From an uncultured Bacilli bacterium (lineage in GTDB: Bacteria; Bacillota_I; Bacilli_A; RF39; UBA660), in NCBI GenBank assembly GCA_947630305.1, contig CANRHC010000001.1, forward strand, positions 520 through 64,519: a stretch of 64,000 nucleotides of DNA, in the 5' to 3' direction. How positions within the stretch are numbered: position 1 is the stretch's first letter; each line of letters opens with the position of its first letter. The notes beneath the pieces were generated by a model. That model worked only from the letters and a program-made list of their open reading frames with translations. It made no database searches and was not told the DNA's origin. This document shows positions 1 through 64,000 of this stretch, one piece after another. A program made the position numbers and the translations under genes.

Positions 1-258
1 GAAAATTCTCCAGTTTAAAACTAGCAGGACTTAAATAAAAACTGGGAGGACTTAACTGAAAATTAGGAGGACTCACCTATAAATTAGGTGGTATTGTTTT
101 TGAAAACTAGATTAATTATATACTTAAACTCCTTTTTTACTATTCTAGGTTAGCTATAAAATAGGTGGTATAATTTCTGCCACCTATTGACTAACCTTAG
201 TAGAAAATTAGGAGGTATGTAATTTTTGATTATTTATAAATTTTGTTTAAAAATACCC

Positions 259-287
259 TTGACTAGCTAAAAACTAGGAGGTATAAT
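259..287 (+). promoter_or_regulatory. Sigma-A-type early promoter P1
   Basis: TTGACT(259-264)-17 nt-TATAAT(282-287). Spacer ends in AAAACTAGGAGG. RBS AAAGGAG and ATG at 317 lie downstream. Confidence 0.6.
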
Positions 288-316
288 TAATATAGAAATT
301 GAAAAGGAGATTAGTT

Positions 317-589
317 ATGACCTATTCTGAATTTGAACATAAATTATTTATACAAAATAATAGGTTAAGTAGTGATGTAATAGGTTGTTTTAGATTATGC
401 ACCTATCCCACTCAGAAAGTGTATGAAGTACCATTTGAGGATAAAAGAATGGTGGTAACATTCAGAAATTACTTTAACGATTTATCCGATTCTGTTATAG
501 CGGTCTATGATAAAAACGGTTACGGTTCTGAAATAACCTTTGATTTAGCTTGTGAAATTTTGAATAAATATTATAAAAATAATTTATAA
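317..589 (+). CDS. Early protein, unknown function (90 aa)
   Basis: ATG at 317 preceded by AAAGGAG. The ORF track's TTG start at 299 lies inside the RBS. Downstream of P1. Confidence 0.6.
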   Translation: MTYSEFEHKLFIQNNRLSSDVIGCFRLCTYPTQKVYEVPFEDKRMVVTFRNYFNDLSDSVIAVYDKNGYGSEITFDLACEILNKYYKNNL

Positions 590-595
590 AATACC

Positions 596-624
596 TTGAT
601 TAATGTTAAATTAGGAGGTATAAT
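596..624 (+). promoter_or_regulatory. Sigma-A-type early promoter P2
   Basis: TTGATT-17-TATAAT. Spacer ends AAATTAGGAGG. Confidence 0.55.
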
Positions 625-652
625 TAAATTGCAATAAGAAAAGGAGTTAAAA

Positions 653-952
653 ATGGAAATTACATCTGCTTTGGAATTAATACATAAATTAGAAATATTA
701 TTTAAAAACGGAAAAGCTGATAGAGAACTTATTGATAAAGATGGTTTGATATATATTTTAGAAGATAATAAAAATCAAATAATAGAATGTTATATTGCAC
801 CGAATTTTGATAAAACAATTCATTATGAGGATAGATTTATTATCAGACCGGCAATAAGAAATAACTGGGATTGTTATACTTATATTGATAATAACCAGTT
901 TATTGATTTAGTTAATGAGTTAGTAGAAAAATTAGTTGAAAAAAGAAGTTGA
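653..952 (+). CDS. Early protein, unknown function (99 aa)
   Basis: ATG at 653 with AAGGAG RBS, downstream of P2. Confidence 0.6.
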   Translation: MEITSALELIHKLEILFKNGKADRELIDKDGLIYILEDNKNQIIECYIAPNFDKTIHYEDRFIIRPAIRNNWDCYTYIDNNQFIDLVNELVEKLVEKRS

Positions 953-977
953 CAGCGTGAAAATCAAGAGGTATAAT
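949..977 (+). promoter_or_regulatory. Sigma-A-type early promoter P3
   Basis: TTGACA-17-TATAAT. The downstream UTR is nearly identical to that of P1 (ATAGAAATTGAAAAGGAG). Confidence 0.6.
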
Positions 978-1006
978 ATTTATAGAAATTGAAAAGGAGT
1001 TATAAA

Positions 1007-1510
1007 ATGAATAAAGAAAGATTTTTTGAAATTTACGAAGAGTACGGATTAGAAGGTGAGCCTGAAGGAGCTCAACCAGTTATTGAAAAATTATTTGATG
1101 AATGTGTCCCCAGTGTTGGTAAAGCGGACACAGTTTTTGGAGAAATCGTAAGGGCAATAAATCAAATTGGTTATAGATATTATAACGACGGCGACACGAT
1201 AGGATTTAATTATGGAGTAGAAACGGTCTCCCCCTCTGCTCGGTATTTACAATATCATACTAACGAAACAATAGCCTGTTTTATTAAAGGTATGGCAAAT
1301 TACGATTTTGAGGTTGATTATGAAGCCAAGGAATATGAACGTTTATTAGATACGTTAGTATGTTATATTTCAGATTTTCTTTTTGAAAATACCCAGTTAT
1401 TAGAAGTAGAAAATACCGAAAATTGTAGAAATTTTAAAGCTCAGGGCAAACCTTTTGATTTTGAAGATATTGATGAGGAAGCTGAGGAATACGAAGAAGA
1501 ATATTGGTAA
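1007..1510 (+). CDS. Early acidic protein, unknown function (167 aa, strongly acidic C-terminus)
   Basis: ATG at 1007 after AAAGGAG. C-terminus is FDFEDIDEEAEEYEEEYW. The track's start at 989 is a TTG inside the UTR. Confidence 0.6.
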   Translation: MNKERFFEIYEEYGLEGEPEGAQPVIEKLFDECVPSVGKADTVFGEIVRAINQIGYRYYNDGDTIGFNYGVETVSPSARYLQYHTNETIACFIKGMANYDFEVDYEAKEYERLLDTLVCYISDFLFENTQLLEVENTENCRNFKAQGKPFDFEDIDEEAEEYEEEYW

Positions 1511-1529
1511 ATTTAATTTAAAAAAGAAG

Positions 1530-1558
1530 TTGACAAGTTAAAGATCTTTTGATAAAAT
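1530..1558 (+). promoter_or_regulatory. Sigma-A-type early promoter P4 (cassette family B)
   Basis: AAAAAAGAAGTTGACAAGTTAAAGATCTTTTGATAAAAT: TTGACA-17-TAAAAT, followed by the conserved UTR ATAATTACAATAAAGA(A)AAGGAGTTA. Confidence 0.6.
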
Positions 1559-1590
1559 ATAATTACAATAAAGATAAAGGAGTTACGAAA

Positions 1591-1848
1591 ATGAAATCAT
1601 TAGAAAGACAATTAATTACAAACAATTTAAGTATGATTAAAGATTTAATTAATTCTTTACGTGAAAGTATAGACAATGAAAACAAGAAATATATTTATTC
1701 TGATATATTAAATTTAGAAAGAACCTTTGGCAATATAGAAGTCCAGTTAGATTTATTAAACGCTGACGCAGAATTAAAAGCTGATTATAATTATTTATTA
1801 AATAGATATTACGATTTATCAACGGATGCGGAAGAATTATTATTTTAA
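1591..1848 (+). CDS. Early protein, unknown function (85 aa)
   Basis: ATG at 1591 after AAAGGAG. The track's start at 1549 lies inside promoter P4. Confidence 0.55.
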   Translation: MKSLERQLITNNLSMIKDLINSLRESIDNENKKYIYSDILNLERTFGNIEVQLDLLNADAELKADYNYLLNRYYDLSTDAEELLF

Positions 1849-1866
1849 TTTTTGTTTAAATAATAC

Positions 1867-1895
1867 CTTGACAAGTTAAAGATCTTTTAATATAA
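1867..1895 (+). promoter_or_regulatory. Sigma-A-type early promoter P5 (cassette family B)
   Basis: TTGACAAGTTAAAGATCTTTTAATATAAT: TTGACA-17-TATAAT. Same cassette as P4 and P7. Confidence 0.6.
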
Positions 1896-1920
1896 TTACA
1901 ATAAGAAAAGGAGTTAGAAA

Positions 1921-2193
1921 ATGGATGAATTAAAAGAATATTTAAAAGATGGGAATTTAATATATGAATTAGATGTTATTAATGGATTTGTTGAACCACC
2001 TATAACTGCTTTAACTATTTATGATATTAAAAAACGAAAAGAAATTGATGCACTTATGGGATTTGCAGGTATGGATATTTCTGAAAATGGTATGGAAGAA
2101 TATATCAACATGGAAAATGTTGATATTTTAGGACAATTTAATTCAATAGAGGAATGTATTGGATATTTATATTTAAATCATAAAATTAGTTGA
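1921..2193 (+). CDS. Early protein, unknown function (90 aa)
   Basis: ATG at 1921 after AAAAGGAG. Own promoter P5. Confidence 0.6.
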   Translation: MDELKEYLKDGNLIYELDVINGFVEPPITALTIYDIKKRKEIDALMGFAGMDISENGMEEYINMENVDILGQFNSIEECIGYLYLNHKIS

Positions 2194-2203
2194 AAAAAAG
2201 TAT

Positions 2204-2231
2204 TGACATTTTAAATTAATGAGGTTAAAAT
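2204..2231 (+). promoter_or_regulatory. Sigma-A-type early promoter P6
   Basis: TTGACA-16-TAAAAT, followed by the family-B UTR ATAATTACAATAAAGAAAAGGAGTTAGAAAATG. Confidence 0.5.
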
Positions 2232-2261
2232 ATAATTACAATAAAGAAAAGGAGTTAGAAA

Positions 2262-2714
2262 ATGAACGGAAGACTTTATAGTTCAATAATGACAATTTAT
2301 GACAAGGAAACAGCGGATATTTTAAATGCGGTTGATTATAATATGTATGATATTACAGGTTTAGTTGATGAGGGATATTTAGATGCTTTAGCAAAGGGAA
2401 TTCGATACGGTATAATAGAAGACCGATATAAAGCACAGGATTTAATAAATACTGATACTAATAGTTATATAGCTGATGATTTTCCTGTAATACTAGGAGC
2501 TATTTTTTGGGATATTATAACATTCATGTCCCCTGAACGTTTTATTCAAGATGAAATTTTACCCAGTTTTAAAACACGTGAAAAATTAGATGAATACATG
2601 AAGGAAAACAATTTATCTAATAAAGAATTAATTAATAATTGGGAATGTAAAAATGAATATTTACAAGGTGTTTATCTTGATTATAGAGATGTAGTTTTAG
2701 TTGAAAAATTTTAA
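2262..2714 (+). CDS. Early protein, unknown function (150 aa)
   Basis: ATG at 2262 after AAAAGGAG. Own promoter P6. Confidence 0.6.
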   Translation: MNGRLYSSIMTIYDKETADILNAVDYNMYDITGLVDEGYLDALAKGIRYGIIEDRYKAQDLINTDTNSYIADDFPVILGAIFWDIITFMSPERFIQDEILPSFKTREKLDEYMKENNLSNKELINNWECKNEYLQGVYLDYRDVVLVEKF

Positions 2715-2733
2715 ATTTTGTTTAAAAAAGAAG

Positions 2734-2762
2734 TTGACAAGTTAAAGGTCTTTTGATAAAAT
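2734..2762 (+). promoter_or_regulatory. Sigma-A-type early promoter P7 (cassette family B)
   Basis: AAAAAAGAAGTTGACAAGTTAAAGGTCTTTTGATAAAAT. Near-identical to the P4 cassette. Confidence 0.6.
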
Positions 2763-2792
2763 ATAATTACAATAAAAACAAAGGAGTTAAAA

Positions 2793-3221
2793 ATGTTAAA
2801 ACCTGAATTAGATGAAGCTTTAGAATATTACTACTGTGATGATGTAACCTGTTTACTACATTATATTGACTGGTATTTATTTAGTTTTATTAATGATGAA
2901 GATTTTGTAATTACAACAATTAACCTGTTCAAACAGCATAAAATTTCAAGTGAAGATGTTGATAATATGTTTTATGAAATGGAGCCTGACCTATATTGTA
3001 CTACTGCTGATATTGACAACGGTTCTATTTATCTAATGGGACAAGATGAATTTATAGAAGAATTTATTTTACCTAATTATGAGGACGAGGAAGAAATGGA
3101 AAATAAGTTAGGTAATACAACTTATCAAATTGTATCTAATTATCTTGAACATGATTATAATTTTACTAGAGATATGGTATATCTAGATGATATAGAATCT
3201 GTTTTAATCGTTGAAAATTAG
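2793..3221 (+). CDS. Early acidic protein, unknown function (142 aa)
   Basis: ATG at 2793 after AAAGGAG. Own promoter P7. Confidence 0.6.
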   Translation: MLKPELDEALEYYYCDDVTCLLHYIDWYLFSFINDEDFVITTINLFKQHKISSEDVDNMFYEMEPDLYCTTADIDNGSIYLMGQDEFIEEFILPNYEDEEEMENKLGNTTYQIVSNYLEHDYNFTRDMVYLDDIESVLIVEN

Positions 3222-3234
3222 TTTAAAAAAGGAG

Positions 3235-3263
3235 TTGCCATTTTTTAAACTAAATGGTATAAT
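3235..3263 (+). promoter_or_regulatory. Sigma-A-type early promoter P8
   Basis: TTGCCA-17-TATAAT. Confidence 0.5.
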
Positions 3264-3293
3264 AAAAGTATAAATTAAAGGAGTTTTACGTTA

Positions 3294-3584
3294 ATGAATC
3301 CAAATAAAGACAGATTAAAAAGTTTAATGTTAAAAGTAGATTCTTTTGTTAATAAAGTTACTGATTTACAAAATAAGATTAATAATGATGAAATCGGTCT
3401 AGCTGAGTTATTGAGTATTCTAAGCGACCTCAATTTTAAGTCAGGTGAGATTGAGAATTTATTAAAATATAATAATTATTCTGATTATTTGTTTAATAGT
3501 TATTTTGATAAATGGATTGACTTTATGAGTATACAAGAAAGCGTTTTAAAATCTATCGGCAGAAAAAATGTAAAAATTATTTAA
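3294..3584 (+). CDS. Early protein, unknown function (96 aa)
   Basis: ATG at 3294 after AAAGGAG. Own promoter P8. Confidence 0.55.
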   Translation: MNPNKDRLKSLMLKVDSFVNKVTDLQNKINNDEIGLAELLSILSDLNFKSGEIENLLKYNNYSDYLFNSYFDKWIDFMSIQESVLKSIGRKNVKII

Positions 3585-3592
3585 ATAAAACC

Positions 3593-3621
3593 TTGACAAG
3601 TAATAAAAGACCATGTATAAT
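3593..3621 (+). promoter_or_regulatory. Sigma-A-type early promoter P9
   Basis: TTGACA-17-TATAAT, followed by a TATAAGTA...AAAGGAGTTA UTR related to family B. Confidence 0.6.
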
Positions 3622-3652
3622 ATAAGTATAAAATAAATTAAAGGAGTTACAA

Positions 3653-3934
3653 ATGATTAGTTACGATCAATTTAAACGTGAAATAAATCTAACTATAATA
3701 AAAATGGCAAATCTTAAAAACAGGTTTGAATTAGGAAATTACAAACATATTTATGAATTAGCTAGTAAAGTTAAAGAACAACAAGGTTATATGAATGGAA
3801 TTATTAGATGTGCTAATGGAATCTTTTATGGTGTTGACGGATATTCTGATTTAGAGCGTGCTTATAATATGGCTGAAAATGAGTTTGAATGGGTACACTA
3901 TAATATTATGGATTTTTTAGATAAAAGGAGCTAA
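3653..3934 (+). CDS. Early protein, unknown function (93 aa)
   Basis: ATG at 3653 after AAAGGAG. Own promoter P9. Confidence 0.55.
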   Translation: MISYDQFKREINLTIIKMANLKNRFELGNYKHIYELASKVKEQQGYMNGIIRCANGIFYGVDGYSDLERAYNMAENEFEWVHYNIMDFLDKRS

Positions 3935-3936
3935 AA

Positions 3937-4146
3937 ATGAACAAGGACGAGTACATGGAATATAAACTAAAATATCTTGAAACACTAAAGAAAGAATTAC
4001 AAGGTGTACTGGATAGAATGTATGATGATTATAATTTTACTGAAAAGAAATATAACGATTTATTAGTTAGTAAAGTTACTGAAATGTTTCACAGTTTAAA
4101 ATGTTTAGCATATTTTCCTGAGTTTGAATTACCTGCGGAAAATTAA
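3937..4146 (+). CDS. Early protein, unknown function (69 aa)
   Basis: ATG at 3937 two nt after the upstream stop, with AAAAGGAG RBS. Probably translationally coupled. Confidence 0.5.
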   Translation: MNKDEYMEYKLKYLETLKKELQGVLDRMYDDYNFTEKKYNDLLVSKVTEMFHSLKCLAYFPEFELPAEN

Positions 4147-4175
4147 AATTAATTAAAAAAAGTTTAAAAAAACAC

Positions 4176-4204
4176 TTGACAATATCATTTATAGATTATA
4201 TAAT
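4176..4204 (+). promoter_or_regulatory. Sigma-A-type early promoter P10
   Basis: TTGACA-17-TATAAT, followed by TATAAGTACAATAAAGAAAGGAATTAGAAAATG. Confidence 0.6.
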
Positions 4205-4233
4205 ATAAGTACAATAAAGAAAGGAATTAGAAA

Positions 4234-5430
4234 ATGAAAAAATTTAGTTTTAATGTAAAAGACATGTTAGAAGTATTAAACGGTATTAAATTAAATAAAG
4301 CAAAGAATGGTCACGTATTAACAATTAAAGATAAGAATATAGTTTTAACAGCTCACGGAAAAGACGGATTAAATACAATCTACACTTACTCATCCGATAT
4401 AGAATATAAAGACGAACAAATGGGAAATACAACCAGTTTTGACTTTTGGAAATTCTATGATGCTATAAAAGATTTATCAGATATTGGAGACCGTTGTAAA
4501 GTAGAGGTTGAAAATGAAACCGCCACTTTAACAGTTGATTATTTAGGTATTAAAATTGACGTTTTAGATTATGATTGTAATGTAGTAAATTCTGACATAG
4601 AGGATAAACTTTATGAAAACAATCTCTTTTATTTACCGATTGAAAATAAAAAACAATTAATCAACAATCTAGAAACATTAAAGAAGTTTACCGCAGTTAA
4701 TGAAAATCAAATACCTATTATAACAGGCGTTAAAGTTGAAGTGAAAGACAATACCTGCCGATTTATAGCAATAGATGGCTTTAGATTTATTACTATTGAT
4801 TATAAGATTGAACGACCAAATAGCAGTACTATCTCCCAAGAGGATTTTGAGTTTGTATTAAATAAAAGTCAACTTGAATCTTTAGTTAAAATTTTAAGAA
4901 ATAATAAAACAGCTAGTCAAATTGAGTTTACTTTAAACAAAGATAATTTAGTTGATATATTAGTATTTAAAGAATTAAATTTAGGTTGTAATTATATAGG
5001 TATTCAAAGTAACGCTTTAGAAGGTAACTTTTTTGACTATACAACTGTTATACCAAAAAAGAAAACTCACTCACTTAAACTTAATAAGAATAATCTAGTT
5101 AAAACTACTAAAGTTATCAATAAAGCGAAATCTGATGATTTAAGTTTAATAGTATTTAATAAAACGGATAATAGCTTATTACTAACTGATAAGAAAGATA
5201 AAATTAAATCAACCTTTTCTGATATTGATAACTTAAGTAACTATACGGACGTAAAATTTGGTATTAACTCAAGTTATCTGTTAAACAGTTTAGATAACAT
5301 AAATTCAAGTGAGGTAACACTAGACTTTAAAGCGGAAGATAATACACTTATTGAACCTTTAGTTATTAACGATAATAATAAATATAGCAATAACAATTAC
5401 TATATTTTACCAGTTAGAATGACTGCTTAA
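4234..5430 (+). CDS. dnaN: DNA polymerase sliding clamp (DnaN/beta-clamp-like), 398 aa
   Basis: Three-domain length. Central ...IPIITGVKVEVKDNTCRFIAIDGFRFITID... resembles the beta-clamp domain II start. C-terminus ...YYILPVRMTA resembles the bacterial beta-clamp C-terminus ...VVMPMRL. Own promoter P10. Confidence 0.55.
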   Translation: MKKFSFNVKDMLEVLNGIKLNKAKNGHVLTIKDKNIVLTAHGKDGLNTIYTYSSDIEYKDEQMGNTTSFDFWKFYDAIKDLSDIGDRCKVEVENETATLTVDYLGIKIDVLDYDCNVVNSDIEDKLYENNLFYLPIENKKQLINNLETLKKFTAVNENQIPIITGVKVEVKDNTCRFIAIDGFRFITIDYKIERPNSSTISQEDFEFVLNKSQLESLVKILRNNKTASQIEFTLNKDNLVDILVFKELNLGCNYIGIQSNALEGNFFDYTTVIPKKKTHSLKLNKNNLVKTTKVINKAKSDDLSLIVFNKTDNSLLLTDKKDKIKSTFSDIDNLSNYTDVKFGINSSYLLNSLDNINSSEVTLDFKAEDNTLIEPLVINDNNKYSNNNYYILPVRMTA

Positions 5431-5452
5431 ACATTTTAAATTCAAGATTAAA

Positions 5453-5478
5453 TAGGAGAATAAACTCCTATTTTTTCT
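5453..5478 (+). terminator. Rho-independent terminator after the clamp gene
   Basis: TAGGAGAATAAACTCCTA hairpin followed by TTTTTTCTG. Confidence 0.6.
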
Positions 5479-5498
5479 GTTTAATTAGGAGGAAAATC

Positions 5499-6323
5499 AT
5501 GTTAGATAAAATGAAAAAACTAGTTGAGAACAGAGGACTTTCAACTTATGAAATAGTACATAATACCGGCTGTGTTTCACGTACTAATATTTTAGAACCG
5601 GTTATAAACGGAGATAAAGAAATTACCAGTACTAACTTTAATAACTTATCAGCTTTTGCGCGTGGACTTGGTGTTACTATTGAGGATATTTTGGAGGATT
5701 ATGACTATGATGGAACAACAGCTCAAATACTTAATATTGAACGTACGGTTAAAAGATTTAAAAAGCATCAACAAAACGGTATAGTTTTAACAGAAAATGA
5801 GGACGGTGGCTATGTTATCGGTGCGAGATATGAGGTAAACAAATATGAAAATTTTCCTATTCTGAAAAAAGATTTTGAGATAATAGAAAAGAATAAATTC
5901 CATTCAGAACAATTAACAGAACCGATATATCTATTAAACAGAAGATGGTTAAATACCAGTAGTAAAAACACTTATTTAACTAAGAATAATACCCTTACTA
6001 ACCTCGCCCCAAAACTAAATAAATATTCTATGGCGTTCTTTATTTACTCACCTATTTATGATAATAACGATTTAATCGGTGGGGATTTTAAACTGGCTAT
6101 ATCTGTATTGAATAAAGAAGGCTTTTTTAGCTTTAGTGAGGTATATGGCTGTGAATGGCTTAAAACAGAAGAAACACGCCACATAGTTTATTATAAAGCA
6201 TACAATGAACATTTATACGTTACTCCTGAAAGAATAGAAGAATGGGAAAAAGAAGAAATTTCAGAACTTGAATATTGGAAAGCAATTTATACTCAATTCT
6301 TTAAATTTGGTATAAGTAAATAA
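5499..6323 (+). CDS. HTH (XRE-like) DNA-binding protein with a C-terminal domain of unknown function, 274 aa
   Basis: N-terminal LVENRGLSTYEIVHNTGCVSRTNI...LSAFARGLGVTIEDIL is a helix-turn-helix pattern. AGGAGG RBS. Confidence 0.5.
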   Translation: MLDKMKKLVENRGLSTYEIVHNTGCVSRTNILEPVINGDKEITSTNFNNLSAFARGLGVTIEDILEDYDYDGTTAQILNIERTVKRFKKHQQNGIVLTENEDGGYVIGARYEVNKYENFPILKKDFEIIEKNKFHSEQLTEPIYLLNRRWLNTSSKNTYLTKNNTLTNLAPKLNKYSMAFFIYSPIYDNNDLIGGDFKLAISVLNKEGFFSFSEVYGCEWLKTEETRHIVYYKAYNEHLYVTPERIEEWEKEEISELEYWKAIYTQFFKFGISK

Positions 6324-6328
6324 TCAAG

Positions 6329-6366
6329 AATTAACCTATATTAATTTATAGGTTAATTTTTTTTTG
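6329..6366 (+). terminator. Strong rho-independent terminator closing the early block
   Basis: AATTAACCTATA-TTAATTT-ATAGGTTAATT hairpin followed by a run of nine T. Confidence 0.75.
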
Positions 6367-6374
6367 CCCAATGC

Positions 6375-6590
6375 GTGAAAATGTAAACGTTTTATTTTAC
6401 ACGTATTTAATACTTTTTCTGTCTTTGTATGTTATTATACTTATTTAATCTATCCCCCATTATTTTGTAAATTAAAGCGTTTTATACCATAATTGCTAAT
6501 TATACACCTATTTGATATTATTAATGTTTAGTTTTACTTATTTTAGGTTATAAATGTAAACGTTTTATTTTAACCGTATTTAAAAGATTT
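6375..6590. repeat. Direct repeat AATGTAAACGTTTTATTTTA(c/a)ACCGTATTTAA, two copies
   Basis: Copies at about 6380-6412 and 6552-6584. The core AAACGTTT is palindromic. Confidence 0.7.
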
Positions 6591-6837
6591 TACCCTTACC
6601 TATATTAGAATACCTTTCAAAATTAATACCCTTTATTTTGCCGATTTGAGACTACACGATTTTAAGCTTTCCATTTGCAAATATCAGCTTTCTATGATAT
6701 ACTTATTATATCAAAATAGAATTACTATGAATAATAGGATAACTCTATTCAAGACCTTTGAAATTTTAAATCGAGAATTTTTAATTTTCTGATGGGAGAA
6801 TAAAAAATGTCAGATATTAATGCGTCTTTTTACACTG

Positions 6838-7062
6838 GTCAAAATTCAATTACGATTCGGTGGTCAAAATTCGTTTAACATCTGATGGTCAAAATTCAAT
6901 CGTCATGGTCTGTATTAAAAAATGGTAAAATTTTAAACACCACCACTCCGACCTTTGACTTTTGACAGCTGATAAAATTCTGCCAGTCCGTCCAATTGAG
7001 AGTTAATAAAATTCTGCCACTCCGTCTATTTGACAGCTAGGAATTTTCTGCCACTCTGCCCA
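6838..7062. repeat. Iteron arrays: 3x GGTCAAAATTC then 3x AATTCTGCCA(C/G)TC(C/T)G(T/C)C
   Basis: GGTCAAAATTC at about 6838, 6860 and 6886. AAAATTCTGCCAGTCCGTCC, AAAATTCTGCCACTCCGTCT and TTTTCTGCCACTCTGCCC at about 6974, 7007 and 7035. TTGAC(A/T) elements lie between them. Confidence 0.75.
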
Positions 7063-7196
7063 TCTGAAAGAAAAGAAAAAAAAAGAATAAAAAGAATATA
7101 CTACCAATGCGTTTAGTGTCATCAAAAGGTGATTGGTGACAAAATACCGCTATTTGGCACGAAAGAATCCACACTCACAAAATACCACCATGCGTG

Positions 7197-7231
7197 AAAA
7201 AAAAAGTCTGTACACATTTCTGCATACAGAC
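7197..7231 (-). terminator. Rho-independent terminator (minus strand) ending the leftward middle operon
   Basis: Minus strand reads GTCTGTATGCAGAAATGTGTACAGAC followed by a run of nine T. Confidence 0.55.
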
Positions 7232-7286
7232 CATATCTCAACTTCAAAATGTTTATTAATACCCTTTAAAGTTTATCCTTTCTTAT

Positions 7287-7625
7287 CTAATACCATTCTA
7301 ACGCTATCTTGTCTAATTCCGTCATATCCAGCAACTCAAGTCCGTACTGATGTGCTTCATACATTGTACTCTCACTCATTGGAAATTTTTTCAGTATTTC
7401 TTTAAACTGCATGCCCACAATGTATCTTGAAACCAGTACTGCCCTCTCCCTTGCAGGAAGTTTGTTGACCGCACGTTCAAACGCCTCTAACTCATTTAAA
7501 AGTTCCGTTGCCCTTTCATGCAAATAATCAACTAATTCTTGAGTTTCATCCATTACTTCTATCCACCGGTCATCAGGTCTTTTATGAATGTTCCCTGATG
7601 GCATCCCTGTTAGAATACTGGTCAA
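7287..7625 (-). CDS. ArpU-like / sigma-70 region-4-like transcriptional regulator (112 aa), candidate late-gene activator
   Basis: C-terminal ERAVLVSRYIVGMQFKEILKKFPMSESTMYEAHQYGLELL matches the sigma-70 region 4 HTH pattern. Size is typical of the ArpU/RinA-type phage late activators of Firmicutes. Confidence 0.5.
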   Translation of the reverse strand: MTSILTGMPSGNIHKRPDDRWIEVMDETQELVDYLHERATELLNELEAFERAVNKLPARERAVLVSRYIVGMQFKEILKKFPMSESTMYEAHQYGLELLDMTELDKIALEWY

Positions 7626-7837
7626 TTTGATTTTTGTTGATTGAAGTCTTTCAAGTTCTGTTACGTGAGAGTCAAAATCAATTTTAATATACCTGTATTC
7701 ATTTAACCGCTGTTTACGTCTTTCAAGTTCTTCTTTTGTAATTCCGTTATGTTCTATTCTTAACCTGCTTTCTATGAACAGAACATCTGATTGTATTAAA
7801 ATTTTGTCGGATTTAATACTGCATGACCTTAGATAAA

Positions 7838-7935
7838 AACTAGGAGGTGTTCGTTTTCCTCAGCTAAAAACTAGGTGGTATCCATTTTCCTCAGCTGTAA
7901 ACCAGGTGGTATATTTTTAACTCAGCTGAAAACTA
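7838..7935 (+). promoter_or_regulatory. Cluster of four AAAACTAGGAGGT-like motifs with a CCTCAGCT spacer repeat
   Basis: AAAACTAGGAGGTGTT, AAAACTAGGTGGTATCC, AAACCAGGTGGTATAT and AAAACTAGGAGGTCTAAT lie in the 300-bp intergenic region upstream of the regulator gene. Confidence 0.5.
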
Positions 7936-7941
7936 GGAGGT

Positions 7942-8463
7942 CTAATCTAACATGCTCTGGTCAAAAATATAATCATCTGAAAAATCTATTTTTATGTTTA
8001 CGTCATCATACAATCCTAATTTTTTGCACCGGTCAATAATAAAATTAACTATTGTAGGGTCGTGCCTAGTATGAAAGTAGCCGGTATAATCTATATCCAT
8101 ATCAATATTGTAGGTTTGATGTGGGGCAAGATAATAGTCCTCTAAAGCCTTCATAATAATTTTACGTCTTAAAACAGATAACAGAACCAGTTGATTACTG
8201 TTAGGTGGTTTAAGTTTTTCAGGTTTAATCTGCGCTTTATAGCTGGCTCTTTTCCTTTCATTCAAGAGGTCTCGGTGTTGAGTATTCCACATTTTCTTTT
8301 GAGCTGCTACCGCTTCCTTTTTACATTCCTCGCTACAATACTTTTTCTTGTAACCGTTAAAGTAGGTGGGTATTTTAAACTCTTTATGACACCAAGCGCA
8401 CCTTTTATAACCCTCTCGAACATTACTGTTGGGGTCAAATACAAAATAGGATGTTTTTTTCAT
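7942..8463 (-). CDS. Zinc-ribbon protein (CxxC...CxxxC), 173 aa
   Basis: N-terminal CAWCHKEF...YCSEECKK cysteine pairs. Confidence 0.4.
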   Translation of the reverse strand: MKKTSYFVFDPNSNVREGYKRCAWCHKEFKIPTYFNGYKKKYCSEECKKEAVAAQKKMWNTQHRDLLNERKRASYKAQIKPEKLKPPNSNQLVLLSVLRRKIIMKALEDYYLAPHQTYNIDMDIDYTGYFHTRHDPTIVNFIIDRCKKLGLYDDVNIKIDFSDDYIFDQSMLD

Positions 8464-8484
8464 ACGTGCGACCTCAGGTGTAAA

Positions 8485-8673
8485 CTAGGGGGTCTGCCAT
8501 TTTTTCCTCGCTGAATATAATTCTCTAATCGTATCTCCATCAACTGCTTCAAAAGAATTTTTACGATTAAGAAAATCATCTCTATCCGGAAGGTAAATAT
8601 CAAAGTGGTCAAGAATATAATCAACCGCTGTATTTACTGCTTCAACTTCTTTTTCTGTTAATTGTATTACCAT
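8485..8673 (-). CDS. Hypothetical protein (62 aa)
   Basis: ORF with GAGG RBS. Conserved upstream sequence GACCCCCTAGTTTAC(A/T)CCTGAGG is shared with the neighbouring gene. Confidence 0.4.
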   Translation of the reverse strand: MVIQLTEKEVEAVNTAVDYILDHFDIYLPDRDDFLNRKNSFEAVDGDTIRELYSARKKWQTP

Positions 8674-8700
8674 GTGAACCTCAGGAGTAAACTAGGGGGT

Positions 8701-8892
8701 CTATATTTTGTAGATTTTCTTATAACCTTTTTTGGATAATTTCAGAAGTGGTAAATCGTCAATACTTATCATATTATCCATGTTATCTAAAAAGATTAAA
8801 TCAACAGTATAATTATTAGAATAAAAGTCTAAATAGTCTTTTAATCGTTTAAATTCTTTTTTGTCTATTTCTACTTCTAATTGTAATTTCAT
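8701..8892 (-). CDS. Hypothetical protein (63 aa)
   Basis: ORF abutting its neighbours. Confidence 0.35.
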   Translation of the reverse strand: MKLQLEVEIDKKEFKRLKDYLDFYSNNYTVDLIFLDNMDNMISIDDLPLLKLSKKGYKKIYKI

Positions 8893-9366
8893 TTACACCT
8901 CTAAACTACCATACCTGCCTAACAGGGGGTAATTAAAACTAAATATCTTATCTCGGATTTCTTTAGCTTTTTCAAAATCTCGTATTCTGTAAAATTCAAA
9001 GGGCATCTCCTCGAACCATTTATCGTACTTGGAGATAGTAAAAATATAGGAGGTGTATTTTAAAATATCTTCTTCCTCAAGATACCCCATGATACCTTTA
9101 ACGATTGTATTTTTAATTACTGCTGCCTCCCAGTATCCCTCTGTACCACCATAAGTGGCTTTACCTTTAGCAAAAGATAATTTTGTTCTCGGTATGTATG
9201 ATGTATAATGATTTTGATAGGTGAGATTTAGGTGGTAAAGTATTTCATTATGAATTTTATGAGGGGTGAGAAAACCGACTTTTCTCAATTCTTCTTCGGT
9301 TTCCTCTGTTAAACCCTCGTAAATATAATCATTACCATCTAAGTCTTTATTTCTTAATGTAATCAA
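8893..9366 (-). CDS. Hypothetical protein (157 aa)
   Basis: ORF in a co-directional gene array. Confidence 0.45.
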   Translation of the reverse strand: MITLRNKDLDGNDYIYEGLTEETEEELRKVGFLTPHKIHNEILYHLNLTYQNHYTSYIPRTKLSFAKGKATYGGTEGYWEAAVIKNTIVKGIMGYLEEEDILKYTSYIFTISKYDKWFEEMPFEFYRIRDFEKAKEIRDKIFSFNYPLLGRYGSLEV

Positions 9367-9778
9367 TTAATCTGTCAATATAAGTCTTAGCTTTTTCTAA
9401 ATCCCCTGAGCTGTTACCTTTATACGGGTATCTCAGGAGGTATTTCATAATACAAAACAAATAACCTGCTTCCGTATTATCTATTCCGTCATTATGGTAT
9501 GCCTGAATAGTATCAATAATATCCCACGCCGCTAGACCATTATGGAAGTAGTAATTTCTTTGTTCATTTAGAAATCCATTGAAATCACCAAATTCGAAGT
9601 CTACACTAGGTGTTTTTTCTAATTTTTCTTTATAGGTGCCTAAATCATCTCCCTTATAACCTTTAAGAACAAGATAAACCTCACCGTCAGGTCTTTCTTT
9701 AATTTCCTCAATACTTAAATCATTTAATAAACTAAAATTAAACGCACCTGCATCTATATTTATCTTAATTTCACTCAC
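9347..9778 (-). CDS. DUF3310-like phage protein (143 aa)
   Basis: C-terminal YLLRYPYKGNSSGDLEKAKTYIDRLIDY resembles the conserved KG...DL.KA..Y...LI block of DUF3310. Confidence 0.4.
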   Translation of the reverse strand: MSEIKINIDAGAFNFSLLNDLSIEEIKERPDGEVYLVLKGYKGDDLGTYKEKLEKTPSVDFEFGDFNGFLNEQRNYYFHNGLAAWDIIDTIQAYHNDGIDNTEAGYLFCIMKYLLRYPYKGNSSGDLEKAKTYIDRLIDYIKK

Positions 9779-10178
9779 TAAACATTTCCTCTAGGTTTAT
9801 ATCTTTCATAATTTTATTCGTTATATTACTTAAATCGTATAACAGTTTAACCATTAAACCCTCGTCATCTATTAATTCATCTATTGTATCCGTTGATAAA
9901 GTGTAGAGTTTTCCAGTTACCTTATCTCTGATAGAAAATTCTTTTTCCTCAACAGGTTTATCATCTTCAACTTTCATTGAACCGTATTCCAAGAAGTCAA
10001 AGTATTTCCCCTCATGTAATAATAGTTCTGATACAATTTGTCCTATATCATGAAGATTTAAACTGTCTATCTGTTTACCGTCAACTACAAAATCAATAGG
10101 GTTACCATTCTGGTCGTTAAATTTAATTCTCATGTTATTCATTTTATTCCTTTCTTCTTTTTTAATTACAAAATTCAA
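9771..10178 (-). CDS. Hypothetical protein (135 aa)
   Basis: ORF in the co-directional array. Confidence 0.4.
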   Translation of the reverse strand: MNFVIKKEERNKMNNMRIKFNDQNGNPIDFVVDGKQIDSLNLHDIGQIVSELLLHEGKYFDFLEYGSMKVEDDKPVEEKEFSIRDKVTGKLYTLSTDTIDELIDDEGLMVKLLYDLSNITNKIMKDINLEEMFSE

Positions 10179-10344
10179 GTTTTATTGTTACTTCCTGTTC
10201 ATTCGTATAAGTGAAATCAGTTGTTTTAACACTCATTGAACAACATTCAAATCTTTCATAATACGCTTTGATACTTTTTATTATTTGATTAAGTTTTTCA
10301 TCTCCAAAATCAATATCAACGTCCATTTACTACCGCCTTTTCAT

Positions 10345-11223
10345 TTATCTTTCCCATACACTAATAAAAGTCCTTTTTGGATTTTCAGCTTTCTTAATGT
10401 ATCTTTTTTCTTTTTTTATTGCCTCGTAAATATCTTTTAGATACGGTACATTGTTTAACATATAATCAGAAAATGTCTGCCATTCAGAAAGCTTATGCCC
10501 TGCACGTTGATTGATTATATTCAGCAGGACTTCATAATTACCGCTCCATGTACGAGTTTGCATATAACTCTGTGGTAATAACTCGTTTATAGCGTGCCAG
10601 TATTTTCTGTCATTAGTTTTTAGGTAAAACACTCTAAGTGAATTTAGTAGATTAACAAAATATTCTTGAAAATATTCTTCGGGAGTCATACATTGTCCTT
10701 CATATTCCAAACCGCTGAACCACATATCATAATCTTCATATTCATTGCACTCAAGCCAGTTCGTCTCTTCACCGTCAATACTTAAGAAGTTATTCACACT
10801 AAAATCCTCTATCTTAAATGGTTCTTTTGTCATAGTATGCATTGTTGATTCCGCATTAGTAACCGTACCAATCTGATATTTATCCATTTGCTTCCACCAG
10901 AAAAGAGGTGCTTTAATATCCATAACTACTGGAAGTTGTCTGAGTACTTTTCTATGACTGGGGTCTCCTGCTTTACAGAGGTTGAGGAGTAGTTGTTTGT
11001 CTTTTTTACCGATTATTAAACCGCATAACTCTCCGCTCTTTTTATAGCATTTATTATCGCTATAATAAGAAGAGCAATTGTAACAATCTTCTCTAGTTAC
11101 TTCATAAGTGAGTTTATTTCCACTATCACTCTTATCCCAACTCTTAAACGCATTTCTCATACCGTGAATAACCACGTTAAACTGGTCCGGACTTGGTGTT
11201 ACTAAGTTAGACACCTCTAACAT
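10345..11223 (-). CDS. Cys-rich hypothetical protein (292 aa) flanking the nucleotide-metabolism cluster
   Basis: Long ORF carrying CYNCSS...CYKKSGELCG. No recognisable catalytic motif. Confidence 0.45.
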   Translation of the reverse strand: MLEVSNLVTPSPDQFNVVIHGMRNAFKSWDKSDSGNKLTYEVTREDCYNCSSYYSDNKCYKKSGELCGLIIGKKDKQLLLNLCKAGDPSHRKVLRQLPVVMDIKAPLFWWKQMDKYQIGTVTNAESTMHTMTKEPFKIEDFSVNNFLSIDGEETNWLECNEYEDYDMWFSGLEYEGQCMTPEEYFQEYFVNLLNSLRVFYLKTNDRKYWHAINELLPQSYMQTRTWSGNYEVLLNIINQRAGHKLSEWQTFSDYMLNNVPYLKDIYEAIKKEKRYIKKAENPKRTFISVWER

Positions 11224-11408
11224 TTCTTCTCACCTCCTTTTTCGATTCTGTTTATTAAATCGTAAATATTCATTTTGATAAAAATTATGTCATCTTCTGA
11301 ATATTGTTTTTTAGATGAATTAACTATCCATTTTGCGGATAAATCAATCATTAAATCGTCTATTGATTCCTGCGCTTTTATTTTCAGTATTTCTTCTATC
11401 ATCCTCAT
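11217..11408 (-). CDS. Hypothetical protein (63 aa)
   Basis: ORF overlapping the upstream stop. Confidence 0.3.
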   Translation of the reverse strand: MRMIEEILKIKAQESIDDLMIDLSAKWIVNSSKKQYSEDDIIFIKMNIYDLINRIEKGGEKKC

Positions 11409-11519
11409 CTTCCATCATAAATTCTATAACGTCTATCAGAAATTCTATTATGTATCCTGCACCGTAGAAAAACATCATAATGCCTGCCATGATAAGTATT
11501 ACTGTTGATAAAGTACTCA

Positions 11520-11846
11520 TTAATAAATCATCTCCAATGTATATGAATTATGTTTGTTTCTGTTAGTCTGAACGCATCTACACCGGTGACCTATTAGGAG
11601 GTCTCTGTTTTCATAATCAATATTGAATTTCTGCCAAAACTTATTTCTCAAGTAGTTGTCATCTTTTTCCAAGCGGTCTTCGTACTGGTCTTGAGTTATA
11701 TTTTCATTTTTTGCTCGATACCGACCCCAAAAGTTGCAATGGTACATCTTACCGTCAATATCAACATTAAATACAATTAAGCTTAAACTGGGTCGGTTGA
11801 TGTCTATTATTGTTCCAACTTTTCTACTCTTTACTACTGGGCGCAT
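11520..11846 (-). CDS. Hypothetical protein (108 aa), His/Cys-containing
   Basis: ORF carrying GHRCRC. Lies immediately downstream of the C5-methyltransferase gene. Confidence 0.35.
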   Translation of the reverse strand: MRPVVKSRKVGTIIDINRPSLSLIVFNVDIDGKMYHCNFWGRYRAKNENITQDQYEDRLEKDDNYLRNKFWQKFNIDYENRDLLIGHRCRCVQTNRNKHNSYTLEMIY

Positions 11847-11861
11847 TTTTTAATCCTTCCC

Positions 11862-12905
11862 TTAACAGGTTTCCATAATCAAATTACCGAGGTATTCTGC
11901 AATATTCACTGTTACTGCATTACCAGCCTGTTTATATAACTGCGTATTAGAATTAACTTTTTCAGCTTTCTCAAACTGTTCATCAGTAAATCCTTGTAGT
12001 CTAAAACATTCACGTGGAGTTAAACGTCTTATGTTGTATCTTTCACCTTCATAAACAAATACTCCAAACTGACTATTTTGTTCAGGGACTGTATAAAGTC
12101 CAGTTTTAGCACCTAATCCACCACTTAAACTTTTAAGCGCACAAGATAATTCATTGCTGTCATATACTCTATTTGCTTGAGCACCTGGAATTATCTGTTT
12201 AAGTCTTTTAGATTCGGGAATGGCTACATTTTGTGAACCTTTATAATCTCTAGACATTAAAGCTCTTGATATACTATCTTCTGTCAGTACAATATCCTGA
12301 CTATACTTGCCCTGAATTAATGTTTGTATTTCAGAGCCTTTTGAACAATTTTGTCTATCTGTTCCTGTGAGAGGTAAAACTTTTCGTCTACCTCTTTCTC
12401 TAAGATGTCCGATAATGAATACACGTTCTCTGTTTTGTGGTACACCAAAGTCTTTGGAATTAAGCAATACCCATTCTGTGTCGTACCCTGTTTCTGATAT
12501 TTCAGAGAGAACCTCGGTAAATGCTTCCCCTCCCTCAATTGACAACAGGTTCTTAACATTTTCAACGAGTAACCATTCGGGTCTATCTTTGGAGTCTTTG
12601 TTTTTGAGTAAGCTAATGATGTTGTAAAAGATTCCACTTCTTTCTCCAGTAAGTCCTTTGTGTTTTCCTGCAATTGAGATGTCTTGACATGGGAATCCAA
12701 AACACCATAGATCTGCTTTTGGTATTTCATTTGATTCAACTGTTCGGATGTCTGTTGCAGTCCATTCCCCTGTTGTGTCATACATTTCTTCATAGCTTTT
12801 TCTGACATATTCATCTATCTCCACATATCCAATACAGTTAAATCCAGCTTTTTCAAGCCCCGATCTAAATCCACCGATACCTGAACATATGTCAATAAAA
12901 TTCAA
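11862..12905 (-). CDS. DNA (cytosine-5)-methyltransferase
   Basis: Motif I DICSGIGGFRSG (FxGxGG). Motif IV GFPCQDIS (PCQ catalytic cysteine). Motif VI ENVKNL. Confidence 0.85.
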   Translation of the reverse strand: MNFIDICSGIGGFRSGLEKAGFNCIGYVEIDEYVRKSYEEMYDTTGEWTATDIRTVESNEIPKADLWCFGFPCQDISIAGKHKGLTGERSGIFYNIISLLKNKDSKDRPEWLLVENVKNLLSIEGGEAFTEVLSEISETGYDTEWVLLNSKDFGVPQNRERVFIIGHLRERGRRKVLPLTGTDRQNCSKGSEIQTLIQGKYSQDIVLTEDSISRALMSRDYKGSQNVAIPESKRLKQIIPGAQANRVYDSNELSCALKSLSGGLGAKTGLYTVPEQNSQFGVFVYEGERYNIRRLTPRECFRLQGFTDEQFEKAEKVNSNTQLYKQAGNAVTVNIAEYLGNLIMETC

Positions 12906-12914
12906 ATAATCTCC

Positions 12915-15900
12915 TTAACTACAACCTGAAGTATTTCCGCAGTCCAAACATAGCTCACAGGTTCCGTTCTGTACCATTCTTGTACCATGACAAACAGGAC
13001 ATTCTGAGCCGGTATAGATAACATCATGTGTACTATCAATAGGGTCTTGTATCTTAAATTCATCATCCATATCGGCTAAATCCTGATACAATTCCTTACG
13101 GTTTTCATTGAGTTTATCTACAACCTCTTTTACTTCATCTCTCATTTCATCTTTATTTTCAAAATCTAAATCAATACATTCTTCATTGATATAACAAGTA
13201 CCGTCATCATCAACGACCATTAGGGTCATTTCATTTTCATCTTTTAAATGTACGTGTTTGTAGAGTTCATGTTCAGTAGGTTTAATCTGACACCTGCTAA
13301 AATCCCATGTTTCATACTCAATAACTCTTGCTATAAAGTCTGAAATTGACGTACACATTTTGATATACGGATGACGTTCAACTACTCCCTGTGGCTCGTA
13401 TTGTTGATTACGTAACATTGTTGCAATATCTTTAGGGGGTATTCCGTACTGGAGCATATGAGAGATTGCTTTAGATAGACTGGACAGAAGACCTTTAATA
13501 GTCGTTCCCTCTTTATCGCTTGATACAAATATCTCGCATAACGATTCATCATCATAGTATGAAACCGTAACGTAAAGTTCTATATTACCTATCTTGGCAG
13601 TATGCGTTACACCTAGTCTTATACCGTCAGGCTTTTTACGTTCAAGCTTTTTACTAACAATTTCCTCGGGTACTGCTACATGAACCATCCTGTCAGTTAG
13701 TTCCGGTTCAATCTGCATATTAGATTTAAAACCGACCGTATCATCTAACCTACTGGCTTCTATTATCTGTCCATTTTGAATAGGTGTTGTATCATCTATA
13801 ACAGTAGCGGTTACATAATTTAAGTCATCACAATCTTTAAATTCTGCGTAGACTTCATTTTTTACCTTAATCGGTTTATCAGAAGATAAGTAAATATGTT
13901 CCTGACTTGAATGTATCTCGATATTCTGATTATCTGCCACATCTAATTCAATAGTCTGTGTTTCAAACTCAGGCTTTTCTAAACATTCCTGATAGTCATC
14001 GTATTTATCAATATGAACGCAGGATTCTTTTTCTTCATCATCTTTCTCAACATTAAGCGGTTGAGCATTTTTACTGCCATCTCTGTAAATGGATATTGAT
14101 TTACAACCACATTGATAAGCGTATTCATAAACATTCTTAATATCCTCAACTGTCGCATCATTAGGGAGATTAACTGTTTTAGAGATTGACCCTGTTATAA
14201 ATTTCTGTAATGCCCCCATCATTTCAACATGACCGGTAGGAGATATATCATTAGCTGTTTGAAGAATATCCTGTTGAAAATCTGCTAAATACGGTGCGCC
14301 CTTAAAGGTTAAATGCTCGTCAAAATAATTCAGTATTTCATCATAATCTTTTTGACAAATACCTGAAGAATTTTTAATAAATTCTAGATATTCTTTAGCT
14401 AATGGATTTACCATTTCCATAACCGACCCGTCAGAGCATTTTTTGTAAAATTTATGACTAAAGAAAGGCTCTATTCCTGTTGCCCCACAGTCCATAGCGA
14501 GTGAGATTGTTCCAGTAGGTGCTAGACAGGTTACCTGCATATTTCTGACACCGTAAAATCCGACCTGTTCAAGAGCCTTATCAAATAAATATTCCTCTTT
14601 TGAATTAGGGGGTGTTATCTCGCACCAGTTTTCTAAAACATTCATCATTTCGTCTTTATTTTCCTCATAACCCTCACAAGTACCTATTTCTTTTGCCATT
14701 TTAGATGACTGTATAAAACTTTCTGCTGTCAATACTCCTGCGAGTGTTTCTGCCATTTTTTTAGACCATTCGCTGTCGTAAGGTTTTCTGAATTTAAGCA
14801 GTAGGGATGCGAGGTTACAAAATCCTAAACCTGTTGCTCTGTATTTATAGGTATTTTCTGCTACCTCAGGGGTTGGGAATTGTCCCCAGTGAATTGATGC
14901 CTCTAGTACAAGTTGAATTAAATCTATTAAGTTTTTATAACTTTTAAAATCGAATCCGCCACCGTACTCGGTTTCAATGAAAAATTTTTCAAGATTAATG
15001 GAAGCTAGATTACATGCCGAGTTATCAATAAAAGCATATTCTGAACACGGGTTTGTAGCGTTGATTCTCCCTGCCTTTGGAGCGGTATGCCATTCATTGT
15101 AGACATCGTCAAATTGTATGGCAGGGTCTCCACATTCCCACGCTGCCTGAGCTATTTTGTCCCATATATCAAAAACATTAACTGTTCTGTTTTTAGACTT
15201 ATCCTTTCTCCCTGTGAGTTCAAACATAGGGTCGGGGTCAAGTTCTAAAATCTTATTCATAAACGCATCAGATACTCTTACAGAATTATTTGAGTTCTGC
15301 CCTGAGACTGTTTGATATGCCTCTCCATTAAGTGAGCCATCATAACCTAAACTGACTAAATCTCGAGCTTTCTTCTCCTCATGCGCTTTCCAGTCAATAA
15401 ACTCTTCAATATCAGGATGGTCAACATCAAGAATAACCATTTTAGCTGCCCGTCTTGTTGTACCACCGCTTTTAATAGCTCCTGCGTTACGGTCAAGTCC
15501 TAACAGAAAACTCATAACACCGCTTGAAACGCCACCGCTTGATAATTGTTCTCCCTCGGCACGTAAAGGGGAAAAGTTAGTACCAACTCCACTACCACCT
15601 TTGAATAATTTTGTTTCTGTTACAAAATGGTCGGTAATGGAATTTTTACCTAGTAAGTGGTCTGTAACTGGTATAATAAAACACGCACTAGTTTGCGACC
15701 TAGTGTATCTGTCCGGTGATTTATGTATTCCTGTTTGGTCGTAGTAGTACATATCATCGGATTCTCCTTTTATACCGTATGCCAGTTCAATTCCTGTATT
15801 AAAGTACTGGGGTGAATTAGGTGACCACATCTGTTTTATCAGAGTATAGACTATCTCATCATAAAATGTTTCCGCATCTGAACCGACTGAGTACCAGTTA

Positions 15901-16262
15901 CCATATGCACTTCTTTTACATGATGCGATATTCTCACCCTCAATTAATCCCTCATCAATTAATGCATCCGTCCAAAATGTTGCCATTCTGTGTACAACCT
16001 GTTTATATGAGGTCTCCGGCGTACCCTTACCGTCTATATTTCTGAAAAAGTATTTGGATGCGATAATCTCACAGGCTTGTTGACTAAAATGTTCAGGGAA
16101 TTCTAAGTCTTTACCCTCGAAAATAATCTCCCCTGTTGAGAAGTCTTTAATCTGAACGTCTACTTTTTTCCATTTAAAGTAGTCGTAAACCTCTTTACCA
16201 ATTCTGCGGTCAAACGCATCTGTTATTAAGTTATTAGAAAATTTTCTCTCGATTTTAAGCAT
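12915..16262 (-). CDS. nrdJ: Ribonucleotide reductase, class II (adenosylcobalamin-dependent, NrdJ-like), 1115 aa
   Basis: SACFIIPV, GGSGVGTNFSPLR and NPCSEY active-site blocks. TGTISLAMDCGATGIEP and SKTVNLP blocks. C-terminal zinc ribbon CPVCHG...CELCLDCG typical of NrdJ. No nrdB-like partner gene is present. Confidence 0.8.
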   Translation of the reverse strand: MLKIERKFSNNLITDAFDRRIGKEVYDYFKWKKVDVQIKDFSTGEIIFEGKDLEFPEHFSQQACEIIASKYFFRNIDGKGTPETSYKQVVHRMATFWTDALIDEGLIEGENIASCKRSAYGNWYSVGSDAETFYDEIVYTLIKQMWSPNSPQYFNTGIELAYGIKGESDDMYYYDQTGIHKSPDRYTRSQTSACFIIPVTDHLLGKNSITDHFVTETKLFKGGSGVGTNFSPLRAEGEQLSSGGVSSGVMSFLLGLDRNAGAIKSGGTTRRAAKMVILDVDHPDIEEFIDWKAHEEKKARDLVSLGYDGSLNGEAYQTVSGQNSNNSVRVSDAFMNKILELDPDPMFELTGRKDKSKNRTVNVFDIWDKIAQAAWECGDPAIQFDDVYNEWHTAPKAGRINATNPCSEYAFIDNSACNLASINLEKFFIETEYGGGFDFKSYKNLIDLIQLVLEASIHWGQFPTPEVAENTYKYRATGLGFCNLASLLLKFRKPYDSEWSKKMAETLAGVLTAESFIQSSKMAKEIGTCEGYEENKDEMMNVLENWCEITPPNSKEEYLFDKALEQVGFYGVRNMQVTCLAPTGTISLAMDCGATGIEPFFSHKFYKKCSDGSVMEMVNPLAKEYLEFIKNSSGICQKDYDEILNYFDEHLTFKGAPYLADFQQDILQTANDISPTGHVEMMGALQKFITGSISKTVNLPNDATVEDIKNVYEYAYQCGCKSISIYRDGSKNAQPLNVEKDDEEKESCVHIDKYDDYQECLEKPEFETQTIELDVADNQNIEIHSSQEHIYLSSDKPIKVKNEVYAEFKDCDDLNYVTATVIDDTTPIQNGQIIEASRLDDTVGFKSNMQIEPELTDRMVHVAVPEEIVSKKLERKKPDGIRLGVTHTAKIGNIELYVTVSYYDDESLCEIFVSSDKEGTTIKGLLSSLSKAISHMLQYGIPPKDIATMLRNQQYEPQGVVERHPYIKMCTSISDFIARVIEYETWDFSRCQIKPTEHELYKHVHLKDENEMTLMVVDDDGTCYINEECIDLDFENKDEMRDEVKEVVDKLNENRKELYQDLADMDDEFKIQDPIDSTHDVIYTGSECPVCHGTRMVQNGTCELCLDCGNTSGCS

Positions 16263-16479
16263 TTGTTATTCCTATCGTCTTAAGCTTTTTCGGCTCTTTT
16301 TCTTTTTGTTCTTCCTCTGCTTTTGCCAGTAAATATTCGATAATAATTTTTTGGTCTTTAACTAATTGGGTCAGAAGAGTGTTTGTATCGAATAAATACT
16401 GTTTGATACTATATTCATCGGGATTTATCGGTTGCATTGGATAATATCTTCCCTCAATCCCTGTGTTATTTTCACTCAT
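16255..16479 (-). CDS. Hypothetical protein (74 aa)
   Basis: ORF overlapping the nrdJ start. Confidence 0.35.
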   Translation of the reverse strand: MSENNTGIEGRYYPMQPINPDEYSIKQYLFDTNTLLTQLVKDQKIIIEYLLAKAEEEQKEKEPKKLKTIGITNA

Positions 16480-16907
16480 AATATTGCACTTTCTACAATA
16501 CCCTCGCTGTTCTGATAATGACCATCATATGAGCCTGTGTTACCACTAACCTCCATAATGATAAGTTGAGCGAAAGTATCTATTTTACTTAAATCTATAA
16601 TTTCACTACCTAGATTAAATAATCTAGCAGTAATATTTCCCTGATAGCCTGGGTCTATCCAACCGACCCCCATAAGTATGCCCATTCTGAAAAAACTACT
16701 TCTCTGTATAACTATTCCTGCTCTGTTTCTCGGTATATCAACCTTTTCTTTTGAACACACTAGAATAGATTCTTGAGGTCTTAAAATACGACTTTTACCT
16801 TCTTCTAATTCTCCAATCGTTAAATCGTAACTTGCAGGCTGTAGATTCTCTTGAATGAACGGGTCTATAATCCCACTAAACTTTATACAACTATTTCCTT
16901 TTATCAA
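16476..16907 (-). CDS. dCTP deaminase / dUTPase-family protein (143 aa)
   Basis: ASYDLTIG and GWIDPGYQG blocks are characteristic of the Dcd/Dut beta-barrel family. Confidence 0.7.
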   Translation of the reverse strand: MIKGNSCIKFSGIIDPFIQENLQPASYDLTIGELEEGKSRILRPQESILVCSKEKVDIPRNRAGIVIQRSSFFRMGILMGVGWIDPGYQGNITARLFNLGSEIIDLSKIDTFAQLIIMEVSGNTGSYDGHYQNSEGIVESAIL

Positions 16908-17090
16908 TGAACAACTCCTTACTTTTCTTTTTGAATGAATTTTATTAACTTAATCGTTTCCTCTGCTAAACCAACAAATTCCTCATTGGTCGTTTTTGAG
17001 CTTTTTAATCTTTCAATTAATCTAAAACTTAATTCATCAATTAAGTAACCTTGTTGTTCAAAAAAGTCCATGCTTTCAAATTCTTCTCTA

Positions 17091-18932
17091 CTATTCATTA
17101 ATTTCCTCCTTCACATAAACTTTTGCACTCATACCACCGTTGATATTCTTACGTTGCACCTGTTTGACAGTAAATCCTCTATCTAAAATAGCCTCTTTAA
17201 GTCTGCCTTTACGCTGTACTGTTTCCCCATTGGTATCGCACCAGTCCTGATACTGGTTATATATTTGAGGTGGTCTTTTAAACTCGATTTCATAATCATT
17301 TAACATTTCTAAAAACTCAATCGTACTGTCATTCTCTCTGTGGTATTCAGAAGTAAATTTATCCACAACCTCACATTGAATAAAATCTTTTTGCTTATAG
17401 ATATTCTTATAAGCATTTACTATGAGTGTAATCCAGTACTCAAGGGCTTCATCTGTTGTGAGTTTAGTTATAAAATCTGTTTCAATTCTCTCCGGTACAT
17501 AGTACATCGGACACCACCGAACCCGTCTTTTATAAGAATAATCCTTATCGAATGTTTTAACTTTATGATTTGAGGTAAATATAAGAGTAGGATTGATTCG
17601 GGCATTAAACGGATTTTCATATAACCGTCTAATCTGAATATTATCTCCACTCGATAGATTCTTGAGGACTTTCATTTGGCTTTTGTTGATTGCCTCGTTT
17701 TGAATATCGTCACCGAGATTGGCTAGTTTTCCCACTAAATTAGCGAGATACTTTTCATCTCCTAACTCTTGAATACTGGCGGTGGAAACATTTTTATCAT
17801 TTAATATTTTCGAGATAATCTGTAAAAGTGTTCCCTTACCATTACCGCCCCGACCTACAAATATGAAAAATTTACTTAATGCCCTTTTAAATTCTCTGTT
17901 GACTATTAGACTCGTTGCAATAATCTCTAGGATATATTCTCTATATTCAGGGTCGCCACCTGTCAGATTGTTTAAATAATCCTCAACTACCTGAACAGGT
18001 TCCATATCAGGCTTGTAACTCAAATTAATAAAGTACGGGGTAAAATCAGAATATCCATAGGGGTAAAACTCACCCTCGAAGAGATAACCATTTTGTAGTT
18101 TGATTTTAAATTCTGTTTCATCATCTACTAATGGCGCACGCATTTTCATTTGCTTTACAACCTCTTCAACAAACCTTGATTTCTGTCCTATACAGTATTC
18201 ATAAACCATTCTGTCTAAAACATTCTGGTCGTTTACGTATTGAATCCCGTCATAAAAGAATAGTGAATTATGATGCATGACCACCCTTTTATCTCTCATA
18301 ATAAGGTCTGCGATATAGGTTTCACCGTCTTTCTCAGGGATAATATCCTCTTCCCTCGAGACCGTTTCAAATTCTCGCTCATCTAAGGGTTCATCAAAAA
18401 TGTAGGTATTGATAAATTTAAGTAACTTTTTTGTCTGCCCCAGTTTAGCGATTAATCTTTTATGACTATGCAAAGCTTCATTTCTATGGTCGCCCTCACT
18501 CATTCCCATTAAATCCCGTTTAGTGGGAACAGCTTCTAGGTATTTTGGGAAGTTCTCCCTTATTCCAAAATTTTCAACCTCTCGAAGTTTTCCATAATTC
18601 TTTACTGTAATAGCGTAGCAGTTATCATAGTGTTTATACTCAAGAGGGAATCCTAAAGCGCATATACCTTTTGCCCGTTTATAGTTATTACGTTTTTTAA
18701 AGTAAAGGTGCGCTCCCCTGTCAGTCCAAACAATTTGAGTTTTAATATTAAAAAAATCAATCATATCCTGAATTGTTTCTTTATTCAGGTCGTCTATGTC
18801 AACTATGAAATCATCAGGCTCTAAAATATAGCCTGCGTCATCAAAATCATCCGGACTGTCGCATATAATCTGATTTTCAAGTTTTTTTCTTGTAAACTTC
18901 TGCCCAGGTTCAAATTCAACATATTTAGTCAA
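17091..18932 (-). CDS. DNA primase-polymerase / SF3 helicase (prim-pol N-terminus plus P-loop D5-like C-terminus), 613 aa
   Basis: N-terminal ...VWTDRGAHLYF... is prim-pol-like. Central Walker A GRGGNGKGT. Confidence 0.7.
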   Translation of the reverse strand: MTKYVEFEPGQKFTRKKLENQIICDSPDDFDDAGYILEPDDFIVDIDDLNKETIQDMIDFFNIKTQIVWTDRGAHLYFKKRNNYKRAKGICALGFPLEYKHYDNCYAITVKNYGKLREVENFGIRENFPKYLEAVPTKRDLMGMSEGDHRNEALHSHKRLIAKLGQTKKLLKFINTYIFDEPLDEREFETVSREEDIIPEKDGETYIADLIMRDKRVVMHHNSLFFYDGIQYVNDQNVLDRMVYEYCIGQKSRFVEEVVKQMKMRAPLVDDETEFKIKLQNGYLFEGEFYPYGYSDFTPYFINLSYKPDMEPVQVVEDYLNNLTGGDPEYREYILEIIATSLIVNREFKRALSKFFIFVGRGGNGKGTLLQIISKILNDKNVSTASIQELGDEKYLANLVGKLANLGDDIQNEAINKSQMKVLKNLSSGDNIQIRRLYENPFNARINPTLIFTSNHKVKTFDKDYSYKRRVRWCPMYYVPERIETDFITKLTTDEALEYWITLIVNAYKNIYKQKDFIQCEVVDKFTSEYHRENDSTIEFLEMLNDYEIEFKRPPQIYNQYQDWCDTNGETVQRKGRLKEAILDRGFTVKQVQRKNINGGMSAKVYVKEEINE

Positions 18933-19167
18933 AATATTTCACATCTCCTGCTCTTTTTCTTTTAACGTTCCACTCCTCTACTATGTCCTCGAAGTCAACG
19001 TTAAGAGCCTTGGCAAGTTTACCGGCAGTACTTTCTCTACAAGGATTGCCCCTCATAATTCTTTGTATTGTTCCGAGTGGTACGCCACTATTATCAACTA
19101 AATCCATTTTGTTCCACTCGTTAAGACCGATAAACTTCTGTAAGGCTTTTACGGATAAAAGAACCAT
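18925..19167 (-). CDS. XRE-family HTH protein (80 aa)
   Basis: LVDNSGVPLGTIQRIMRG...STAGKLAKAL helix-turn-helix. Confidence 0.5.
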   Translation of the reverse strand: MVLLSVKALQKFIGLNEWNKMDLVDNSGVPLGTIQRIMRGNPCRESTAGKLAKALNVDFEDIVEEWNVKRKRAGDVKYFD

Positions 19168-19186
19168 AGATACCTCCTTTTTAAAC

Positions 19187-20983
19187 TTAAATCCAAAGCT
19201 TTCGATATTTTTCCTCAGCTAGATTTACATAATAATCTACATCTATAACTTCTTTAAAATTTTTAAAATCCCGTAAATCACCGTTGTAAACGTACATAGA
19301 TTCCGGTGCGGTAGGAAAATACTGCGGATTGCCCTCAGCCTTTTTCTTCTTGAGCAGTACACCGTCTTTAGTAGCAAAAACTCGATTAACCTTTTGATAG
19401 AGGTTACCGTCCTCATCTACTGTTCCGATATACGTCCTGCCACATTGAAGTATGTACTGAAACAGAATAGGGTAATCTAGATGTCCTACAACCGTATCTA
19501 CAAAATCTATGTTGTAAACTATCTTATTTACAAGGCATTGACTGATAATTCCGTTCGTATTCGTACCCGTCCATGTAACACCTGCAAAAGTATTAAACGG
19601 GTCTGATACATAATCCACAGGGTCGTAATATTTGTTTAAATCACCACCCTTGACCTTGATTTTCTGATTATAGTCAATCGCTACATAGTTATTAACGTCC
19701 TTTTGATACCATTTTCTAAACTCTGATAATTCAAGTTCAAAACCATAATCCTCTTCCCATTGCTCTTTAATGACCTCAAAATCGGTTGATGCGCCTGTGA
19801 ACGCTACACCATCAGTATTGATGTTTATAAGCGTATAACCTGCGCTGTATAACCGACAGCATAGGTCGTATAGAGCAATCTGTCCGTAAAAACAGACACT
19901 CATAGCACCAAATGGGTTATAGAGTTTGGAGTACTCATTTTTCATAAGTCCATACGTTGAATTAATAATGAGTTTTAGAGCATTAGATAAAATAGGGTCG
20001 CTGTGTTTAATAGCCATGCGCTGATTGACAATTTCACGATATTTTGAGGTTGCATTTCCCAGTACATCTAATTTAAGTACGATATTAGGGTACAAAGAGG
20101 TAACATCTAGAAGAAATACGTTATTAAATTCCTTTGCACCATTTTCATTGATTCCATGAAGTCCGCCATAGGAAAATTCAATTTTACAGTCAAGCTCGTA
20201 AACAGAACATTTTTTAATCCCCATCTCAGGGTCTTTCCACATATCCCATACCTCCTGCGGTACGAGTGAGAGCATTTCCTCATCTTTTTCAGAATTGGGA
20301 GATACCCTCCAACTATCCCATCGCTTAATCGGTTTATTACCTGTTAAGATACTCGCTGTAATGGTCGTTGTATTCCATTTTAAAGCTTGGTATTTAACAT
20401 TTTCCGGTAACATATCAACCACCATTAGCTTTGGGATAAAATATGATTTCCACCTTAATTTGAAAGCATTTATTGTAGCCTGTACGTCCTGTTCACAATA
20501 CTTGACTGTTTCAAAATATTCTTCTTTAGTTAATGCTCTGTTAATATCAAAGGGTACGGTGGACTCATCTATTGAAAGTCCAATATTAGCTTCTATTTTC
20601 TTTAAACTTGAGTGTGCGACGTTAATCTGTTGAAAAACGTCAAGGGAGAAAATACTGTCATCAATGGTACAGTAGTAATCCTCACCTGCTATTATCTGGT
20701 CGTTAATAGCTTTAATAATCTTTAACTTGTCTGTGTTTTTATCGCTAATCCGTATCATGTTAGTTAGGATTAAATCATCATAATGATAATTGTTATATCC
20801 GACTAACACTTTACCCTTGATATAATCAGATAGACCTAAAAAGTTATTATGGTATATTCGCATGGTCTCGCCTGTTATGTCTTTAAAGACAATCATGGCG
20901 TCCTCTGCGAAAACCTCTATATCGTAAAACAGAAAATCCTTGAAACCATCATCTTCGGCTTTAAGCAATTTCTGAATATCCAT
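19187..20983 (-). CDS. Family B DNA polymerase with 3'-5' exonuclease domain (598 aa)
   Basis: ExoI FYDIEVF. Motif A LDVTSLYPNI (Dx2SLYP). Motif B KLIINSTYG (Kx3NSxYG). Motif C-like NINTDGV. Confidence 0.8.
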   Translation of the reverse strand: MDIQKLLKAEDDGFKDFLFYDIEVFAEDAMIVFKDITGETMRIYHNNFLGLSDYIKGKVLVGYNNYHYDDLILTNMIRISDKNTDKLKIIKAINDQIIAGEDYYCTIDDSIFSLDVFQQINVAHSSLKKIEANIGLSIDESTVPFDINRALTKEEYFETVKYCEQDVQATINAFKLRWKSYFIPKLMVVDMLPENVKYQALKWNTTTITASILTGNKPIKRWDSWRVSPNSEKDEEMLSLVPQEVWDMWKDPEMGIKKCSVYELDCKIEFSYGGLHGINENGAKEFNNVFLLDVTSLYPNIVLKLDVLGNATSKYREIVNQRMAIKHSDPILSNALKLIINSTYGLMKNEYSKLYNPFGAMSVCFYGQIALYDLCCRLYSAGYTLININTDGVAFTGASTDFEVIKEQWEEDYGFELELSEFRKWYQKDVNNYVAIDYNQKIKVKGGDLNKYYDPVDYVSDPFNTFAGVTWTGTNTNGIISQCLVNKIVYNIDFVDTVVGHLDYPILFQYILQCGRTYIGTVDEDGNLYQKVNRVFATKDGVLLKKKKAEGNPQYFPTAPESMYVYNGDLRDFKNFKEVIDVDYYVNLAEEKYRKLWI

Positions 20984-21574
20984 TTATTCTAAGTAAGTAA
21001 TATCTCCATAATAGCTATTGAAAGCTTTTTTGACGGTTACTTTTATTTTCTTGCCAATGAGTTTGTCTTTTTCTTCTACTGGCACACCGTATTTATCTTG
21101 AAAGTTTGCAAATTGCTTTTTCTTCTTTATAGGGTTTTGATAAAATTCATTTCCGACTTTAGTTGAGTAACCCATTCTTGAACGGTGTTTTTGTCCGTCA
21201 AATTTGTAATAAATGTAAATAGCATCTTCTGTAACGTCTATTTCATCTATTGTAGTTACTTCGTTTTTTCTGTTATCGTCTTTTGTAAATTTAACCTGTG
21301 ATTCCCACAGAGAGCAGTAGGTATCATAAGAGTATATGGGGCATACCGTGCCAATAGCATCCTTTAAATTGTCAACTGAACATTTAAAATAATTCTGCGC
21401 CCATTCTTCAACCTGAGCTTCCTTTTGTTCACTTTCTATAAATTGACCGAGCGTACTATCATATGCTTTTTTATTCCATCCAACTTCATATACTCTATCG
21501 TTTGCTAAAAACAGTAAGTTTATTTTTCCGTCTATTTCTGTTACGTCTACTAGTTTTCCTTCAAGTTTTTCCAT
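20984..21574 (-). CDS. Hypothetical replication-module protein (196 aa)
   Basis: ORF abutting the polymerase gene. Confidence 0.45.
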   Translation of the reverse strand: MEKLEGKLVDVTEIDGKINLLFLANDRVYEVGWNKKAYDSTLGQFIESEQKEAQVEEWAQNYFKCSVDNLKDAIGTVCPIYSYDTYCSLWESQVKFTKDDNRKNEVTTIDEIDVTEDAIYIYYKFDGQKHRSRMGYSTKVGNEFYQNPIKKKKQFANFQDKYGVPVEEKDKLIGKKIKVTVKKAFNSYYGDITYLE

Positions 21575-21583
21575 ATGTTTCCC

Positions 21584-21796
21584 TTAATAATCGAATCCTC
21601 TAAACTGCACCACCTCAAGCAGGGGTACACCAAAATAATCCGCTACTTCCTGTACTCTTCGTTGTGGCATATTGTACTGACCACATAGATATTTTTTTAA
21701 AACATCATAGGAGAAGTCTAAATCTTTAGCCATATCTCGAGCGGTTATTCCACGTTCTTTTAATAGCTGCTTTACTTTTCTATTGTGTAGTTTCAT
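21584..21796 (-). CDS. XRE-family HTH protein (70 aa)
   Basis: LKERGITARDMAKDLDFSYDVLKKYL helix-turn-helix. Confidence 0.5.
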   Translation of the reverse strand: MKLHNRKVKQLLKERGITARDMAKDLDFSYDVLKKYLCGQYNMPQRRVQEVADYFGVPLLEVVQFRGFDY

Positions 21797-22599
21797 TCAA
21801 GGTCTATTAATTCATATTCAACATTTCCTAACTTAAAGAGTTCTGTTACCTTTGCAAAATCGCTTTCTTTAATCTTTAAGTAAAGACAAGGTTCAGGGGG
21901 AGTTTCTGTTGGTCTAACCTTACTGCTGTCTAATGCTTTTTTAACCCCGTCTTTTTCTTTTTTAAGATTGTCAAAATAGGTTATGGTATCTGATACAGAA
22001 CCATTGTTTAAATACTCATTTACAACGGTATCTCGATTTAGGTTTGCTTTATCTGCAAAAACGACACAAGCTGAAATATCATCTCGTCTTTGTTCAAAAA
22101 ACTCAACCATCTCACCCTCAATTTTAGTAAGGGATTTACGCTTGTTCAGATATTCCTTTTTCATAAAGTCATCGAATGGATAAAGCTGTTCAACCTCTTT
22201 ACCACCGTATATCTTCAAGCGTTTATCGAATAACTCTTTAATCTGAGCTTTTTTATCAGCTCTTGTCTTATCTTCTAATTCTTTAACCTGTCGTCTTATA
22301 TGATATTCATAAGCACCTAAACGCCTATCAATTTCTTTAACCTGCGCATCAAGGGTTTCAAGAGGTTTCATATATTCTCTTTTAAAAGCCATTTTCTCTT
22401 CATGGATGTTTTTGAAGACTTTTCTGCATTGTGCGACAAGTTTTTTATTTTCCTTTACATTTTCATCCGTAACATCAACCGACAGGAGATAAGTACCAAG
22501 TTTATCAAGTTCTGCTAGAAGCTCATCATAATCAACTATACCGACTTTACGGTCATGTAGTTGAATTTCATGAGTTTCCGGTATAATTAATTCATACAT
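21793..22599 (-). CDS. Hypothetical coiled-coil protein (268 aa)
   Basis: Long ORF, Lys/Glu-rich in its centre. Confidence 0.45.
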   Translation of the reverse strand: MYELIIPETHEIQLHDRKVGIVDYDELLAELDKLGTYLLSVDVTDENVKENKKLVAQCRKVFKNIHEEKMAFKREYMKPLETLDAQVKEIDRRLGAYEYHIRRQVKELEDKTRADKKAQIKELFDKRLKIYGGKEVEQLYPFDDFMKKEYLNKRKSLTKIEGEMVEFFEQRRDDISACVVFADKANLNRDTVVNEYLNNGSVSDTITYFDNLKKEKDGVKKALDSSKVRPTETPPEPCLYLKIKESDFAKVTELFKLGNVEYELIDLE

Positions 22600-23405
22600 G
22601 GTATATTTGTAATGATGTATTCAGGAGCTGTCATCTTTTTGCCTTTTATAGATGAATGTAGCATCCTGAGTACATCAAGTTCTGTTATGTAATAATCTTT
22701 AAACAATTCATGAACCTCTTGATTTTGTTCGTGAGAAAGAATAACTATAACGTTTTTATTACTTAAGGTATCGCAGCAGTTTTTAAGTTTTTCCATATCC
22801 TCGAGTGTAAATTTATCCTTGTAATACCGACTAAAATCAGTATTCAGATAAGGTGGGTCAAGATAGCAAATATCACCGTCTTTAGCCTGTTCTAAGGTTT
22901 TCTCAAAAGACTGACAGTAAATTTTAGTATTCTTTAAGTGTTTGACAGCTTGACGTATATCATCTTTGTAATGGAGCATATCCCGTTCAGGGTGTCTAAA
23001 ATATGAAGTATTGACTTGTCCTTTTGAATTAAATCTACAAGACCCGTACCCTGTTACACAAAGATAAATATATCTCGCTGCTTTAAACGCTTTTGAATAA
23101 TTTTTGTAATACGGAGTTCTATCCATCTTTCTAATTTTGTAGTAATAGTCCTCAGTATTCGGCAGTCTCTCAAAATGCCATATAACCTCTTCGGCGTTGT
23201 ATTTTATCTGCTCCCACATATTAATTACCTCAGGATTGGTATCAGCAATAACAGAATTAGGGTAATTCAAGTCTAGAAATACCGCCCCTGCTCCGATAAA
23301 AGGTTCATAATAAGTTGTATTTTCTTTTAAGTTGCCTTTAATTATTGGTGTGATTAAATTTGTGATGGAACGTTTACCTCCATGATAGGGGATAAACGGT
23401 CTCAA
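22587..23405 (-). CDS. dam: DNA adenine (N6) methyltransferase, Dam/D12 class
   Basis: EPFIGAGAVFL (SAM-binding motif) and YLDPPYLNTDFSRYY (DPPY catalytic motif). Confidence 0.85.
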   Translation of the reverse strand: MRPFIPYHGGKRSITNLITPIIKGNLKENTTYYEPFIGAGAVFLDLNYPNSVIADTNPEVINMWEQIKYNAEEVIWHFERLPNTEDYYYKIRKMDRTPYYKNYSKAFKAARYIYLCVTGYGSCRFNSKGQVNTSYFRHPERDMLHYKDDIRQAVKHLKNTKIYCQSFEKTLEQAKDGDICYLDPPYLNTDFSRYYKDKFTLEDMEKLKNCCDTLSNKNVIVILSHEQNQEVHELFKDYYITELDVLRMLHSSIKGKKMTAPEYIITNIPCMN

Positions 23406-23407
23406 TA

Positions 23408-24118
23408 TCAGTTGCCTCCTGTATAAAATCGCTCTGACTTATGAAGTTCAATGAGTTCAGAATCCTCGTGTTTTCTGTGCATATAGTAAAATCCAAGGCA
23501 TTTTTGAGTTGAACAATGTCTGCCGGCATTTTTTACCACGTCATAGCCATACTTTTTTCTAGGATTTTTTATGGCGTTAATAATATTTTCATCATGATTA
23601 CTTTCTAAAAACATATAATCGTATTCCTTATCTGGTGCGTTACTGAAATCTCTACTGTCAGTACAGTAAATAATTTCATACTGCTCACCCTCTTTTTCTA
23701 TGCTAAAGACGTAACCTGAATTAACGACATCATGAATTGCTTCAAATGATTCAAACGTGTATTCACCGACTGTTTCACTCTCACCCCAGTCAATTACTAC
23801 ATCCACATCACCATTTAACTTTTGTGAAACCTGCCAGTTAGAAATTGTTGTAATGTTAGGAAAGAATTTACGTATCTTTTTATAAGTCGTATCCTTTAGA
23901 TGGTCTCCGTGTATATGCGTTATTATCAGATAGTCAACACCGTAAAGGTATTCCCGTATCTGTGTGTACGCAATGCCACAGTCAATCATTATATTTTCTA
24001 TTACAACGCAATTTCCGCTACTGCCTGACTTCACAACCTCGTACTCAAGCATATAATTCCTCTGTTTTTCATGGATGGAACATATGCTTAAAACGACTGC
24101 CCTTTTAAGAGCAGTCAA
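23408..24118 (-). CDS. Metallo-beta-lactamase-fold hydrolase (236 aa)
   Basis: IITHIHGDHL is the HxHxDH zinc-binding motif. Downstream D and H residues are present. Confidence 0.65.
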   Translation of the reverse strand: MTALKRAVVLSICSIHEKQRNYMLEYEVVKSGSSGNCVVIENIMIDCGIAYTQIREYLYGVDYLIITHIHGDHLKDTTYKKIRKFFPNITTISNWQVSQKLNGDVDVVIDWGESETVGEYTFESFEAIHDVVNSGYVFSIEKEGEQYEIIYCTDSRDFSNAPDKEYDYMFLESNHDENIINAIKNPRKKYGYDVVKNAGRHCSTQKCLGFYYMHRKHEDSELIELHKSERFYTGGN

Positions 24119-24197
24119 GAAAATAATTCAGAGATTTTAAAATGTTTTCTCTATCTACAATAACAGCTATATTCTCGGTACTTCCTCCTTTCTCGCT

Positions 24198-24494
24198 TTA
24201 GGGTCTGTGTTTTACAACAGCTTTTGCGTATCTCCCCATATCTACATCCTCGATTAAATCCTCCCATGGAATTTTTTTAGGGTCTTCAAAATCATAAGTA
24301 TTGAAAAATACCCTCATTGGATTACAGGGAAAATGCAAAAAATGTAACATGATTTCGATTTCATTACTGTTGAACACGCCCTTTCTAAGCTTTCTTCTAA
24401 AATCTTCTACAGACGTATCAAGTATCATAGCCACTTCCCTAGTTGAAAAATTATTGTACTTGATTATGTCGTATAACCGCTGACTATCTACCAT
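24198..24494 (-). CDS. Cro-like HTH regulator (98 aa), divergent from the repressor gene
   Basis: FSTREVAMILDTSVEDFRRKL helix-turn-helix. Transcribed divergently from the repressor across a 320-bp AT-rich region. Confidence 0.5.
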   Translation of the reverse strand: MVDSQRLYDIIKYNNFSTREVAMILDTSVEDFRRKLRKGVFNSNEIEIMLHFLHFPCNPMRVFFNTYDFEDPKKIPWEDLIEDVDMGRYAKAVVKHRP

Positions 24495-24814
24495 GACTTT
24501 ATAATATCACAGAAAAATTTAAATACAAGGAAATTTTTAAGAAATTTACAAATTATTTATTTGTATTTAATTATAATTATTCTGTTAATAATTATAGTAT
24601 GATAACTGGTGATTATACTTATTTCAAGTCCTTTTTCAATTTTTCTCGAATTTTTGAGTAAATTCAATTATGTAGTAATAATATGCTATAACTGCTCATT
24701 ATGTTATAAAGATTATCAATAAATGGTAATTATACGAGTATAAAAATCTTTAAATTTACGACCATTTCATTTATAATATATTTTAAGAAATACTCTTCAT
24801 ATGGGTGGTTTGAT

Positions 24815-25441
24815 ATGTACGGGAAGAGATTAAAGCAATTAAGAAAACAGAGAGGGTTAAAGCAGGTTGAGTTGTCTAGAATAAGTGGGGTATCTGTTAC
24901 CAATCTGACAAGATATGAGAATACAGAATACAACATTGTAAAATCCAATACAGTAGAAAAACTGGCAAAAGCCCTCGGTACAACCAGTGATTACCTTTTG
25001 GGGATAACTGATTTTGAAAATTTAGAGGTCGTTGAGTTAAACAAAACAGATACTCTGCCTGTGCCAGTTTATGGTACGATTCCTGCCGGACGTCCAATAG
25101 AGGCTCTTGAGGTTGATGGTGGTTATATCAATATAGACAAAAGTAATTTCCGTGGCGGCAAACAGTTTATCGGTCTGAAAGTCAAGGGTAATAGTATGTA
25201 CCCTTTTTATATAGATGGAGATACGGTTATTGTTGAAATTACCGCAGATGCTAAAAGTGGCGAGGATGTTGTAGCCTATATCGGTTATGACCATGAAGCA
25301 ACATTGAAACGTTTTCATATAAAAGACGACCACGTTGAATTAGAGCCATTAAACAGAGAATACCCTGTGCGCTCTTATTATAAAACAGATATTCCTGTTC
25401 GTATTTTAGGTGTTGTAAGGGAATTGAGGAGAAACATATGA
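24815..25441 (+). CDS. CI/LexA-like repressor (HTH plus S24 peptidase domain), 208 aa
   Basis: N-terminal LKQVELSRISGVSVTNLTRYE helix-turn-helix. C-terminal GNSMYP...LKRF carries the Ser/Lys dyad. Confidence 0.8.
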   Translation: MYGKRLKQLRKQRGLKQVELSRISGVSVTNLTRYENTEYNIVKSNTVEKLAKALGTTSDYLLGITDFENLEVVELNKTDTLPVPVYGTIPAGRPIEALEVDGGYINIDKSNFRGGKQFIGLKVKGNSMYPFYIDGDTVIVEITADAKSGEDVVAYIGYDHEATLKRFHIKDDHVELEPLNREYPVRSYYKTDIPVRILGVVRELRRNI

Positions 25442-26547
25442 AAATCAGTAAGGTAAAGGGTAAGGACTCCTATCGGGGGTATGTAAGAAAGCCTGACGGG
25501 GGTTATAAACAAATATACGGTAAAACTAAAAAAGAGGTTCGGGAAAAAGCCGAATCTCTATCTTTTGATATAAAGACTGGAAAATTTGTAGAAAATAATA
25601 AAATAAGTTTTGAGGACTGGTGTAATGAATGGGTTGATAATTATTTGATTAATGTAAGTTTACTCACCAAGAGAACCTACAAGAAACATATGAAAAACCA
25701 TATAATCAAAGAATTTAAAAATGTTAAATTACAGAATCTCACCCATAATCAAGTCCAACGTTTCATTCAGAAGTTAAGTCAAAATTATGCTCCTAAAACT
25801 GTCCGCAATATTTACCTTGTTCTCCACCGCTCATTATCTGATGCAGTAAAAAACGGTTTTATTTCCTTTAATCCCTCTGATGATATTATCCTGCCAAAAC
25901 TGGTTAAAGAAGAAATTAAAGTACTCGAGTTAGATGAAATAGATACCTTTATTAATCTAGCCTATGAATTAGTACCGGAGTATGCCGATTGTTTAGAATT
26001 TCTCCTGTTTACCGGTCTCCGTATTTCTGAATTTATCGGTCTAACCATTGATAACTATAATTCTGAAACCAAAACCCTTACAGTAAATAAACAGTATGAC
26101 AGAGTGGATAGAGTTTATATTCCGCCTAAATATGGTGCGACAAGGGAGTTTAGGTTATCAGAAAGTGCAGTTAAGATTGTAGAAAACAGAATAAGTAAAA
26201 TAAATAAAAGACGTGAAAAATTTCCAAACTACAATGATGAGAATATTTTGTTTTTAAACCCTGAATCAGAAAGAATTACACAACAGACTTTAAGAAAGAA
26301 ATTAAAGATAGTAACTGCTAAATTAGGTAAAGAAGATTTTAGATTGCATGACTTAAGACATACCTTTGCTACTCTCACAATAGCTAGTGGTACAGAAATA
26401 AAAACATTACAGAAGATATTAGGTCATACGGATGCCAGTTTTACAATGAATGTTTATGCACATTCTACTGAAATAATGAATAAAATTGCAGCTGAGAATT
26501 TAGAAAATTTTAGGAAAAATAGTTACAGAATAGTTATAGGTGATTAA
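25438..26547 (+). CDS. int: Tyrosine integrase/recombinase (369 aa)
   Basis: Catalytic residues: R in GLRISE, HDLRHTFAT, LGHTDASFTMNVYAH (His and Tyr). Start overlaps the repressor stop. Confidence 0.85.
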   Translation: MKISKVKGKDSYRGYVRKPDGGYKQIYGKTKKEVREKAESLSFDIKTGKFVENNKISFEDWCNEWVDNYLINVSLLTKRTYKKHMKNHIIKEFKNVKLQNLTHNQVQRFIQKLSQNYAPKTVRNIYLVLHRSLSDAVKNGFISFNPSDDIILPKLVKEEIKVLELDEIDTFINLAYELVPEYADCLEFLLFTGLRISEFIGLTIDNYNSETKTLTVNKQYDRVDRVYIPPKYGATREFRLSESAVKIVENRISKINKRREKFPNYNDENILFLNPESERITQQTLRKKLKIVTAKLGKEDFRLHDLRHTFATLTIASGTEIKTLQKILGHTDASFTMNVYAHSTEIMNKIAAENLENFRKNSYRIVIGD

Positions 26548-26777
26548 TTTTAGTGAGAAATGTAGATAAAATGGGAATAAAAATGGCGGAGAAGGAGAGA
26601 TTTGAAATATCTTTGCCGACTAAGCGTAACTAAGTAAAAGTAACAGAAGTACCGGTTCTACTACGCACTATAACTGAAGATTTTTAAGTTTTATTTTGGT
26701 AAAGTAAGTATCGTTAAAATATGGTAAAAATCAGATAATATTATTAAATTTTAGTTATTAATTAGTTATTTAAGTAT

Positions 26778-26814
26778 GGGGTCTTGCATGAATAAATATG
26801 CAAAACCCCTATTT
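26778..26814 (+). terminator. Hairpin downstream of int (weak terminator)
   Basis: GGGGTCTTGCAT-GAATAAAT-ATGCAAAACCCC followed by TATTT. Confidence 0.35.
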
Positions 26815-26835
26815 AAACCCTCAAATAATGAGAGG

Positions 26836-27009
26836 AACTCACACTTTTTGAGCTTGGTAAATATTAAGACCGTCCCTTACCTCATAGTCCATTATCTTGT
26901 AGTCTGTAAAATCAACCTCAATATAATCTCCCTTTTCATAGGTATTATCTTTTTCTGTTTCAGGTATAATATCTACAAAGCCATTGTAATATTTTCTTAT
27001 AATTTTCAT
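26836..27009 (-). CDS. Small ORF (57 aa) immediately downstream of the endolysin gene
   Basis: ATG four nt after the endolysin stop. Open for 57 codons (MKIIRKYYNGFVDIIPE...). Falls below the ORF-track length cut-off. Confidence 0.3.
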
Positions 27010-27013
27010 AAGC

Positions 27014-27907
27014 TTAAAATGGATTTACGTATCCTAGAATACCATAATCTCTATAAACTCTATAAACTCCGATACCTGAGCCTTGGTCAGTATTGCCTTC
27101 AATGCTTGTTACACAATCGCTAGCGTGTACTTCTTCTACTATACCTATATGGTCAGGCGTACCATTACCGTTAAAATCAAATAATACAAAATAGCCAGGT
27201 TGAGGATTGCCAGTCCATCTTCCGTTTTCTTCAGCCCAAGATTTCATTGTTGGCACATAACCGGTTACTGGAACGTTGAGTCCAGCATCTAATGCCCAAC
27301 ATACAACTGCGTAACAGCACCAATCACCAGCCATTTCACCGGCAATTCTGCGTCCAAAAACGGAATCTTCACTAGTACCAGTAATGTATCCTAAATCCTG
27401 TCTTGCTCTATCAAGGATATTAGGAGCGTTAGAAACAGGAGGATTTTGTGGGGTTAAATCTTTATAAGTGAAGTCAGAATCAACTTGAGGTGTAATGTTA
27501 TCAGACTTAGCATGAAATTGAATCTGTATAGCCTCTGCCTGAACATTACCACCGACAGTACCATTTAACTCACCATTTTTGCTCCACTCAAGCCATCCAA
27601 AATTAGCTAAATGTAATCTGTACCAAATATCAAACTTATCAGCATTTTCACCAATAAGTCCTATCTTGACTGCCTCTATGTGTTTGCCAAGACCAGTAGA
27701 GCCGACAGGTTCACCTAAAATATTTCCACTAGACCAACCGAGGTCTTGAACATGAGCAAAAGCCTGAACACCAACTCCTGCCTCTCCTAAATCGTCAATC
27801 TGAAAGGCTTCTAATGGAATACTCGCTCCTACTGTACCGGCAATCATATTATCGAAAACAGGTGGCATCCAACCGTAGTTACTGATATGTGCTTTGTAAC
27901 TAATCAT
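27014..27907 (-). CDS. Endolysin: N-terminal ChW (clostridial hydrophobic W) repeats plus C-terminal CHAP amidase/peptidase domain
   Basis: Repeated ...NYGW / DLGWSSG / NFGWLEW modules. C-terminal GDWCCYAVVCWALDAG...PDHIGIV gives a Cys...His pair. Confidence 0.65.
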   Translation of the reverse strand: MISYKAHISNYGWMPPVFDNMIAGTVGASIPLEAFQIDDLGEAGVGVQAFAHVQDLGWSSGNILGEPVGSTGLGKHIEAVKIGLIGENADKFDIWYRLHLANFGWLEWSKNGELNGTVGGNVQAEAIQIQFHAKSDNITPQVDSDFTYKDLTPQNPPVSNAPNILDRARQDLGYITGTSEDSVFGRRIAGEMAGDWCCYAVVCWALDAGLNVPVTGYVPTMKSWAEENGRWTGNPQPGYFVLFDFNGNGTPDHIGIVEEVHASDCVTSIEGNTDQGSGIGVYRVYRDYGILGYVNPF

Positions 27908-27959
27908 AATAAACCTCCTTGTAATCGTTTACATCAAAGGGTAAAAAAAGAGAACCTAA

Positions 27960-28211
27960 TTAAGCTTTAGGTTCTGTGTAATTAAGTGCCTGTTGACTAT
28001 CAGAAATGCCCTGTGTAGTAGGGTCTACAACAATTCCAAAAGTACATAACAGATTGACAGCCATCATGACATATTGAACAAGTTGGTCTTGACTAATCGG
28101 TGGTACAATATCAAAACATCCAAGTACTAAATAAACAAAAGTAATTGTACCGACTAGTAAAGTAACTAATGTAGTTTTGTTTTTAAGTCTAAGCTTCCAA
28201 TTTATTTTCAT
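27960..28211 (-). CDS. Holin (SPP1 / XhlB family), 83 aa
   Basis: Two TM segments plus GIVVDPTTQGISDS, the hallmark of the SPP1/XhlB holin family. Confidence 0.7.
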   Translation of the reverse strand: MKINWKLRLKNKTTLVTLLVGTITFVYLVLGCFDIVPPISQDQLVQYVMMAVNLLCTFGIVVDPTTQGISDSQQALNYTEPKA

Positions 28212-28614
28212 CTTCTACTCCAAAATTTTTGAAATCCTTCAGCGGTAAATTACAACATTCCTTGTATAATCTTTCCGCTGTACCATTACCATTTAACTTT
28301 TTGTACTCTCGATACAGAATTTCAAGATTCTCTAACTCAACCTCTGTAATAAAACCCTGTTTAATAGCAATTCGTGCAGTCTGAAATATTTCATGATGCA
28401 GGAGAGCGTGAGAAACCTTTTTTCGAGCCTCTATATCATCTTGTACACTCTGTAATTTACTTTCGATAGTAGTAAGCCTTGACTTTTCCCTGTCAAAAAC
28501 TTTTTGTATCGGTTTCCAAAAGACAGCTAAAATCAATGCCCATATTGGGGTCAAGTACACTATCCATTGGTAAATGTTTATTAGCCATGGTGGTACTTCA
28601 AACATAAATCTCAC
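28189..28614 (-). CDS. Lysis-associated membrane protein (N-terminal TM, 141 aa)
   Basis: N-terminal hydrophobic helix followed by a coiled-coil. Sits where PBSX carries xhlA. Confidence 0.4.
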   Translation of the reverse strand: MRFMFEVPPWLINIYQWIVYLTPIWALILAVFWKPIQKVFDREKSRLTTIESKLQSVQDDIEARKKVSHALLHHEIFQTARIAIKQGFITEVELENLEILYREYKKLNGNGTAERLYKECCNLPLKDFKNFGVEDENKLEA

Positions 28615-28833
28615 CTCTTTAAAATTAAACCGATACCCGTATAAATCAGAGAAATTAAAATACCTAAAGAAACATAAGTAATTAATGCTGTAAAATATGA
28701 GGTCATAATAATCTCCTGAATGTCAGATAACCTTTGAAACGGAGGAATAAAAAAAGAGCCATATTCACTTAAGAATACAACTCTTTTCCTTACAGAATCG
28801 TTTTAAAAAAGGAGTTAAAAACGATTGTAAATT

Positions 28834-28863
28834 TTGCATTGACTCAGTTAGACTGAGTATAAT
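28834..28863 (+). promoter_or_regulatory. Rightward promoter with embedded inverted repeat, pointing into a gene-free region
   Basis: TTGCAT-18-TATAAT. The spacer contains ACTCAG-TTAGA-CTGAGT. Confidence 0.45.
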
Positions 28864-28946
28864 AAAACAAAGATGCTCAAATAAAAATTTGAGCGAGTTT
28901 AAAATGATTTAATTATAATATCATAATATTAATAGCAAGTCAAATT

Positions 28947-28971
28947 GAAAAACCTGCTTCTCAGCAGGCTA
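28947..28971 (-). terminator. Rho-independent terminator (minus strand) after the tail-fibre genes
   Basis: Minus strand reads CCTGCTGAGAAGCAGG followed by TTTTTC. Confidence 0.55.
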
Positions 28972-29062
28972 CAATAAATTAAGGTTTTACGAAAATGAAA
29001 TTAACATTCACGTATTAATTAAAGTATAACAAAATTGACAATGCAAGTCAAATTATTATCAG

Positions 29063-29112
29063 AAAAAAAAGAAGACCTACTTGGTAGGTCGTAGAGTAAA
29101 ATTTTTTAAAAA
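29063..29112. terminator. Bidirectional terminator hairpin
   Basis: GACCTAC-TTG-GTAGGTC flanked by A8 upstream (a T-run on the minus strand) and TAAAATTTTTT downstream. Confidence 0.55.
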
Positions 29113-29450
29113 AAGAAAAATTCCTTTGAACATAATTAAGTCTCGAATTTAATGGTGATAGTTAGGGTCATTCTAGACTTTTTTGAAAGGGTTTCTTTAT
29201 GCTTGTATTATACTGCTCTAGTGAAGTATTGTCAAGAGCAAATTTTAAATTTTACACCATTTTTTCTAATATTTCAACAGAGGGATACCGAAAAACACCC
29301 ACAGCCAAGTTTTACACCTTTATTTTTATCCATAATACCCTCTCGTCTTTTTGGATATTATACAATAAAAAAAGACCCACCAAAGTGAGTCCGGTTTAAT
29401 TGATATAGTTATTAAATATGTTTAGATTATACGCTAATTGAGGTGAGTGG

Positions 29451-30344
29451 TCAAATAGAGTTACTGTATTCCTGCTCTTTACTGGCGATGTAATCTTCAA
29501 TTTCGCTTTGTGTTTTGTTCTGCTGTATCATTTCGTCTATGTGGTTGAATATTTCGTCTATTTGAGATTCTGTCATGTCGGTGGTGTTGACGGCGTAGAT
29601 ACTAGATTTTGTTTCAACTTCTTGATTAACTGGCGGTTCATCACCGATTGAGGGTTGGTCGAGGTTGTTTGGGTCATGTATATATCCGTTTCTCGAAGTA
29701 TTTATGCTAAAAGAAATAGAATATTCTTTATTATCTGTTACTGATATATATTTATTAAGTTCATGAGCCTTACTCCAAAATTGAGCATGAATATAAAGTC
29801 TATATCGACCGAACGTTGATAAGGAATAAGTTTGATTATATTCATAAGGATATTGTGTATTAATAGTGGTTTTAATTTTTTCAGAACCATCGGGATTAAA
29901 TAATTGATAATAATTATCAATCATTGCACCACCATCAGTAGAATAAGAAACTTTAAGCGTTGCACTACAAGTACACGTCAAGCTCCCCTCAAACGTATCA
30001 AGAACAGTAACACTCGTTATACTACTAGCAGTATTACTACTCTTAATATTCCACACCCCTGCCTCGGGTACTTCAAGCTTACATTGCTGATTTTCAATGT
30101 TACCAGTAACGCTTAATTCACCTTTAGTGGCTGTTATCTTACCACCGACATAACCGGAGTTAGAATCAGTTTTAACTAGAATGTAATATCCACCACCAGA
30201 CTTAATCGAATCAATATACGTACTCACTTCGCTAAATTTGGCAACAGAACCCCCCCCGATCTCGCAACCTTTGGAAATTAGAGAGGTTGTAATATCCTGC
30301 TGACTTTGTTTGAGTTTTTGCGTTACTTCGTCAAATCTGCCCAT
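29451..30344 (-). CDS. Tail fibre / receptor-binding protein, paralogue B (297 aa)
   Basis: Paralogous to 30331-31230 at both termini. Divergent centre. C-terminal ...TESQIDEIF...EIEDYIASKEQEY. Confidence 0.5.
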   Translation of the reverse strand: MGRFDEVTQKLKQSQQDITTSLISKGCEIGGGSVAKFSEVSTYIDSIKSGGGYYILVKTDSNSGYVGGKITATKGELSVTGNIENQQCKLEVPEAGVWNIKSSNTASSITSVTVLDTFEGSLTCTCSATLKVSYSTDGGAMIDNYYQLFNPDGSEKIKTTINTQYPYEYNQTYSLSTFGRYRLYIHAQFWSKAHELNKYISVTDNKEYSISFSINTSRNGYIHDPNNLDQPSIGDEPPVNQEVETKSSIYAVNTTDMTESQIDEIFNHIDEMIQQNKTQSEIEDYIASKEQEYSNSI

Positions 30345-31230
30345 ATTCAGCCTCCTTGCTTGAGATATAAGCGTTGATTTCTTCGTCAGATTTAGCCTCT
30401 TCGACCATATTGTTAATTTCGGTAAAGATTTCTTCCTGCTGTTGTTCAGTCATACTGGTGGCATCAACTGCATAAACTGTTAAATTAGATAAAATTTCTG
30501 AATCTGTTAATGTTTCTTGACCACTAAAACCAGGTTGTTCGGGTAGGCTAGGATCCGAAACAACTTGTTCGTAATTTGTAATATAAAAATCAAGTTGATA
30601 TGTTTTATTATTTTCAATTATATTGATTTTTTTTGTACATATTGTTCTTCCAGCATTGTTATTAACAAATTCTACCGAATATTCTCCTCTTGAAGTGATT
30701 GTATGAGTTCCTGTATAAGTACCCGGACTATAGTTTGGCCAATCGCTTTCACGAAAAGCATGTGTAAAAACAACTTGATCTAAAGGATTTTTAACATTAT
30801 ATGTTAGATAACCATTGTAGTGCTGAGTACTACTTGTACAAACTATATTTAAAGTTGCCTGTTGAAACTCATACAAATCTCGTACAGTATCAAAAGTAAA
30901 CTTAAACTGTTCCTTTGTCAGACTATTACTAACCGTCCACTCACCGTCTTTAGGTATTTCGATAACCGCTGTTAAACTATCAATAACCTTAGTTACCGTT
31001 GTACCGTCCGTATGCCTAGCGGTTAGTGTCTGACCGAGGAATGCTTCATCCTTACAGTTAATAGTAATGGCATTCCCCGAGTGTCCGACCTCGATACCGT
31101 CAATTAGAGCAGGAACGTTTCTTAGTTTCGTCTCCTCTGGAACCTCAACGCCTTTAGCAGTCAACGCCTCTTTACTTTCCGTCAGACAATTTCTTAACGT
31201 TGTTTCATAACTTTCGAATCTATCCGACAC
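30331..31230 (-). CDS. Tail fibre / receptor-binding protein, paralogue A (299 aa)
   Basis: N-terminus MSDRFESYETTLRN... and C-terminus ...TEQQQEEIF...EINAYISSKEAEY parallel its neighbour. Confidence 0.5.
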   Translation of the reverse strand: MSDRFESYETTLRNCLTESKEALTAKGVEVPEETKLRNVPALIDGIEVGHSGNAITINCKDEAFLGQTLTARHTDGTTVTKVIDSLTAVIEIPKDGEWTVSNSLTKEQFKFTFDTVRDLYEFQQATLNIVCTSSTQHYNGYLTYNVKNPLDQVVFTHAFRESDWPNYSPGTYTGTHTITSRGEYSVEFVNNNAGRTICTKKINIIENNKTYQLDFYITNYEQVVSDPSLPEQPGFSGQETLTDSEILSNLTVYAVDATSMTEQQQEEIFTEINNMVEEAKSDEEINAYISSKEAEYGQI

Positions 31231-31520
31231 TAGACCACCTCCTCAAGTACGGTAAGCAGTCCGTCTAAATCGCTCTCGATTGAGCCGACACGGGTCTGTA
31301 AGTCCTCGATATTTGTTTTATTCGTCGTAATCTGCGTAACGTCCGTAGGGCTTATTAAGGTTTTATCACCGTCTTTTAGGACGTAACCGGACAGGTCGAC
31401 GCTGGTTATTGCTTGTTGAACATCTTCACTAGTCGCAAAATTAGCTTTAATAATACTTGCGACCTCTTTCATTCCATTTAAAGTTATTAAAGGACTATCA
31501 AATATATACGGTTTTGACAT
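31230..31520 (-). CDS. Tail-associated hypothetical protein (96 aa)
   Basis: ORF coupled within the tail-fibre cluster. Confidence 0.4.
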   Translation of the reverse strand: MSKPYIFDSPLITLNGMKEVASIIKANFATSEDVQQAITSVDLSGYVLKDGDKTLISPTDVTQITTNKTNIEDLQTRVGSIESDLDGLLTVLEEVV

Positions 31521-31575
31521 TATTTACTCCTTTAAACAAAAAAGGAGATGATTTTACTCATCCCCTTATAAAATT

Positions 31576-32334
31576 TTATTCCTCAAATAAAGCATCAATA
31601 TCTGTATTATCAGCTTCCGTTAAGCTTTCAACCTTAGATTTAACATCAGTATATTCTGATACTTTAACATAAGTAGTATCTGCTACTGAGCTTTGGAGGT
31701 ATCCGCTTAAATCAACTGTTTCAGAGAGTTTATCCCATCCTGATTCGTCATCACCTTGTCCTTCACCAACATAGACATAATTTGCTCCAGTATCAGTAGC
31801 ATTGTAAACGTCACCTTCTGTTGGGGTTTCTACAGCTTTGATAGCTTCAAGATTTTCTTTACTTCCCTTTGGTCTGTAAACTGAACCTACAACCCCTTTA
31901 ACCTTGTCATCAAAGCCTTCATTTTTAACATAGGTTGTTCCGGCATCAGCACTCTTTAAATAAGTAGATTCTGCTGTTTCACTCTTGAGATATGTTGATT
32001 CAGCGTCAGTACTTTTTAGATAAGGTGTTAATTGTTCTGTTAATTCAGAATCCTGTACATATCCTTCTAAATCCGGTGCTAAATCTTTTGCGGTTATATT
32101 AACTACTTTACTTTCAACGTCAGGCACTAAATCAGTACCGTTTATCTGAATACCTTCGACTTTGTTAACTTGAGCCTTTTCTTCAATAGCATCTAATTTT
32201 GTTACCTTTTCGGTTTCAATTAGACCCTTACCGGCTTCCTGTCCTACAAACTGCGTTTTATTATACGCATCTTCTTTTTCTTTGTAGTATTGTAGCTTTG
32301 GAACGGTTACGACTTTATCTGTTATATTAGCCAT
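31576..32334 (-). CDS. Tail fibre-like structural protein with internal STYLKS repeats (252 aa)
   Basis: AESTYLKSETAESTYLKSADAGTTYVK repeats. C-terminal DIDALFEE motif shared with its neighbours. Confidence 0.45.
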   Translation of the reverse strand: MANITDKVVTVPKLQYYKEKEDAYNKTQFVGQEAGKGLIETEKVTKLDAIEEKAQVNKVEGIQINGTDLVPDVESKVVNITAKDLAPDLEGYVQDSELTEQLTPYLKSTDAESTYLKSETAESTYLKSADAGTTYVKNEGFDDKVKGVVGSVYRPKGSKENLEAIKAVETPTEGDVYNATDTGANYVYVGEGQGDDESGWDKLSETVDLSGYLQSSVADTTYVKVSEYTDVKSKVESLTEADNTDIDALFEE

Positions 32335-32394
32335 AATATCTCTCCTTTATTTTATTTTAGGTTTCATAATGCCAAAACCTTTTATATAAACCCC

Positions 32395-33069
32395 TTAAGC
32401 AAAAAGGGAGTCTATATCATCATTACTAGCTTCCACCCAGTCTTCCGGATAAGACGGTTCACCTCCGCCACCTTCCATTTCAAAGACCTCATCTATTTCC
32501 TCATCAGTAGCCTCTGTAAAATCTTCTTGACTGGGGTAATTTTCTATATTAAATTCATTTTCAACTGTTTCAATAAGTTCCGTAAATTCAGTTTTTGTCT
32601 GCTCAACCAGTCTATCTACTCGCTCATACTCAGGAGATAAGACCTTAACATCAATCTTTTCTGCATCCCCGTTTTCGAGTTTAATCCAGTTATCATACTG
32701 AATTTTAAAACCGCCGCCACTTACGCTTTGCTCTTTAACCCTCTGTTGTACAACACCGTAAATGATTAAATTATCATCATTATCTTTATAGCCGACCTCA
32801 TTAATCGTCCCTGTTACCTCGTCCGGTACAACGGTTCGGATATAAAGTGAGTAAGGGTCGTTTTCATCAACCTGATAGGTGTCTGTGTCAGGCGTTAAAG
32901 TCTTTTCGTAAAACTGATTCTTTAGGGCGGTAATTCCATATTCTCTATCTAATTCATGGTCGCCACCGCTACCAAAACAAGCTTTAGTAATTTCTACCTT
33001 TTGCTCATTCGGTATAGCTTTATCAATTAGCTCTCTACCTTTATCCGTTATGTAAAATCCGTAAGGCAT
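32395..33069 (-). CDS. Baseplate/tail protein (224 aa)
   Basis: Position between baseplate J and the fibres. Acidic EEIDEVF and DDIDSLFA motifs. Confidence 0.4.
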   Translation of the reverse strand: MPYGFYITDKGRELIDKAIPNEQKVEITKACFGSGGDHELDREYGITALKNQFYEKTLTPDTDTYQVDENDPYSLYIRTVVPDEVTGTINEVGYKDNDDNLIIYGVVQQRVKEQSVSGGGFKIQYDNWIKLENGDAEKIDVKVLSPEYERVDRLVEQTKTEFTELIETVENEFNIENYPSQEDFTEATDEEIDEVFEMEGGGGEPSYPEDWVEASNDDIDSLFA

Positions 33070-33071
33070 AA

Positions 33072-33683
33072 CTAGTCACCTCTTGTTACAACTATTTCTG
33101 TCTGAATACTACCGTTTTGGAGATAAACCATTGATATTCGCTCCCCTGTTTCAGTTATACGTGTTTCAATGATTTCTTTTTCCTGACCACCGATTCCAAA
33201 TTCAAGGGTATCTGTTTCGTTGACATGATTTAAAATTACGTCAAAATACAAATTCAGAGGTAATACCCTGTCTAACATTCGATATACTGAAATCCCTTTA
33301 TCACCAACAGTAGGGTCAAGCAAAACCTGCACATAAGCACCGGTTCGTTTATATGTAAAATGACCCCACCCACAGATTGCTGCCAGCATTTTTTGCAGTC
33401 GTATTTCTGTATAGGGTAGGGTCTCATTTAGTTTTGCCAGTATATTCCCTTTACGTTCATCAAGTGTAAGGTAAGGATTGCTTGGAATATTGAGCCATTT
33501 TTCATAAATTTCAACGCCATGCTCCTCGGCACTTAGTGGTAATAGGTTATTTTCAAGAGATGTAAGACGTTTATACAAAAGATTAAATTCAGGATTCTGT
33601 GCATCCGTTATTGCCTTGTACTCATACACCTCCTGCAAAAACTCAGGATAGTATTCAATAAGATTTACTATTTTATCCGACAT
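33072..33683 (-). CDS. Baseplate protein (XkdU-like position), 203 aa
   Basis: Follows baseplate J. Overlapping start and stop with neighbours. Confidence 0.4.
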   Translation of the reverse strand: MSDKIVNLIEYYPEFLQEVYEYKAITDAQNPEFNLLYKRLTSLENNLLPLSAEEHGVEIYEKWLNIPSNPYLTLDERKGNILAKLNETLPYTEIRLQKMLAAICGWGHFTYKRTGAYVQVLLDPTVGDKGISVYRMLDRVLPLNLYFDVILNHVNETDTLEFGIGGQEKEIIETRITETGERISMVYLQNGSIQTEIVVTRGD

Positions 33684-34824
33684 TTTTTACCGTCCTGAAT
33701 GAATTATTATCATCTTTCGTTAATTCACCTAAAACCGCTATCTCGTATGAACCCAGTTGCAGGTTGGCACGTTCTCCATTGATTAAGGTATCGTAAATGT
33801 CCTCTACCCCTTTAATATCCAAAATGGCTGATTCAATTCCACTTACCCTTACAGTCAAATATTCCTGTTCATCCCACCGCTTGTTTAAGCTGTCAAGATA
33901 ACCGGTTATTTTTTCTTTAATGGTATTTTCTATTTCACCATATCTTGTAGTAGAGTCTAAATCTAAATGCAGGGTAATATTTACGGGTATCTCATCTACT
34001 GTCATAACCTTGGGTACATGACCGATTGCGACCTCACCCTCACCGCTGTTATTAATAACGGGTTCTGAATAGTCAGGGAGTATAGGGAGTAAGGTTTCCT
34101 GAACAAGATTGATTAATTCCTCACTCGCTTTACGGTATGTTGTATCTATAATATAGACACCGACCCACCAGTCTTTTTCCTCAAAGTGTCGCAGGAATTT
34201 ACAACCACCGACCCCTTGAATTTTACTGACTTCCTGTTTATAAGTAGCAAGATTCCAACCATAGGACTTATCTTGAAAGTTTGCTTTAAAACGCTCTCTT
34301 AAGCTTTCATCACTTTCAATATCTGTGCCTGGGATTTCAAGACCTATAATAGATGCGCTAATTAAGCCTGGGATATTTAAAATCGGTATTATTCTGCCAT
34401 AAGCGGTATTACCAATCTCACCTGCTGTTTCACATTGAACAGAGTATTCATTCTCCGCATCATTTTTCGATATTACCGTAAAGTTTAAATCGCTATCCTG
34501 TGAAAATCTTGAGCCTATCGGACATTCAAAACCCTCTGCCATAACAATTCTCGCTTTATGAATTGCATAAGTAGCCTGCAAAGGTGTAATACTAAATGTC
34601 CTACACCATGCCTCTAAATGACTTCTATCGGCTGTATCTGGTGAATGTTGTTCATCTATAAAATTCAGTTCTTGGTAAAGTTTAGCCAGTTCAATAGCTG
34701 TAGCTGCGAGGGTGGTTTGGATAATCTGTCCGGTTCGTTTATCGTAAACAGTACCATCGATCCGGTCTAACATTCTGTTTTCAATGTTTATCGCTGTTTC
34801 ATCTTCATACATATTAACCCTCAC
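33673..34824 (-). CDS. Baseplate J-like protein (383 aa)
   Basis: N-terminal AINIENRMLDRIDGTVYDKRTGQIIQT... matches the Baseplate_J family pattern. Confidence 0.6.
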   Translation of the reverse strand: MRVNMYEDETAINIENRMLDRIDGTVYDKRTGQIIQTTLAATAIELAKLYQELNFIDEQHSPDTADRSHLEAWCRTFSITPLQATYAIHKARIVMAEGFECPIGSRFSQDSDLNFTVISKNDAENEYSVQCETAGEIGNTAYGRIIPILNIPGLISASIIGLEIPGTDIESDESLRERFKANFQDKSYGWNLATYKQEVSKIQGVGGCKFLRHFEEKDWWVGVYIIDTTYRKASEELINLVQETLLPILPDYSEPVINNSGEGEVAIGHVPKVMTVDEIPVNITLHLDLDSTTRYGEIENTIKEKITGYLDSLNKRWDEQEYLTVRVSGIESAILDIKGVEDIYDTLINGERANLQLGSYEIAVLGELTKDDNNSFRTVKNVG

Positions 34825-35228
34825 ACTTCATACTCTACCTCGGTATTGATTTCTCCATAAATACTTTGTACGGTAAACCTACAAACACATCTTGACCCCT
34901 CAAATTCCATTGTTATATCTCCGACTCTCTGAATCCTCGCATCGGTTAATAAACATTCTTCAATTATGGCAGGGAGTCTAACCTTTACTAAATCTCTCGG
35001 TTTACCATATAATTCGTTTAATTCAATACCATACCATTCGGGGTATATCTCGTATTTACCTCTTTCTGTTCTGAGCATCAAGTAAATTGCCTGTGCGACA
35101 GAATCCGCACCATCAACCCATCCTGCTATTTTGTTTTTGGTCGGGTCTAAACGCCATCCATAAGACGGGCTAAGTTGAGGTGAGGAATATTCCTCAATAT
35201 CAAGTCCATTGTTTGGTAATATACTCAT
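34821..35228 (-). CDS. Baseplate wedge protein (gp25/W-like), 135 aa
   Basis: Size and position upstream of baseplate J, as in PBSX and P2 modules. Confidence 0.4.
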   Translation of the reverse strand: MSILPNNGLDIEEYSSPQLSPSYGWRLDPTKNKIAGWVDGADSVAQAIYLMLRTERGKYEIYPEWYGIELNELYGKPRDLVKVRLPAIIEECLLTDARIQRVGDITMEFEGSRCVCRFTVQSIYGEINTEVEYEV

Positions 35229-35231
35229 ACA

Positions 35232-35561
35232 CTACTCCGATACTTTATCCATAATCAAATATTTTTGACCTTGCTGACATTTTAAAATTATTACTTTATC
35301 TCCGACGTGAAGGGCAGGTTCTATGGTAAGTGTTCCCTCATGGACTCCTGTTTCATCAGAAAATGAAGCCTTAACCGTTTTACCGACCATGCTCTCGGGT
35401 ACAATAAACATTCTTGACGGGATATACTCACTCCTGCCATCTATTTCAACCTGAATAGGAGATAAACTGATAATTGTACCGTTTATAATATCAGAGGGAT
35501 TATAAGCACCGATTATATCTTGTACGATTCCTTTAATATCGTTATAAATCTGTAAACTCAT
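35232..35561 (-). CDS. Baseplate/tail hypothetical protein (XkdR position), 109 aa
   Basis: ORF in a conserved-order array. Confidence 0.35.
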   Translation of the reverse strand: MSLQIYNDIKGIVQDIIGAYNPSDIINGTIISLSPIQVEIDGRSEYIPSRMFIVPESMVGKTVKASFSDETGVHEGTLTIEPALHVGDKVIILKCQQGQKYLIMDKVSE

Positions 35562-35570
35562 ATCTCCTCC

Positions 35571-36632
35571 TTATGGCAGGTAACCCACAGGGTATGAATA
35601 GTAGTTAGGGTCGTTATTATCCCATTCATTGAGATTGACTAATTCTGTACACTCAATATCCATGGTATGAAGTCCGTTTTCTATTGTATGGGTTACTGTA
35701 TCTACACAGTACCAACCTCTGATAAACTCACGTCTTTCTCCTGTGAAGAAGTCAACTAAAATAGGTGTTCCCCCTCGTACCGTTATCTCCCCTTGTACGC
35801 CGGACAGAGATAATGATGTTCCAACGGGTAAACTGTTTTCTAAAAGTTGGTCTGCTTTTGCTTGAGCGTTTTCCCCATCATCCGCATTTTGGATATCTTC
35901 AAGATAACCCCACCTGTCCGCAGCATATTTATTCCATGCTATGGCGGTTTCAATAGAGCCTTGTTGACTATCCCCTGCGACCTGTTTTTCAACCCTTACC
36001 GCAGTCCATTGATTCTCTAGTGTTTCTGTATAAGTGTAGTTTTCAATAAAAGCAGCGGTTATCCATACATTAGACTGGGATGCGAGGTCGCCATCATGAG
36101 ATACAGTAATTGAGCCATAGTCATCCCATATGTAGTATCTGTATCCTGTGTTCTGAAAGGTTAAATCAAGGGCGGTTGTAATAATTGTTAAGTCTGATAC
36201 GTTCTCCTCAACCCTTGCAGGAATTATGTATTTTGTATCAGCAAAGTTTGGTGGGTCAATGATAGAATACGGTCTATCTCTACAAATACGGTCTGTGAGT
36301 TGAGCAGCGGTTAAATCGGCATATGCCATTCTTCGCTTATTTCTGTTCATGTAGTAAAGTTGGTCGTATGCCTCCACCTCACACCATTGACCGGATTTTT
36401 TTGTTGTAACGATATACCCTTTAAACTGATAATGCTGTTCGTCCAAAATAAAAGCGAGCGTGTTACCAACTTCTGCGGTTATGGTATCCCTCAGAATTGA
36501 ACATGATAACTTGCTCGCTGCGTTTTTCTCTCTTGTAATTGTTATTCTATCCTTGACGACCACGTCAAATACTCGTCCGTCCTGAACCAGTAACAGCCTG
36601 TATCTTGTTTGTCCTGTTTCAAATAAAGCCAT
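35571..36632 (-). CDS. Baseplate hub / late-control-D-like protein (XkdQ position), 353 aa
   Basis: Size and position downstream of the tape measure. Confidence 0.4.
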   Translation of the reverse strand: MALFETGQTRYRLLLVQDGRVFDVVVKDRITITREKNAASKLSCSILRDTITAEVGNTLAFILDEQHYQFKGYIVTTKKSGQWCEVEAYDQLYYMNRNKRRMAYADLTAAQLTDRICRDRPYSIIDPPNFADTKYIIPARVEENVSDLTIITTALDLTFQNTGYRYYIWDDYGSITVSHDGDLASQSNVWITAAFIENYTYTETLENQWTAVRVEKQVAGDSQQGSIETAIAWNKYAADRWGYLEDIQNADDGENAQAKADQLLENSLPVGTSLSLSGVQGEITVRGGTPILVDFFTGERREFIRGWYCVDTVTHTIENGLHTMDIECTELVNLNEWDNNDPNYYSYPVGYLP

Positions 36633-37228
36633 TACTGCGACCTCTTAGCTGCCCATCCACGTGCCACTCTATTCTGTATTAAATGATGTTCAACGGAGGC
36701 ATCTGTTTCAAGATTCATTTGTGGGCAATATTCTATTAGGTTGACAGAAATTGTTAAATCCGAACGGTCTTCGGCATCCTCAACAAAATTCCAGTCCGTC
36801 AGAAGTACTTTCATTGATACATTAATCGTTGAAATCTTTCTCTGTACATCAAAACGTATCGGCTTTCTGTTGACCTTGATATACCATAATTTGTCCGTCC
36901 ATGATTCCCTTATCGGGTCTGCCCCATCAGAATAACCCCACGTAAAAGGGTATTCATCATAAGTAGCCTTAAACTCAAAAGAAATCTTTATTGGGCTGTC
37001 GTATTTAGCTACTGTGAAATTACCCTCATTAGCCAGTCTGATAATTTCTGTATTATCAGGGTATTCATATGTAATTTTTGCAGGAGTTTGTGGTATAAGT
37101 TCTCCGTCTAACCATACCTTATGCGCTCCCTCTAACGAATATTTTTGTGGCATAATTAAACTCCTATCTTGGTACACCAACTCGTTTACCGTCTTGTAGC
37201 AGTCTGTGAAGCATAGATTCCATTTCAC
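36632..37228 (-). CDS. Distal tail protein (XkdP position), 198 aa
   Basis: Immediately follows the tape-measure gene. Confidence 0.35.
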   Translation of the reverse strand: MKWNLCFTDCYKTVNELVYQDRSLIMPQKYSLEGAHKVWLDGELIPQTPAKITYEYPDNTEIIRLANEGNFTVAKYDSPIKISFEFKATYDEYPFTWGYSDGADPIRESWTDKLWYIKVNRKPIRFDVQRKISTINVSMKVLLTDWNFVEDAEDRSDLTISVNLIEYCPQMNLETDASVEHHLIQNRVARGWAAKRSQ

Positions 37229-40200
37229 TAATACTTCTATCGCTGTCTACATCGCTTGAGTTAGTTATATTAAATGTATTATTTAAATTATTATTGGTCG
37301 TACTGTTATTGGTATTTCCACTAGTCATACCTGAGGTGTCAAAACTTAAAGCGTTAAGACCGTCCCCGTTCATAGCATTAGCTATTAAGTCACCGAGGTA
37401 ATCTCCTCCACTATTACTGTATGGATTCTGACTTGCAGGAATTATTGCTTCTCCTTGGTGGATGATTGCCGGCATATCGAATGGTACGTATCTTGTACCA
37501 ACTGCATAACCATACCAACCTCTTGGAGAGTTCATTCGAGGAACAACAACCTGTTCAATCCCACCGTAACGCTGAATCATATAATTCAAGCCGGCGTAAA
37601 TGTTAGCGAGTGGGTCGGTTAAACTGTTAGCTAAATTTGGATTTCTGTATGCTGCGAACGTTGATGGAATCGTTTGCAATAAACCTTGTGATGGATGACC
37701 GGCAGCAGCATTGCTATCTGTCAGATTTATAGCATTTGGATTACCACTAGACTCTCTTTCGATTGCATATAAAACATAATTTAAAAGACTGGCAGGCTGT
37801 CCTAACATGGCAAGAGCCTGCAATACTACACTGCTCCACTGGGCTGCACCTGCGCTCGGATTGTACATAACATTACTGCCTGTTATGATTCCATGCTTTT
37901 TGTTATATGCCATCTGTAATAAAGCGGCTAGGGTATTTCCAACGCCTGATACTGCCGCCCCACCTAAATACGGTGCAGGGTCAAACGGGTCACCATTGTT
38001 TCTCATTTCAAAGTGCAGGTGAGGTCCAGTTGAGTTACCTGTACTACCGACTAAACCTATCTGTTGACCTTTTTGTACAACCTGTCCGACAGAAGATAAG
38101 ACCTGCGACATATGACCGTAAACAATGGATAATCCATTACCACTATCTACAACTACTGCATTACCGTAACCACCGTACCATCCTGCGGTTGTAACAGTAC
38201 CGGCAAGGGCGGATGCTATCGGTGTTCCAGTACCTGCGGCTATATCCATACCTGCGTGATTAGTTGAACCAATTCCACCTGGGCTAGAACGTCTACCAAA
38301 AGGTGATGAGATACTTCCCATAGTTCCAATAAGTGGGTATGCTATCTGCTGTGGATTCATATCTTTGGTATCGACTTTTGAAACACGACCGATTAAGTCT
38401 AACGTCCCTTGGTCTGATAAGAAATTAACCGCCTCATCTGCATTTGGTGCTTGGTATTTACCGTTATTAAAAGCATTTTGCATATCTCCAACAACGCTAT
38501 CAATAAACTTCTGTACCGCCTCCGGTGACATACCGTTCATAAGACCTGCTAGTAACATTTGACCTAACCAGTATGTATATCTTGACGGTGAGTGAACGCC
38601 TAAACCTTTTTCAAAAGTTTCTTTAAGTTTTTTGACTAAATCACTCGCTACATCTAGCACCTTTTGCATATTGGAAGATATACCATTAGCCATTTCAGTC
38701 ATCATGTCTTTACCAGTCTGTAATGAATGTCTGACTAGGTCGTCCATTTTACCTTTTAACTGGTCGCAAAAACTCTGATAATCAGCTAGAATGTAACCCT
38801 CATAAGTTTGCATATTAGACTGGAACGTTGCCATATGTTCAGTACTAAATGTGGTCTGTGCGGATTCAATCGCTCCTAACTTCTCGATAACCCCTGCTCT
38901 AAGTTCTTCATAACGGGCATAAACATCTGTTTTCATCTGTTCAAGAGATGCATTAACAGAGGTTGTAGCAGCTAAAAAGTTATTCTGAATAGCAGTTGAT
39001 AATTGTTGAGTGGCTACATCGGCTTCTGTTTTCGCTGCTGTTAAATTATTCTTAACGTTCGTACAGATTTCCTGCACTTTCATATTGACAGAATCTACAA
39101 CAGCGGTCATAGCTACTGAAATCGCATTTGGTATATCCTCAGGAAGTGCCTGAAAACTTGCAGCTAAAGTAATCATTGAATTATTAGCCATACTTGCCAT
39201 AGCCATTGCTACATCAAGAGAGCGTTCATTAATGATACGAGTTAAAGTATCTATCAGACCTCCTGCTGCCTGTTGAACCTGTTCACCATTAAAGTTTACG
39301 GTGAGTTGAGCCATACCCTCTGAACCAACAGAGGATAAAGCGGTATCAACATTACCTGAGGAGTCTGAAACCCCTTGAGTTATACCGTCTACATAATTTG
39401 TTCCAGTATCAACACCTGCCTGACTAGCATCTACTGCGGTATCCGCCATAGCTTGGTCTACACCTTGGGTAACGTTCTGCCCCATTTGTTGACCTGCATT
39501 GGCAGCATCCGCATTTGCTTGGTCTATGTTTGCCTGTTGAAAAGCGTTCTGTAAATCAATACCTTTTGTCTGTAAAGCAGTATTAGCACCATTAACAGCG
39601 TTTTCTGCTGCTTCTTTACCTTTTTCTATCGCTCCCTCAGGTCGTTGCAGTTGCAGGACATCTTCTAAAAATCCTGAGATACCGAGTATATCCGCTGCTT
39701 TCCAAAGCCCTTCGTTTAGGGCGTTTAGAATAGACATACAAGCATTCCATATAGCCTCTCCGACCTGTTCAGGATGACTAACTAAATAATTCCAACCGTC
39801 CGATACAAGTCTGATAACCGCATCACCGACCTGTCCGACCATTGAACCGATACCTGAAATTAAACTCCATACAAGCTTGATACCGCTTGCAATAATAATC
39901 GGAAGGTTGTATAAAATACCGGTAACGATTGTTTGCAGTAACTCCCATCCTGCTGCGAGTACATTAGGTAAATTCTGAATAATACCTGCAATAAACTGAC
40001 CTATCGCACTAAAGCCTTGTTGTACTAGGTCGGGTAATACTTGAGCGATACCGCCTATGAGTGCGAATAGAACACTTACTCCGACTGTCAGGAGTTTAGG
40101 TATTCCAGTCATGATACCGTTTACAAGTGAGAGTAATAAATTAACCCCCTGAGATACTAACTGTGGGAGGTTCTTTATAAGTCCATCAACGAACGATTGA

Positions 40201-42644
40201 ATAAGTGTAGGAGCGTTCTGAGCAAAGGTTGAACACCATTCAAAGAATGTATCAAAGAATGAATTGATACTATCGGATAACACGTTGCCTGGGTTAAATA
40301 CGCCTAGACCTGCTGCGAGTGCTCCAATCGCTGCGGTGGCGAGTACAATGGATGTAACCCCACCTGCTGTGGTCGTAAAGAATGTTGCAATACCTTTTGC
40401 TGCGGAAGCTATCTGTGTTTTAAAAGTAGTAATAACTCCTTTAATACCCTCAAAAGCTTTACTCAGGATACCGACTTTTTCACTCGCTCCTGAGGTGTCT
40501 ATTAAATCACCGACATTTTCTTTTTTACCACCAAGACCTTTAAAGCCTTTAAGCATAGTGCCAAAGAAATTACCAATACCACTACCAAGACCCTTACCGA
40601 CAGCCTTTGTACCACCGGTTACTCTTTGCTTAGCTATCTGTGCATCATTAATTAACCAGTTACCTGCCCTCTGTAATAAAGTAGGTTTTTGAGTTTTCTT
40701 GTCAGGGTACATCAAGCTTGTTATTCTTGAATAATTAGTATTGGTATTCGGTGTTAAGTCTACTCGCTTGTAATTGTTAGCCAGTCTGTTCTGTGCTTTT
40801 TTGAGAGATTTATTTCTTTTAACAGATTGTGCGACAGAGGAGTCGTAGGATTTACCTGCGCCGAGTTCTAAATCAACAAGTGGTAATTCTTTAGATGTTG
40901 GACTCAGTACTCGTTTTACTTTGTTACTGGACTTTTTAACTCGATTGGTATTTGTAGAAGAAGTAAGTTCAGGGAGTTGAATAACTCTATTTGCTTTATT
41001 AGTCAGATTGGCAGTATTTAATTCTTTTTCAAGGGTAACCGCCTCTCTAAGACCTGAGAGTTGACTATTCTTTATACCAAAAGCTAAATTCTCAAAAGTT
41101 GGTATCTGTAATTTCCCTCTGGTGAAAAAAGCTAAAGTACTGTTTAAAGCTTTAAGTTTATCGTTAAAACTGACTAACACACCTTGTAGGGTCTGTAATA
41201 TTCCAAGACCTAACATGGCTTTAATCATAGCTTTAACCGCTGTAACCACCCCGTCTTTATGGTCTATTAGCCAGTTAAGTACGCCCTCTAACTTATCGAA
41301 AAAGTCAGGAAGCTTTAAGTTAAGCCAGTTACCAAAAGCTATACCTAAATCTTCTACACTAGTAATTGTCTGACCTAGATAAGTTCCGAGTAATCGTCCG
41401 AGTGGGTCGGATATTTGATTGATACCTTTGGAGAAAACTAGACTTACACTAGACCACGTATCCCTTAAATCAAGGAATTTTTCAACGATAGTAACCAGTT
41501 GAGGATTGATGGCATTAAAGAAACCCTCTCTAAATGCCCCACCAGCTTCAACAAAGTTATCGGTCATGTATTTTCTGTTTAGGGCGACCCTTTGGTCTAC
41601 TGCATTAAAGGTTCTCTCATTCTCACTTCTTAACTGACTATAAACCTTTTGGAACCCACCGACTGTTAAACCGATACCATCTCCGATACCGCTTAATAAG
41701 CTTTCAGTAGATGAACCAAAATCGGCTACAACGCCTTTTAGACCTTTATCGTTAAAGAGGGATGCGACTTTATCAATACCGTTTACGACCTCAAGAATAC
41801 CTCTTGCAATAGCAATACTCATATTCTGCATAGTAGCAGTCCATGTTGTAGCAAGTCTTTTAGCATTGCCTTGAAGTTGTAAAGCACCGTTCGTACCCTC
41901 TCGCATAGCCTTTTCAACGGTATCCAAGAAGTCTTTAGCGGTTATATCTTTATTTGTTAAAGCGGTTTGGACGTCCTCGGCAGCCTGTCCTGTGGCAGTA
42001 GCGTATATTTGAACAGGATTGATACCGGCAGCAAAGAGTCTGTTTAAGTACCGCATTTCAACCGTACCCTTTGTTCTCATCTTTGCTATGGCATCCATGA
42101 CAGATTCAAACTGTTCATTCGTACCCTTACCATACGTTGATACAGCGTCCATCCATATCTTAACGGAGTCAACCGCCTCTCCTGCCTGCATGCCACGTAA
42201 AACAAAATTCTGAACACCTTTAGCTGCCACATCAAGGGCATAAGGTGTTCCCTTAGTAGCGGTCTTTAATTCTTCTAACGACCTGCTCGCAGCGTTCGTA
42301 TCATTCGTTATGAGTTCCATTTTCTGCGAGAACAAGTCCATTGTATCGGCACGTTGGATGGCTCTGTCTAAATTAGAGGTAAACAGATTTAAAATACTGT
42401 TGACTAATTTAAAGCCACCAAAGATACCGATTGTAGTTCTAACAGTCCGACCTAAACTGCCAAAAACTGTATTTGATGATGATACATTACGGTTTAAACT
42501 GTTCAGATAAGCACTCGTTGAATTAGTGTTATTACCTAAACTGTTTAAACCATTTTTTAAGGAGTTCACTTGTTTTTGTAAGGCGTTCATAGCAGTACTG
42601 GCAGCGTTACGTGCGGTAATGCTAAAACTTAATTGATTAGCCAT
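37164..42644 (-). CDS. Tail tape-measure protein with C-terminal M23 peptidase and lytic transglycosylase (SLT) domains, 1826 aa
   Basis: Long Ala/Gly-rich repetitive helical core. HAGMDIAAGTGTP...GSTGNSTGPHLHFE gives the M23 HxxxD...HxH. ...GNPNAINLTDSNAAAGHPSQGLLQ... is SLT-like. AGGAGG RBS. Confidence 0.8.
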   Translation of the reverse strand: MANQLSFSITARNAASTAMNALQKQVNSLKNGLNSLGNNTNSTSAYLNSLNRNVSSSNTVFGSLGRTVRTTIGIFGGFKLVNSILNLFTSNLDRAIQRADTMDLFSQKMELITNDTNAASRSLEELKTATKGTPYALDVAAKGVQNFVLRGMQAGEAVDSVKIWMDAVSTYGKGTNEQFESVMDAIAKMRTKGTVEMRYLNRLFAAGINPVQIYATATGQAAEDVQTALTNKDITAKDFLDTVEKAMREGTNGALQLQGNAKRLATTWTATMQNMSIAIARGILEVVNGIDKVASLFNDKGLKGVVADFGSSTESLLSGIGDGIGLTVGGFQKVYSQLRSENERTFNAVDQRVALNRKYMTDNFVEAGGAFREGFFNAINPQLVTIVEKFLDLRDTWSSVSLVFSKGINQISDPLGRLLGTYLGQTITSVEDLGIAFGNWLNLKLPDFFDKLEGVLNWLIDHKDGVVTAVKAMIKAMLGLGILQTLQGVLVSFNDKLKALNSTLAFFTRGKLQIPTFENLAFGIKNSQLSGLREAVTLEKELNTANLTNKANRVIQLPELTSSTNTNRVKKSSNKVKRVLSPTSKELPLVDLELGAGKSYDSSVAQSVKRNKSLKKAQNRLANNYKRVDLTPNTNTNYSRITSLMYPDKKTQKPTLLQRAGNWLINDAQIAKQRVTGGTKAVGKGLGSGIGNFFGTMLKGFKGLGGKKENVGDLIDTSGASEKVGILSKAFEGIKGVITTFKTQIASAAKGIATFFTTTAGGVTSIVLATAAIGALAAGLGVFNPGNVLSDSINSFFDTFFEWCSTFAQNAPTLIQSFVDGLIKNLPQLVSQGVNLLLSLVNGIMTGIPKLLTVGVSVLFALIGGIAQVLPDLVQQGFSAIGQFIAGIIQNLPNVLAAGWELLQTIVTGILYNLPIIIASGIKLVWSLISGIGSMVGQVGDAVIRLVSDGWNYLVSHPEQVGEAIWNACMSILNALNEGLWKAADILGISGFLEDVLQLQRPEGAIEKGKEAAENAVNGANTALQTKGIDLQNAFQQANIDQANADAANAGQQMGQNVTQGVDQAMADTAVDASQAGVDTGTNYVDGITQGVSDSSGNVDTALSSVGSEGMAQLTVNFNGEQVQQAAGGLIDTLTRIINERSLDVAMAMASMANNSMITLAASFQALPEDIPNAISVAMTAVVDSVNMKVQEICTNVKNNLTAAKTEADVATQQLSTAIQNNFLAATTSVNASLEQMKTDVYARYEELRAGVIEKLGAIESAQTTFSTEHMATFQSNMQTYEGYILADYQSFCDQLKGKMDDLVRHSLQTGKDMMTEMANGISSNMQKVLDVASDLVKKLKETFEKGLGVHSPSRYTYWLGQMLLAGLMNGMSPEAVQKFIDSVVGDMQNAFNNGKYQAPNADEAVNFLSDQGTLDLIGRVSKVDTKDMNPQQIAYPLIGTMGSISSPFGRRSSPGGIGSTNHAGMDIAAGTGTPIASALAGTVTTAGWYGGYGNAVVVDSGNGLSIVYGHMSQVLSSVGQVVQKGQQIGLVGSTGNSTGPHLHFEMRNNGDPFDPAPYLGGAAVSGVGNTLAALLQMAYNKKHGIITGSNVMYNPSAGAAQWSSVVLQALAMLGQPASLLNYVLYAIERESSGNPNAINLTDSNAAAGHPSQGLLQTIPSTFAAYRNPNLANSLTDPLANIYAGLNYMIQRYGGIEQVVVPRMNSPRGWYGYAVGTRYVPFDMPAIIHQGEAIIPASQNPYSNSGGDYLGDLIANAMNGDGLNALSFDTSGMTSGNTNNSTTNNNLNNTFNITNSSDVDSDRSISEMESMLHRLLQDGKRVGVPR

Positions 42645-42663
42645 AAACTCCTCCTATATTTAA

Positions 42664-43310
42664 AAGCTATTTCTTATTAGCTTGTTTTTCTTTTTCGCTA
42701 AAATATTCAATAGCTGATAACATAACCATCTTATCTGTGGTATTTACTTTTTTTCTATACTCGGATGGCAGTATTCCATGTCTGTAAAAACACCACCCCA
42801 TGAGCATTAAATCTGTATTGTTACCAGCCTTTAGTTGTTTTTTAACAATTCAGACTTTCTCTGATTGTCATTCATAGCCCCTTCTATATCATCAAGACCT
42901 GATACCTCAATAACCTTGAGTGCGAGTGCTTGTAACTCACCTGCGTTTAACATTTTTCTTAAAAGCTTTGTTTCACTTCTAACGCCATAAGTGTTTTGAA
43001 GTCCGCTGTCTTTTAAGTTAGGAAATACAACGCCACGTGCGGTAATTCCAAGTAAATATTTATTGTCATCAAAGATTTCATTAATAACGCCTGTACGTCT
43101 ATTTTCTTTAGTATCAGTACAGGATTCTCTGATTAACGCATCCTCATCGGCACTTAAAGGTTTAATCGTCCATTCAATCGGGTTTCCGTCCCCGTCTGTA
43201 AAATTATCAGAGGCTACATACTGTACGGTTTCACTTTCCTTTTTGTTTTCTTTATAGAAAAATGAAATATCTATTACATCTTTTCTTTCGTCTATATTTT
43301 TTACTGACAT
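42664..43310 (-). CDS. Tail assembly chaperone, predicted -1 frameshift extension product (about 218 aa)
   Basis: Slippery A_AAA_AAC at 42843-42837 (minus strand). The -1 frame stays open 60 codons (KQLKAGNNTDLMLMGWCFYRHGILPSEYRKKVNTTDKMVMLSAIEYFSEKEKQANKK) to a TAG at 42666-42664, 20 nt before the tape-measure ATG. Confidence 0.5.
42831..43310 (-). CDS. Tail assembly chaperone (XkdN-like), 159 aa, zero-frame product
   Basis: Lies between the tube gene and the tape-measure gene. Ends ...LLKNN* on the heptamer A_AAA_AAC. Confidence 0.55.
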   Translation of the reverse strand: MSVKNIDERKDVIDISFFYKENKKESETVQYVASDNFTDGDGNPIEWTIKPLSADEDALIRESCTDTKENRRTGVINEIFDDNKYLLGITARGVVFPNLKDSGLQNTYGVRSETKLLRKMLNAGELQALALKVIEVSGLDDIEGAMNDNQRKSELLKNN

Positions 43311-43340
43311 AATTTTGAGTTCCTTTCATTATTAAATTTC

Positions 43341-43372
43341 GAGAAAATAAAAAGACACCCGTTAAGAGTGCC
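43341..43372 (-). terminator. Intercistronic hairpin plus U-tract (minus strand) upstream of the chaperone gene
   Basis: Minus strand reads GGCACTCTTAACGGGTGTC followed by TTTTTATTTTCTCGAA. Confidence 0.45.
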
Positions 43373-43377
43373 TGAAA

Positions 43378-43860
43378 TTAATCTTCAAATAGACCGTCTA
43401 ATTCTCTAAATTCTGTATCAACGATATAATCTTCAAAAGTGAAAGACACATCTTCTTCAAGGATTGAAGAATCAGCATCTAATTTTGCTAAAATCATTTC
43501 ATCAAAGTTACAATCACGTAAAACAATAATTTGTTTACCAGTATGGGTTGTTTTATCTTCGTTGGTGATTGTCATATCAAAGTAAAAATCTTCACCGGTA
43601 TCTTTATATTGTTCAGCCAGTTTTCTGAATGTACTGTCTACATAATAAAGAGTCATAGTACCGGAATATGTTTCACCAGTTTTACGGTTACCCTTACCAC
43701 GTTTACCAAGAATTGGAACCTGCTCCTTTTCAAAAGAGATGGTGGTTTCAATATTCTTAGCGTGCATAACGGTCATAACCCGACCATCAGGAAGGGTAGC
43801 CTTTATCATCCCCTGCTCACCGGATAATATATCCCGTGCATCTAAAATTGATTGTGCCAT
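43378..43860 (-). CDS. Tail tube protein (XkdM-like), 160 aa
   Basis: Size and position directly downstream of the sheath gene. AGGAGG RBS. Confidence 0.55.
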   Translation of the reverse strand: MAQSILDARDILSGEQGMIKATLPDGRVMTVMHAKNIETTISFEKEQVPILGKRGKGNRKTGETYSGTMTLYYVDSTFRKLAEQYKDTGEDFYFDMTITNEDKTTHTGKQIIVLRDCNFDEMILAKLDADSSILEEDVSFTFEDYIVDTEFRELDGLFED

Positions 43861-43878
43861 GTTCTCCTCCTATTTTGA

Positions 43879-43909
43879 GAAATAAAAAAAGCACCCGTTA
43901 TGGATGCTT
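43879..43909 (-). terminator. Intercistronic hairpin plus U-tract (minus strand) between sheath and tube
   Basis: Minus strand reads AGCATCCATAACGGGTGCT followed by TTTTTTATTTCTCAAAATAGGAGG. Confidence 0.45.
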
Positions 43910-43922
43910 GATTAAACGTTTT

Positions 43923-45632
43923 CTAAACATTCTGATAAGTAATTTGGAAGTAGAGGGTATCCATAGCTTGTAACGGTCTGATACCATCTTGTCCGATTAC
44001 TTCATTAAGTTTCTGACCCTGCATGACAACTAATTCAGTAGAATCGTAATCTTCAATAGCGTTTATCTGTTCGTAGTGTTCTCTGATTTTGAGTAACTGA
44101 TTCTTAAGTTCAGCACGTCCTGTATCATTGTTTGGACGTTTACCTAAGAAGTAATTGTTAAAGACATTAGCAGTTTCAGTTGAGATACCGTCGATAACAC
44201 GTATAACCTGATTGTTGGCAAAGTCTAATGATTTACTTCCGATATCCTCAGCAGAGATGTTAGTTAAAGTATTAATATCTTTAAGTATTACAGCATCATC
44301 TCCTACGTTATGGAAAAGGATTTGACCGCTGTTAATAGCTTTAGACTGGTCGGCTCTAGTAACCTTAGCTGAAACATTAAATACTCCATCATAGACTTTA
44401 GCGGTACAAGAGTTCTGTACTTTACATCCTGCTTCCGCCCCTGCGAGCCAGTAACAAAGGTCTGTCTGTTCGTCAACGATTGGATTATCAACCCTATTGA
44501 CGTATTCGATAACGCCCTCATAATTAATTGGTTGTGGTCTTGCTATTGCAGGTAAAACGATTTGGAATTTGCAACCGTCTTCTCTTAAGTCTTTAACATA
44601 CTGAATGTATCTGTTCTGTTCTTCTAAATCAGTAGTTGGTACAGCAAGAATGTTAAAGTCAATATTTTCGAAAATATCTCTGGCAGCTTGATGTGCCTGT
44701 TCATTGACAGTCTTTTCTCCACCGCCTTTGAATGTGTCTCCACCGTTTTCTTCAAACAGTTCTTTTTCCTTTTTGAATATTACAAAGTCGTTATCTACTA
44801 ATTGAGTTGCGTCAGCTCCAACAATAGCATCATCATTTACCTGACAGGTATAGGTATGAGATTTAAGTACGGTTGCTTTATCTTTTGTCAGTACAGCCTC
44901 TACCGTCATTTCTCCGTTAGTTGGTGCGCCCTCAGAATAGGTGATGATATGTTTATTACCACCAGATAATTCCATATCTTCTAGTCGGCCAGGTGTGAAA
45001 GCTAGAATACCAACTTTTCCTCTAATTCTTACTGACGGTTTATAGCCCTCCGGTACATTAGAAAAGGTTACGGTAATTTTATTGTCAGCAAAATCAAAAG
45101 TAGCTGATGCGGTTTCAACAGCTGTTCCCTCTTTTTCTGTTCCTTTTGTTAAAGTAATTGTATCTTCCCCAACTTTTGGTACAACCTGATTATCAACCTC
45201 AACATTATCAACATAGGTAATAACGTTGTAGAAGTCCTGTAATTGAGGATTTGCTTCAACTACAACAGATATTTTATTTCCAAGTGTCCCTGAACAACGG
45301 GCAGTTCCTAAAGCACCTTTAGCTTTACCACCGCCACCGTTTAGTCTGTACAGATATAATGTAGAAGCATTTTTTAACATTTCTTCTACAAAGGTAAGTT
45401 CAGGTGAGCCTTGATTGTAACCAAAAATTTTAAAAGCGTTTAATGGGTATTCTTCAGCGGTTACTTTAATAACATCCTCGTCAGTTCCCCATGGAAGTTC
45501 GATTGGGCATGCTAAATAACCTCTGTCAGACCCATTAACGTAAGTTGAATTGTTTACTTTAATGTTTATATAGGTGCCTGGTATTTCTTTATTGTAGACA
45601 CCCTTTACATATGTTCCTGCTCCCCAAGGCAT
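43923..45632 (-). CDS. Contractile tail sheath protein (XkdK-like), 569 aa
   Basis: Size and position (neck genes - sheath - tube - chaperone - tape measure). Confidence 0.6.
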   Translation of the reverse strand: MPWGAGTYVKGVYNKEIPGTYINIKVNNSTYVNGSDRGYLACPIELPWGTDEDVIKVTAEEYPLNAFKIFGYNQGSPELTFVEEMLKNASTLYLYRLNGGGGKAKGALGTARCSGTLGNKISVVVEANPQLQDFYNVITYVDNVEVDNQVVPKVGEDTITLTKGTEKEGTAVETASATFDFADNKITVTFSNVPEGYKPSVRIRGKVGILAFTPGRLEDMELSGGNKHIITYSEGAPTNGEMTVEAVLTKDKATVLKSHTYTCQVNDDAIVGADATQLVDNDFVIFKKEKELFEENGGDTFKGGGEKTVNEQAHQAARDIFENIDFNILAVPTTDLEEQNRYIQYVKDLREDGCKFQIVLPAIARPQPINYEGVIEYVNRVDNPIVDEQTDLCYWLAGAEAGCKVQNSCTAKVYDGVFNVSAKVTRADQSKAINSGQILFHNVGDDAVILKDINTLTNISAEDIGSKSLDFANNQVIRVIDGISTETANVFNNYFLGKRPNNDTGRAELKNQLLKIREHYEQINAIEDYDSTELVVMQGQKLNEVIGQDGIRPLQAMDTLYFQITYQNV

Positions 45633-45650
45633 ATGTTTTCCTCCTTATTG

Positions 45651-45690
45651 AGAAATAAAAAATACCGACAATCTTTTAAACCATCGGTAT
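45651..45690 (-). terminator. Intercistronic hairpin plus U-tract (minus strand) upstream of the sheath gene
   Basis: Minus strand reads ATACCGA...TCGGTAT followed by TTTTTTATTTCTCAATAAGGAGG. Confidence 0.45.
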
Positions 45691-45692
45691 TG

Positions 45693-46121
45693 TTAATTAA
45701 CGTATTCGTTGAAATCTAAGTCATTCATTTTTGTTAAAGGTTTATCGTTCACGTAAGGTGTGGTGCGGATATTAAAGGTAAGTGAAAAGTGCTGTTCGGT
45801 TATAGCCATCATGGTATTCTTGTTATAGCAGCGATATAAGTCACCGTTATCAACCTCAATGGTATCAAGCAAAACTCTTAACTCATACTCAACCCTTAAT
45901 AACTCGTTGACATCCAATGAATAAAACTCAATCGTAAACCTCTCAATCGAAAGTCCTCTTAAAACCTGTGCCTGTCTTATTCTCCGTCTTAAATTACCCC
46001 CTGTTGTTCTGACAATAAAACATGGCAGTTCCATTTCCTCAGGGTAATTATTGTAGACAGGATACTCAGGGTAATGCTCCCTTAAGTATTTACTCATCGC
46101 TTTCATAAGTTGAGGTATCAT
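45693..46121 (-). CDS. Tail completion / neck protein (142 aa)
   Basis: Position between the head-tail joining genes and the sheath. Confidence 0.4.
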   Translation of the reverse strand: MIPQLMKAMSKYLREHYPEYPVYNNYPEEMELPCFIVRTTGGNLRRRIRQAQVLRGLSIERFTIEFYSLDVNELLRVEYELRVLLDTIEVDNGDLYRCYNKNTMMAITEQHFSLTFNIRTTPYVNDKPLTKMNDLDFNEYVN

Positions 46122-46623
46122 TTAATTCCTCTCCTTTGCGGTCATAATAATCGGTTCGGGTACTATCCCATACTCTTAATATCTCAGGTCGGATTATGGA
46201 TTCAAATTTTATCTCCGCTCTGTCAAGGGATGATTCAAGCGCATAAGTCCCAGGAACCCAGTCATGAACAAGGCGTGCGTTAATGGCTGGTACGTAAAGT
46301 CCCACCTGTTGATGGTGACCATAATTACTAGCCATGCCATAGTCCACGCTGTTTGTAACTGTTGCGGTTACAGAATAAGCACCTTTAGTGTATTTTGGAG
46401 CCTGCCATGACCGTTTCATTTGTCCGCTATGCTCATCTTCCTCAGGGTCACCCACAGGCGTACCCTCAATGACAATCTCCCTTGCATGTTTGACAAATTT
46501 TTGAAGTCCGCTGTCAATAAAGGTCGTACCCTTCATCTGTTCAAGCTTATTCATAAATTCATCAAAGCCATCAAAAGTAACATCAACATTAAGCATAGTT
46601 GGCGTTATCCTTATCAAATTCAT
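46090..46623 (-). CDS. Head-tail joining / tail terminator protein (177 aa)
   Basis: Position in the neck-gene array. Confidence 0.4.
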   Translation of the reverse strand: MNLIRITPTMLNVDVTFDGFDEFMNKLEQMKGTTFIDSGLQKFVKHAREIVIEGTPVGDPEEDEHSGQMKRSWQAPKYTKGAYSVTATVTNSVDYGMASNYGHHQQVGLYVPAINARLVHDWVPGTYALESSLDRAEIKFESIIRPEILRVWDSTRTDYYDRKGEELNDTSTYESDE

Positions 46624-46984
46624 TCATAATCAAAACCTGATGGTCTGAATAATGACGAGCAGATGATACGTGTCCGAAGTCCTGCACTTTATCGTTATAG
46701 AATGTAACGACCACGTGCGCACCGATTGGTATATCGAGTTCAGGGGCGCAATGTATCCTTAAGCGTTTATCAAATTCTTTTGGATTACCTATTGTAGGAT
46801 TTGATAACTGCGTTGAGCCACGACAGGGTTCGTTTTTATAAAGGATAATCTCTTGAGGTTCGTTAAAGCCAGTATCTTTATTGAGAACGTTTTCATGATG
46901 ATAAACTGTCATTCTATGATGGTAAATGCTCTCAAGTACTTCTCGCTTTAAGGCTATGAGTTCAGGTGTTATCCAAGATTCCAT
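46589..46984 (-). CDS. Head-tail adaptor / head closure protein (131 aa)
   Basis: Position downstream of the capsid gene. Confidence 0.4.
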   Translation of the reverse strand: MESWITPELIALKREVLESIYHHRMTVYHHENVLNKDTGFNEPQEIILYKNEPCRGSTQLSNPTIGNPKEFDKRLRIHCAPELDIPIGAHVVVTFYNDKVQDFGHVSSARHYSDHQVLIMNEFDKDNANYA

Positions 46985-47379
46985 TACCAGTGTAATCTCC
47001 TGTAATGTTCTAGGATATAGGGATTGCCATGACGCTGTTTATTAACCCATTCATTAAAAATGGTCTCATCATCTTTACCTGCCATATTAGCGGACAGGTT
47101 GGTGTCACCCTCTGTAAACTGTCTGACGATATTTTTAAATCCGATACCGTCCTCGCTGTCTAAATTACCTGTTGACTTCTTGATAAACAAAAACTCTCCG
47201 ATAGCCATGTTAATTGCTTCATACTTAAGTTCAAGCGGAAGAACCGTCTGATTGGTATAAGCATGAAGTCTTACGATAACCCGTTCAATGGCGTGCCGGA
47301 TAATTATGTTATCGCTGTCTTTTGGGGTATAACCATAAGCGAGTAAGTATTCACGTACTGACTGAACATCAACAATCAT
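46984..47379 (-). CDS. Head-tail connector (gp6-like) protein (131 aa)
   Basis: Position directly downstream of the major capsid gene. Confidence 0.4.
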   Translation of the reverse strand: MIVDVQSVREYLLAYGYTPKDSDNIIIRHAIERVIVRLHAYTNQTVLPLELKYEAINMAIGEFLFIKKSTGNLDSEDGIGFKNIVRQFTEGDTNLSANMAGKDDETIFNEWVNKQRHGNPYILEHYRRLHW

Positions 47380-47380
47380 T

Positions 47381-48418
47381 CTATTCTTCTTTCAAAGTAC
47401 CCACGTAAACTTGGTCAGCGTACGGGAATGTAACCATAGCTGTTGTAGTACCTTTAACGTATTCTGCGACTGGGTCAACTTCACCATAATGAGTGAGTGT
47501 GATTTCTCCACTTTCAACAGTAGCAATATGATTAATTAAGTTTGATTCACGTTCAGGTGTAGAACCTCTTAACGTTTCTCCTAAAGCTCCATCAGGTAAT
47601 GCGACAAAAGTATCCTCAGGCAGGTAACGTACATTTTCACGTACCAGTTTTCCTTTAACGACTTTTTCTGTTGCATACTGTGTTTCATTAATAGAGAATG
47701 TCGGCAGTCCAAAACTGGCAAGCGCAGCGTTCATTTCTGCCGGTGTAATAAATTTAGATTTATTATTATCTCCGTTGTATGCTAAATGAAGTGCTGAGTT
47801 TTTAGTCAGTTTGTATAACCATTTTCTACTGGTTAAGATATGGGTAATTTCAAAACCGGTATCTTCTCTGATTTTTTCTTGAATGTTAAAGAGGTCTTCT
47901 AGGAAATCAGCATCATCATTCCACGTAAACTCTTTCTTATGGTCTTTTGGCATACCGAAGTCAACTTTAGTACTAAAGCCATTTTCTTCTTCGATATTGA
48001 TTTCACCTGTTATGAGTGCTTCCCATCTTAACTGTTCAATACGTGTTTCTATTCTCTGTCTAACCTTTTCAACATCATTGTAGATATTTCTGATAATATA
48101 CTGAGCCTCTGCATCGGTTCTTGGATTAGCAAGATTCATTATTTCTCTTTCATCAAGTTTCATTTTTTCCTTGATTAATCCAAGAGACTGACTACCACGC
48201 TCGTATCCTTCTCTTTGACCGATTTTGGTCGGTGTATCAAAGGCATAGAATTGAGCAGCGGTTGGCAGGTTGTATGCTCCCTTAATGATGTCTGCATCGA
48301 AACCCTCTATTTTTCTTGTAGGGAAAAGATTACCTAAACCCTCTGTCGGTATCGGATGCTTTTTTGTATAAGCTATAAGATTTTCAGGACTTAAAAGTTC
48401 ATCTATTCTAATAGTCAT
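47381..48418 (-). CDS. Major capsid protein (345 aa)
   Basis: Size and position after the scaffold gene. GGAGG RBS. Confidence 0.65.
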   Translation of the reverse strand: MTIRIDELLSPENLIAYTKKHPIPTEGLGNLFPTRKIEGFDADIIKGAYNLPTAAQFYAFDTPTKIGQREGYERGSQSLGLIKEKMKLDEREIMNLANPRTDAEAQYIIRNIYNDVEKVRQRIETRIEQLRWEALITGEINIEEENGFSTKVDFGMPKDHKKEFTWNDDADFLEDLFNIQEKIREDTGFEITHILTSRKWLYKLTKNSALHLAYNGDNNKSKFITPAEMNAALASFGLPTFSINETQYATEKVVKGKLVRENVRYLPEDTFVALPDGALGETLRGSTPERESNLINHIATVESGEITLTHYGEVDPVAEYVKGTTTAMVTFPYADQVYVGTLKEE

Positions 48419-48429
48419 TGTCTACCTCC

Positions 48430-49065
48430 TTACTCTGCTTTCTGTGCGCCGAGGTTAGTAACAGCGGTGTCTTTATCTGAAGCACCAGTACCACCCTTAG
48501 TAATTGGCAGCGGTTGTGATTCAAGTAATGCGTCTAAAGCTTCACTAGCTGATGTTGCTCCAGTACCACCCTTGTCGATTCCTAATGTTCCAGTAGCCTT
48601 GGATAAATCGAAGTTGACAGTACTTGATGATGAAGAACCACTTGATGCAGGAATACCGGTAACGAGGTTTCCTTTTTTGTCCGTAAAATCAATGTTCGGG
48701 AGTTTAGCGTGTACAGCCTCTCCCAGTTTTACGTTCCATTCTTGGTCGCCCCAGTCCATGTAGTCACCCTGAACAATGCCTTTGTACATGATTGCGCCAT
48801 CAGCATTTCCATAGGTAACATCCACATTTGAAAATAAAATTCCGATAGGGTCAGAATCGAATGTAACGCTGTCTTCTGTGAATGTAGGTTTTAAAACTTT
48901 ACCGTCTTTATCAATGTATGAACCTTTTACAGCGATTTTGTGTCCGAGTTCATTAGGCTCTATCCCGTCCGGTACGATTGTGTGTGAGATGGTGACAAGC
49001 CCTTTCTCGTGCGCTAAAAATTCAATAGTCGGTTCAACCTGATAATTTGGATGTATATAGTGCAT
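48430..49065 (-). CDS. Head protein (possible decoration protein) with C-terminal GGTGA(T/S) repeats, 211 aa
   Basis: Sits between scaffold and major capsid genes. ...DKGGTGATSASE...TKGGTGASDKD repeats. Confidence 0.4.
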   Translation of the reverse strand: MHYIHPNYQVEPTIEFLAHEKGLVTISHTIVPDGIEPNELGHKIAVKGSYIDKDGKVLKPTFTEDSVTFDSDPIGILFSNVDVTYGNADGAIMYKGIVQGDYMDWGDQEWNVKLGEAVHAKLPNIDFTDKKGNLVTGIPASSGSSSSSTVNFDLSKATGTLGIDKGGTGATSASEALDALLESQPLPITKGGTGASDKDTAVTNLGAQKAE

Positions 49066-49089
49066 ATAAACCCTCCTAAGAATTTTTAA

Positions 49090-49103
49090 TGTAAACGTTT
49101 ACA
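49090..49103. promoter_or_regulatory. Perfect 14-bp palindrome TGTAAACGTTTACA
   Basis: Shares the AATGTAAACGTTT core with the two repeats at 6375-6590. Lies between a hairpin and the RBS of the head-protein gene. Confidence 0.5.
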
Positions 49104-49111
49104 ATAAAGCG

Positions 49112-49141
49112 TAAAAAAATAGGTGATTAAACACCACCTAT
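49112..49141 (-). terminator. Intercistronic hairpin plus U-tract (minus strand) after the scaffold gene
   Basis: Minus strand reads ATAGGTGGTGTTTAATCACCTAT followed by TTTTTTTACGC. Confidence 0.45.
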
Positions 49142-49792
49142 ACTGACAGAATCCCAGAACGCCTGTGCATTAGCTTGATTTTCCTGCACCTTTGCTTCCG
49201 CCTCTTGACCGATAATAGCACCAATTAACTGGCTTTCGGTATCAGTAGGTTTCGGCTCAGGTATATCTGTAACGCCTGCTGAATTAGGGTCGTAACCACC
49301 TCTGTCAACCTCAGGAGTTACCGGTTCTGTTACGGGTTCTGTTTGTATGTTTCTAAGATAATCGTATTTACTGTTATTGATAATTGCATCTATCTGTTCG
49401 GTAAGACCGCTGTATGTACCATCATTTGCTTTAACGACTTTTTCCGAATCAATCAGATTGACCACAAGGTCAGGGTCTATAAAATCGTTTTTCTGTAACT
49501 CATTTAAGATAGCGTTGTTTTTGCGTTCGAGTTCAAACTCGGTCTGCATTTGGGTCATTTTGTTTTTATATTCTTCTATCTTCTTTTGCAGACCCTCGTT
49601 ATCTTTATTTGAGTTCTTTAAACTGTTGATGGTTGAATTAGCTGTTGTAATCTCACCGTTTAGTTTTTCAACCTGTGCCTGTAACGAATTTATCTCATTA
49701 ACTTTTTTTCCTATATCTTTACTGTGTTCGTTTAATATAGAATCGATTTGATTTTTCTCTAAACCGAAACTTTCCAAAAATGTACGTTCCAT
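49127..49792 (-). CDS. Capsid scaffolding protein (221 aa)
   Basis: Coiled-coil, Glu/Lys-rich. Position between portal/minor head and capsid genes. Confidence 0.55.
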   Translation of the reverse strand: MERTFLESFGLEKNQIDSILNEHSKDIGKKVNEINSLQAQVEKLNGEITTANSTINSLKNSNKDNEGLQKKIEEYKNKMTQMQTEFELERKNNAILNELQKNDFIDPDLVVNLIDSEKVVKANDGTYSGLTEQIDAIINNSKYDYLRNIQTEPVTEPVTPEVDRGGYDPNSAGVTDIPEPKPTDTESQLIGAIIGQEAEAKVQENQANAQAFWDSVSIGGV

Positions 49793-49797
49793 AATTT

Positions 49798-50181
49798 TTA
49801 CTCCTCTTCAGTCAGAACATTAATACGTCCAAAAACTCTAAGTGTCAGCAAAGCTTTTTCATGACCTATTCCGTCCGTTTCAATCTCAATGGAATTGACT
49901 CCATTAAGTGGAATACCGTTAAAGAATACCGTTTTATAATTCCCCTTACTGTCATAGACAATTTCATAATTATCCTGAATAAACGGGTCGGTTAATTTAT
50001 CCTCTTCTCTTCTTTGCTCAACCTTTTTTTGAATGGCTTTTTGTTCAATAGAGTTGAGTGAATCCTCTAAACTTTGGATTCTTTGAAGAGTTTCCTCATT
50101 CTTCCACTTTTCGTACTCTGCTTTCTGTTTGCGTATTGCTTTTCTGTGAATGAATCGTTGTAAAAATTTTGGTTTTTTCAT
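49798..50181 (-). CDS. Hypothetical head-module protein (127 aa)
   Basis: ORF. Basic N-terminus. Confidence 0.4.
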   Translation of the reverse strand: MKKPKFLQRFIHRKAIRKQKAEYEKWKNEETLQRIQSLEDSLNSIEQKAIQKKVEQRREEDKLTDPFIQDNYEIVYDSKGNYKTVFFNGIPLNGVNSIEIETDGIGHEKALLTLRVFGRINVLTEEE

Positions 50182-50439
50182 ATGTTGTAATACTCCTTCG
50201 TTTTGTTATCGCAGTTCACATCTGCATGGAAAGGGTGCTTTTATCGTCATCCCAAGACAATATTTAAATGTTGAGTTCAGAAATAGGAAGCTCGAGAAAA
50301 TTTTCATTAAAAGCCTGAACCACATACTCTTTAGGAAGAGTGAAATGGTAAACATTGTATATAGCATTTTCTCCAAGCATCCACATCTCAACGTCAACAA
50401 ATTTATCAGGGTGTAATACGTTTTTAGTAACTTTAATTT

Positions 50440-51279
50440 TCATTTTCTAACGTGTACTAAATACTCGTTTCGTTTTCCATCTCCGCCCTTACCTGTCATA
50501 ATGGTATGGTCTGTATCAGAAAACCAAAGATGGATATCATCTAAATCACCATGAAAGTAAATATAATCGCTCGGCAGGCAGTTAAGATACTGAATGAGTT
50601 CCATACTCTGTCCCTCATCAAAGGTATTCTTATACTGTCTTTGTTCAGATTTCGGATAGGGCGGGTCAACGATAATCAGACTTTTACTGTCAAAATTGGC
50701 AGAGTGTTTTATCAGAAAGTCCATATAGTCTAAATTTTCAAGCGTTATCTGTTTTAGTACGTCAATGTATTTTCTTTGTTTATCTGTTTTTAAGTATCTG
50801 CTGAATGTAGCAAAATCAGATAATCGTATTTTGTCATGTGTTGATACGCCTGAGAATGTAAAGTTAGAGCCTAAAGCAAAATAACGCCAGTACTTTTCAG
50901 GGACGTTATCTTTTATAATAGTCTGTAAGGTTTTACGCTCTTTGTCTTTTAACATAATCGAATCAACATTGACTTTGCTCCCGTCCTCTAAAAACATGAC
51001 AGCTTGATTACCATTATAGGTTGTACGTTTTAAGCCTGCCTTATACCCCAGTTCAACGACCTTATCTTTTAAGTCAAGATAGGTTTCATAGTCATCAAAA
51101 AAGTGGTCGTAATCATTTGCGACAGCCTTTTCAACCAGACCGTCATTGTACAGATTTACCGATAGTACACAGCTTCCACCAAAGGGTTCGTACGCCGAAT
51201 CGTACCGGTAATCTTTAACAATACCTGCCACCTTTTTATAAGCGTTACGTTTACTTCCACTAAAGGGAATAATTATCAT
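50440..51279 (-). CDS. DNA adenine (N6) methyltransferase, Dam/D12-class, paralogue 2
   Basis: IIPFSGSKRNAYKK, YEPFGGSCVLSVNL and IVDPPYPKSE (DPPY). Confidence 0.75.
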   Translation of the reverse strand: MIIIPFSGSKRNAYKKVAGIVKDYRYDSAYEPFGGSCVLSVNLYNDGLVEKAVANDYDHFFDDYETYLDLKDKVVELGYKAGLKRTTYNGNQAVMFLEDGSKVNVDSIMLKDKERKTLQTIIKDNVPEKYWRYFALGSNFTFSGVSTHDKIRLSDFATFSRYLKTDKQRKYIDVLKQITLENLDYMDFLIKHSANFDSKSLIIVDPPYPKSEQRQYKNTFDEGQSMELIQYLNCLPSDYIYFHGDLDDIHLWFSDTDHTIMTGKGGDGKRNEYLVHVRK

Positions 51280-51302
51280 ATTCGAGAAATAAATAAGACG
51301 TC

Positions 51303-52184
51303 CTAAGACGCCTTGTGTACATAAATTAAATATTCTTCTGCGCTGTGAGTAAAAAACTTTGTTCTCCTCATTCCGGTTCGTTTTATCTCACAGTCTATCC
51401 CATCAAACCATTTATTTATTCTGTCTAAATCCCTGTTAAAGAATATATAATCACAGGGAAGTTTTTGCAGTTCATCAATCAGTCTTAACGTGTCCTGCTC
51501 GTCAAATTTACCTTTATACTGTCCTTGGTCGGTATTAACATAAGGTGGGTCGGCTATTATTAAACAGTCTTTATCAAACTCATCTCGGTATTTATTCAGA
51601 AAGTCTAAATAATCAAGATGCTCAATCTCACATCTTTTTAGAACATCAAGATAAGCTCTCTGTTTATCAGTCTTTAAATAACTGCTGAACATGGTAAAGT
51701 CTTTTATCCGGATTACGTCATGTTGAGCCACAGTACTAAAGCAAAAATTATTACCAAGAGTAAAGTAACGCCAAAATTTCTCCGGTACGTTTTCAGCAAT
51801 TATTCTCTGAATCGTTTCCCTGTCTTTACCATGTAATACTCTACTTTTTAAGGGTACGATATTGTTATTTTCATCTCGGTAATAAGCATGATATTTAGAA
51901 CAATGAGATGTCTTTTTAAGTCCTGCTTTATAACCTAAGTCAACGACCTTATCTTTTAAGTCAAGGTATTCCTCATAGTCATCAAAGAACCTGTCATAGT
52001 CATTGACGACCGCTCTACTGACCAAACCATCATTAAGAAGATTAACTGATAAGACACCTGAGCCACCAAAGGGTTCATAGACTGTTTTATAATTTTCTGT
52101 TTCTATGTAAGGCTTGATGTACTTGTAACTATATTTCTTACTTCCACTAAATGGAATACTAATCATAAACAATAAAAAAGACAC
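51303..52184 (-). CDS. DNA adenine (N6) methyltransferase, Dam/D12-class, paralogue 1
   Basis: SIPFSGSKKYSYKY, YEPFGGSGVLSVNL and IIADPPYVNTDQGQY. Colinear with 50440-51279. Confidence 0.75.
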   Translation of the reverse strand: MSFLLFMISIPFSGSKKYSYKYIKPYIETENYKTVYEPFGGSGVLSVNLLNDGLVSRAVVNDYDRFFDDYEEYLDLKDKVVDLGYKAGLKKTSHCSKYHAYYRDENNNIVPLKSRVLHGKDRETIQRIIAENVPEKFWRYFTLGNNFCFSTVAQHDVIRIKDFTMFSSYLKTDKQRAYLDVLKRCEIEHLDYLDFLNKYRDEFDKDCLIIADPPYVNTDQGQYKGKFDEQDTLRLIDELQKLPCDYIFFNRDLDRINKWFDGIDCEIKRTGMRRTKFFTHSAEEYLIYVHKAS

Positions 52185-52208
52185 CCATTACTGAGTGTCT
52201 GTTAATTA

Positions 52209-52391
52209 CTAAATAACTTCTACTGAGGTGACCGGTATGGATGTTTTAACGGACATACAACCTAAATCATCTATTATAATCTCAGGTAAAGTTGTTCCAC
52301 AAATATTACATACCTCTTTACCGGTATCCTCATCTATAAAATGCAAATCAAATCTTTCGTCAAAGCCTTGCTGTTCAAATAAAAGTTTCAT
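52209..52391 (-). CDS. Small zinc-ribbon protein (60 aa)
   Basis: CNICG...C motif. Confidence 0.35.
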   Translation of the reverse strand: MKLLFEQQGFDERFDLHFIDEDTGKEVCNICGTTLPEIIIDDLGCMSVKTSIPVTSVEVI

Positions 52392-52511
52392 TTAAAATCA
52401 TCTACTGTAACTGTATAAACAGGATAATCGTACTTTATCTTTATCGAATTACCCTTGTTATCTGTTTCTACTATCACATACTTATCTGAATGAAAATTAA
52501 AATCTTCATCC

Positions 52512-52742
52512 TTAGAAGTCCAACTTTTCCACTTGAACATCATTTTTAAAAGCTAATAATCTAATGGTCATCATTGTGGCATTACCGTATTCTTTTAGAA
52601 TGTCATTACTTTCCTCGTTTAAAGAATATTTTTTACCATCGTATTCAACCTCATACATGGTCGGTAATAACTCACAAACAGAATCACCATACTCGTCCTC
52701 TATGTCAAATAAACTATTGTCGTTAAATAATACTATCTTCAT
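52512..52742 (-). CDS. Hypothetical protein (76 aa)
   Basis: ORF. Confidence 0.35.
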   Translation of the reverse strand: MKIVLFNDNSLFDIEDEYGDSVCELLPTMYEVEYDGKKYSLNEESNDILKEYGNATMMTIRLLAFKNDVQVEKLDF

Positions 52743-52920
52743 CTAATTTAAAATTTTTGTAGAAATCTACATTTTCTTTATCTTTTTGAACATTAACTAA
52801 TTTAGCTCTTCTCTTAAAACGTTTTCTTGCGTCTTTATTAAATAAAGGACGTTTAAGATTATAATGTTCAAATTCAGATTTTTTCATTTTATTCAATATG
52901 TTCTGAATACCATATGTCAT
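52723..52920 (-). CDS. Hypothetical basic protein (65 aa)
   Basis: ORF overlapping its neighbours. Confidence 0.3.
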   Translation of the reverse strand: MTYGIQNILNKMKKSEFEHYNLKRPLFNKDARKRFKRRAKLVNVQKDKENVDFYKNFKLDEDSII

Positions 52921-53941
52921 AGGTATTCTCTATCTCGTACACATCTCCTGTCAGCCAGTTAATAGCGGTTATAATCGGTGTCAGTACACACCTACAATGA
53001 TGATGAATTGGGGGTGCGTTCTCCCAAGGAATAACGTCCTCAACGGGTATTACGTTACCGTCTAATTCTCCGCAGGTCTCACAGGTTTTTTCATCAAGTA
53101 TCGCTGTATAAATACATTCAAGTATCTCAAGGGTCGTATAATTCTCCTGTGTACCCCTTGTACCAAAATAAGTCGAATCGGTAATTATCGAACGTCTTAA
53201 CTCATTTCGTTTAGTCTTAAACATTCGCTCAAGCTCTAACGCCACCGTTTGCGAGTCTGTACGCTCCATACTAACTAACCGTCCAACTAAATTGTTTAAC
53301 TCACCTGCAAAAGAACGTCCGTAACGCCATACCGCATCATCAAAAGTTTCACCTGTTGACCGCCATGTTTCAGAAAGGATTGTAGCGAGGGTTAGTAGTT
53401 TTAAGTCCTCATCATCTTTACCATAACCGGCAGCTTTAAAGACCTCGTATTGACTTCTGTAATACGCATCATCTACTGTTTCCTCCATTAAGTCGTAAAC
53501 GTGTTTGTTTAGGACACTATATAAATAGAAGATTTTAGTTCGTATTCGAAGTTTAAGTCCGTCAATTCTGCGTGTACGGGTATTTAAGTTTTCAATCTGA
53601 TTTTGTATATCCTTATCAAACTCAAGTCCCTCAACCTCAAGCTGTAATTGGATAGTGTTTATATCGTTTTTAATCTCTGAAATTTCTTGTTTTGTTAGTG
53701 CAATCAGATTGGCGTAAAAGTCCATTTGACCATCAACACCATATCTTGCGACATAACTGTCAACAAGGGTTTGTATCTGCTCTTGTATTAAAGAGAACAG
53801 ATAGATAATCTCATTGTTTAAATCATCAACCAGTTCATCTCTATGCTGTTGAATTTTAGTAAACTGTTTCTCCCAGTATTCAGGGGTTAATTCTTTTATC
53901 TTATTAAGTATGTTTTCCTTTTCTTTTTTACTTAATCTCAT
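52889..53941 (-). CDS. Minor head / head morphogenesis protein (Mu F / SPP1 gp7-like), 350 aa
   Basis: Follows the portal gene. C-terminal CETCGELDG...HHHCRCVL is typical of this family. Confidence 0.6.
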   Translation of the reverse strand: MRLSKKEKENILNKIKELTPEYWEKQFTKIQQHRDELVDDLNNEIIYLFSLIQEQIQTLVDSYVARYGVDGQMDFYANLIALTKQEISEIKNDINTIQLQLEVEGLEFDKDIQNQIENLNTRTRRIDGLKLRIRTKIFYLYSVLNKHVYDLMEETVDDAYYRSQYEVFKAAGYGKDDEDLKLLTLATILSETWRSTGETFDDAVWRYGRSFAGELNNLVGRLVSMERTDSQTVALELERMFKTKRNELRRSIITDSTYFGTRGTQENYTTLEILECIYTAILDEKTCETCGELDGNVIPVEDVIPWENAPPIHHHCRCVLTPIITAINWLTGDVYEIENTYDIWYSEHIE

Positions 53942-55602
53942 TTCTTAACCTGTGTAGAATTAGTTACCTTTTTAGACTGGGTATATTTTTCCGGTTGTTT
54001 TGATTTAATCTCACTAGATGACCTGTTTATCTGATAGTCAGGTTGACGGGTGTCAGAAGTACTTCTATTATAATTAGAATATCTGTACCGGTAATTTGAG
54101 CCATAGTAGTTAGACCTGTTGGTACTCATAGCCGGCACCTCCATTTTCATTTCCTCCTGTTTTTCCTTTTCAATCCGCTTGATTTCATCATCAACGTCAT
54201 AGACTAACGGATTATTTTCAAGGGCGGTTCGTAAAGAGGTAAAGCCTAAACAGAGTCTAGCGTTATTTACCATGTCGGTCATATTCTTAACCTTACCGTC
54301 ATTCCATTGTATCTCTATTAGGGTTTCATCTATTTCTTTACCTAAATGTTTTGCGACCTCACGTATTAAAATAACAAAGCCTTTTTCAAACTGGGTACGT
54401 GTGGCAGCACATTTTAAGTCAAGGAGTGAGTATCTAAACTCAATAGCTTCCGCATTGGAGTAATTGAGATTATCATCATTTATATCAAGTCCCATACCCT
54501 GTTCATAAATAGCCTTTCTTGTTGACTCCAAGGATTCCTTATAAGCATCTACTGGAATTTCAACAGCTAATGTTTCAAGGGATGGTTGAATTTTTTCATC
54601 AGGATATCCGCTCTCAAGCTTAACCAGTTTTTTACGTTTAAGATTTTCCATAAAGTCCTCGGCAGGTTCTGCACCATAGCCTGAGAGAATAAATATCATC
54701 TTTTGGAAATCTTCCTCGTCATTGATAAACTGTGAATTAACAAGGTCGTATGCATCTATTAATTCCTTTATCGGGTCTAAGTCAGAGCGTTCCAGTTCAT
54801 TATTTCTAAAACAGATAAAGGGTACTCTGTCAAATCCATGCTTGTAAACATGGGTCTTTTCATACTTACCTGTATCAGAGGCATAATAGAAAAATCTAGG
54901 ATATTCTTTTAGACCATACTGTACCGTTGACTTTTCCTTTTTACGGTAACAGTAGCAAAAGGTATCATCCCAGTACTCCCATACCTCATAGAGTTCCCCG
55001 TCGGTCGGGTCTCGGTATTTGTAATGTCTGAGTAGCCATAGTAGTTCTCGGTTGACCGTATTACCCCATTCAGCTATGATTTCTTTAGGATTAATGGAAG
55101 CATACTTAAACTCTCCCTTGTCATCATCCTCACCTAAATGGGAGCCTGTTTTCCAGTAGTGTAACCATCCAACACCTGTGTTACTGGCATTAATAGACAG
55201 GGAGCGAACCTCACTATAAAAGTAGTTACCGAGAGTTTTCTTTATTTCCTTGTCAAGAAGTTTACCCTCATCTTTTTCTGTATGCTTATGCTCCGTTGAG
55301 TTATAATGTACAACGTCCTCATCTGCTACATCTTTTTCTTTATAGTGAGTTAAGAATTTAATTCCATTTTTGAAGTTATAAGCGTATTTCTGTTCCACAA
55401 GTAATGGGTACAGACCTGAGGGGATTCTTCTATTAGCGTTTCTAGGACTTTCTTTATCCTCTTGTGGTAAAGTAATATTTTTAATATCGTTATCAGAACG
55501 GTAATAGCGTTCCCCAATTTCAGCGTGGTCGACGAATTTCTGATGTTCTAATTCGTTCGCACTAATCAGCTTCTTTATAGCTTGTATCTTCAATGTACTC
55601 AT
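53938..55602 (-). CDS. Portal protein (554 aa)
   Basis: Size and position immediately after the terminase. Acidic/basic C-terminal tail. Confidence 0.65.
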   Translation of the reverse strand: MSTLKIQAIKKLISANELEHQKFVDHAEIGERYYRSDNDIKNITLPQEDKESPRNANRRIPSGLYPLLVEQKYAYNFKNGIKFLTHYKEKDVADEDVVHYNSTEHKHTEKDEGKLLDKEIKKTLGNYFYSEVRSLSINASNTGVGWLHYWKTGSHLGEDDDKGEFKYASINPKEIIAEWGNTVNRELLWLLRHYKYRDPTDGELYEVWEYWDDTFCYCYRKKEKSTVQYGLKEYPRFFYYASDTGKYEKTHVYKHGFDRVPFICFRNNELERSDLDPIKELIDAYDLVNSQFINDEEDFQKMIFILSGYGAEPAEDFMENLKRKKLVKLESGYPDEKIQPSLETLAVEIPVDAYKESLESTRKAIYEQGMGLDINDDNLNYSNAEAIEFRYSLLDLKCAATRTQFEKGFVILIREVAKHLGKEIDETLIEIQWNDGKVKNMTDMVNNARLCLGFTSLRTALENNPLVYDVDDEIKRIEKEKQEEMKMEVPAMSTNRSNYYGSNYRYRYSNYNRSTSDTRQPDYQINRSSSEIKSKQPEKYTQSKKVTNSTQVKK

Positions 55603-55716
55603 TGTATGCCTCTATTGCTTGTGGGGATAAATACTCGAGCCAGTCTAATCGGCTGACAAACTCATCCTCGGTTAGTTCAGAATACGTGTATCTATAATCG
55701 TCATCATACTTATTCA

Positions 55717-57420
55717 TTATCCTACTGTTATCTTGTTCATCCGTCTACTTAACTGTTCACAGGCATAACGGGTCGCATCTATTGTATGATTGTTTTCGTC
55801 AGGGTAACCGCTGATTACCTCACCCTCGTCATCCCGTTCGTATTCATAATTGGTAAACTCCTGAAACGCTATGGGGGTTCTGTCTTTATCAATAACGATA
55901 CGTTTTAATGATGCAAGCCATTTAACACCGTATTCAATAGAGCCATTACCTTTTATTGCTCCTCGAGCCTTAATACCACAGTTAATAAAGTCTGCCACGG
56001 ATTTAGGTTCTGCGCTATCGCATATAACAAAATCGTTATCAGTAATACCATGCTGTTTTAATTTTTCAGCGTTCTCTTCATTCTTGACTTTGTTATTTAC
56101 GATTTCATCAAAGATAATTAACTCCTGCTGCGCCTTGTTAAACTGACAGCGAACAAACGCAAATGGGTCAGGATACCAACCCCAGTCAACACCGTTTACA
56201 ACATTGTCGTAAGTCTGTATCTCCTCATCCGATATATCACGCAGTACCACGTTCTCAAATACGTTACCACCATGACCGTTTGCCTCGCCCATATACTCAT
56301 TGGCGTATGCGTCAGGGTTGACATCTCTAAGAAATTCTGCTTCGTCAATAAACGGTTTACCAAGCCAGTCCTTGGGTACATCAAGATAAGTAGAATTTAC
56401 GACCAGTCGGTTCGGTTTCTCATACATGATTTCCTTGTTTGCCCAGTTAAGTTTACTTCTTGGTGGGTTAAAGGATTTAAAGATGTATTTGTTATCATCA
56501 CCTCTGATAACAGATTGCTCGATTTTACGGATAGATTCCTGACCCTCAAACTGGTCTAATTCTTCGAACCACAGAATACCGATATGTCCGAATGGTACAG
56601 CAATAGACTTAATCTTCATAGGGTCGTCTGCCCCACGGAAGTAGATATGCTGTTCTGTTGATTTCTTTATAATCTCAAGCGGTGTTGTAGTGCATTTATA
56701 TTCAGCAGTAAGACCGAGTTTATCTATTGCCCATTTCATCTGATTGTAGACAGAGTTACGCATAGTATCTCCGACTTTACGACAGATAACAGCATGGAAA
56801 TTAGGGTTACGCTCAATTAAGTTTATAATCTCTAAACTGATAACAGAGGATTTTGTACTACCACGTCCGCCTGGCAATACGTATTCTAGATGATTATGTT
56901 CTCTTATATCATGATGTAATCCGATAAATGCCGGAGCGATATTGTCAGCGGATATGCCATGATAAGTTTCCATTTCATTGGCATAAGATTGTCTTTGCAT
57001 CTCCTCAATCTTTAACCGCTTAATCTGATTATCGAGTTCCATGGATTCAACGGTCACATCATCTGCACGTGTTTTACCACCCCATTTTTCAGGCTCTCTG
57101 TTTTTTAACCAGTACTGCATGGAAGCAGGGTGTCCGTCTACCGCTTTATCGAAAAGAGCATTCTCAACTAGGGCATCAGCCACTTCAGCACCCATATTGA
57201 CAGCATCCCGTATCTTCGGTGTACTAGCCATCCAACGCTCAAAGGTTCGTTCTGTTATACCGATACGTTTAGCTATTTCCTTAATACCGCATCCACTCAT
57301 TGCCCATGTACGGAGCGTGATTAATCTTTCCTTGGTCGTCCAGTTTTCCTTACGTGTGCTTTTAATCTCGTCATAAAAACTCTCGGGTATTTTCTTGGAA
57401 GTGTTTTTATCCTTTGCCAT
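55717..57420 (-). CDS. Terminase large subunit (PBSX/XtmB Terminase_3-like) with an N-terminal HTH extension, 567 aa
   Basis: Walker-A-like GGRGSTKS. C-terminal nuclease-region acidic residues. N-terminal 150 aa carries TWAMSGCGIKEIAKRIGITERTFERWM, a helix-turn-helix. Confidence 0.8.
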   Translation of the reverse strand: MAKDKNTSKKIPESFYDEIKSTRKENWTTKERLITLRTWAMSGCGIKEIAKRIGITERTFERWMASTPKIRDAVNMGAEVADALVENALFDKAVDGHPASMQYWLKNREPEKWGGKTRADDVTVESMELDNQIKRLKIEEMQRQSYANEMETYHGISADNIAPAFIGLHHDIREHNHLEYVLPGGRGSTKSSVISLEIINLIERNPNFHAVICRKVGDTMRNSVYNQMKWAIDKLGLTAEYKCTTTPLEIIKKSTEQHIYFRGADDPMKIKSIAVPFGHIGILWFEELDQFEGQESIRKIEQSVIRGDDNKYIFKSFNPPRSKLNWANKEIMYEKPNRLVVNSTYLDVPKDWLGKPFIDEAEFLRDVNPDAYANEYMGEANGHGGNVFENVVLRDISDEEIQTYDNVVNGVDWGWYPDPFAFVRCQFNKAQQELIIFDEIVNNKVKNEENAEKLKQHGITDNDFVICDSAEPKSVADFINCGIKARGAIKGNGSIEYGVKWLASLKRIVIDKDRTPIAFQEFTNYEYERDDEGEVISGYPDENNHTIDATRYACEQLSRRMNKITVG

Positions 57421-57620
57421 AGCTTTCTCCTTTCTTTTAGATTTCAGATATATTTTTATCCGATATTATTCTTAGTCAAAAAAAAATGACTATGTATATG
57501 TCGGTCAGGATTCCCATAGTCAAAAAATCCGTCTGCCCCTCATTCCCCCATGATGGAATCGAACCACCGGCTTCCGTATAAAACAGATTTCTACCGCTGA
57601 ATTAATGGGGTACTTCTTTA

Positions 57621-57989
57621 TCAATCATTTAAAAAGTTAATTATCTTTTCTTCAAGTTCTTCCTCAATCTCAATATTAAGATTGACTTCTGAACCAGTAA
57701 CATTTAAGTTGTAATTTTCTAGGTGAGCAGTAAAATTAATAAGACCAAAATCAAGTTCTATATATCTTCTACCACCAACATAATTAGTATCAGTATAAAT
57801 TCTAATGTTTGTTGGAGAGAGTACAGTTTCATTACCGTTTAAAGTAAGATTAACTCTGTATGCTTCGTTAATGTCTAGTTTCATATCTAATAAATCTGAA
57901 AACATTTTATCTACATCCATATAAGGTTCAGACCATTCCTCATTTTCGAGTTCTTCCTCAATATGCTCAGGTAATTCTTTATCAAACAT
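57621..57989 (-). CDS. Acidic hypothetical protein (122 aa from the internal ATG)
   Basis: The track ORF 57621-58109 begins inside the terminator hairpin. The first plausible start is MFDKELPEHIEE at 57989. Confidence 0.4.
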   Translation of the reverse strand: MFDKELPEHIEEELENEEWSEPYMDVDKMFSDLLDMKLDINEAYRVNLTLNGNETVLSPTNIRIYTDTNYVGGRRYIELDFGLINFTAHLENYNLNVTGSEVNLNIEIEEELEEKIINFLND

Positions 57990-57990
57990 A

Positions 57991-58019
57991 ATAAAAAACC
58001 ACCCGTATTTCAGGGTGGA
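57991..58019 (-). terminator. Hairpin plus U-tract (minus strand)
   Basis: Minus strand reads CCACCCTGAAATACGGGTGG followed by TTTTTTATT and then ATG. Confidence 0.5.
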
Positions 58020-58313
58020 AAAGAAGTTAAAAAAGTTAATTAAAAGGAATTTAATGAAAAAAGAATTAAATCTGTATTTCAAAATAAATGCACTATACCT
58101 GCCTGACATCTTACATACTATAATGACGTTGTACTTTTACAACATAACTAATAGTCAATGAAGTATATCGGCGTATGATAGTGCTGTACAAAATAATTAT
58201 CCCGTATCAGAGTAGTTACCACTGATATATTAACTGACAGTATGTGATGAGAACGACCCACCTACATAGCCTGCCAACGGATTTATACAATTAATGACTA
58301 ATGTCAGAGTTGC

Positions 58314-58535
58314 CTAAAAAATTAAACTGCCAAAAAAATGTTTCTCATATGGATTCATAATCTTACGAGCGAGTGATTTTATGTTTTCTACTTCCCATTC
58401 TTCTAAATAATCGCTACTATCGTTATTGTAATAGTATCCGTGTTTAGAATTGTAATCATCATATTCTTCTAATAAATCCATAATCATCAATTTGATAGTT
58501 GCGAGTTCATCATCAGATAAAATAAGTTCAGTCAT
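58314..58535 (-). CDS. Hypothetical acidic protein (73 aa)
   Basis: ORF. Confidence 0.35.
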   Translation of the reverse strand: MTELILSDDELATIKLMIMDLLEEYDDYNSKHGYYYNNDSSDYLEEWEVENIKSLARKIMNPYEKHFFGSLIF

Positions 58536-58729
58536 TTCTTTAAATTAACCTTACAAACAGGAAATGTAAATTCGATAGTTGTATAGAGTTCATTGTCCTC
58601 TACAACATTTTCTAAACTTACTTCAACAGAATCATCTAATGAGAGTTTACTTAACTTTTTACCTGTTTTAACAACAATTTCTGAAAGCTTTTTAGAGGTT
58701 TTCTTTATTTTCTTTTTAAGTTTTTTCAT
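58532..58729 (-). CDS. Hypothetical basic protein (65 aa)
   Basis: ORF overlapping its neighbour. Confidence 0.3.
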   Translation of the reverse strand: MKKLKKKIKKTSKKLSEIVVKTGKKLSKLSLDDSVEVSLENVVEDNELYTTIEFTFPVCKVNLKK

Positions 58730-58742
58730 ATCAAAATAATTT

Positions 58743-58988
58743 TTAATCTATAATAATATCAGGTATAAACTCTCGTATTTCACAGGCATATTCAATAGAG
58801 TTATATAGTAAATCCAGTTCCTCATAAGTAAAACTCATTATGATTTTCGGTTCACAATACATACGTTCTATTAAATTTTCTAGTAATTTTTCCTCTTCTT
58901 CATCATGAGGAAAATCGTTTAAATAATCTCTAAGATACCATGCGAAATAAATTCGAAGTGCAAAGCATATTCGTATTTTTCTCATCAT
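58743..58988 (-). CDS. Hypothetical protein (81 aa)
   Basis: ORF. Confidence 0.3.
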   Translation of the reverse strand: MMRKIRICFALRIYFAWYLRDYLNDFPHDEEEEKLLENLIERMYCEPKIIMSFTYEELDLLYNSIEYACEIREFIPDIIID

Positions 58989-58995
58989 CTTAAAA

Positions 58996-59073
58996 TGGTG
59001 ACGGTGCAGGGATTCGAACCCATGGAATACTACATTGAAAGCGTAGTGTCTTAAGCCTCTTGACTACACCGCC
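58996..59073 (-). tRNA. tRNA, probable anticodon TTC (Glu), CCA encoded
   Basis: Minus strand reads GGCGGTGTAGTCAAGAGGC...CTACG-CTTTCAA-TGTAG...GGGTTCGAATCCC...CACCGTCACCA. Acceptor stem 7 bp with one G-U. The T-stem has two mismatches. Confidence 0.5.
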
Positions 59074-59093
59074 ATAATCACTCAATTAATATC

Positions 59094-59164
59094 CGGCGGT
59101 GGAAGGAATCGAACCTACACCTCATGATTAACTGTCATGTGTTCGTACCAGTAACTACACCGCC
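59094..59164 (-). tRNA. tRNA-Asn (GTT)
   Basis: GGCGGTG acceptor stem. CATGA-CAGTTAA-TCATG anticodon arm. GTAGGTTCGATTCCTTC T-arm. CACCGCC-G 3' end. Confidence 0.75.
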
Positions 59165-59300
59165 ATAATCACTCAATTAATATCAAAGGCTCTTTTGAAC
59201 AGAGAGCTAACTGTACAAAAAAGAAGTTAATAAGTCGTCCTGTGTCCTATCCTTGTATCAATTTCATTTGCCCTTTTGAAAAGAGGACTAACTTTTCATT

Positions 59301-59391
59301 TGGCAGGAGAAGTAGGATTCGAACCCACGCATCATGTTACTGACCTATCTGTTTTCAAAACAGACCTCTTAAACCACTTGAGTATTCTCCT
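59301..59391 (-). tRNA. tRNA-Ser (TGA), type II with long variable arm, CCA encoded
   Basis: AGGAGAA/TTCTCCT acceptor. CTGTT-TTTGAAA-AACAG anticodon arm. Long extra arm. GGGTTCGAATCC T-loop. Confidence 0.75.
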
Positions 59392-59412
59392 ATATAAATA
59401 AGAAAGGAATTT

Positions 59413-59501
59413 TGGTACTGGAGATGGGATTCGAACCCATATGACAAATTAATATCAGAGAATTTTAAGTCCTCTATGTATTCCAGTTCCATCACTCCAG
59501 T
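59413..59501 (-). tRNA. tRNA-Leu (TAA), type II, CCA encoded
   Basis: ACTGGAG/CTCCAGT acceptor. GAGGA-CTTAAAA-TTCTC anticodon arm. Long variable arm. GGGTTCGAATCCC T-loop. Confidence 0.7.
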
Positions 59502-59639
59502 ATGAATAGAAATAAAACCCTTAAACCTAGTAAACTTAAGTTGTTATAAGTAACCGTTCGTTTAAGGGTATTTAAAGAAGTTTATTTAAAAAGGAGGTAT
59601 AAAATGCCCAATCTCCTTACTGTATTTCAAATTTTCTTT

Positions 59640-59855
59640 TTACTCTAACAGACCTATTATTTGTTTTAACTCAGCTAAACTTATTCCACAAGGCAGGAAA
59701 TCAGACAGTAAAGCTGAATGAATTACATAACCTGATGCTGTTTCTTTTTTATAATCAAAGTAAATATCAACCAATTCACCATTTTCCCTGACAGGTTGAT
59801 AACTTATAATGTTGCCCATATAAAACAAATATTTCCTGCAAAACACAAAAAGCAT
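59640..59855 (-). CDS. Hypothetical small protein (71 aa)
   Basis: ORF. Confidence 0.3.
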   Translation of the reverse strand: MLFVFCRKYLFYMGNIISYQPVRENGELVDIYFDYKKETASGYVIHSALLSDFLPCGISLAELKQIIGLLE

Positions 59856-59986
59856 ATAATGGTAAACAGAGTTGTAAGATTATTACCATCTACACTTACT
59901 TGAAAACCCTCGCTGAATACACTAATGATAAACACAAGATTAAAAAGGGTAAGCAGGATTTTGAGTACTAAAATAAAATATTCCAT
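59804..59986 (-). CDS. Small membrane protein (60 aa)
   Basis: Two predicted TM helices. Confidence 0.3.
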   Translation of the reverse strand: MEYFILVLKILLTLFNLVFIISVFSEGFQVSVDGNNLTTLFTIICFLCFAGNICFIWATL

Positions 59987-60183
59987 TTAAATATAATCCC
60001 TGCAAAAACTACTACTGCAATAATAGTAACAAATAACCAAGACAAGTTAGACTTGACAAACATATCATCATCTTCTTTAATACTGTTTAAGGTAATCAAT
60101 GTTGCAGTCATCCAAGTTACAATTACTATTATCGCTAATATCGCTATCATCCAGTACTTCATATTCCACTCTGTCAATAACAT
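59968..60183 (-). CDS. Small membrane protein (71 aa)
   Basis: Two hydrophobic helices (WMIAILAIIVIVTWM, WLFVTIIAVVVFAGII). Confidence 0.4.
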   Translation of the reverse strand: MLLTEWNMKYWMIAILAIIVIVTWMTATLITLNSIKEDDDMFVKSNLSWLFVTIIAVVVFAGIIFKWNILF

Positions 60184-60246
60184 TAAATCCCATGGAACGT
60201 AAACTGACTATCTTATTTAAATAGTTAATATCATCAAATATCATGT

Positions 60247-60564
60247 TCAGTCCTCAAAAATTTCACCCCATGGCATAGACCAATGATGGTCTTCTTCCTC
60301 ATTAATTTCTTCCCATTCATCTAAAAGTTTTGAAATGTTTTCAGTACTATTCTTAATTAGCTTGTTAGTCAGAAAATGTATGAGTAAGTGGAAAGCAAAA
60401 TTGACGGTCAGAATAAACAGAATGAGCCATATGGTCGGTAATGATATAAACTTGTCTATTCCTAAAAAGTCATAGCCGAATACAAAAATTAAACCGTCTA
60501 TTAAGAGTAGAATAACCTTAGCTATGTAGGTAAAAAAGATTTCAGTATAAGTTACCGGTTTCAT
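60247..60564 (-). CDS. Small membrane protein (105 aa)
   Basis: Two TM helices followed by an acidic tail. Confidence 0.4.
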   Translation of the reverse strand: MKPVTYTEIFFTYIAKVILLLIDGLIFVFGYDFLGIDKFISLPTIWLILFILTVNFAFHLLIHFLTNKLIKNSTENISKLLDEWEEINEEEDHHWSMPWGEIFED

Positions 60565-60857
60565 GTAAAATTAATTCTATCTTCTATAATACAATCATCT
60601 ATAAAATAAATAGATTCCAATAAGTCCTCACGAGATGCAGGGTCTTTTCCAAGCTCATCCGCTGCCAGTTCAGCATAGTACATGACTACTCCCAAGGACT
60701 GGAAAAATTCCTTTTCATCATCTAAACGCTTCCTTACTAAATCAGTATTAGTTGTATTGATGTCCTGTTTCATTACAAAAAGAGAAACTGCCCCACCGAT
60801 TACAACAATGATACTGATAACTCCAAGAATATCTCCAATTATACTTAAGACTTGCAT
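60561..60857 (-). CDS. Small membrane protein (98 aa, N-terminal TM)
   Basis: VLSIIGDILGVISIIVVIGGAVSLFVM transmembrane segment. Confidence 0.4.
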   Translation of the reverse strand: MQVLSIIGDILGVISIIVVIGGAVSLFVMKQDINTTNTDLVRKRLDDEKEFFQSLGVVMYYAELAADELGKDPASREDLLESIYFIDDCIIEDRINFT

Positions 60858-61201
60858 TTACACTCCTTACATTCCTTATCAGGGAAATGTCCGAAGTTTG
60901 TCCAGTACGATATTTCCCTCGGGGTCGGCATAGTCGATTCCTCTTCTATATAAGGAAGCTTTAATTTTTCATTTAACTCATTAACCGTTTCAGAAAGCTT
61001 ATCAATCTTATCTCGGCTCTCATCTAACTTCTCATAAATGTTTACGTTTTGCTCCTCAAGCTCAAAAATCTCCTCCCATACCTCAAAGATTTTTTCCTGT
61101 ATTTGGATTGTCTTATCAAAAATAAACTCAATCATATCTTTGGTATAAGAAGTATTTTCAAGATTGGATGCTGACTTTAAATCTTCCAAAATACCTCGCA
61201 A
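60845..61201 (-). CDS. Coiled-coil protein with C-terminal Cys cluster (118 aa)
   Basis: Ends KECKECKCKS. First gene after the 61323-61359 terminator. Confidence 0.4.
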   Translation of the reverse strand: MRGILEDLKSASNLENTSYTKDMIEFIFDKTIQIQEKIFEVWEEIFELEEQNVNIYEKLDESRDKIDKLSETVNELNEKLKLPYIEEESTMPTPREISYWTNFGHFPDKECKECKCKS

Positions 61202-61322
61202 AATAAATGTGTATGGTAAACATCAGATAGTTGCATAAATTAAAGTTGTCAAAATCAGATAGTTGCATATTTATAATATGGTGACCACCCATCCGAGCAT
61301 AGTTGAAAAATTGGAAAACTCT

Positions 61323-61359
61323 TAAAATAAATAAAGGCTGTTTCAATTTAAAAACAGCC
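61323..61359 (-). terminator. Rho-independent terminator (minus strand)
   Basis: Minus strand reads GGCTGTTTTTAAATTGAAACAGCC followed by TTTATTTATTTT. Confidence 0.55.
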
Positions 61360-63706
61360 AGTCCGACAACTTAATTTTCAATCAGATGTTCCATCCACTT
61401 GATTTAATCGCGTATTTATAAGAAAAAGATGTTTAAAACGTTTCAGAAAAGGGTATGTTAAAATGTAGAAAACAAGGGTAACAATGCCCGTTTCTGCAAT
61501 TCCTTATAAATAACCGATTATTATACTAGCACATCTTCAACTCCAATGTCCTTTGTTTTTAGTTATAACATTATGATATACTGATATTCTTTCCTTACCA
61601 CATCCCCACCAATTACGAAGTATTATGACACTAAAATATAAGTTTAACTCTTAAAATATGGGGTTTATTTTATGAAATATCAGAAATTCTCTTAAAAAGT
61701 AAGGTCAAAAGGATTAGACATTTAGAAATCTATCTAAATACACTTCCGAAAGGAAGGGAGATTTCAAAACGGTTAGTGTTCAAAACGGAATTGAGAAATG
61801 CGGGAAAAAGCTATCAGAAATTTCTATCTTGTTACAATTGAAACTAAGTATCGTAAGGTCTTAACAATTTTAGCTAAGTATCGTAGAGGGTATTTCCATT
61901 TGGGAACGGATAATTTAAACTTATATGTTACAAATTTGTTACAGAATTTTAAAGCTTAAACTTATGGATTTTTCAAAAATAATTTTTTAACGTCAAAATC
62001 GAGGAATTATAGTTGAGAGAATCGAAGTCAAAATTAAATTGAGAAAGCAGCATAACTTCGTCCCCACTCCTAACTTTTCAGAAAATCCAGTAACAATCCC
62101 CGACAAAAAAGGTTAGAATTTGGAAGTTCAAAAATCCGCACCGTTATCAACAATATTTATATAAAATAATAAATTTTTTTTCTTTCTTCCCTTTCTTTCT
62201 CCAAGAAGAAGAAAAGTATTAAAAAAAGGTTTTCCTTTTTTTAAAAGTAAGTATAAATAAGTATTATAAAAACGATAACCATTTTTACATAAGTAGTAGG
62301 GAAAAAAAGAAAGAAAGGTTAGACTCCAAAAAAGAGGTTAGAATTTCCTCTTAATCTTCCCCTCTCCCTCCTGAGTGGCTTGTTGTGGGTTGCTGTTTAA
62401 AAAGAGGGGGTACGAGGTGAGCGGAACAACCTTACGTGTCTGCGTGTCAATGCTATTGACCTCATATTGATACCTGTTGTTTGCACGTGAGGTGCATGGT
62501 ATCGGTAAACACAATGAGAAGCAAAAGCATATGAACGCATGAACGTATGGACTTATGCATCTATACCTATATATTGTACTTAAGTACATGGTCTAGGTAT
62601 ATAGCAGCATCTCAAACATAAGGAAACCCCCACAGAACGCCCTCAGATAACTCAGAATCAATTTTTTTCTTTTTCATGATAAATTAATCATAAAATCAAC
62701 AAAAATTCAAATACGATTAAATTAAGGGCAAATAAAGGCAATTGAGGTTTAATTCTACTTCAACCATTTCTAACGAAAAGACACGATTCATTTCATACTC
62801 ATTTCCCTACCCTTTCTGATACCCATTCTGATTCCTGCCAAACACTTCCCCTCTAATTTTTCCTGTTTACCATTCTGTTTACCATTACTCCATTCTGTTT
62901 ACCATTACTAACGTAAAGACACGATTTACCACATGCTGTTTCTGGTGGCTCCCTGTATACAATAGTGGGGTTTCTGCTTCCCCTGCCAATTCCCCTTGCT
63001 GTTCTACCTGTTCTTCTGATATTCACTTGCTGTCCTGCCTATTCTTCTGATATAATATCTGCTGCATAGATGGGTATCATTCTGAAAGATGGGTACTCTG
63101 TCTTACAGATGGTTATATCAGTTGTACCGGCATAATGCAAAGGTCTTCTGATAACTACTGAAGTTTTTTGCCGATACCGCCAGCTCTGAAAATCGAGTTT
63201 TGAAAATTCGGTTCGCTCAGAAATCCGGTCGAAGGCACGTTTTCCAGGTCGCCGATTTTTAAATAGGGGGTCATTTACCTACCAGTCAGGTTGGTATTTA
63301 AGTTGCGGATATAAGTTTAAGTTTTAAAGTCGTATAATCGGTGTTATACGACATTACCCTTGAAACCGGTTACATCTTGCGTGATATGCGCCAGTTATAT
63401 TCCCTAGCGATTGCGTAGAATGTTGCTTAAATTGCGTGCTAGTTGTATCTCCATGTGATACAAGTTGAAACCGTTTTCATACTTTCTAGCTTTCGTTCGA
63501 TATCATTTTCCGCCCATTTCGGTTTCGTTCGAAAGCAATTCGAAACCATAAAATAACATTAAAATATAACGTATAACATACATGAAACCGCTTACACGTA
63601 ATAATTTTAACCTAAATTATACCCATTTATTGCGCTATTATTTGCAATTTCATGCAGATTCAAGCGCGTTATAATCGTAAACTATTGCAATCCTATTATA
63701 GTATTA

Positions 63707-64000
63707 TAATGATATATAATGTTATACACCGATATATAATGTTATATAACACTTAATAATATCGTAATTTATTGCATATAATAACATTATACTATTGCAT
63801 ATAATAACACTACTACTATTGCTATACCTTGCATATTATAACGTATAATAATTGCATATAACTACTATATTAATATAGTACATTCCTGCATATAATAACG
63901 TTTTATATATGCATATAATAGCAAGCCTAAAATAGTACTATCCTGCATATAATACCCTTTACTATATGCTACTATTGGCAATTATAACGGATGCATAATA
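63707..64000. repeat. Array of at least 8 TGCATATAATA(AC) repeats plus 2x GATATATAATGTTATA, running to the window edge
   Basis: Copies at about 63773, 63796, 63829, 63853, 63889, 63911, 63944 and 63989. Each resembles an extended -10 element. Confidence 0.7.

Follow-up and report, generated by a model that had tools for sequence, protein, structure and literature searches.

The window, by which we mean the whole stretch of 64,000 nucleotides analysed here, from an uncultured Bacilli bacterium, belongs to a phage of approximately 65 kb with a CI-type S24 repressor, an integrase and a Cro-like gene. The phage is temperate, and its host is a Gram-positive bacterium of low GC content (Bacillota). 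The earlier note had likened the region studied here to gene clusters of large lytic Firmicutes phages, a comparison that does not suit such a phage. The genome carries a contractile-tail gene set, and sheath domains were found in the syntenic genes of relatives. The region is a 6-kb module located between a late-regulator gene on one side and the terminase genes on the other. It is oriented opposite to all lytic genes, being the only large block apart from cI-int that runs against them, and its GC content is 25% to 27%, against 32% to 42% elsewhere. Its features are listed below, together with their counterparts, if any, in L063, where the module occurs in a second version.

Upstream of window position 1 (L006 144–647), stop at window 18: g0, 167 aa, driven by promoter P0
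17–216 (+): gene-less copies of motif AAAAYTAGGWGG(T/A), as 3.4 tandem 21-nt units at 17–88 and copies at 157 and 204
73–100 (+): terminator-like hairpin (73–91) and T-run, between g0 and P1
234–316 (+): cassette P1, A-tract upstream element, TTGACT-17-TATAAT (259–287), leader family B (ATAGAAATTGAAAAGGAG)
317–589 (+): g1, 90 aa, ORFan, not in L063
575–652 (+): cassette P2, TTGATT-17-TATAAT (596–624), the weakest (10/12), spacer with AAATTAGGAGG, leader akin to family A
653–952 (+): g2, 99 aa, ORFan, last codons and stop overlapping cassette P3, not found in L063
924–1006 (+): cassette P3, TTGACA-17-TATAAT (949–977), upstream element AAAAAAGAAG, leader family B
1007–1510 (+): g3, 167 aa, net charge −26, not found in L063
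1505–1590 (+): cassette P4, TTGACA-17-TAAAAT with TGn (1530–1558), leader family A
1591–1848 (+): g4, 85 aa, L063 orthologue 73% identical (aa)
1843–1920 (+): cassette P5, TTGACA-17-TATAAT (1868–1896), P4-type spacer, ATACC-type upstream element, leader A minus 5 nt
1921–2193 (+): g5, 90 aa, ORFan, not in L063
2178–2261 (+): cassette P6, TTGACA-17-TAAAAT (2203–2231), leader A (exact reference copy)
2262–2714 (+): g6, 150 aa, acidic, distant paralogue of g7, L063 homologue 32% identical
2706–2792 (+): cassette P7, TTGACA-17-TAAAAT with TGn (2734–2762), P4-type spacer with one G change, leader A variant
2793–3221 (+): g7, 142 aa, net charge −30, L063 orthologue 71% and an extra paralogue 38%
3210–3293 (+): cassette P8, TTGCCA-17-TATAAT with TGn (3235–3263), leader family C
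3294–3584 (+): g8, 96 aa, 99% identity in L063
3568–3652 (+): cassette P9, TTGACA-17-TATAAT (3593–3621), own spacer type (AGTAATAAAAGACCATG), leader family C
3653–3934 (+): g9, 93 aa, translationally coupled with g10, L063 orthologue 84%
3937–4146 (+): g10, 69 aa, without own promoter, coupled to g9, L063 orthologue 99%
4151–4233 (+): cassette P10, TTGACA-17-TATAAT (4176–4204), leader A variant, weaker ribosome-binding site (AAGGAA)
4234–5430 (+): g11, 398 aa, sliding clamp of a DNA polymerase (beta-clamp type), with P10 as its promoter
5450–5481 (+): intrinsic-terminator-like hairpin (5450–5473) and T-run after g11, MFE −15 kcal/mol, z = −3.8
5499–6323 (+): g12, 274 aa, last gene of the rightward block
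6326–6369 (+): AT-rich 15-bp hairpin (6326–6361) followed by T9, z = −5.5, end of the rightward block

The ten rightward promoters announced by the earlier note as near-perfect are indeed there. All have a 17-nt spacer and lie on the coding strand, and they match TTGACA-17-TATAAT at 12 of 12 positions in 4 cases, at 11 in 5, and at 10 in the remaining one (596, TTGATT). Nine sites of at least 11/12 were observed in positions 1–4300, against 0.31 ± 0.57 expected (maximum 3) in 2000 first-order Markov simulations, and the remaining 60 kb contains just 2 such sites on the + strand and 3 on the − strand. The 25 nt upstream of the window promoters share 65% identity among copies, compared with a background of 31%. 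An eleventh promoter, P0 (TTGACA-16-TATAAT), is located 567 nt upstream of the window (L006 62–90). Because the same sequence was recovered independently in several ENA and Logan samples, with 99.6% to 100% identity over up to 11.3 kb, the module is not an assembly artefact. The limits first proposed (259–4236) do not hold, since P0 and the 167-aa g0 lie upstream and the downstream end is formed by the terminators after g11 and g12. One promoter per gene, claimed for ten genes within those limits, applies to most of them; g10 has none, and the tenth promoter (4176) drives g11, outside that interval.

Each of the eleven cassettes, of approximately 85 nt, consists of an A-tract upstream element, near-consensus −35 and −10 boxes (with TGn in five), a leader and a ribosome-binding site. 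The latter is of consensus type (AAAGGAG) and sits 7 to 9 nt before the ATG, and the leader, from the −10 to the ATG, is 24 to 32 nt long throughout the cassettes P1 to P10 of the window and reaches 54 nt in P0. Every cassette serves a single gene, except that g9 and g10 share one. The repeated unit is thus the regulatory cassette and not the gene, as had been proposed, and the second leader family (ATAGAAATTGAAAAGGAG) is confirmed after P1 and P3. The leader of approximately 35 nt (ATAATTACAATAAAGAAAAGGAGTTAGAAAATG) reported at six promoters is clear at 1530, 1868, 2203 and 2734 and looser at 4176 and 596, whereas 3593 carries a third family that it has in common with 3235 (AAGTATAAA..TTAAAGGAGTT). 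Likewise, the 33-nt −35 context described as identical in three copies differs by one base between 1530 and 2734, and 1868 shares with them just TTGACAAGTTAAAGATCTTTT, next to a different upstream element. Cassettes P4 and P7 agree over approximately 60 nt with a single mismatch, including the spacer (AGTTAAAGATCTTTTGA in P4, with the palindrome AAAGATCTTT inside), and in P5 this spacer is fused to another upstream element. The spacer sequence is free of promoter-function constraint, and the likeness of P4, P5 and P7 suggests common descent and recombination of cassettes. However, part of the cassette similarity is functional constraint and not ancestry: in L055, an IMG/VR locus from an unrelated phage, the −10 and leader are almost those of P10 (26 of 27 nt identical to window 4199–4225). 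For the AAAAYTAGGWGG(T/A) motif repeated between the stop of g0 at window 18 and P1, 28 matches were obtained against 11.7 expected.

Between the cassette units of the window, where stop-to-−35 gaps range from −4 to 29 nt, no terminator was found, and the folding z-scores of these gaps are −0.8 to +1.3. Downstream of P1, terminator-like hairpins occur only after g11 (at 5450, the first such site past P1) and after g12, where the site at 6326–6369 opposes the terminator of a leftward operon at 7232–7205 (− strand). The classical moron (Hendrix and colleagues) is a single promoter-gene-terminator unit inserted between two core genes and expressed from the prophage. As in morons, these are extra genes of a temperate phage that bring their own promoter, are present in one relative but not another, and have a base composition unlike that of the remaining genome; here, however, ten units lie head to tail without terminators. 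The units, which the earlier note had called morons, are therefore not morons in the strict sense.

Among the 11 small proteins (g0–g10), 9 have a pI of 4.05 to 5.3, which, together with the net charges of g3 and g7, bears out the acidity noted before. These proteins are in general mutually dissimilar, as claimed, apart from a marginal relation between g6 and g7 (E = 0.016) that is strengthened by their L063 homologues. None of the small proteins matched anti-defence, defence or characterised families, and tblastn of the module proteins against 50,697 phage records gave nothing except two hits in uncultured huge phages, both to g3. This protein belongs to a large, uncharacterised family with the motif GKADT..GE..RA..I.YRYYNDGD (1084 cluster representatives at E ≤ 1e-3, of which 411 reach E ≤ 1e-10), a member of which is encoded by a 595-kb uncultured phage. 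The structure model of g3 is helical (pLDDT 87) and gave no annotated structural match, and that of g7 is of low confidence (pLDDT 51). P10 serves a replication gene and not a small ORFan, g11 matching phrog_947 (E = 9e-22) and the Pfam DNA_pol3_beta domains. The N-terminus of g12 has a weak likeness to Cro/C1-type helix-turn-helix domains (HTH_26, E = 0.0033, 18.1 bits, below the 22-bit cut-off), its only match.

The comparison of relatives that had been proposed was carried out on L063, an incomplete 4.5-kb contig from a Bacilli MAG and the one close second version found. L063 carries 11 cassettes of the same families as the window. Genes g4, g6, g7, g8, g9, g10 and g11 are common to both in the same order, g1, g2, g3 and g5 are found only in the window, and five genes, including one g7 paralogue, only in L063, which has an unrelated 103-aa gene in the place of g1. 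Gene content thus varies between conserved cassettes, as predicted, and the breaks in homology coincide with cassette edges. The first homology block (window 257–314, P1 against L063rc 1–57, 96.6% identity) ends at the start codon; the second (1497–1923, 79%) runs from cassette P4 through g4 to the start codon of g5; and the third (2714–4305, 88.6%, collinear) begins at the 5' edge of cassette P7. Cassette P8 is near-identical in L063, and spacers of the P4/P5/P7 type recur identically or nearly so in four of its cassettes. Orthologous genes have different cassette combinations upstream in the two versions: the g4 orthologue of L063 sits behind a P9-type promoter, and the P9 spacer is coupled there to a family-A leader. 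The comparison shows genes turning over at the cassette edges, and the cassettes are mosaics in their own right.

A promoter array is a trait of the lineage: in the closest full-length relative, whose TerL is 80% identical, five consensus promoters with a different common flank and unrelated genes occupy the equivalent map position and point the same way. In the related phage L011, the motif of the gene-less copies (CTTAACTAAAAACTCAGGAGGTT..ATG) forms the leader and ribosome-binding site of real genes. Similar arrays are common in uncultured phages. Like the window, IMG/VR arrays (L024–L057) have 7 to 27 promoters that score at least 11/12 and lie on a single strand, in stretches of 2.6 to 14 kb. 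Most of these promoters have an A-tract and TGn and precede leader families specific to the locus, and ORFs of 33 to 240 aa follow many of them; the leader ATAGATACAATAAAGAAAGGAG of L055 is also present in the window. Their genes are, however, unrelated, many contigs are far larger (90 to 197 kb), and L055 and L037 have a conserved hairpin just 5' of most promoters, a true PeSL build that the window lacks.

Judged by its sequence, the module is a stem-loop-less analogue of the PeSL (promoter-early stem-loop) cassettes of T4-type phages (Arbiol et al. 2010, PMC2839356; Comeau et al. 2014, PMC4122927) and also resembles the host-takeover module of Bacillus phage SPO1. With PeSLs it shares a repeated composite of AT-rich upstream tract, near-consensus sigma-70-type promoter, Shine-Dalgarno sequence and start codon. 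In both, the cassettes flank ORFan genes of a plastic region, close relatives differ by insertions, deletions and replacements located at the cassettes, and some copies are degraded or gene-less. It differs in that folding revealed no stem-loop or terminator 5' of the window promoters, so the units are not insulated from each other, in its Gram-positive host, and in being part of a temperate phage of approximately 65 kb, whereas T4-type phages are lytic and of 170 to 250 kb. According to PMC6873191, which relays Stewart et al. 1998, the SPO1 module (genes 37–60) likewise consists of contiguous small genes, mostly of unknown function, whose promoters and ribosome-binding sites are of the kind seen in highly expressed genes, and is read by host sigma-A polymerase. 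It lies in the terminal redundancy, arranged as operons, of a lytic phage of the 130-kb class (Herelleviridae), unlike the array described here, whose proteins resemble nothing in the phage collection searched save the two g3 hits.

We consider it likely that the region serves this temperate phage as a sigma-A-dependent expression array, the cassettes of which double as gene-exchange patches. The lysogenic setting offers another reading. Because the phage is temperate and the candidate CI-operator repeats of the cI-cro region are absent from the cassettes, expression could be constitutive from the prophage instead of early-lytic. The block would then be a battery of accessory genes (morons in the wide sense) outside phage-repressor control, serving the host or excluding other phages and not acting in host takeover. 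Its orientation and GC content, as well as the separate promoter and terminator-like hairpin of g0, fit such a battery, which we nevertheless regard as rather unlikely: one cassette drives the sliding clamp, a lytic replication function, eleven constitutive near-consensus promoters would be a heavy load for the lysogen, no protein matches a defence family, and known arrays of this build, the SPO1 module and the PeSL regions of T4-type phages, are early according to their descriptions (PMC6873191, PMC2839356). In addition, g12 may be a repressor of the block, given its weak HTH_26 match.

That selection for maximal expression alone made the cassettes alike, with illegitimate recombination swapping genes independently of them, seems improbable. 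All conserved elements are functional (UP element, −35, −10, TGn and ribosome-binding site), the L055 match comes from an unrelated phage, and arrays with their own leader families are common, but against this reading stand the identical or near-identical unconstrained spacers in P4, P5, P7 and four L063 cassettes, the mosaics of few segment types, the three homology breakpoints at cassette edges, and the genome-specific flavour of the cassettes (upstream-element identity 0.65 and 0.82 within genomes versus 0.54 between). Very improbable, in our view, is an array that mainly soaks up host RNA polymerase, with the ORFs secondary. Eleven near-consensus promoters with UP elements inside 5 kb might act in this way, and L011 has four tandem promoters approximately 100 nt apart without an ORF between them. 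However, each window promoter lies at a fixed distance from a consensus ribosome-binding site and an ORF, and several ORFs are kept at 71% to 99% identity in L063 while their surroundings change, which shows selection on the proteins.

In the expression array that we favour, transcripts from every promoter would continue as far as the two terminators that follow g11 and g12, so that each gene would be expressed on its own account and downstream genes would gain additive transcription. As a complete expression signal either comes with a gene or is already in place for it, genes could be inserted, lost or replaced without silencing their neighbours, and the cassettes would serve as homology patches where recombination exchanges them. 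The small, mostly acidic ORFan proteins would be made at high level once host RNA polymerase sees the DNA, alongside the sliding clamp of the phage. Their targets are probably functions or defences of the host, a host-takeover or anti-defence role suggested solely by analogy, as the proteins are small, acidic, predicted to be strongly expressed, and ORFan. The architecture of the module is of a kind already known from phages, and its setting is new.

A block of + strand genes occupies the left 6.4 kb of the window, and nearly everything else in the 64 kb lies on the - strand. Ten TTGACA-17-TATAAT sites were found in this block, with a consensus score of 12/12 in four, 11/12 in five and 10/12 in one, and a spacer of 17 nt throughout. 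Chance promoter-like sites in AT-rich DNA were ruled out by 2000 Markov simulations: 9 sites scoring at least 11/12 lie within 4.3 kb, compared with 0.31 +/- 0.57 in the simulated sequences (maximum 3), and the other 60 kb of the window holds 2 such sites on the + strand and 3 on the - strand. An assembly artefact was also ruled out, because contigs of the same phage from independent assemblies match the window at 99.6-100% identity over up to 11.3 kb. The same contigs supplied an eleventh promoter upstream of the window, P0 (TTGACA-16-TATAAT), together with its gene g0 (167 aa, ending at window position 18). The GC content of the array is 25-27%, versus 32-42% in the replication and structural regions. 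From these data we infer that the sites are active promoters used by the host polymerase. The earlier note had assigned ten promoters to ten genes; the promoter array stands, but g10 has no promoter of its own and is coupled to g9, and the tenth promoter drives g11, which encodes a 398-aa sliding clamp.

Segments of the promoter/leader cassettes (position of the -35 start; all on the + strand)
P0, upstream of the window: ATACC-type upstream element
P1, 259: ATACC-type upstream element, spacer AAAAYTAGGAGG, leader B
P2, 596: ATACC-type upstream element, spacer AAAAYTAGGAGG, looser match to leader A
P3, 949: AAGAAG-type upstream element, spacer approximately AAAAYTAGGAGG, leader B
P4, 1530: AAGAAG-type upstream element, spacer AGTTAAAGATCTTTT, leader A
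P5, 1868: ATACC-type upstream element, spacer AGTTAAAGATCTTTT, leader A
P6, 2203: leader A
P7, 2734: AAGAAG-type upstream element, spacer AGTTAAAGATCTTTT, leader A
P8, 3235: approximately AAGAAG-type upstream element, leader C
P9, 3593: ATACC-type upstream element, leader C
P10, 4176: looser match to leader A

When the cassettes were aligned on the -35, an A-tract element, (T/A)TTnGTTTAAAAAA followed by GAAG or ATACC, was present in every one of them and resembles the bacterial UP element. The conserved sequence GTTTAAAAAA(GAAG/TACC) stands immediately 5' of every -35, its copies being 65% identical against a background of 31%, and TGn precedes the -10 in five cassettes. The ATG follows the -10 by 24-32 nt (54 nt in P0), with AAAGGAG 7-9 nt 5' of the ATG in all cassettes (GGAA in P10). 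The stop-to--35 gap is -4 to 29 nt, and the upstream element overlaps the end of the gene before it. This leaves no space for a hairpin before the promoters, and no stem-loop was predicted when the 70 nt upstream were folded (z -0.8 to +1.3). A terminator scan found no terminator-like site between 100 and 5450; from 100 to the end of the block, the only such structures follow g11 (5450-5473, z=-3.8) and g12 (6326-6361 plus T9, z=-5.5). The transcripts of all promoters would therefore be co-terminal.

The segment types are freely combined among the cassettes. P4 and P7 have approximately 60 nt in common with one mismatch; the 33-nt -35 context that had been described in three copies is near-identical in two, the third sharing only part of it, and the leader at 3593, which had been read as leader A, is leader C. 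The cassette spacers also contain the motifs AAAGATCTTT and AAAACTAGGAGG, and the palindromic spacer TTAAAGRTCTTTT, a possible operator, was not enriched beyond its three cassettes (20 matches versus 15 expected). As judged from these alignments, the cassettes are related to each other through descent and recombination. The CTTAACTAAAAACTCAGGAGG motif occurs inside the P1-P3 spacers and as gene-less tandem copies at 17-216, and serves as a gene leader in the 69-kb sister phage; the gene-less copies suggest remnants of lost units. We considered AAAACTAGGAGG as a promoter for a T7-type phage polymerase and rejected this, since the phage has no RNA polymerase gene and, in the sister phage, the motif forms part of gene leaders.

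A search with the P4-type 21-mer through genomes taken one per species returned L063, a 4.5-kb contig of an uncultured Bacilli MAG (GC 24%), with three matches; its reverse complement is a second version of the module. Neither the cassette 21-mer nor the leader 22-mer matched in IMG/VR; in JGI metagenomes the 21-mer had no match and the 22-mer only unrelated chance matches. L063 carries eleven cassettes of the same families as the window, each before one gene. Its right half is collinear with the window at 88.6% DNA identity, from the 5' edge of P7 (window 2714) into the clamp gene. Its left half lacks g1, g2, g3 and g5 and has four unrelated genes plus a g7 paralogue in their stead, and DNA similarity is restricted to the cassettes: the match of window 257-314 (96.6%) stops at the g1 start codon, and that of window 1497-1923 (79%) at the g5 start codon.

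Protein identity of window genes to their counterparts in L063
g8: 99%
g10: 99%
g9: 84%
g4: 73%
g7: 71%
g6: 32%

The g4 orthologue of L063 lies behind a P9-type spacer, the g9 orthologue behind the P9 spacer combined with leader A, and the leader of the g7 orthologue combines a P3-type half with a P7-type half. The comparison of related genomes proposed in the earlier note, which expected gene content to vary between kept cassettes, was thus run with L063 and agrees with it: on alignment, the gene content of the two relatives differs exactly at the cassette edges. This architecture would make gain or loss of a gene harmless to its neighbours, and the cassettes themselves probably act as recombination substrates.

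The proteins g0-g10 have 69-167 aa and most are acidic (net charge -26 for g3 and -30 for g7). They had been described as mutually dissimilar, which holds in general, except for a distant relation between g6 and g7, the sole paralogy among them. None had a significant match in Pfam, PHROG, NCBIfam or PADLOC. A tblastn search of 50,697 phage records with the small proteins gave two matches, both with g3 and both in uncultured huge phages, and no homology to SPO1 gp37-gp60; the concatenated proteins had no match in 72,556 plasmids. An exhaustive HMMER search placed g3 in an uncharacterised family of 1084 cluster representatives at E<=1e-3, without a Pfam or NCBIfam model, whose members stand alone or form part of fusion proteins as long as 1049 aa; one fusion contains a MutS domain I. 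The family has the invariant residues G45, E46, R49, Y56, N60, G62 and G70 and the motif YRYYNDGD. The AlphaFold model of g3 is helical and confident (pLDDT 87); it had no match in the PDB and matched only uncharacterised proteins in BFVD, and the family profile gave one marginal match among PDB sequences (9r2o_A, E=0.0025). The g7 model was too poor for a fold search (pLDDT 51). The sliding clamp had no related IMG/VR locus, and a search of 5.8 billion proteins returned its own cluster and two matches at 22-24% identity, nothing else; every contig carrying g1 or the clamp is the same phage. The last gene of the block, g12, has a weak Cro/C1-type helix-turn-helix signal and no match in a PDB sequence search.

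The regulatory genes of the phage lie in the middle of the window:

24198-24494, - strand: divergent Cro-like gene
24602 and 24719: repeats ATAAMTGGTRATTATAC in the 320-nt cI-cro intergenic region, candidate operators
24815-25441, + strand: CI-type repressor with an S24 peptidase domain
25438-26547, + strand: integrase

By its predicted genes, the phage is temperate, with a complete lysogeny switch (24198-26547). The replication genes run leftward from approximately 24 kb to a sigma-region-4 late regulator (7287-7553), and the genes for packaging, head, tail and lysis extend from 58 kb to 27 kb, also leftward, with sheath domains in the syntenic tail genes of relatives. This gene map places the array between the late regulator and the terminase on the circular map, in the opposite orientation, with approximately 3.1 kb of repeat-rich non-coding DNA between it and the leftward small genes. 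The phage contig is approximately 65 kb. Its capsid protein is at most 34% identical to that of any collection phage, the nearest being temperate Clostridium and Lactobacillus phages, and no known phage is closely related. In megablast, 1-6000 and 30000-45000 had no match in the phage collection. Rfam detected four tRNAs and no other RNA family; the tRNA genes (Glu-TTC, Asn-GTT, Ser-TGA and Leu-TAA, 58996-59501, - strand) lie among small leftward genes, in the interval from the terminase to the non-coding region. Four DNA methyltransferase genes were found (11862-12905, 22587-23405 and 50440-52184): a C-5 cytosine enzyme, a phrog_56 member and two D12-class N6-adenine enzymes, the latter two adjacent within the head-gene block. 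In the related strain L014, an N6_N4 methylase replaces one D12 gene. Having four such genes suggests a heavy investment in evading restriction.

Repeats were also found outside the cassettes. At 7827-7941 (+ strand), between two - strand genes and upstream of the late-regulator gene, there are 3.7 tandem copies of a 31-nt unit, CCTCAGCTAAAAACTAGGAGGTATACATTTT, which carries the AAAACTAGGAGG motif as do the repeats at 17-282; weaker copies lie at 8481, 8688, 9042 and 9224. These could be regulator binding sites or remnants of leader cassettes. The region 6324-7286 is a non-coding zone of converging transcription with a 25-nt repeat (2.6 copies, 6836-6900), a 34-nt repeat (TTGACAGCT..TTCTGCCACTCCGTC, 2.8 copies, 6962-7056) and a 40-nt repeat pair (6379 and 6552); a copy of the cI-cro region repeat with 2 mismatches lies at 6489-6505. 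From 61300 to 64000, and for approximately 0.4 kb beyond the window up to P0, no credible ORF was found among many repeats: six + strand copies of TGCATATAATA (63773-63954), two copies of ATCAGATAGTTGCATA (61222-61271), a perfect 20-nt tandem (62870-62909) and a 31-nt tandem (62995-63053). This zone may hold an origin or a packaging site, or may be a regulatory hub.

Among full-length relatives, the 69-kb sister phage from the same samples (NODE_152 of ERZ27249389) is the closest, with a TerL 80% identical. Its array of five consensus promoters occupies the corresponding map position and points the same way, beyond a similar stretch of approximately 3.2 kb without a called gene; the five share the flank TTCAAAAAAACTATTGACAAA, unlike those of the window, and the array genes are unrelated to g0-g12. 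At the head of this array (locus L011, 1779-2117, - strand), four of them, all perfect TTGACA-17-TATAAT sites, stand in tandem approximately 100 nt apart, with a common flank and without intervening ORFs; these four could be empty cassettes, boosters in tandem or promoters of small RNAs. Three more distant loci (L018-L020, TerL 54-60% identical) lack a promoter array in the 10 kb that precede TerL. Three related phages co-occur in ENA samples ERZ27249386/389/395/684 (loci L001-L022): the window phage, a strain (TerL cluster P0004) whose packaging and head genes are approximately 82% identical in DNA and whose TerL is 92% identical in amino acids, and the sister phage, with approximately 10-fold higher coverage. 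Contigs of the window phage and of the strain, both at low coverage, break off at roughly the same position upstream of the terminase.

A 21-mer from the L011 cassette matched 36 IMG/VR loci, and with 4 more from a second pattern 40 loci were scanned. Among them, 19 strand-loci carry 7-27 promoters that score at least 11/12 in a span of at most 14 kb, most with the A-tract and TGn, and with locus-specific leader families; many of the promoters precede ORFs of 33-240 aa. In L055 and L037, and also in L035, L045, L026, L056 and L057, 12-27 near-consensus promoters are densely packed on one strand. Most promoters are preceded by a conserved hairpin in L055 (GTTTAGACTT-N4-AAGTCTAAA) and L037 (TTAGACG-N4-CGTCTAA); this is the full PeSL build, in what appear to be phages outside the T4 type. 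L055 is identical to P10 in 26 of 27 nt of the -10/leader, and its genes are unrelated. Such promoter arrays are common in uncultured phages.

Of the systems described so far, the PeSL cassette of T4-type phages comes nearest; it consists of an AT-rich upstream tract, a near-consensus promoter, an upstream stem-loop (terminator/attenuator) and a Shine-Dalgarno sequence and start codon at the 3' end; PeSLs are associated with ORFans, with element-bounded indels or replacements in relatives and with mini-circles excised by recombination (PMC2839356, PMC4122927). The window has the same near-consensus sigma-70-type promoter (ten sites, 10-12/12, 17-nt spacers), A-tract, Shine-Dalgarno sequence with start codon and ORFan turnover at element boundaries (four window-only and five L063-only genes). 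Because the stem-loop was tested for and is absent, we do not file the array as PeSL, although we describe it as working like one. A second comparison is with the takeover module of SPO1, in which small genes with strong sigma-A promoters and ribosome-binding sites lie in the terminal redundancy of a large lytic Herelleviridae genome, are expressed early and encode products that shut off host DNA, RNA or division functions (PMC6873191). The likeness claimed in the earlier note to takeover clusters of large lytic phages holds for the build, that is, a small-gene cluster with strong sigma-A promoters and strong ribosome-binding sites, but not for genome type, position or protein content. The window phage is approximately 65 kb and encodes a CI-type repressor, a Cro-like protein and an integrase. 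By analogy, the array is probably expressed early and its small proteins may have a host-directed or anti-defence role. In view of the temperate lifestyle of the phage, a less likely alternative is that the block is expressed from the prophage; the candidate CI-operator repeats of the cI-cro region were not found in the cassettes, which bears on this indirectly.

The units had been proposed to be host-takeover or anti-defence morons. A moron has its own promoter and its own terminator, is present or absent between close relatives and is expressed from a repressed prophage. The promoter of each unit and the absence of g1, g2, g3 and g5 at the same place in L063 are moron-like. However, g1-g10 have no terminators and only the upstream g0 has both promoter and terminator, so the units are not classical morons.

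Since such arrays are common in uncultured phages, this one, well supported and interesting as it is, would not surprise a phage specialist. Its cassette 21-mers can be used as search keys, one having led to the only close relative of the module and that of L011 to dozens of arrays, and g3 leads into a family that comprises over 1000 sequence clusters and has a confidently modelled fold without a match. A further reading, which we consider unlikely, is hinted at by the 26/27-nt match of a -10/leader to one in an IMG/VR phage that is not related, by the cassette flavour of the sister phage, which differs, and by the gene-less remnants in both genomes: the stem-loop-less cassettes would be portable docking sequences, through which single ORFan genes move within a lineage and between unrelated phages of low-GC Gram-positive hosts, with the array serving both the lytic and the lysogenic state. 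If true, it would amount to a gene-cassette market run by homologous recombination with no dedicated recombinase. The principle of a regulatory cassette as a recombination handle is known from lytic T4-type phages of Gram-negative hosts, with the stem-loop thought to be part of the element (PMC2839356, PMC4122927). The array of the window appears to extend this principle to a temperate phage of a Gram-positive host, without the stem-loop. Because the approximately 20 small proteins of the window and L063 are predicted to be strongly expressed and appear to be rapidly exchanged, they are good candidates for host-interfering or defence-evading activity.

Follow-up and report, generated by a model that had tools for sequence, protein, structure and literature searches.

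A divergent DnaN-type sliding clamp gene in a promoter-rich small-gene block of a phage annotated as temperate

The window (the whole stretch of 64,000 nucleotides that was analyzed) contains, on its plus strand, an open reading frame that begins with ATG and encodes a 398-residue protein with the C terminus ...NNYYILPVRMTA; it stays open for 1.2 kb in DNA of 26% GC, a length far above chance expectation. Table 1 lists this gene together with its promoter, the genes and hairpins around it and the replication genes of the same phage.

Table 1. Features of the clamp locus and replication genes in the window
Feature	Coordinates	Strand	Remarks
Array of small orphan genes, low in GC (about 26%)	259..4146	+	Presumed early block containing the clamp; promoter cassettes
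Conserved 69-aa helical protein	3937..4146	+	YFPE[FY]xLP tail; backbone neighbour
Sigma-70-type promoter	4176..4204	+	TTGACA-17-TATAAT, 12/12; A/T-rich UP-like stretch upstream
Ribosome-binding site AAAGGAAT	4219..4226	+	About 8 nt before the clamp ATG; AAAGGAA
DnaN-family beta sliding clamp gene	4234..5430	+	398 aa; domains I about 1-120, II about 130-260, III about 275-398
Weak hairpin and T run between clamp and next gene	5450..5473	+	9 bp, 3 G-C pairs
Conserved 274-aa protein	5499..6323	+	HTH-like N-terminal domain, C-terminal beta-sheet domain; backbone gene
Hairpin and T run after the 274-aa gene	6326..6361	+	15-nt arms; probable end of the + strand block
Sigma-region-4/ArpU-like protein gene	7287..7625		Convergent
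D5-like primase-helicase	17091..18932	-	phrog_864, DUF5906
Compact family-B DNA polymerase, PolB	19187..20983	-	phrog_1252; ExoI DIE, SLYPN, KxxxNSxYG and NTDG motifs

The protein is a DnaN homologue, very divergent and under the equivalog cut-off. It matched the N-terminal, central and C-terminal domain models of Pfam DNA_pol3_beta (E = 3e-8, 2e-7 and 1e-5), the first two exceeding the respective gathering thresholds (scores of 34.3 for a threshold of 24.4, and 31.5 for 27) and the third falling slightly short (25.6 for 27); the N-domain model aligns on domain II of the phage clamp. Nearly the whole protein is covered by TIGR00663 (E = 2.5e-22, residues 9-395, with 79.3 bits against an equivalog cut-off of 137.65) and by phrog_947 (E = 9e-22, residues 2-397), and profile-profile comparison with cellular DnaN (hhalign) gave a probability of 99.9% (E = 1e-35, 357 columns). 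An AF2 model of the clamp (pLDDT 87.3, pTM 0.88) has six beta-alpha-beta-beta-beta units, and its top Foldseek matches in the PDB were without exception beta clamps, from B. subtilis, C. difficile and E. coli, full-length, with TM of 0.71-0.83 and E of about 1e-23. A preliminary description of this DNA had called the product DnaN-like, a reading borne out by the DnaN models matched across its full length, DNA_pol3_beta among them, and by the predicted three-domain beta-clamp fold; it had also likened a central block to clamp domain II, where residues 151-245 do match the Pfam central domain, and the C terminus to bacterial DnaN ends, with whose E. coli representative (M362-P363-M364-R365-L366) LPVRM aligns. 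Phage clamps are already widely annotated, and what is new here is a divergent branch of a known gene type.

Bacterial clamps hold polymerases and the delta subunit of the clamp loader through a hydrophobic, peptide-binding cleft and through C-terminal residues. The binding pocket, for which a comparison had been proposed, proves by alignment to be retained between domains II and III of the phage clamp, its C-terminal residues included: G182-F183-R184-F185 correspond to E. coli G174-H175-R176-L177, N345 and Y348 to N320 and Y323, and L392-P393-V394-R395-M396 to M362-L366, and the conserved P375 aligns with S346. All or nearly all of ten subfamily members conserve the cleft residues in the alignment. 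The window clamp is acidic overall (net charge -7, pI 5.3; pI about 5.1 in the subfamily), and its six channel helices sum to a net +12 (subfamily mean +8.1 per monomer, against +4.9 for cellular DnaN), values that the lysine richness of an AT-rich genome may inflate. Loss of the basic channel was considered and rejected on these helix charge sums: the equivalents of R24, R73, K198 and K235 are gone, yet other lysines overcompensate.

The dimer interface is a different matter. The E. coli dimer-core pair I272/L273, at which cellular homologues carry L, I, V or F, is replaced in the phage clamp by K297/A298 (MAFFT) or by a gap and A298 (hhalign), so that at the sequence level a hydrophobic interface core of the E. 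coli kind is missing. The E. coli beta I272A/L273A mutant is reportedly monomeric, and because a pair essential to the E. coli dimer is replaced, ring formation by the phage clamp is only putative. Residues conserved specifically in the subfamily concentrate where beta clamps are known to dimerize, on two helices and the edge strand. There, helix 2 has a net charge of -1.2 in the subfamily (cellular DnaN, +1.5) and helix 5 one of +3.8 (cellular DnaN, +0.5); D102, Y103, D109, K290 and K297 are conserved in the subfamily, and a ring may still form by way of residues of complementary charge.

Upstream of the clamp gene lies the small-gene array of Table 1, in which nearly every gene has its own cassette of about 90 bp comprising promoter, leader and ribosome-binding site. 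Ten such promoter cassettes are spread over positions 259 to 4204; four of them are exact copies of TTGACA-17-TATAAT, a sequence that occurs five times in the window (against 0.07 expected) with four of the five copies inside the block. The strong promoter of its own that the preliminary description ascribed to the clamp gene is present as a sequence feature, whereas the accompanying terminator is weaker than claimed: the hairpin that follows the gene, of a kind of which about one is expected by chance in the hairpin scan, may terminate transcription in part or attenuate it. Among relatives the promoter is poorly conserved, with a match of at least 11/12 upstream of the gene in only one of seven. 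The small proteins of the block had no matches in PHROG or Pfam, and a search of Rfam over the 963-bp non-coding gap returned nothing. As for the block's earlier name, 'host-takeover block', the array of small promoter-cassette genes stands, nearly all with a strong host-type promoter and ribosome-binding site as in the SPO1 type of block, and the label itself is at most a reasonable analogy; the phage is also annotated with a CI-like repressor and an integrase, and is temperate by that annotation.

Downstream, the 274-aa gene follows the clamp in relatives and is kept in a clamp-less relative as well. The model of its product is of moderate confidence (pLDDT 66.9), and the protein has no Foldseek match below E = 1 and none in Pfam, PHROG or PADLOC. 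The 69-aa protein on the other side was considered as a clamp partner and set aside, as in HMM searches it travels with the 274-aa gene, including at the clamp-less locus. Synteny of the clamp, HTH-like and convergent sigma-region-4-like genes extends to distant relatives. At their C termini the sigma-like proteins carry a tail of LDxIxLxW[YF] type, which we rejected as a clamp-binding tail (it is present in the clamp-less relative L017 and missing in the clamp-bearing L016), and the proteome motif scan found no canonical clamp-binding motif in either the sigma-like or the HTH-like protein.

An exhaustive HMMER scan detected about ten metagenomic relatives of the clamp with an intact open reading frame and 23-36% identity, which form a new subfamily; some members lie on contigs of rabbit-gut assemblies, in MAGs labelled Bacilli and Eubacteriaceae, although short phage contigs are not reliably binned. 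Other searches for close relatives recovered little: the word-indexed protein search returned an identical copy and cellular DnaN only, tblastn against GenBank phages a single weak match, megablast of GenBank phages no DNA match, and the scans of IMG/VR and of genome contigs nothing. The clamp is an accessory gene that varies in presence among close relatives; the flanking backbone genes are kept and the clamp is absent in L017, and in two other relatives (L006 and L013) the clamp sits at another place within the block. A hydrolase-PolB-primase module resembling that of the window phage occurs in Listeria phage P35, which has no DnaN. As a close relative lacks the clamp and comparable PolB-primase modules operate in other phages with none, the gene appears helpful but not essential.

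The replication genes with which the clamp might work stand apart from it, as the preliminary description had noted in giving about 14 kb and the other strand: the distance is 13.8 kb to PolB and 11.7 kb to the primase-helicase, and both lie on the minus strand. No clamp loader was found among the annotated open reading frames of the phage. PolB might be a client of the clamp, but a clamp-binding motif, for which a check of its C terminus had been proposed, is found at neither terminus, and the polymerase has no terminal extension relative to clamp-less homologues; its single motif match, QIALY, falls inside the protein, in the stretch from polymerase motif B to motif C. The loose-pattern scan of the proteome also picked out QLDLL, near the QL[SD]LF consensus, in the open reading frame 1549..1848; this single match sits in a predicted helical small protein and is possibly due to chance.

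On balance we lean, by a little, towards a divergent DnaN-type ring clamp that is loaded by the host loader and serves phage replication as an accessory gene. Unmodified host RNA polymerase would transcribe the gene strongly and early, along with the neighbouring small genes. Two copies of the product would close head to tail into a ring through a re-wired interface, in which the hydrophobic core pair is gone, domain I is more acidic and domain III more basic, and such a ring probably would not mix with host DnaN. Because no loader was found among the annotated genes of the phage, the host clamp loader would place the ring on primed phage DNA, where it would give the replicating polymerase, be it the phage PolB or a recruited host Pol III/PolC, a processivity and tool-belt platform dedicated to the phage. 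Several observations count against such a replication clamp: the gene lies outside the replication operon and is dispensable (L017), the P35 module does without DnaN, PolB has no terminal clamp-binding motif and the dimer-core pair is replaced.

A retained cleft could also serve to starve the host, if an abundant early protein used it to titrate host proteins carrying clamp-binding motifs (the proposed targets are the clamp-loader delta subunit, PolC/DnaE and repair and regulatory factors) and so stopped host replication. We regard this as unlikely, though it would agree with the position of the gene in an array of small orphan genes that nearly all have a consensus promoter cassette, with a cleft conserved whereas the hydrophobic dimer core is lost, and with a PolB that bears no terminal clamp-binding motif. 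Phages are known to hit the same node: DnaN is the target of Twort gp168 and G1 gp240, the delta subunit that of N4 gp8 (PMC3594737). These known inhibitors are, however, small polypeptides and not 398-aa copies of the clamp. The channel helices have stayed strongly basic on an acidic protein, which a pure decoy would not need and which argues somewhat against one, and although the subfamily evolves fast, its members keep all three domains and the residues that line the interface. A toxic decoy without regulation would, moreover, be harmful in a lysogen, and the phage is temperate by annotation.

Two further roles would keep the ring in service of the phage, either as an orthogonal, phage-private ring that still works after a neighbouring early protein has disabled the host clamp or as an activator, coupled to replication, for the sigma-like late regulator encoded nearby; we think it quite unlikely that one or the other is right. 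In the orthogonal version the charge-reversed interface would keep host DnaN out of the ring, and the host loader would be borrowed through the intact cleft. Either case, if true, would be the first DnaN-type counterpart to T4 gp45.

Taken by itself, the version in which a small early neighbour disables the host clamp while the phage clamp, orthogonal to host DnaN by its re-wired interface and insensitive to the inhibitor, sustains phage replication is very unlikely in our judgement. It draws on an interface charge pattern unlike that of cellular DnaN, on a block shared with many small orphan genes of early type, on the QLDLL of the open reading frame noted above and on the small phage polypeptides known to inhibit DnaN (PMC3594737). 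No inhibitor was found in the block, though: QLDLL may be a chance match inside a predicted helical protein, and the 69-aa protein, which travels with the 274-aa gene, is present in a clamp-less relative and is therefore not clamp-linked.

Still less probable, in our view, is a transcriptional role in which the loaded clamp would activate late transcription through the sigma-region-4/ArpU-like protein or the 274-aa HTH-like protein, after the manner of T4 gp45 with gp33/gp55 or of Mu MuC using host beta; clamps do serve late transcription in T4 and Mu (PMC12867686). The conserved synteny of the three genes and the tail of the sigma-like proteins would fit, but that tail does not follow the clamp from relative to relative, both neighbouring genes exist without the clamp, neither protein has a canonical clamp-binding motif, and in L006 and L013 the clamp is located elsewhere in the block. 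That the clamp is a moron, transcribed in the lysogen to alter host replication or repair or to exclude other phages, seems least likely of all: it has its own promoter and hairpin, an orientation opposed to the flanking operons and a dispensable place in a phage with repressor and integrase, but no PADLOC defence model matched it, and because its promoter design is common to the whole 6-kb block it is not an isolated moron.

We found no functional study of a phage DnaN-type clamp in the open-access literature, and the subfamily is a useful test case, as an accessory clamp that has its own consensus promoter apart from the polymerase and that keeps the cleft with a rebuilt dimer interface. Should the ring be orthogonal to the host clamp, it would show a phage-private replication platform that nevertheless uses the host loader, and would supply engineers with two natural beta clamps that do not mix; should the protein be a decoy, it would represent a new way to shut off host replication.

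With bacterial DnaN (TIGR00663; for example the structures 1MMI of E. coli, 4TR6 of B. subtilis and 7YBD of C. difficile) the phage clamp shares the three-domain fold, a similar length, the cleft, the C-terminal LPxR and the combination of an acidic protein with basic channel helices. It differs in its low identity (14-19% in structural alignments), in loop insertions that make it about 30 residues longer, in its interface charges and dimer-core residues, and in lying outside any dnaA-dnaN context. Nearer in kind are the phage DnaN homologues (phrog_947; Arthrobacter phage Hestia gp71; Nodularia, Thermus, Ralstonia and Mycobacterium phages; the BFVD 'Beta clamp protein'), likewise tailed-phage clamps without an obvious loader. 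In GenBank, 156 phage records contain a DnaN homologue; the phage clamp matches at least 40 viral clamp models at E < 1e-12, with identity of only 8-18%. The Hestia gene lies inside a replication module beside helicase, SSB and initiator genes, whereas the window clamp is in a separate, oppositely oriented block.

T4 gp45 is likewise a phage-encoded sliding clamp, serving the family-B polymerase of its own phage and also activating late transcription (PMC12867686). It is a two-domain trimer of the PCNA type, in contrast to the three-domain dimer of the DnaN type, and T4 encodes a loader (gp44/62) and a polymerase with a C-terminal clamp-binding tail, neither of which was seen in the window phage. 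The host-takeover module of SPO1, a lytic phage in whose terminal redundancy it is located, is a cluster of small early genes, many of them with strong sigma-A promoters and strong ribosome-binding sites of their own. Small genes with strong promoters of their own are what the window block has in common with it; SPO1 is lytic, whereas the window phage is temperate by annotation, and the SPO1 module is not known to contain a clamp. Psychrobacillus phage Perkons, a phage of a Firmicute, carries a DnaN homologue, ORF14 (MT325768; its annotation reads DNA polymerase III subunit beta), in a long one-directional array of small hypothetical genes that includes ArdA, 6.7 kb from the left end of the genome. 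Although the Perkons genome, at 137 kb, has terminal repeats, and its clamp is not near the subfamily in sequence, ORF14 is the closest precedent for the placement of the clamp described here.

The 398-residue product is a highly divergent clamp of the DnaN type, a kind already known to be encoded by phages, and the identity proposed in the preliminary description, like the position and length given there for the gene, stands. All three Pfam DNA_pol3_beta domains are matched (N-terminal, E 3e-8; central, E 2e-7; C-terminal, E 1e-5); the N-domain model actually aligns to domain II of the protein, and the central match bears out the earlier remark that a central block resembles clamp domain II. 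The NCBIfam dnaN model TIGR00663 matches residues 9-395 (E 2.5e-22) at 79 bits, far below its equivalog cut-off of 137.65, and phrog_947 ('DNA polymerase processivity factor') matches residues 2-397 (E 9e-22). Combined into a profile with its nine closest relatives, the protein aligns with a cellular DnaN profile over 357 columns (probability 99.9%, E 1e-35). The AlphaFold2 model, from a 55-sequence alignment, is confident (mean pLDDT 87.3, pTM 0.88) and has the clamp fold: the best Foldseek hits in the PDB are without exception bacterial beta clamps, aligned along the full length (TM 0.71-0.83, E about 1e-23), including those of B. subtilis (4TR6/6E8D), C. difficile (7YBD), Eubacterium rectale (3T0P) and E. 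coli. The two outcomes that the preliminary description had listed as refuting the identity, a model lacking the clamp fold and no HMM similarity to the DNA_pol3_beta domains, were thus both checked and did not occur. Because the DNA there is only 26% G+C, the 1.2-kb open frame is not a product of chance.

Searching 5.8 billion proteins with a word index yielded nothing beyond an identical copy, present on a few ENA and Logan contigs of up to 64,986 bp, and cellular DnaNs whose identity does not exceed 26%. An exhaustive HMMER scan recovered a small set of full-length relatives (P0016-P0021, P0023, P0024 and P0026; 369-412 aa, 27-36% identity), below which hundreds of ordinary DnaNs rank. All of these relatives, which together with the clamp we call the subfamily, come from metagenomic contigs; three more related contigs lead to rabbit-gut MAGs labelled Bacilli or Eubacteriaceae, and no close relative was found in GenBank phages or IMG/VR.

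The clamp-binding pocket, whose comparison the preliminary description had proposed, was aligned with E. coli DnaN (100% identical to 1MMI_A), the subfamily and 45 cellular homologues, and the peptide-binding cleft is kept: G182-F183-R184-F185 correspond to E. coli G174-H175-R176-L177, N345 and Y348 to N320 and Y323, P375 to S346 (P in most cellular DnaN), and L392-P393-V394-R395-M396 to M362-P363-M364-R365-L366, the last confirming the DnaN-like C-terminus noted earlier. Several individually conserved basic channel residues are replaced, but we reject a loss of channel basicity, given that the summed charge of the six predicted channel helices is +8.1 per monomer in the subfamily versus +4.9 in cellular DnaN; the channel is still basic, if anything more so. 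The protein as a whole is acidic (pI about 5.1), and a basic channel in an acidic protein is what clamps that encircle DNA usually show. Residues that the subfamily conserves but cellular DnaN does not share are concentrated in the known head-to-tail interface, on its two helices and its edge strand. The hydrophobic core of this interface, formed in E. coli by I272 and L273, is L, I, V or F in nearly all cellular homologues and is not kept in the window protein (K297/A298 by MAFFT, gap/A298 by hhalign), nine of ten subfamily members having a basic residue at the I272 position. Domain I has turned acidic (helix 2 net charge -1.2 versus +1.5 in cellular DnaN; D102 and D109 conserved, position 73 in the window protein itself being K, not E), and domain III basic (helix 5 +3.8 versus +0.5; K290 and K297 conserved). 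From these residues we infer that the dimer interface has probably been rebuilt in charge-complementary form rather than lost.

The best-supported reading, toward which we lean with modest confidence, is that of a working ring clamp: made from its own host-type promoter, it would dimerise through the rebuilt interface, use the conserved cleft to be loaded by the clamp loader of the host, and give the phage a processivity platform of its own, serving whatever polymerase replicates its DNA. The window's annotated ORFs include neither a clamp loader nor any other AAA+ candidate that we could find. We think it unlikely that the protein is instead a decoy titrating host clamp-binding proteins, a role that the location of the gene and the lost hydrophobic core would fit but that the preserved basic channel and the conservation of all three domains fit poorly.

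Features of the window discussed in the text
Feature	Position	Strand	Details
Putative early block holding the clamp	299..6323	+	convergent with replication operon
69-aa protein	3937-4146	+	helical
Clamp promoter	4176..4204	+	perfect TTGACA-17-TATAAT
Clamp gene	4234..5430	+	ATG start, 398 aa, C-terminal end ...NNYYILPVRMTA
Modest hairpin and T run	5450..5473		downstream of clamp gene; 9 bp, 3 G-C pairs
274-aa protein	5499-6323	+	HTH-like N-terminus
Non-coding gap	6324-7286		963 bp, between block and operon
Strong terminator	7232-7205	-	12-bp stem, after ArpU-like gene
Sigma-70 region-4/DUF1492 (ArpU-like) protein	7287-7625	-	last operon gene, converging on clamp block
292-aa protein	10345-11223	-	phrog_6721 (unknown function)
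Four DNA methyltransferases	11862-12905, 22587-23405, 50440-51279, 51303-52184	-	include C5-cytosine type
Ribonucleotide reductase large subunit	12915-16262	-	1115 aa
D5-like primase-helicase	17091..18932	-
PolB	19187..20983	-	598 aa
Replication/nucleotide operon	24494 down to 7287	-
CI/LexA-like repressor and tyrosine integrase	24815..26547
tRNA cluster	58996-59501	-	Glu-TTC, Asn-GTT, Ser-TGA, Leu-TAA; upstream of terminase region
tRNA, structural and lysis genes		-	tRNAs, terminase, portal, capsid, sheath, tape measure, baseplate, endolysin

The clamp gene lies away from the polymerase module, as had been observed, being 13.8 kb from PolB and 11.7 kb from the primase-helicase, both on the opposite strand. 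PolB has clear family-B motifs (DIE, SLYPN, KLIINSTYG, NTDG; phrog_1252), and its homologues (30-48% identity) are found in small siphophages of Listeria, Staphylococcus, Enterococcus and Leuconostoc. Listeria phage P35 carries a hydrolase-PolB-primase module much like this one but lacks a DnaN homologue. The tblastn alignments of the window's PolB with its homologues run end to end, indicating that it carries no extra terminal tail, and the sole hit in a scan for clamp-binding motifs, a check proposed earlier for the PolB C-terminus, is QIALY, which is internal and falls between polymerase motifs B and C. Because of these three observations nothing ties the clamp specifically to PolB, for which an atypical or internal clamp-binding motif is possible. 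That the protein replaces the host clamp and is paired with a putative inhibitor of it seems to us improbable; phage inhibitors acting at the host clamp node have precedents in Twort gp168, G1 gp240 and N4 gp8 (PMC3594737).

The window is most of a ~65-kb myovirus-type phage, temperate by annotation. The minus-strand operon encodes a metal-dependent hydrolase, a DUF1351 protein, PolB, the primase-helicase, a dCTP deaminase/dUTPase-like protein, ribonucleotide reductase and methyltransferases, and ends with the ArpU-like gene. The plus-strand block is 26% G+C, versus 36% for the region 7287 to 62589, and is made up of small orphan proteins. Nearly every gene in it is preceded by a near-identical ~90-bp cassette (259-4233) with, in order, an A/T-rich UP-like element, TTGACA, 17 nt, TA(T/A)AAT, a conserved leader and AAAGGAG. 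Exact consensus promoters number five in the window (0.07 expected by chance), four of them within the block; the fifth (29207-29235, minus strand) is directed at lysis genes 28614-27014. The clamp gene does have its own promoter, as proposed, with AAAGGAA as ribosome-binding site, but a match of at least 11/12 occurs upstream in only one of seven relatives. Its 'strong terminator' was overstated, because the scan expects about one comparable site in the region by chance.

The layout of this putative early block resembles early or host-takeover arrays of other phages, for example that of SPO1; its presence in a temperate phage leads one to ask what silences it in a lysogen. The cassette copies that begin at 1530, 1868 and 2734 have the spacer agttaaagatcttttga in common; it contains the palindrome AAAGATCTTT, which may be an operator. 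The neighbouring proteins 2262-2714 and 2793-3221 are weakly similar (BLASTP E 3e-4, 30% identity, 60 residues), which suggests local duplication along with the promoter cassette. The 99-aa ORF 1549-1848 has QLDLL at residue 66, near the beta-clamp-binding consensus QL[SD]LF; the surrounding region is probably helical, and the resemblance could be accidental.

We compared the context of P0016, P0017, P0019, P0020, P0023 and the three MAG contigs. These loci share the layout of the window, with small genes all oriented alike up to a convergent sigma-r4-like gene, and the last plus-strand gene always encodes a protein of 264-274 aa that has an HTH-like N-terminus and is more conserved than the clamp (36-67% identity); a helical 69-aa protein with the C-terminal tail YFPE[FY]xLP is always encoded directly upstream of this gene or of the clamp. 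The clamp gene lies between the two in the window and loci L007, L011, L015 and L016, lies elsewhere in the block in L006 and L013, is followed at once by the contig end in L012 and is absent from L017. Because its position varies and L017 lacks it, the clamp is a frequent but dispensable passenger of the block. We had considered the 69-aa protein as a clamp partner; the distribution of the 69-aa and 274-aa proteins, as a conserved pair at the block end with or without a clamp (the window, L006, L007, L011-L013, L015-L017), marks both as backbone genes, not dedicated clamp partners. Neither family matched Pfam or PHROG, and the C-terminal domain of the larger had no Foldseek match in the PDB. 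Activation of late transcription coupled to replication, as with T4 gp45 and with Mu MuC and host beta (PMC12867686), receives less credence from us than a decoy or a replacement clamp, because the putative clamp-binding tail of the sigma-like protein does not occur in step with the clamp; an accessory role expressed from the prophage receives the least of all.

The gap between block and operon contains iteron-like tandem direct repeats (3 x 25 nt, 6836-6910; 3 x 34 nt, 6961-7079), so that it may be an origin or packaging site; it has no Rfam match, and its counterpart is about 0.9 kb in L007 and L017 and only about 50-160 bp in L006, L013 and L016. A tblastn search of GenBank phages at E 1e-3 gave nothing for the ArpU-like protein. 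The four methyltransferases suggest heavy investment in evading restriction. The PHROG match of ribonucleotide reductase covers residues 58-796 only, and the remaining ~300 C-terminal residues could be an extra domain or intein. A sub-threshold Pfam match to Thy1/ThyX (E 0.0065) hints that the 292-aa protein may be a divergent flavin-dependent thymidylate synthase. The four tRNA anticodons read A/T-ending codons, which fits the AT-rich genome.

The main points of this clamp are that its dimer interface has apparently been rebuilt, that it is accessory and that its gene stands apart from the polymerase. Open-access literature searched under several phrasings yielded no study on the function of a beta clamp encoded by a phage. 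DnaN homologues are commonly annotated in phages, occurring in 156 GenBank phage records (Arthrobacter, Mycobacterium, Nodularia, Thermus, Ralstonia and other phages), and BFVD contains at least 40 viral clamp models that match the predicted structure at E below 1e-12 with only 8-18% identity. In Arthrobacter phage Hestia the clamp gene lies within the replication module. In Psychrobacillus phage Perkons it belongs to a long run of small hypothetical genes, ArdA among them, and is 6.7 kb away from the left end, providing a precedent for its placement here.

Follow-up and report, generated by a model that had tools for sequence, protein, structure and literature searches.

Sequence evidence for a probable programmed -1 ribosomal frameshift in an XkdN-family tail assembly chaperone gene of an uncultured contractile-tail phage

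In the 64,000 nts stretch of DNA analyzed here (the window), the genes of a tail assembly chaperone and of the tape measure protein are separated by 186 nts that appear to be non-coding, and the locus raises the question of whether this gap encodes a C-terminal extension of the chaperone that is reached by a programmed -1 frameshift. Pfam and PHROG matches established the gene order on the minus strand as sheath, tube, XkdN chaperone, gap and tape measure. The sheath gene (45632-43923) matched PF04984 and PF17482, and the tail tube gene (43378..43860, 160 aa), immediately upstream of the chaperone gene, matched PF09393 (E 6.7e-39). The chaperone gene itself (42831..43310) begins with an ATG at 43310 preceded by the Shine-Dalgarno-like sequence AAAGGA (43326-43321), ends with TAA at 42833-42831 and encodes an acidic protein of 159 aa and 17.9 kDa, the putative 'G-like' short product. 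This protein is a true member of the PF08890 (Phage_TAC_5)/XkdN family: residues 16-141 matched PF08890 with 116.1 bits (cut-off 27, E 1.4e-33), and PHROG 389, 'tail protein XkdN-like', was matched with E 2.8e-35. The family shares its name with the PBSX protein XkdN. Downstream of the gap, the tape measure gene (42644-37164, ATG at 42644) encodes 1826 aa with matches to PF20155 (TMP_3), Peptidase_M23 and SLT, and is preceded by the ribosome-binding site AGGAGG (42655-42650; Shine-Dalgarno duplex -10.2 kcal/mol). These matches bore out the genetic context that an earlier note on this DNA had assigned from the letters. The candidate pair of frames is thus placed, as in G/GT systems, between the tube gene and the tape measure gene, and neither a promoter nor a terminator was found inside the gap. 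The phage is an uncultured myovirus of about 65 kb.

Direct reading of the chaperone 3' end gave ...GAA TTG TTA AAA AAC AAC TAA, in which the slippery heptamer A_AAA_AAC (AAAAAAC) occupies 42837..42843 of the minus strand in confirmed X_XXY_YYZ phase. The earlier note had located the heptamer correctly and had set it 6 nts before the stop; the spacing is 3 nts, or one codon, the value of six counting the whole AAC AAC end. In the six-frame translation, the -1 frame is closed upstream by a TGA (42850..42852, minus strand), and from there 60 codons stay open, counted stop-to-stop (42849..42670). Because this TGA and the chaperone TAA bound it, the overlap of the two frames is only 16 nts long and contains the heptamer, and a productive shift is confined to this region. 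Of the 9 distinct related loci described below, 8 have the same 16-nt overlap. Sixty codons, the length put forward at the outset, is therefore valid as a stop-to-stop length, 56 codons being added after a shift. The extension (42667..42837, minus strand), the candidate 'T-like' C-terminal domain, consists of these 56 codons, QLKAGNNTDLMLMGWCFYRHGILPSEYRKKVNTTDKMVMLSAIEYFSEKEKQANKK, and a TAG at 42669-42667, which had been misplaced by 3 nts to 42666-42664; base 42837 would be read twice on shifting. The TAG lies 11 nts before the AGGAGG and 22 nts before the ATG of the tape measure gene, figures that replace a single distance of 20 nts given for both. Likewise, the junction expected under canonical tandem slippage is ...ELLKN-QLKAGNN... 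and not ...KN/KQLK..., and the predicted Glu-C peptide across it is LLKNQLKAGNNTDLMLMGWCFYRHGILPSE. The predicted fusion has 214 aa, its extension is basic, and its computed mass of 24.4 kDa agrees with the 24-25 kDa anticipated before.

The open frame was also evaluated against chance. When the gap was shuffled 100,000 times, 56 or more codons in a row stayed open in 0.4% of the trials, in line with the initial statement that such a frame is unlikely to be fortuitous, and the arrangement recurs in every relative examined. Among the 78 long ORFs in the window, 5 have an in-phase XXXYYYZ heptamer within their last 10 codons. As an alternative, the +1 frame was examined and rejected, as it closes after 6 codons here and likewise in nearly all relatives.

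The conservation of the arrangement was analyzed in 35 loci representing about 26 distinct sequences. The close set comprised 10 related metagenomic loci (9 distinct) with chaperone identities of 86-52% and synonymous sites near saturation. The distant set comprised 16 IMG/VR loci and 9 public Firmicute myophages, among them Clostridioides phiC2, phiCDKH02 and phiCD508, Clostridium perfringens CPAS-15, Geobacillus phiOH2, Lactobacillus phiAQ113, Sporosarcina Lietuvens and Streptococcus MismyG; Streptococcus phage EJ-1 was also compared. A nucleotide search of the phage collection yielded nothing beyond a weak match of the tube gene to Brevibacillus phages, and no close cultured relatives, and a scan of genome contigs with the chaperone alignment gave no relatives. 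With the exception of EJ-1, all relatives carry an in-phase A_AAA_AAC (A_AAA_AAG once) and a -1 frame that is open up to the tape measure gene. In the distant phages and IMG/VR loci, the chaperone ends in GCA or ATA followed by AAA AAC, one codon and TAA or TAG, and the -1 frame is open for 56-92 codons, reaching the tape measure gene or the next tail gene. The search for -1-frame stops in homologues, which had been named as a means of refuting the frameshift, revealed none in the 10 close loci, the 9 public phages or the 16 IMG/VR loci. The six A's of the heptamer are invariant in all 10 close loci, against only 10 invariant third positions out of 148 in the gene. The preceding codon varies (TTA, CTA, ATA, GCA or GTA, for L, I, A or V) and its final A is always kept; the A run is exactly six in every sequence, the next base being C (G once), and the zero-frame stop is conserved 0-3 nts 3' of the heptamer.

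Several features indicate that the extension has evolved as a protein. In the close loci, its consensus is KKQLKAGN..DL.LMGWCFYKHGILP.EYRK..TDK..MLSA..YFS. In comparisons of the window with the eight related loci below saturation, the pN of the extension was 0.14-0.25 and its pS 0.43-0.75, corresponding to a dN/dS of about 0.1-0.2 and to a pN/pS resembling that of the chaperone body, and its variable columns were distributed as 34/30/52 over codon positions 1/2/3. Judged from these substitution patterns, purifying selection acts on the extension as a -1-frame protein. When the conceptual fusions from 17 phages were aligned, they were colinear across the junction, with an invariant Pro182. In EJ-1, ORF55 (198 aa) carries chaperone and extension in one frame; comparison of the EJ-1 protein with the MismyG nucleotide sequence suggests that the two frames were joined by an extra A situated 7 nts upstream of the A run and not within it. 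The retention of the two-frame arrangement in relatives, with an extension evolving as protein, is again what characterizes G/GT pairs.

Could the extension be a separate gene of 44-46 aa, translated from its own ATG with no frameshift? Two ATGs are present in the -1 frame, at 42809-42807 and 42803-42801 (minus strand), and gene callers have used them for an ORF of 44 or 46 aa. A 44-aa ORF of this exact sequence stands in public protein sets (P0001) and was the only match in a word-indexed protein search with the extension; ORFs of 45-51 aa are called at related loci L019-L021, L025 and L026, and phage records show small hypothetical proteins at the same position. A comparable organization is displayed by the small genes phiCD508 gp58 and CPAS15_0065. 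Moreover, all 10 close loci have a Met at about the same position, after 11-13 codons of the extension. Neither ATG of the window is preceded by a Shine-Dalgarno sequence: the Shine-Dalgarno duplexes at the two internal ATGs of the window were -4.7 and +0.4 kcal/mol, compared to -8.4 for the chaperone and -8.4 to -12.5 kcal/mol for neighbours with a recognizable Shine-Dalgarno sequence. Across 10 sequences, the values for the internal ATGs were 0.6 to -4.7 kcal/mol in nine and -6.5 in L026, whereas the chaperone and tape measure starts reached -8.2 to -12 kcal/mol in every locus. Furthermore, the stretch of 11-13 codons separating the heptamer from the Met shows conservation as -1-frame protein. 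In most loci, the -1 frame opens just a few codons before the heptamer. The wobble bases of the heptamer are frozen, something a separate gene would not need. In most distant relatives, Met is absent from the N-terminal part of the extension and, where present, is internal or C-terminal only; not a single Met occurs in the extensions of phiC2, phiAQ113, CPAS-15 and the IMG/VR group, so that free-standing translation initiated at ATG is excluded in these. EJ-1, finally, has both parts fused in frame. On the basis of these signals and alignments, the internal ATGs were judged not to be real start sites and a separate gene appears very unlikely, with the reservation that weak independent initiation may occur in the close relatives. 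The predicted tryptic peptide AGNNTDLMLMGWCFYR of the extension begins upstream of both internal ATGs.

The same fusion could also be produced by transcriptional slippage, with RNA polymerase adding one A in the A6 run. A homopolymer of six A's is indeed invariant in all relatives, none of the conserved RNA structure typical of stimulated ribosomal frameshifting was found, and some bacteria and IS elements employ transcriptional slippage to express genes (PMC5009743). On the other side, an A7 or A8 was never encountered in about 19 distinct sequences, though an A as seventh base would close neither frame, and six A's followed by C (G once) form the exact in-phase X_XXY_YYZ pattern for tandem re-pairing of tRNAs. 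Efficient slippage of bacterial RNA polymerase requires about 8-9 or more A or T and a run of six yields very little, which places the A6 run below the threshold. A_AAA_AAC is, besides, a documented ribosomal shift site, including in the g-t tail chaperone genes of the haloarchaeal virus HCTV-2 (PMC5009743). We therefore consider transcriptional slippage improbable and infer that the shift is ribosomal. Homopolymer runs are also error-prone, and the existence in EJ-1 of one 198-aa ORF across both parts could suggest that the true gene is a single 214-aa ORF whose frame was broken by an assembly or sequencing error or by a recent inactivating mutation. This can be practically dismissed: the same break, with a stop 0-3 nts after the heptamer, was found in 10 close loci, 8 phage genomes and 16 IMG/VR contigs, that is in independent assemblies, samples and cultured phages. 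EJ-1 is the exception, its joining A being apparently located outside the run, and the zero-frame stop is maintained because the overlapping Leu codon of the extension is always NTA.

Combined, the comparison with relatives, the selection on the extension, its lack of a start of its own and the EJ-1 fusion support the G/GT-type reading of the earlier note, the second ORF overlapping the first in the -1 frame with an in-phase slippery X_XXY_YYZ sequence inside the overlap. The locus very probably encodes a tail assembly chaperone with a programmed -1 ribosomal frameshift, in a contractile-tail phage, and would correspond in function to lambda G/GT and P2 E/E+E'. Most ribosomes would reach the chaperone TAA and release the 159-aa acidic protein. 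A minority would slip one base back while the P site holds tRNA-Lys, paired with AAA, and the A site tRNA-Asn, paired with AAC. Once both tRNAs have re-paired on AAA AAA, these ribosomes would read CAA CTA AAG... and 56 further codons in all to give the 214-aa fusion; its C-terminal extension is basic and terminates 22 nts ahead of the tape measure start codon. By analogy with lambda, the N-terminal part shared by both products would coat the tape measure protein and the rare extension would bring in the tube protein, allowing the tube and then the sheath to polymerise around the tape measure, neither chaperone form staying in the virion. If the analogy with lambda gpV holds, the extension would probably bind the tube protein.

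The signals that may modulate the shift were also considered. A downstream pseudoknot or stem-loop, which it had been proposed to look for, was not found as a conserved structure within 90 nts (RNAalifold -1.57 kcal/mol, with 5 long-range pairs only). Single-sequence folds differed between loci, a strong hairpin adjoining the site in L026 only, and Rfam gave no match; of potential stimulators, the zero-frame stop 0-3 nts 3' of the heptamer was the sole conserved one. No conserved Shine-Dalgarno-like element was present upstream of the heptamer, and the site consequently lacks the association of such an element with a downstream hairpin or pseudoknot that marks dnaX- or IS-type sites. The lambda G/GT shift needs no downstream RNA stimulator, and at A_AAA_AAC in IS1 insA-insB' a -1 frameshift yields a low level of fusion without a strong stimulator; IS1 shares the A6C motif with the window, its product being a transposase and the proteins unrelated. 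Shift efficiency may be low here because, in E. coli, A_AAA_AAC reportedly shifts much less readily than A_AAA_AAG (PMC5009743). The phage carries genes for tRNA-Asn(GUU) (59093-59165) and tRNA-Leu(UAA) (59413-59501), which read the A-site AAC of the heptamer and the TTA whose last base starts it, respectively. It is a highly speculative idea that these phage tRNAs set the ratio of short to long product independently of the host tRNA pool and its modification state, e.g. by being modified differently in the anticodon loop, and that A_AAA_AAC plus stop serves as a recombination joint between the chaperone body and a module made of the extension and the tape measure gene.

The extension was then compared with known proteins and systems. 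The extension of the window had no match in Pfam (E up to 10) or PHROGs, and NCBIfam gave no match for the whole 214-aa fusion or for the phiC2 extension; the extensions of distant family members matched the small PHROGs 5646, 20560, 10943, 28231 and 33439, all of 'unknown function'. A HMMER search of 1.8 billion representatives returned only two weak matches, to a 51-aa ORF and to a doubtful 665-aa protein, the 60-aa query being too short for a database of this size. A single-sequence AlphaFold model of the fusion had a pLDDT of 35, which is unusable. Using profiles of the 17-sequence chaperone and extension alignments, no homology to lambda G or T was detectable (hhalign probabilities 0.2% and 0.4%) and the analogy with lambda accordingly rests on position and architecture: two frames overlapping between tube and tape measure genes, the second being -1 and lacking an independent start, a slippery heptamer ending the first ORF, and an extension that stops just before the tape measure gene. 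The two systems differ in the heptamer (G_GGA_AAG in lambda, A_AAA_AAC here), in the length of the extension (about 140 aa in lambda, 56 here) and in the tail, which is contractile here with sheath and tube, so that the partner would be a DUF2001-family tube protein. The lambda G and GT products, made in a ratio of about 30:1, are chaperones that are absent from virions (PMC5009743).

Closer in tail type are P2 gpE/gpE+E' and Mu, which also have a frameshifted chaperone pair between the tube and tape measure genes. They are likened to the window by arrangement; they belong to other protein families and proteobacterial phages, and the Mu shift is reported as -2. According to PMC2628397, Xu et al. 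2004 describe a frameshift between the major tail and tape measure genes as conserved in tailed phages, including contractile-tail Mu and P2, and list Mu, FluMu and P2 with lambda. A likeness also exists with the XkdN-like chaperones, a family of PBSX-type elements and Firmicute myophages; the phages compared here (phiCD508 gp57 and gp58, phiC2 p16, CPAS-15 0064 and 0065, EJ-1 ORF55) show a homologous -1 extension in the same gene order. A_AAA_AAC at the gene end is common to the window and the XkdN-family phages; the window, its close relatives and MismyG have an extra codon before the stop (AAC AAC TAA), whereas most of the family has AAC TAA. Mass spectrometry of phiCD508 virions detected neither the XkdN-like gp57 nor the small gp58 (PMC11948020), as expected for chaperones.

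The frameshift is an expected and long-known design of long-tailed phages and causes little surprise; since it has been regarded as conserved in these phages since 2004, the understanding of the process is unchanged. Its consequences concern annotation. None of the public XkdN-family records that were inspected annotates a frameshift, and the extension appears in them as a separate hypothetical protein or is absent. In the window, the apparent 186-nt non-coding gap, or spurious 44-aa 'hypothetical protein', would become the C-terminal domain of a 214-aa chaperone, and the frameshifted chaperone would complete the tail module of this uncultured myovirus. The correction may in addition provide a clean target for engineering tail assembly. 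For the XkdN family (PF08890), which is found widely among Firmicute myophages, such as the Clostridioides difficile phages compared here, the results point to an essentially invariant A_AAA_AAC at the stop codon together with a homologous extension of about 55-65 residues.

The minus strand was read directly across 43500-42500. The ORF of the XkdN-family tail assembly chaperone (43310..42831, minus strand, 159 aa) ends with GAA TTG TTA AAA AAC AAC TAA, and the heptamer AAAAAAC occupies minus-strand positions 42843-42837 with its first base at a third codon position. This gives A_AAA_AAC in the X_XXY_YYZ phase, as an earlier note on this DNA had claimed. Translation of the −1 frame placed a TGA upstream of the heptamer (42852-42850, minus) and a TAG downstream (42669-42667, minus), and the 60 codons from stop to stop (IVKKQLKAGNN...QANKK) are open, as also claimed. 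The two frames can be joined within 16 nt only, a stretch that contains the heptamer; in the frame check at the site, the +1 frame closed after 6 codons. The codon following canonical tandem slippage is CAA and the predicted fusion product reads ...SELLKN-QLKAGNNTDLMLMGWCFYRHGILPSEYRKKVNTTDKMVMLSAIEYFSEKEKQANKK. The original observation therefore holds as a whole, with two corrections: its −1 stop, put at 42666-42664, was off by 3 nt, and its junction peptide, ...ELLKN/KQLKAGNN..., is not the one expected from canonical slippage. The fusion would be 158 + 56 = 214 aa long (computed 24.4 kDa, pI 5.5) and the short form has a computed mass of 17.9 kDa and a pI of 4.8; the 56-codon extension is basic (computed pI 9.4). 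Its stop lies 11 nt from the AGGAGG (42655-42650) and 22 nt from the ATG (42644) of the 1826-aa tape-measure ORF.

The chaperone (PF08890 'XkdN-like tail assembly chaperone', 116 bits for a cut-off of 27) belongs to a minus-strand series comprising the tail terminator (46121-45693, PF20765), the sheath (45632-43923; PF04984, PF17482, PF22671, PF17481), the tube (43860-43378, PF09393) and the tape measure (42644-37164; PF20155 TMP_3, M23 peptidase, SLT). The minus strand carries the structural genes, and the window looks like most of a ~65-kb myovirus genome with 35% G+C. Near the C-terminus of the tape measure protein lie an M23 peptidase (residues 1462-1556) and an SLT lytic transglycosylase (1620-1713); both domains are cell-wall-degrading, and the combination is also present in tape measure proteins of relatives. 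An ORF at 36632-37228 (minus, listed with a GTG start), whose protein has no Pfam match, overlaps the 3' end of the tape-measure gene (37164-42644) by 65 nt. Downstream of the tube stop (43378) and upstream of the chaperone ATG (43310), the sequence AGGCACTC-TTAAC-GGGTGTCT can form a terminator-like hairpin, with TTTTTATTTTC after it (43373-43343, minus). Hairpin and T-run occupy the same position in 10/10 related loci, with varying stem sequences and preserved pairing, and look like a conserved partial terminator that lowers expression of chaperone and tape measure relative to sheath and tube. The four tRNA genes of the window, Glu(ttc), Asn(gtt), Ser(tga) and Leu(taa), form a cluster at 58996-59501 (minus). 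The phage tRNA-Asn decodes AAC, the codon in the A site of the heptamer, and the tRNA-Leu(UAA) decodes the TTA from which the heptamer takes its first A; the cluster most likely represents plain codon-usage supplementation in an AT-rich phage.

When the 193-nt stretch between heptamer and tape-measure start was shuffled in 100,000 trials, at least 56 open codons remained in 0.4% of the shuffles. An in-phase XXXYYYZ is present in the last ten codons of 5 of the 78 long ORFs of the window. Comparative evidence left aside, both figures combine to ~3 in 10,000 per gene, which bears out the claim that the arrangement is unlikely by chance.

Metagenomic homologues of the chaperone form a graded series from 86% to 50% identity. 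Eleven loci were retrieved for eight homologues, representing nine distinct sequences. Every locus carries an in-phase AAAAAAC, save the most distant, L026, which has AAAAAAG, and the heptamer is separated from the zero-frame stop by exactly one codon throughout. The −1 frame is open over 58-69 codons (136 in L026) and ends 17-31 nt upstream of the tape-measure ATG. Few gaps are needed to align the extension peptides, whose consensus is QLKAGN.DL.LMG[WYF]CFYK[HYF]GILP.EY.K....DK..MLSA..YF followed by an acidic part and a basic tail. In comparisons of the window with the eight related loci below saturation, pS of the extension was 0.43-0.75 and pN 0.14-0.20 (dN/dS ~0.06-0.24, the same range as in the chaperone body); variable columns numbered 34 at the first, 30 at the second and 52 at the third codon position. 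With conserved peptides, a low dN/dS and third positions that vary most, the gap is thus protein-coding, in the −1 frame.

The slippery site itself is under constraint. MAFFT protein alignment puts L026 one codon off at the extreme end, and the sequences were instead anchored on the heptamer; the six A's are then identical in 10/10 sequences. Of the chaperone's 148 third codon positions, only 10 do not vary in the ten sequences, yet both wobble positions within the A run are invariant. The codon supplying the first A (TTA, CTA, ATA, GCA or GTA) varies in amino acid and keeps its final A. The extension Leu codon overlapping the zero-frame stop is NTA in all, so that this stop is preserved. Mosaic joints fall at the frameshift site, at ~nt 455-470 of the chaperone gene: the related loci L022 and L023 share 92-100% identity between tube gene and heptamer, with 97-100% over the chaperone gene, and then ~80% in the extension, and L019 and L021 share ~83% identity in the chaperone body and 100% once past the start of the heptamer, over most of the extension. 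The conserved slippery-site sequence seems to mark a boundary at which modules recombine.

In the extension, gene-calling programs report a stand-alone ORF of 44-51 aa, but it is very unlikely to be an independent small gene. Shine-Dalgarno complementarity is all but absent at the internal ATGs (+0.6 to −4.7 kcal/mol in 9/10 sequences, −6.5 in L026), whereas the chaperone and tape-measure starts score −8.2 to −12.0 kcal/mol in every locus and most other genes of the window −7 to −12.5 kcal/mol. Furthermore, the 11-13 codons that separate the heptamer from the Met show amino-acid conservation, and extensions of more distant relatives frequently lack any Met. Transcriptional slippage on the A6 run would yield an identical protein; it is improbable because the run is short, never lengthened and kept in the exact X_XXY_YYZ form. 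The chance of an assembly error or pseudogene is negligible, the former being excluded since the frame break recurs in independent assemblies.

The two-frame arrangement was also followed in distant relatives. Using tblastn with the conceptual fusion against 50,697 phage records, XkdN-type chaperones were found in 50 records, and nine representative phages and 16 IMG/VR loci were analyzed. The gene ends with GCA AAA AAC TAA in phiC2, phiCDKH02, CPAS-15, phiOH2, phiAQ113, Lietuvens and the IMG/VR group, with ATA AAA AAC TAA in phiCD508 and with GCA AAA AAC GAC TAG in Streptococcus phage MismyG, the heptamer being in phase in all of them. Homologues with stops in the −1 frame, which the earlier note held would speak against a frameshift, were looked for; the frame was open in all those examined, over 56-92 codons, reaching the tape-measure gene or the next tail gene. 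Methionine is absent from the extensions of phiC2, phiAQ113, CPAS-15 and the IMG/VR group. Seventeen conceptual fusions align colinearly across the junction, with K157 and, in the extension, P182 invariant and N158 nearly so. In Streptococcus phage EJ-1, ORF55 (NC_005294.1 30163-30759, 198 aa) carries chaperone and extension in a single frame (...VEESKKRLEDGDAELSYAYYCLHQF...), whereas in its close relative MismyG frame 0 ends ...VEEAKND* and frame −1 reads SKKRLEDGDAELSYAYYCLHQF.... The single frame results from an additional A located 7 nt before the A6 run, as deduced by comparing the EJ-1 protein with the nucleotide sequence of MismyG. ORF55 may be a natural 'long-form only' variant or may reflect a mistake in the 2004 record, and in both cases shows the long product as one polypeptide; if the fusion is real, EJ-1 would produce no short form.

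A downstream pseudoknot or stem-loop, hinted at in the earlier note, was not found in conserved form. Folds of single sequences over 40-90 nt downstream of the heptamer vary by locus, RNAalifold on nine sequences gave −1.57 kcal/mol and five long-range pairs, and Rfam had no match near threshold at the site. A strong abutting hairpin is present only in L026 (L026:2940-3000), where it starts right at the end of A_AAA_AAG (−20 kcal/mol over 45 nt); the −1 frame of this locus is also open for 232 nt upstream of the heptamer. No Shine-Dalgarno-like element upstream of the heptamer is conserved across loci. As the zero-frame stop, 0-3 nt beyond the heptamer, is the sole signal nearby that is conserved, we would expect a low and unstimulated shift rate, by analogy with lambda G/GT. 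In E. coli, A_AAA_AAC is reported to be far less slippery than A_AAA_AAG; it is nevertheless a documented shift site, for instance in tail-chaperone g-t expression of haloarchaeal virus HCTV-2 (PMC5009743).

Tailed dsDNA phages, the contractile-tail phages Mu and P2 among them, are described as sharing a conserved frameshift located between their major tail and tape-measure genes (Xu et al. 2004, as cited in PMC2628397). In lambda, gpG coats the tape measure protein, and gpGT recruits the tail tube protein through its T part; the gpG:gpGT ratio is ~30:1 and the virion contains neither (PMC5009743). Mass spectrometry of phiCD508 virions detected neither the XkdN-like gp57 nor the small gp58 (PMC11948020), which fits with chaperones. 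Compared as profiles with lambda G and T, the chaperone and extension alignments showed no similarity (probability <1%); the mechanism and architecture would thus be the same in a different protein family (PF08890). Combined, strong comparative evidence from close and distant relatives supports a putative −1 frameshift of the known G/GT type, the tail-chaperone architecture proposed from the sequence. Although no description of a frameshift in XkdN-type chaperones specifically was found in the literature searched, it is what a phage biologist would predict.

None of the public phage records inspected (L028 and L030-L036: phiC2, phiCDKH02, MismyG, phiOH2, phiAQ113, CPAS-15, phiCD508 and Lietuvens) annotates a joined coding sequence for the chaperone frameshift, and the extension is left blank or called 'hypothetical protein'. 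The XkdN-like chaperone is labelled 'portal protein' in phiCDKH02 and 'XkdM' in CPD4. The phiC2 and MismyG extensions gave PHROG matches to five small families of 'unknown function' (5646, 20560, 10943, 28231 and 33439). The value of the finding lies in annotation, for the genome of the window and for the whole XkdN family, more than in discovery.
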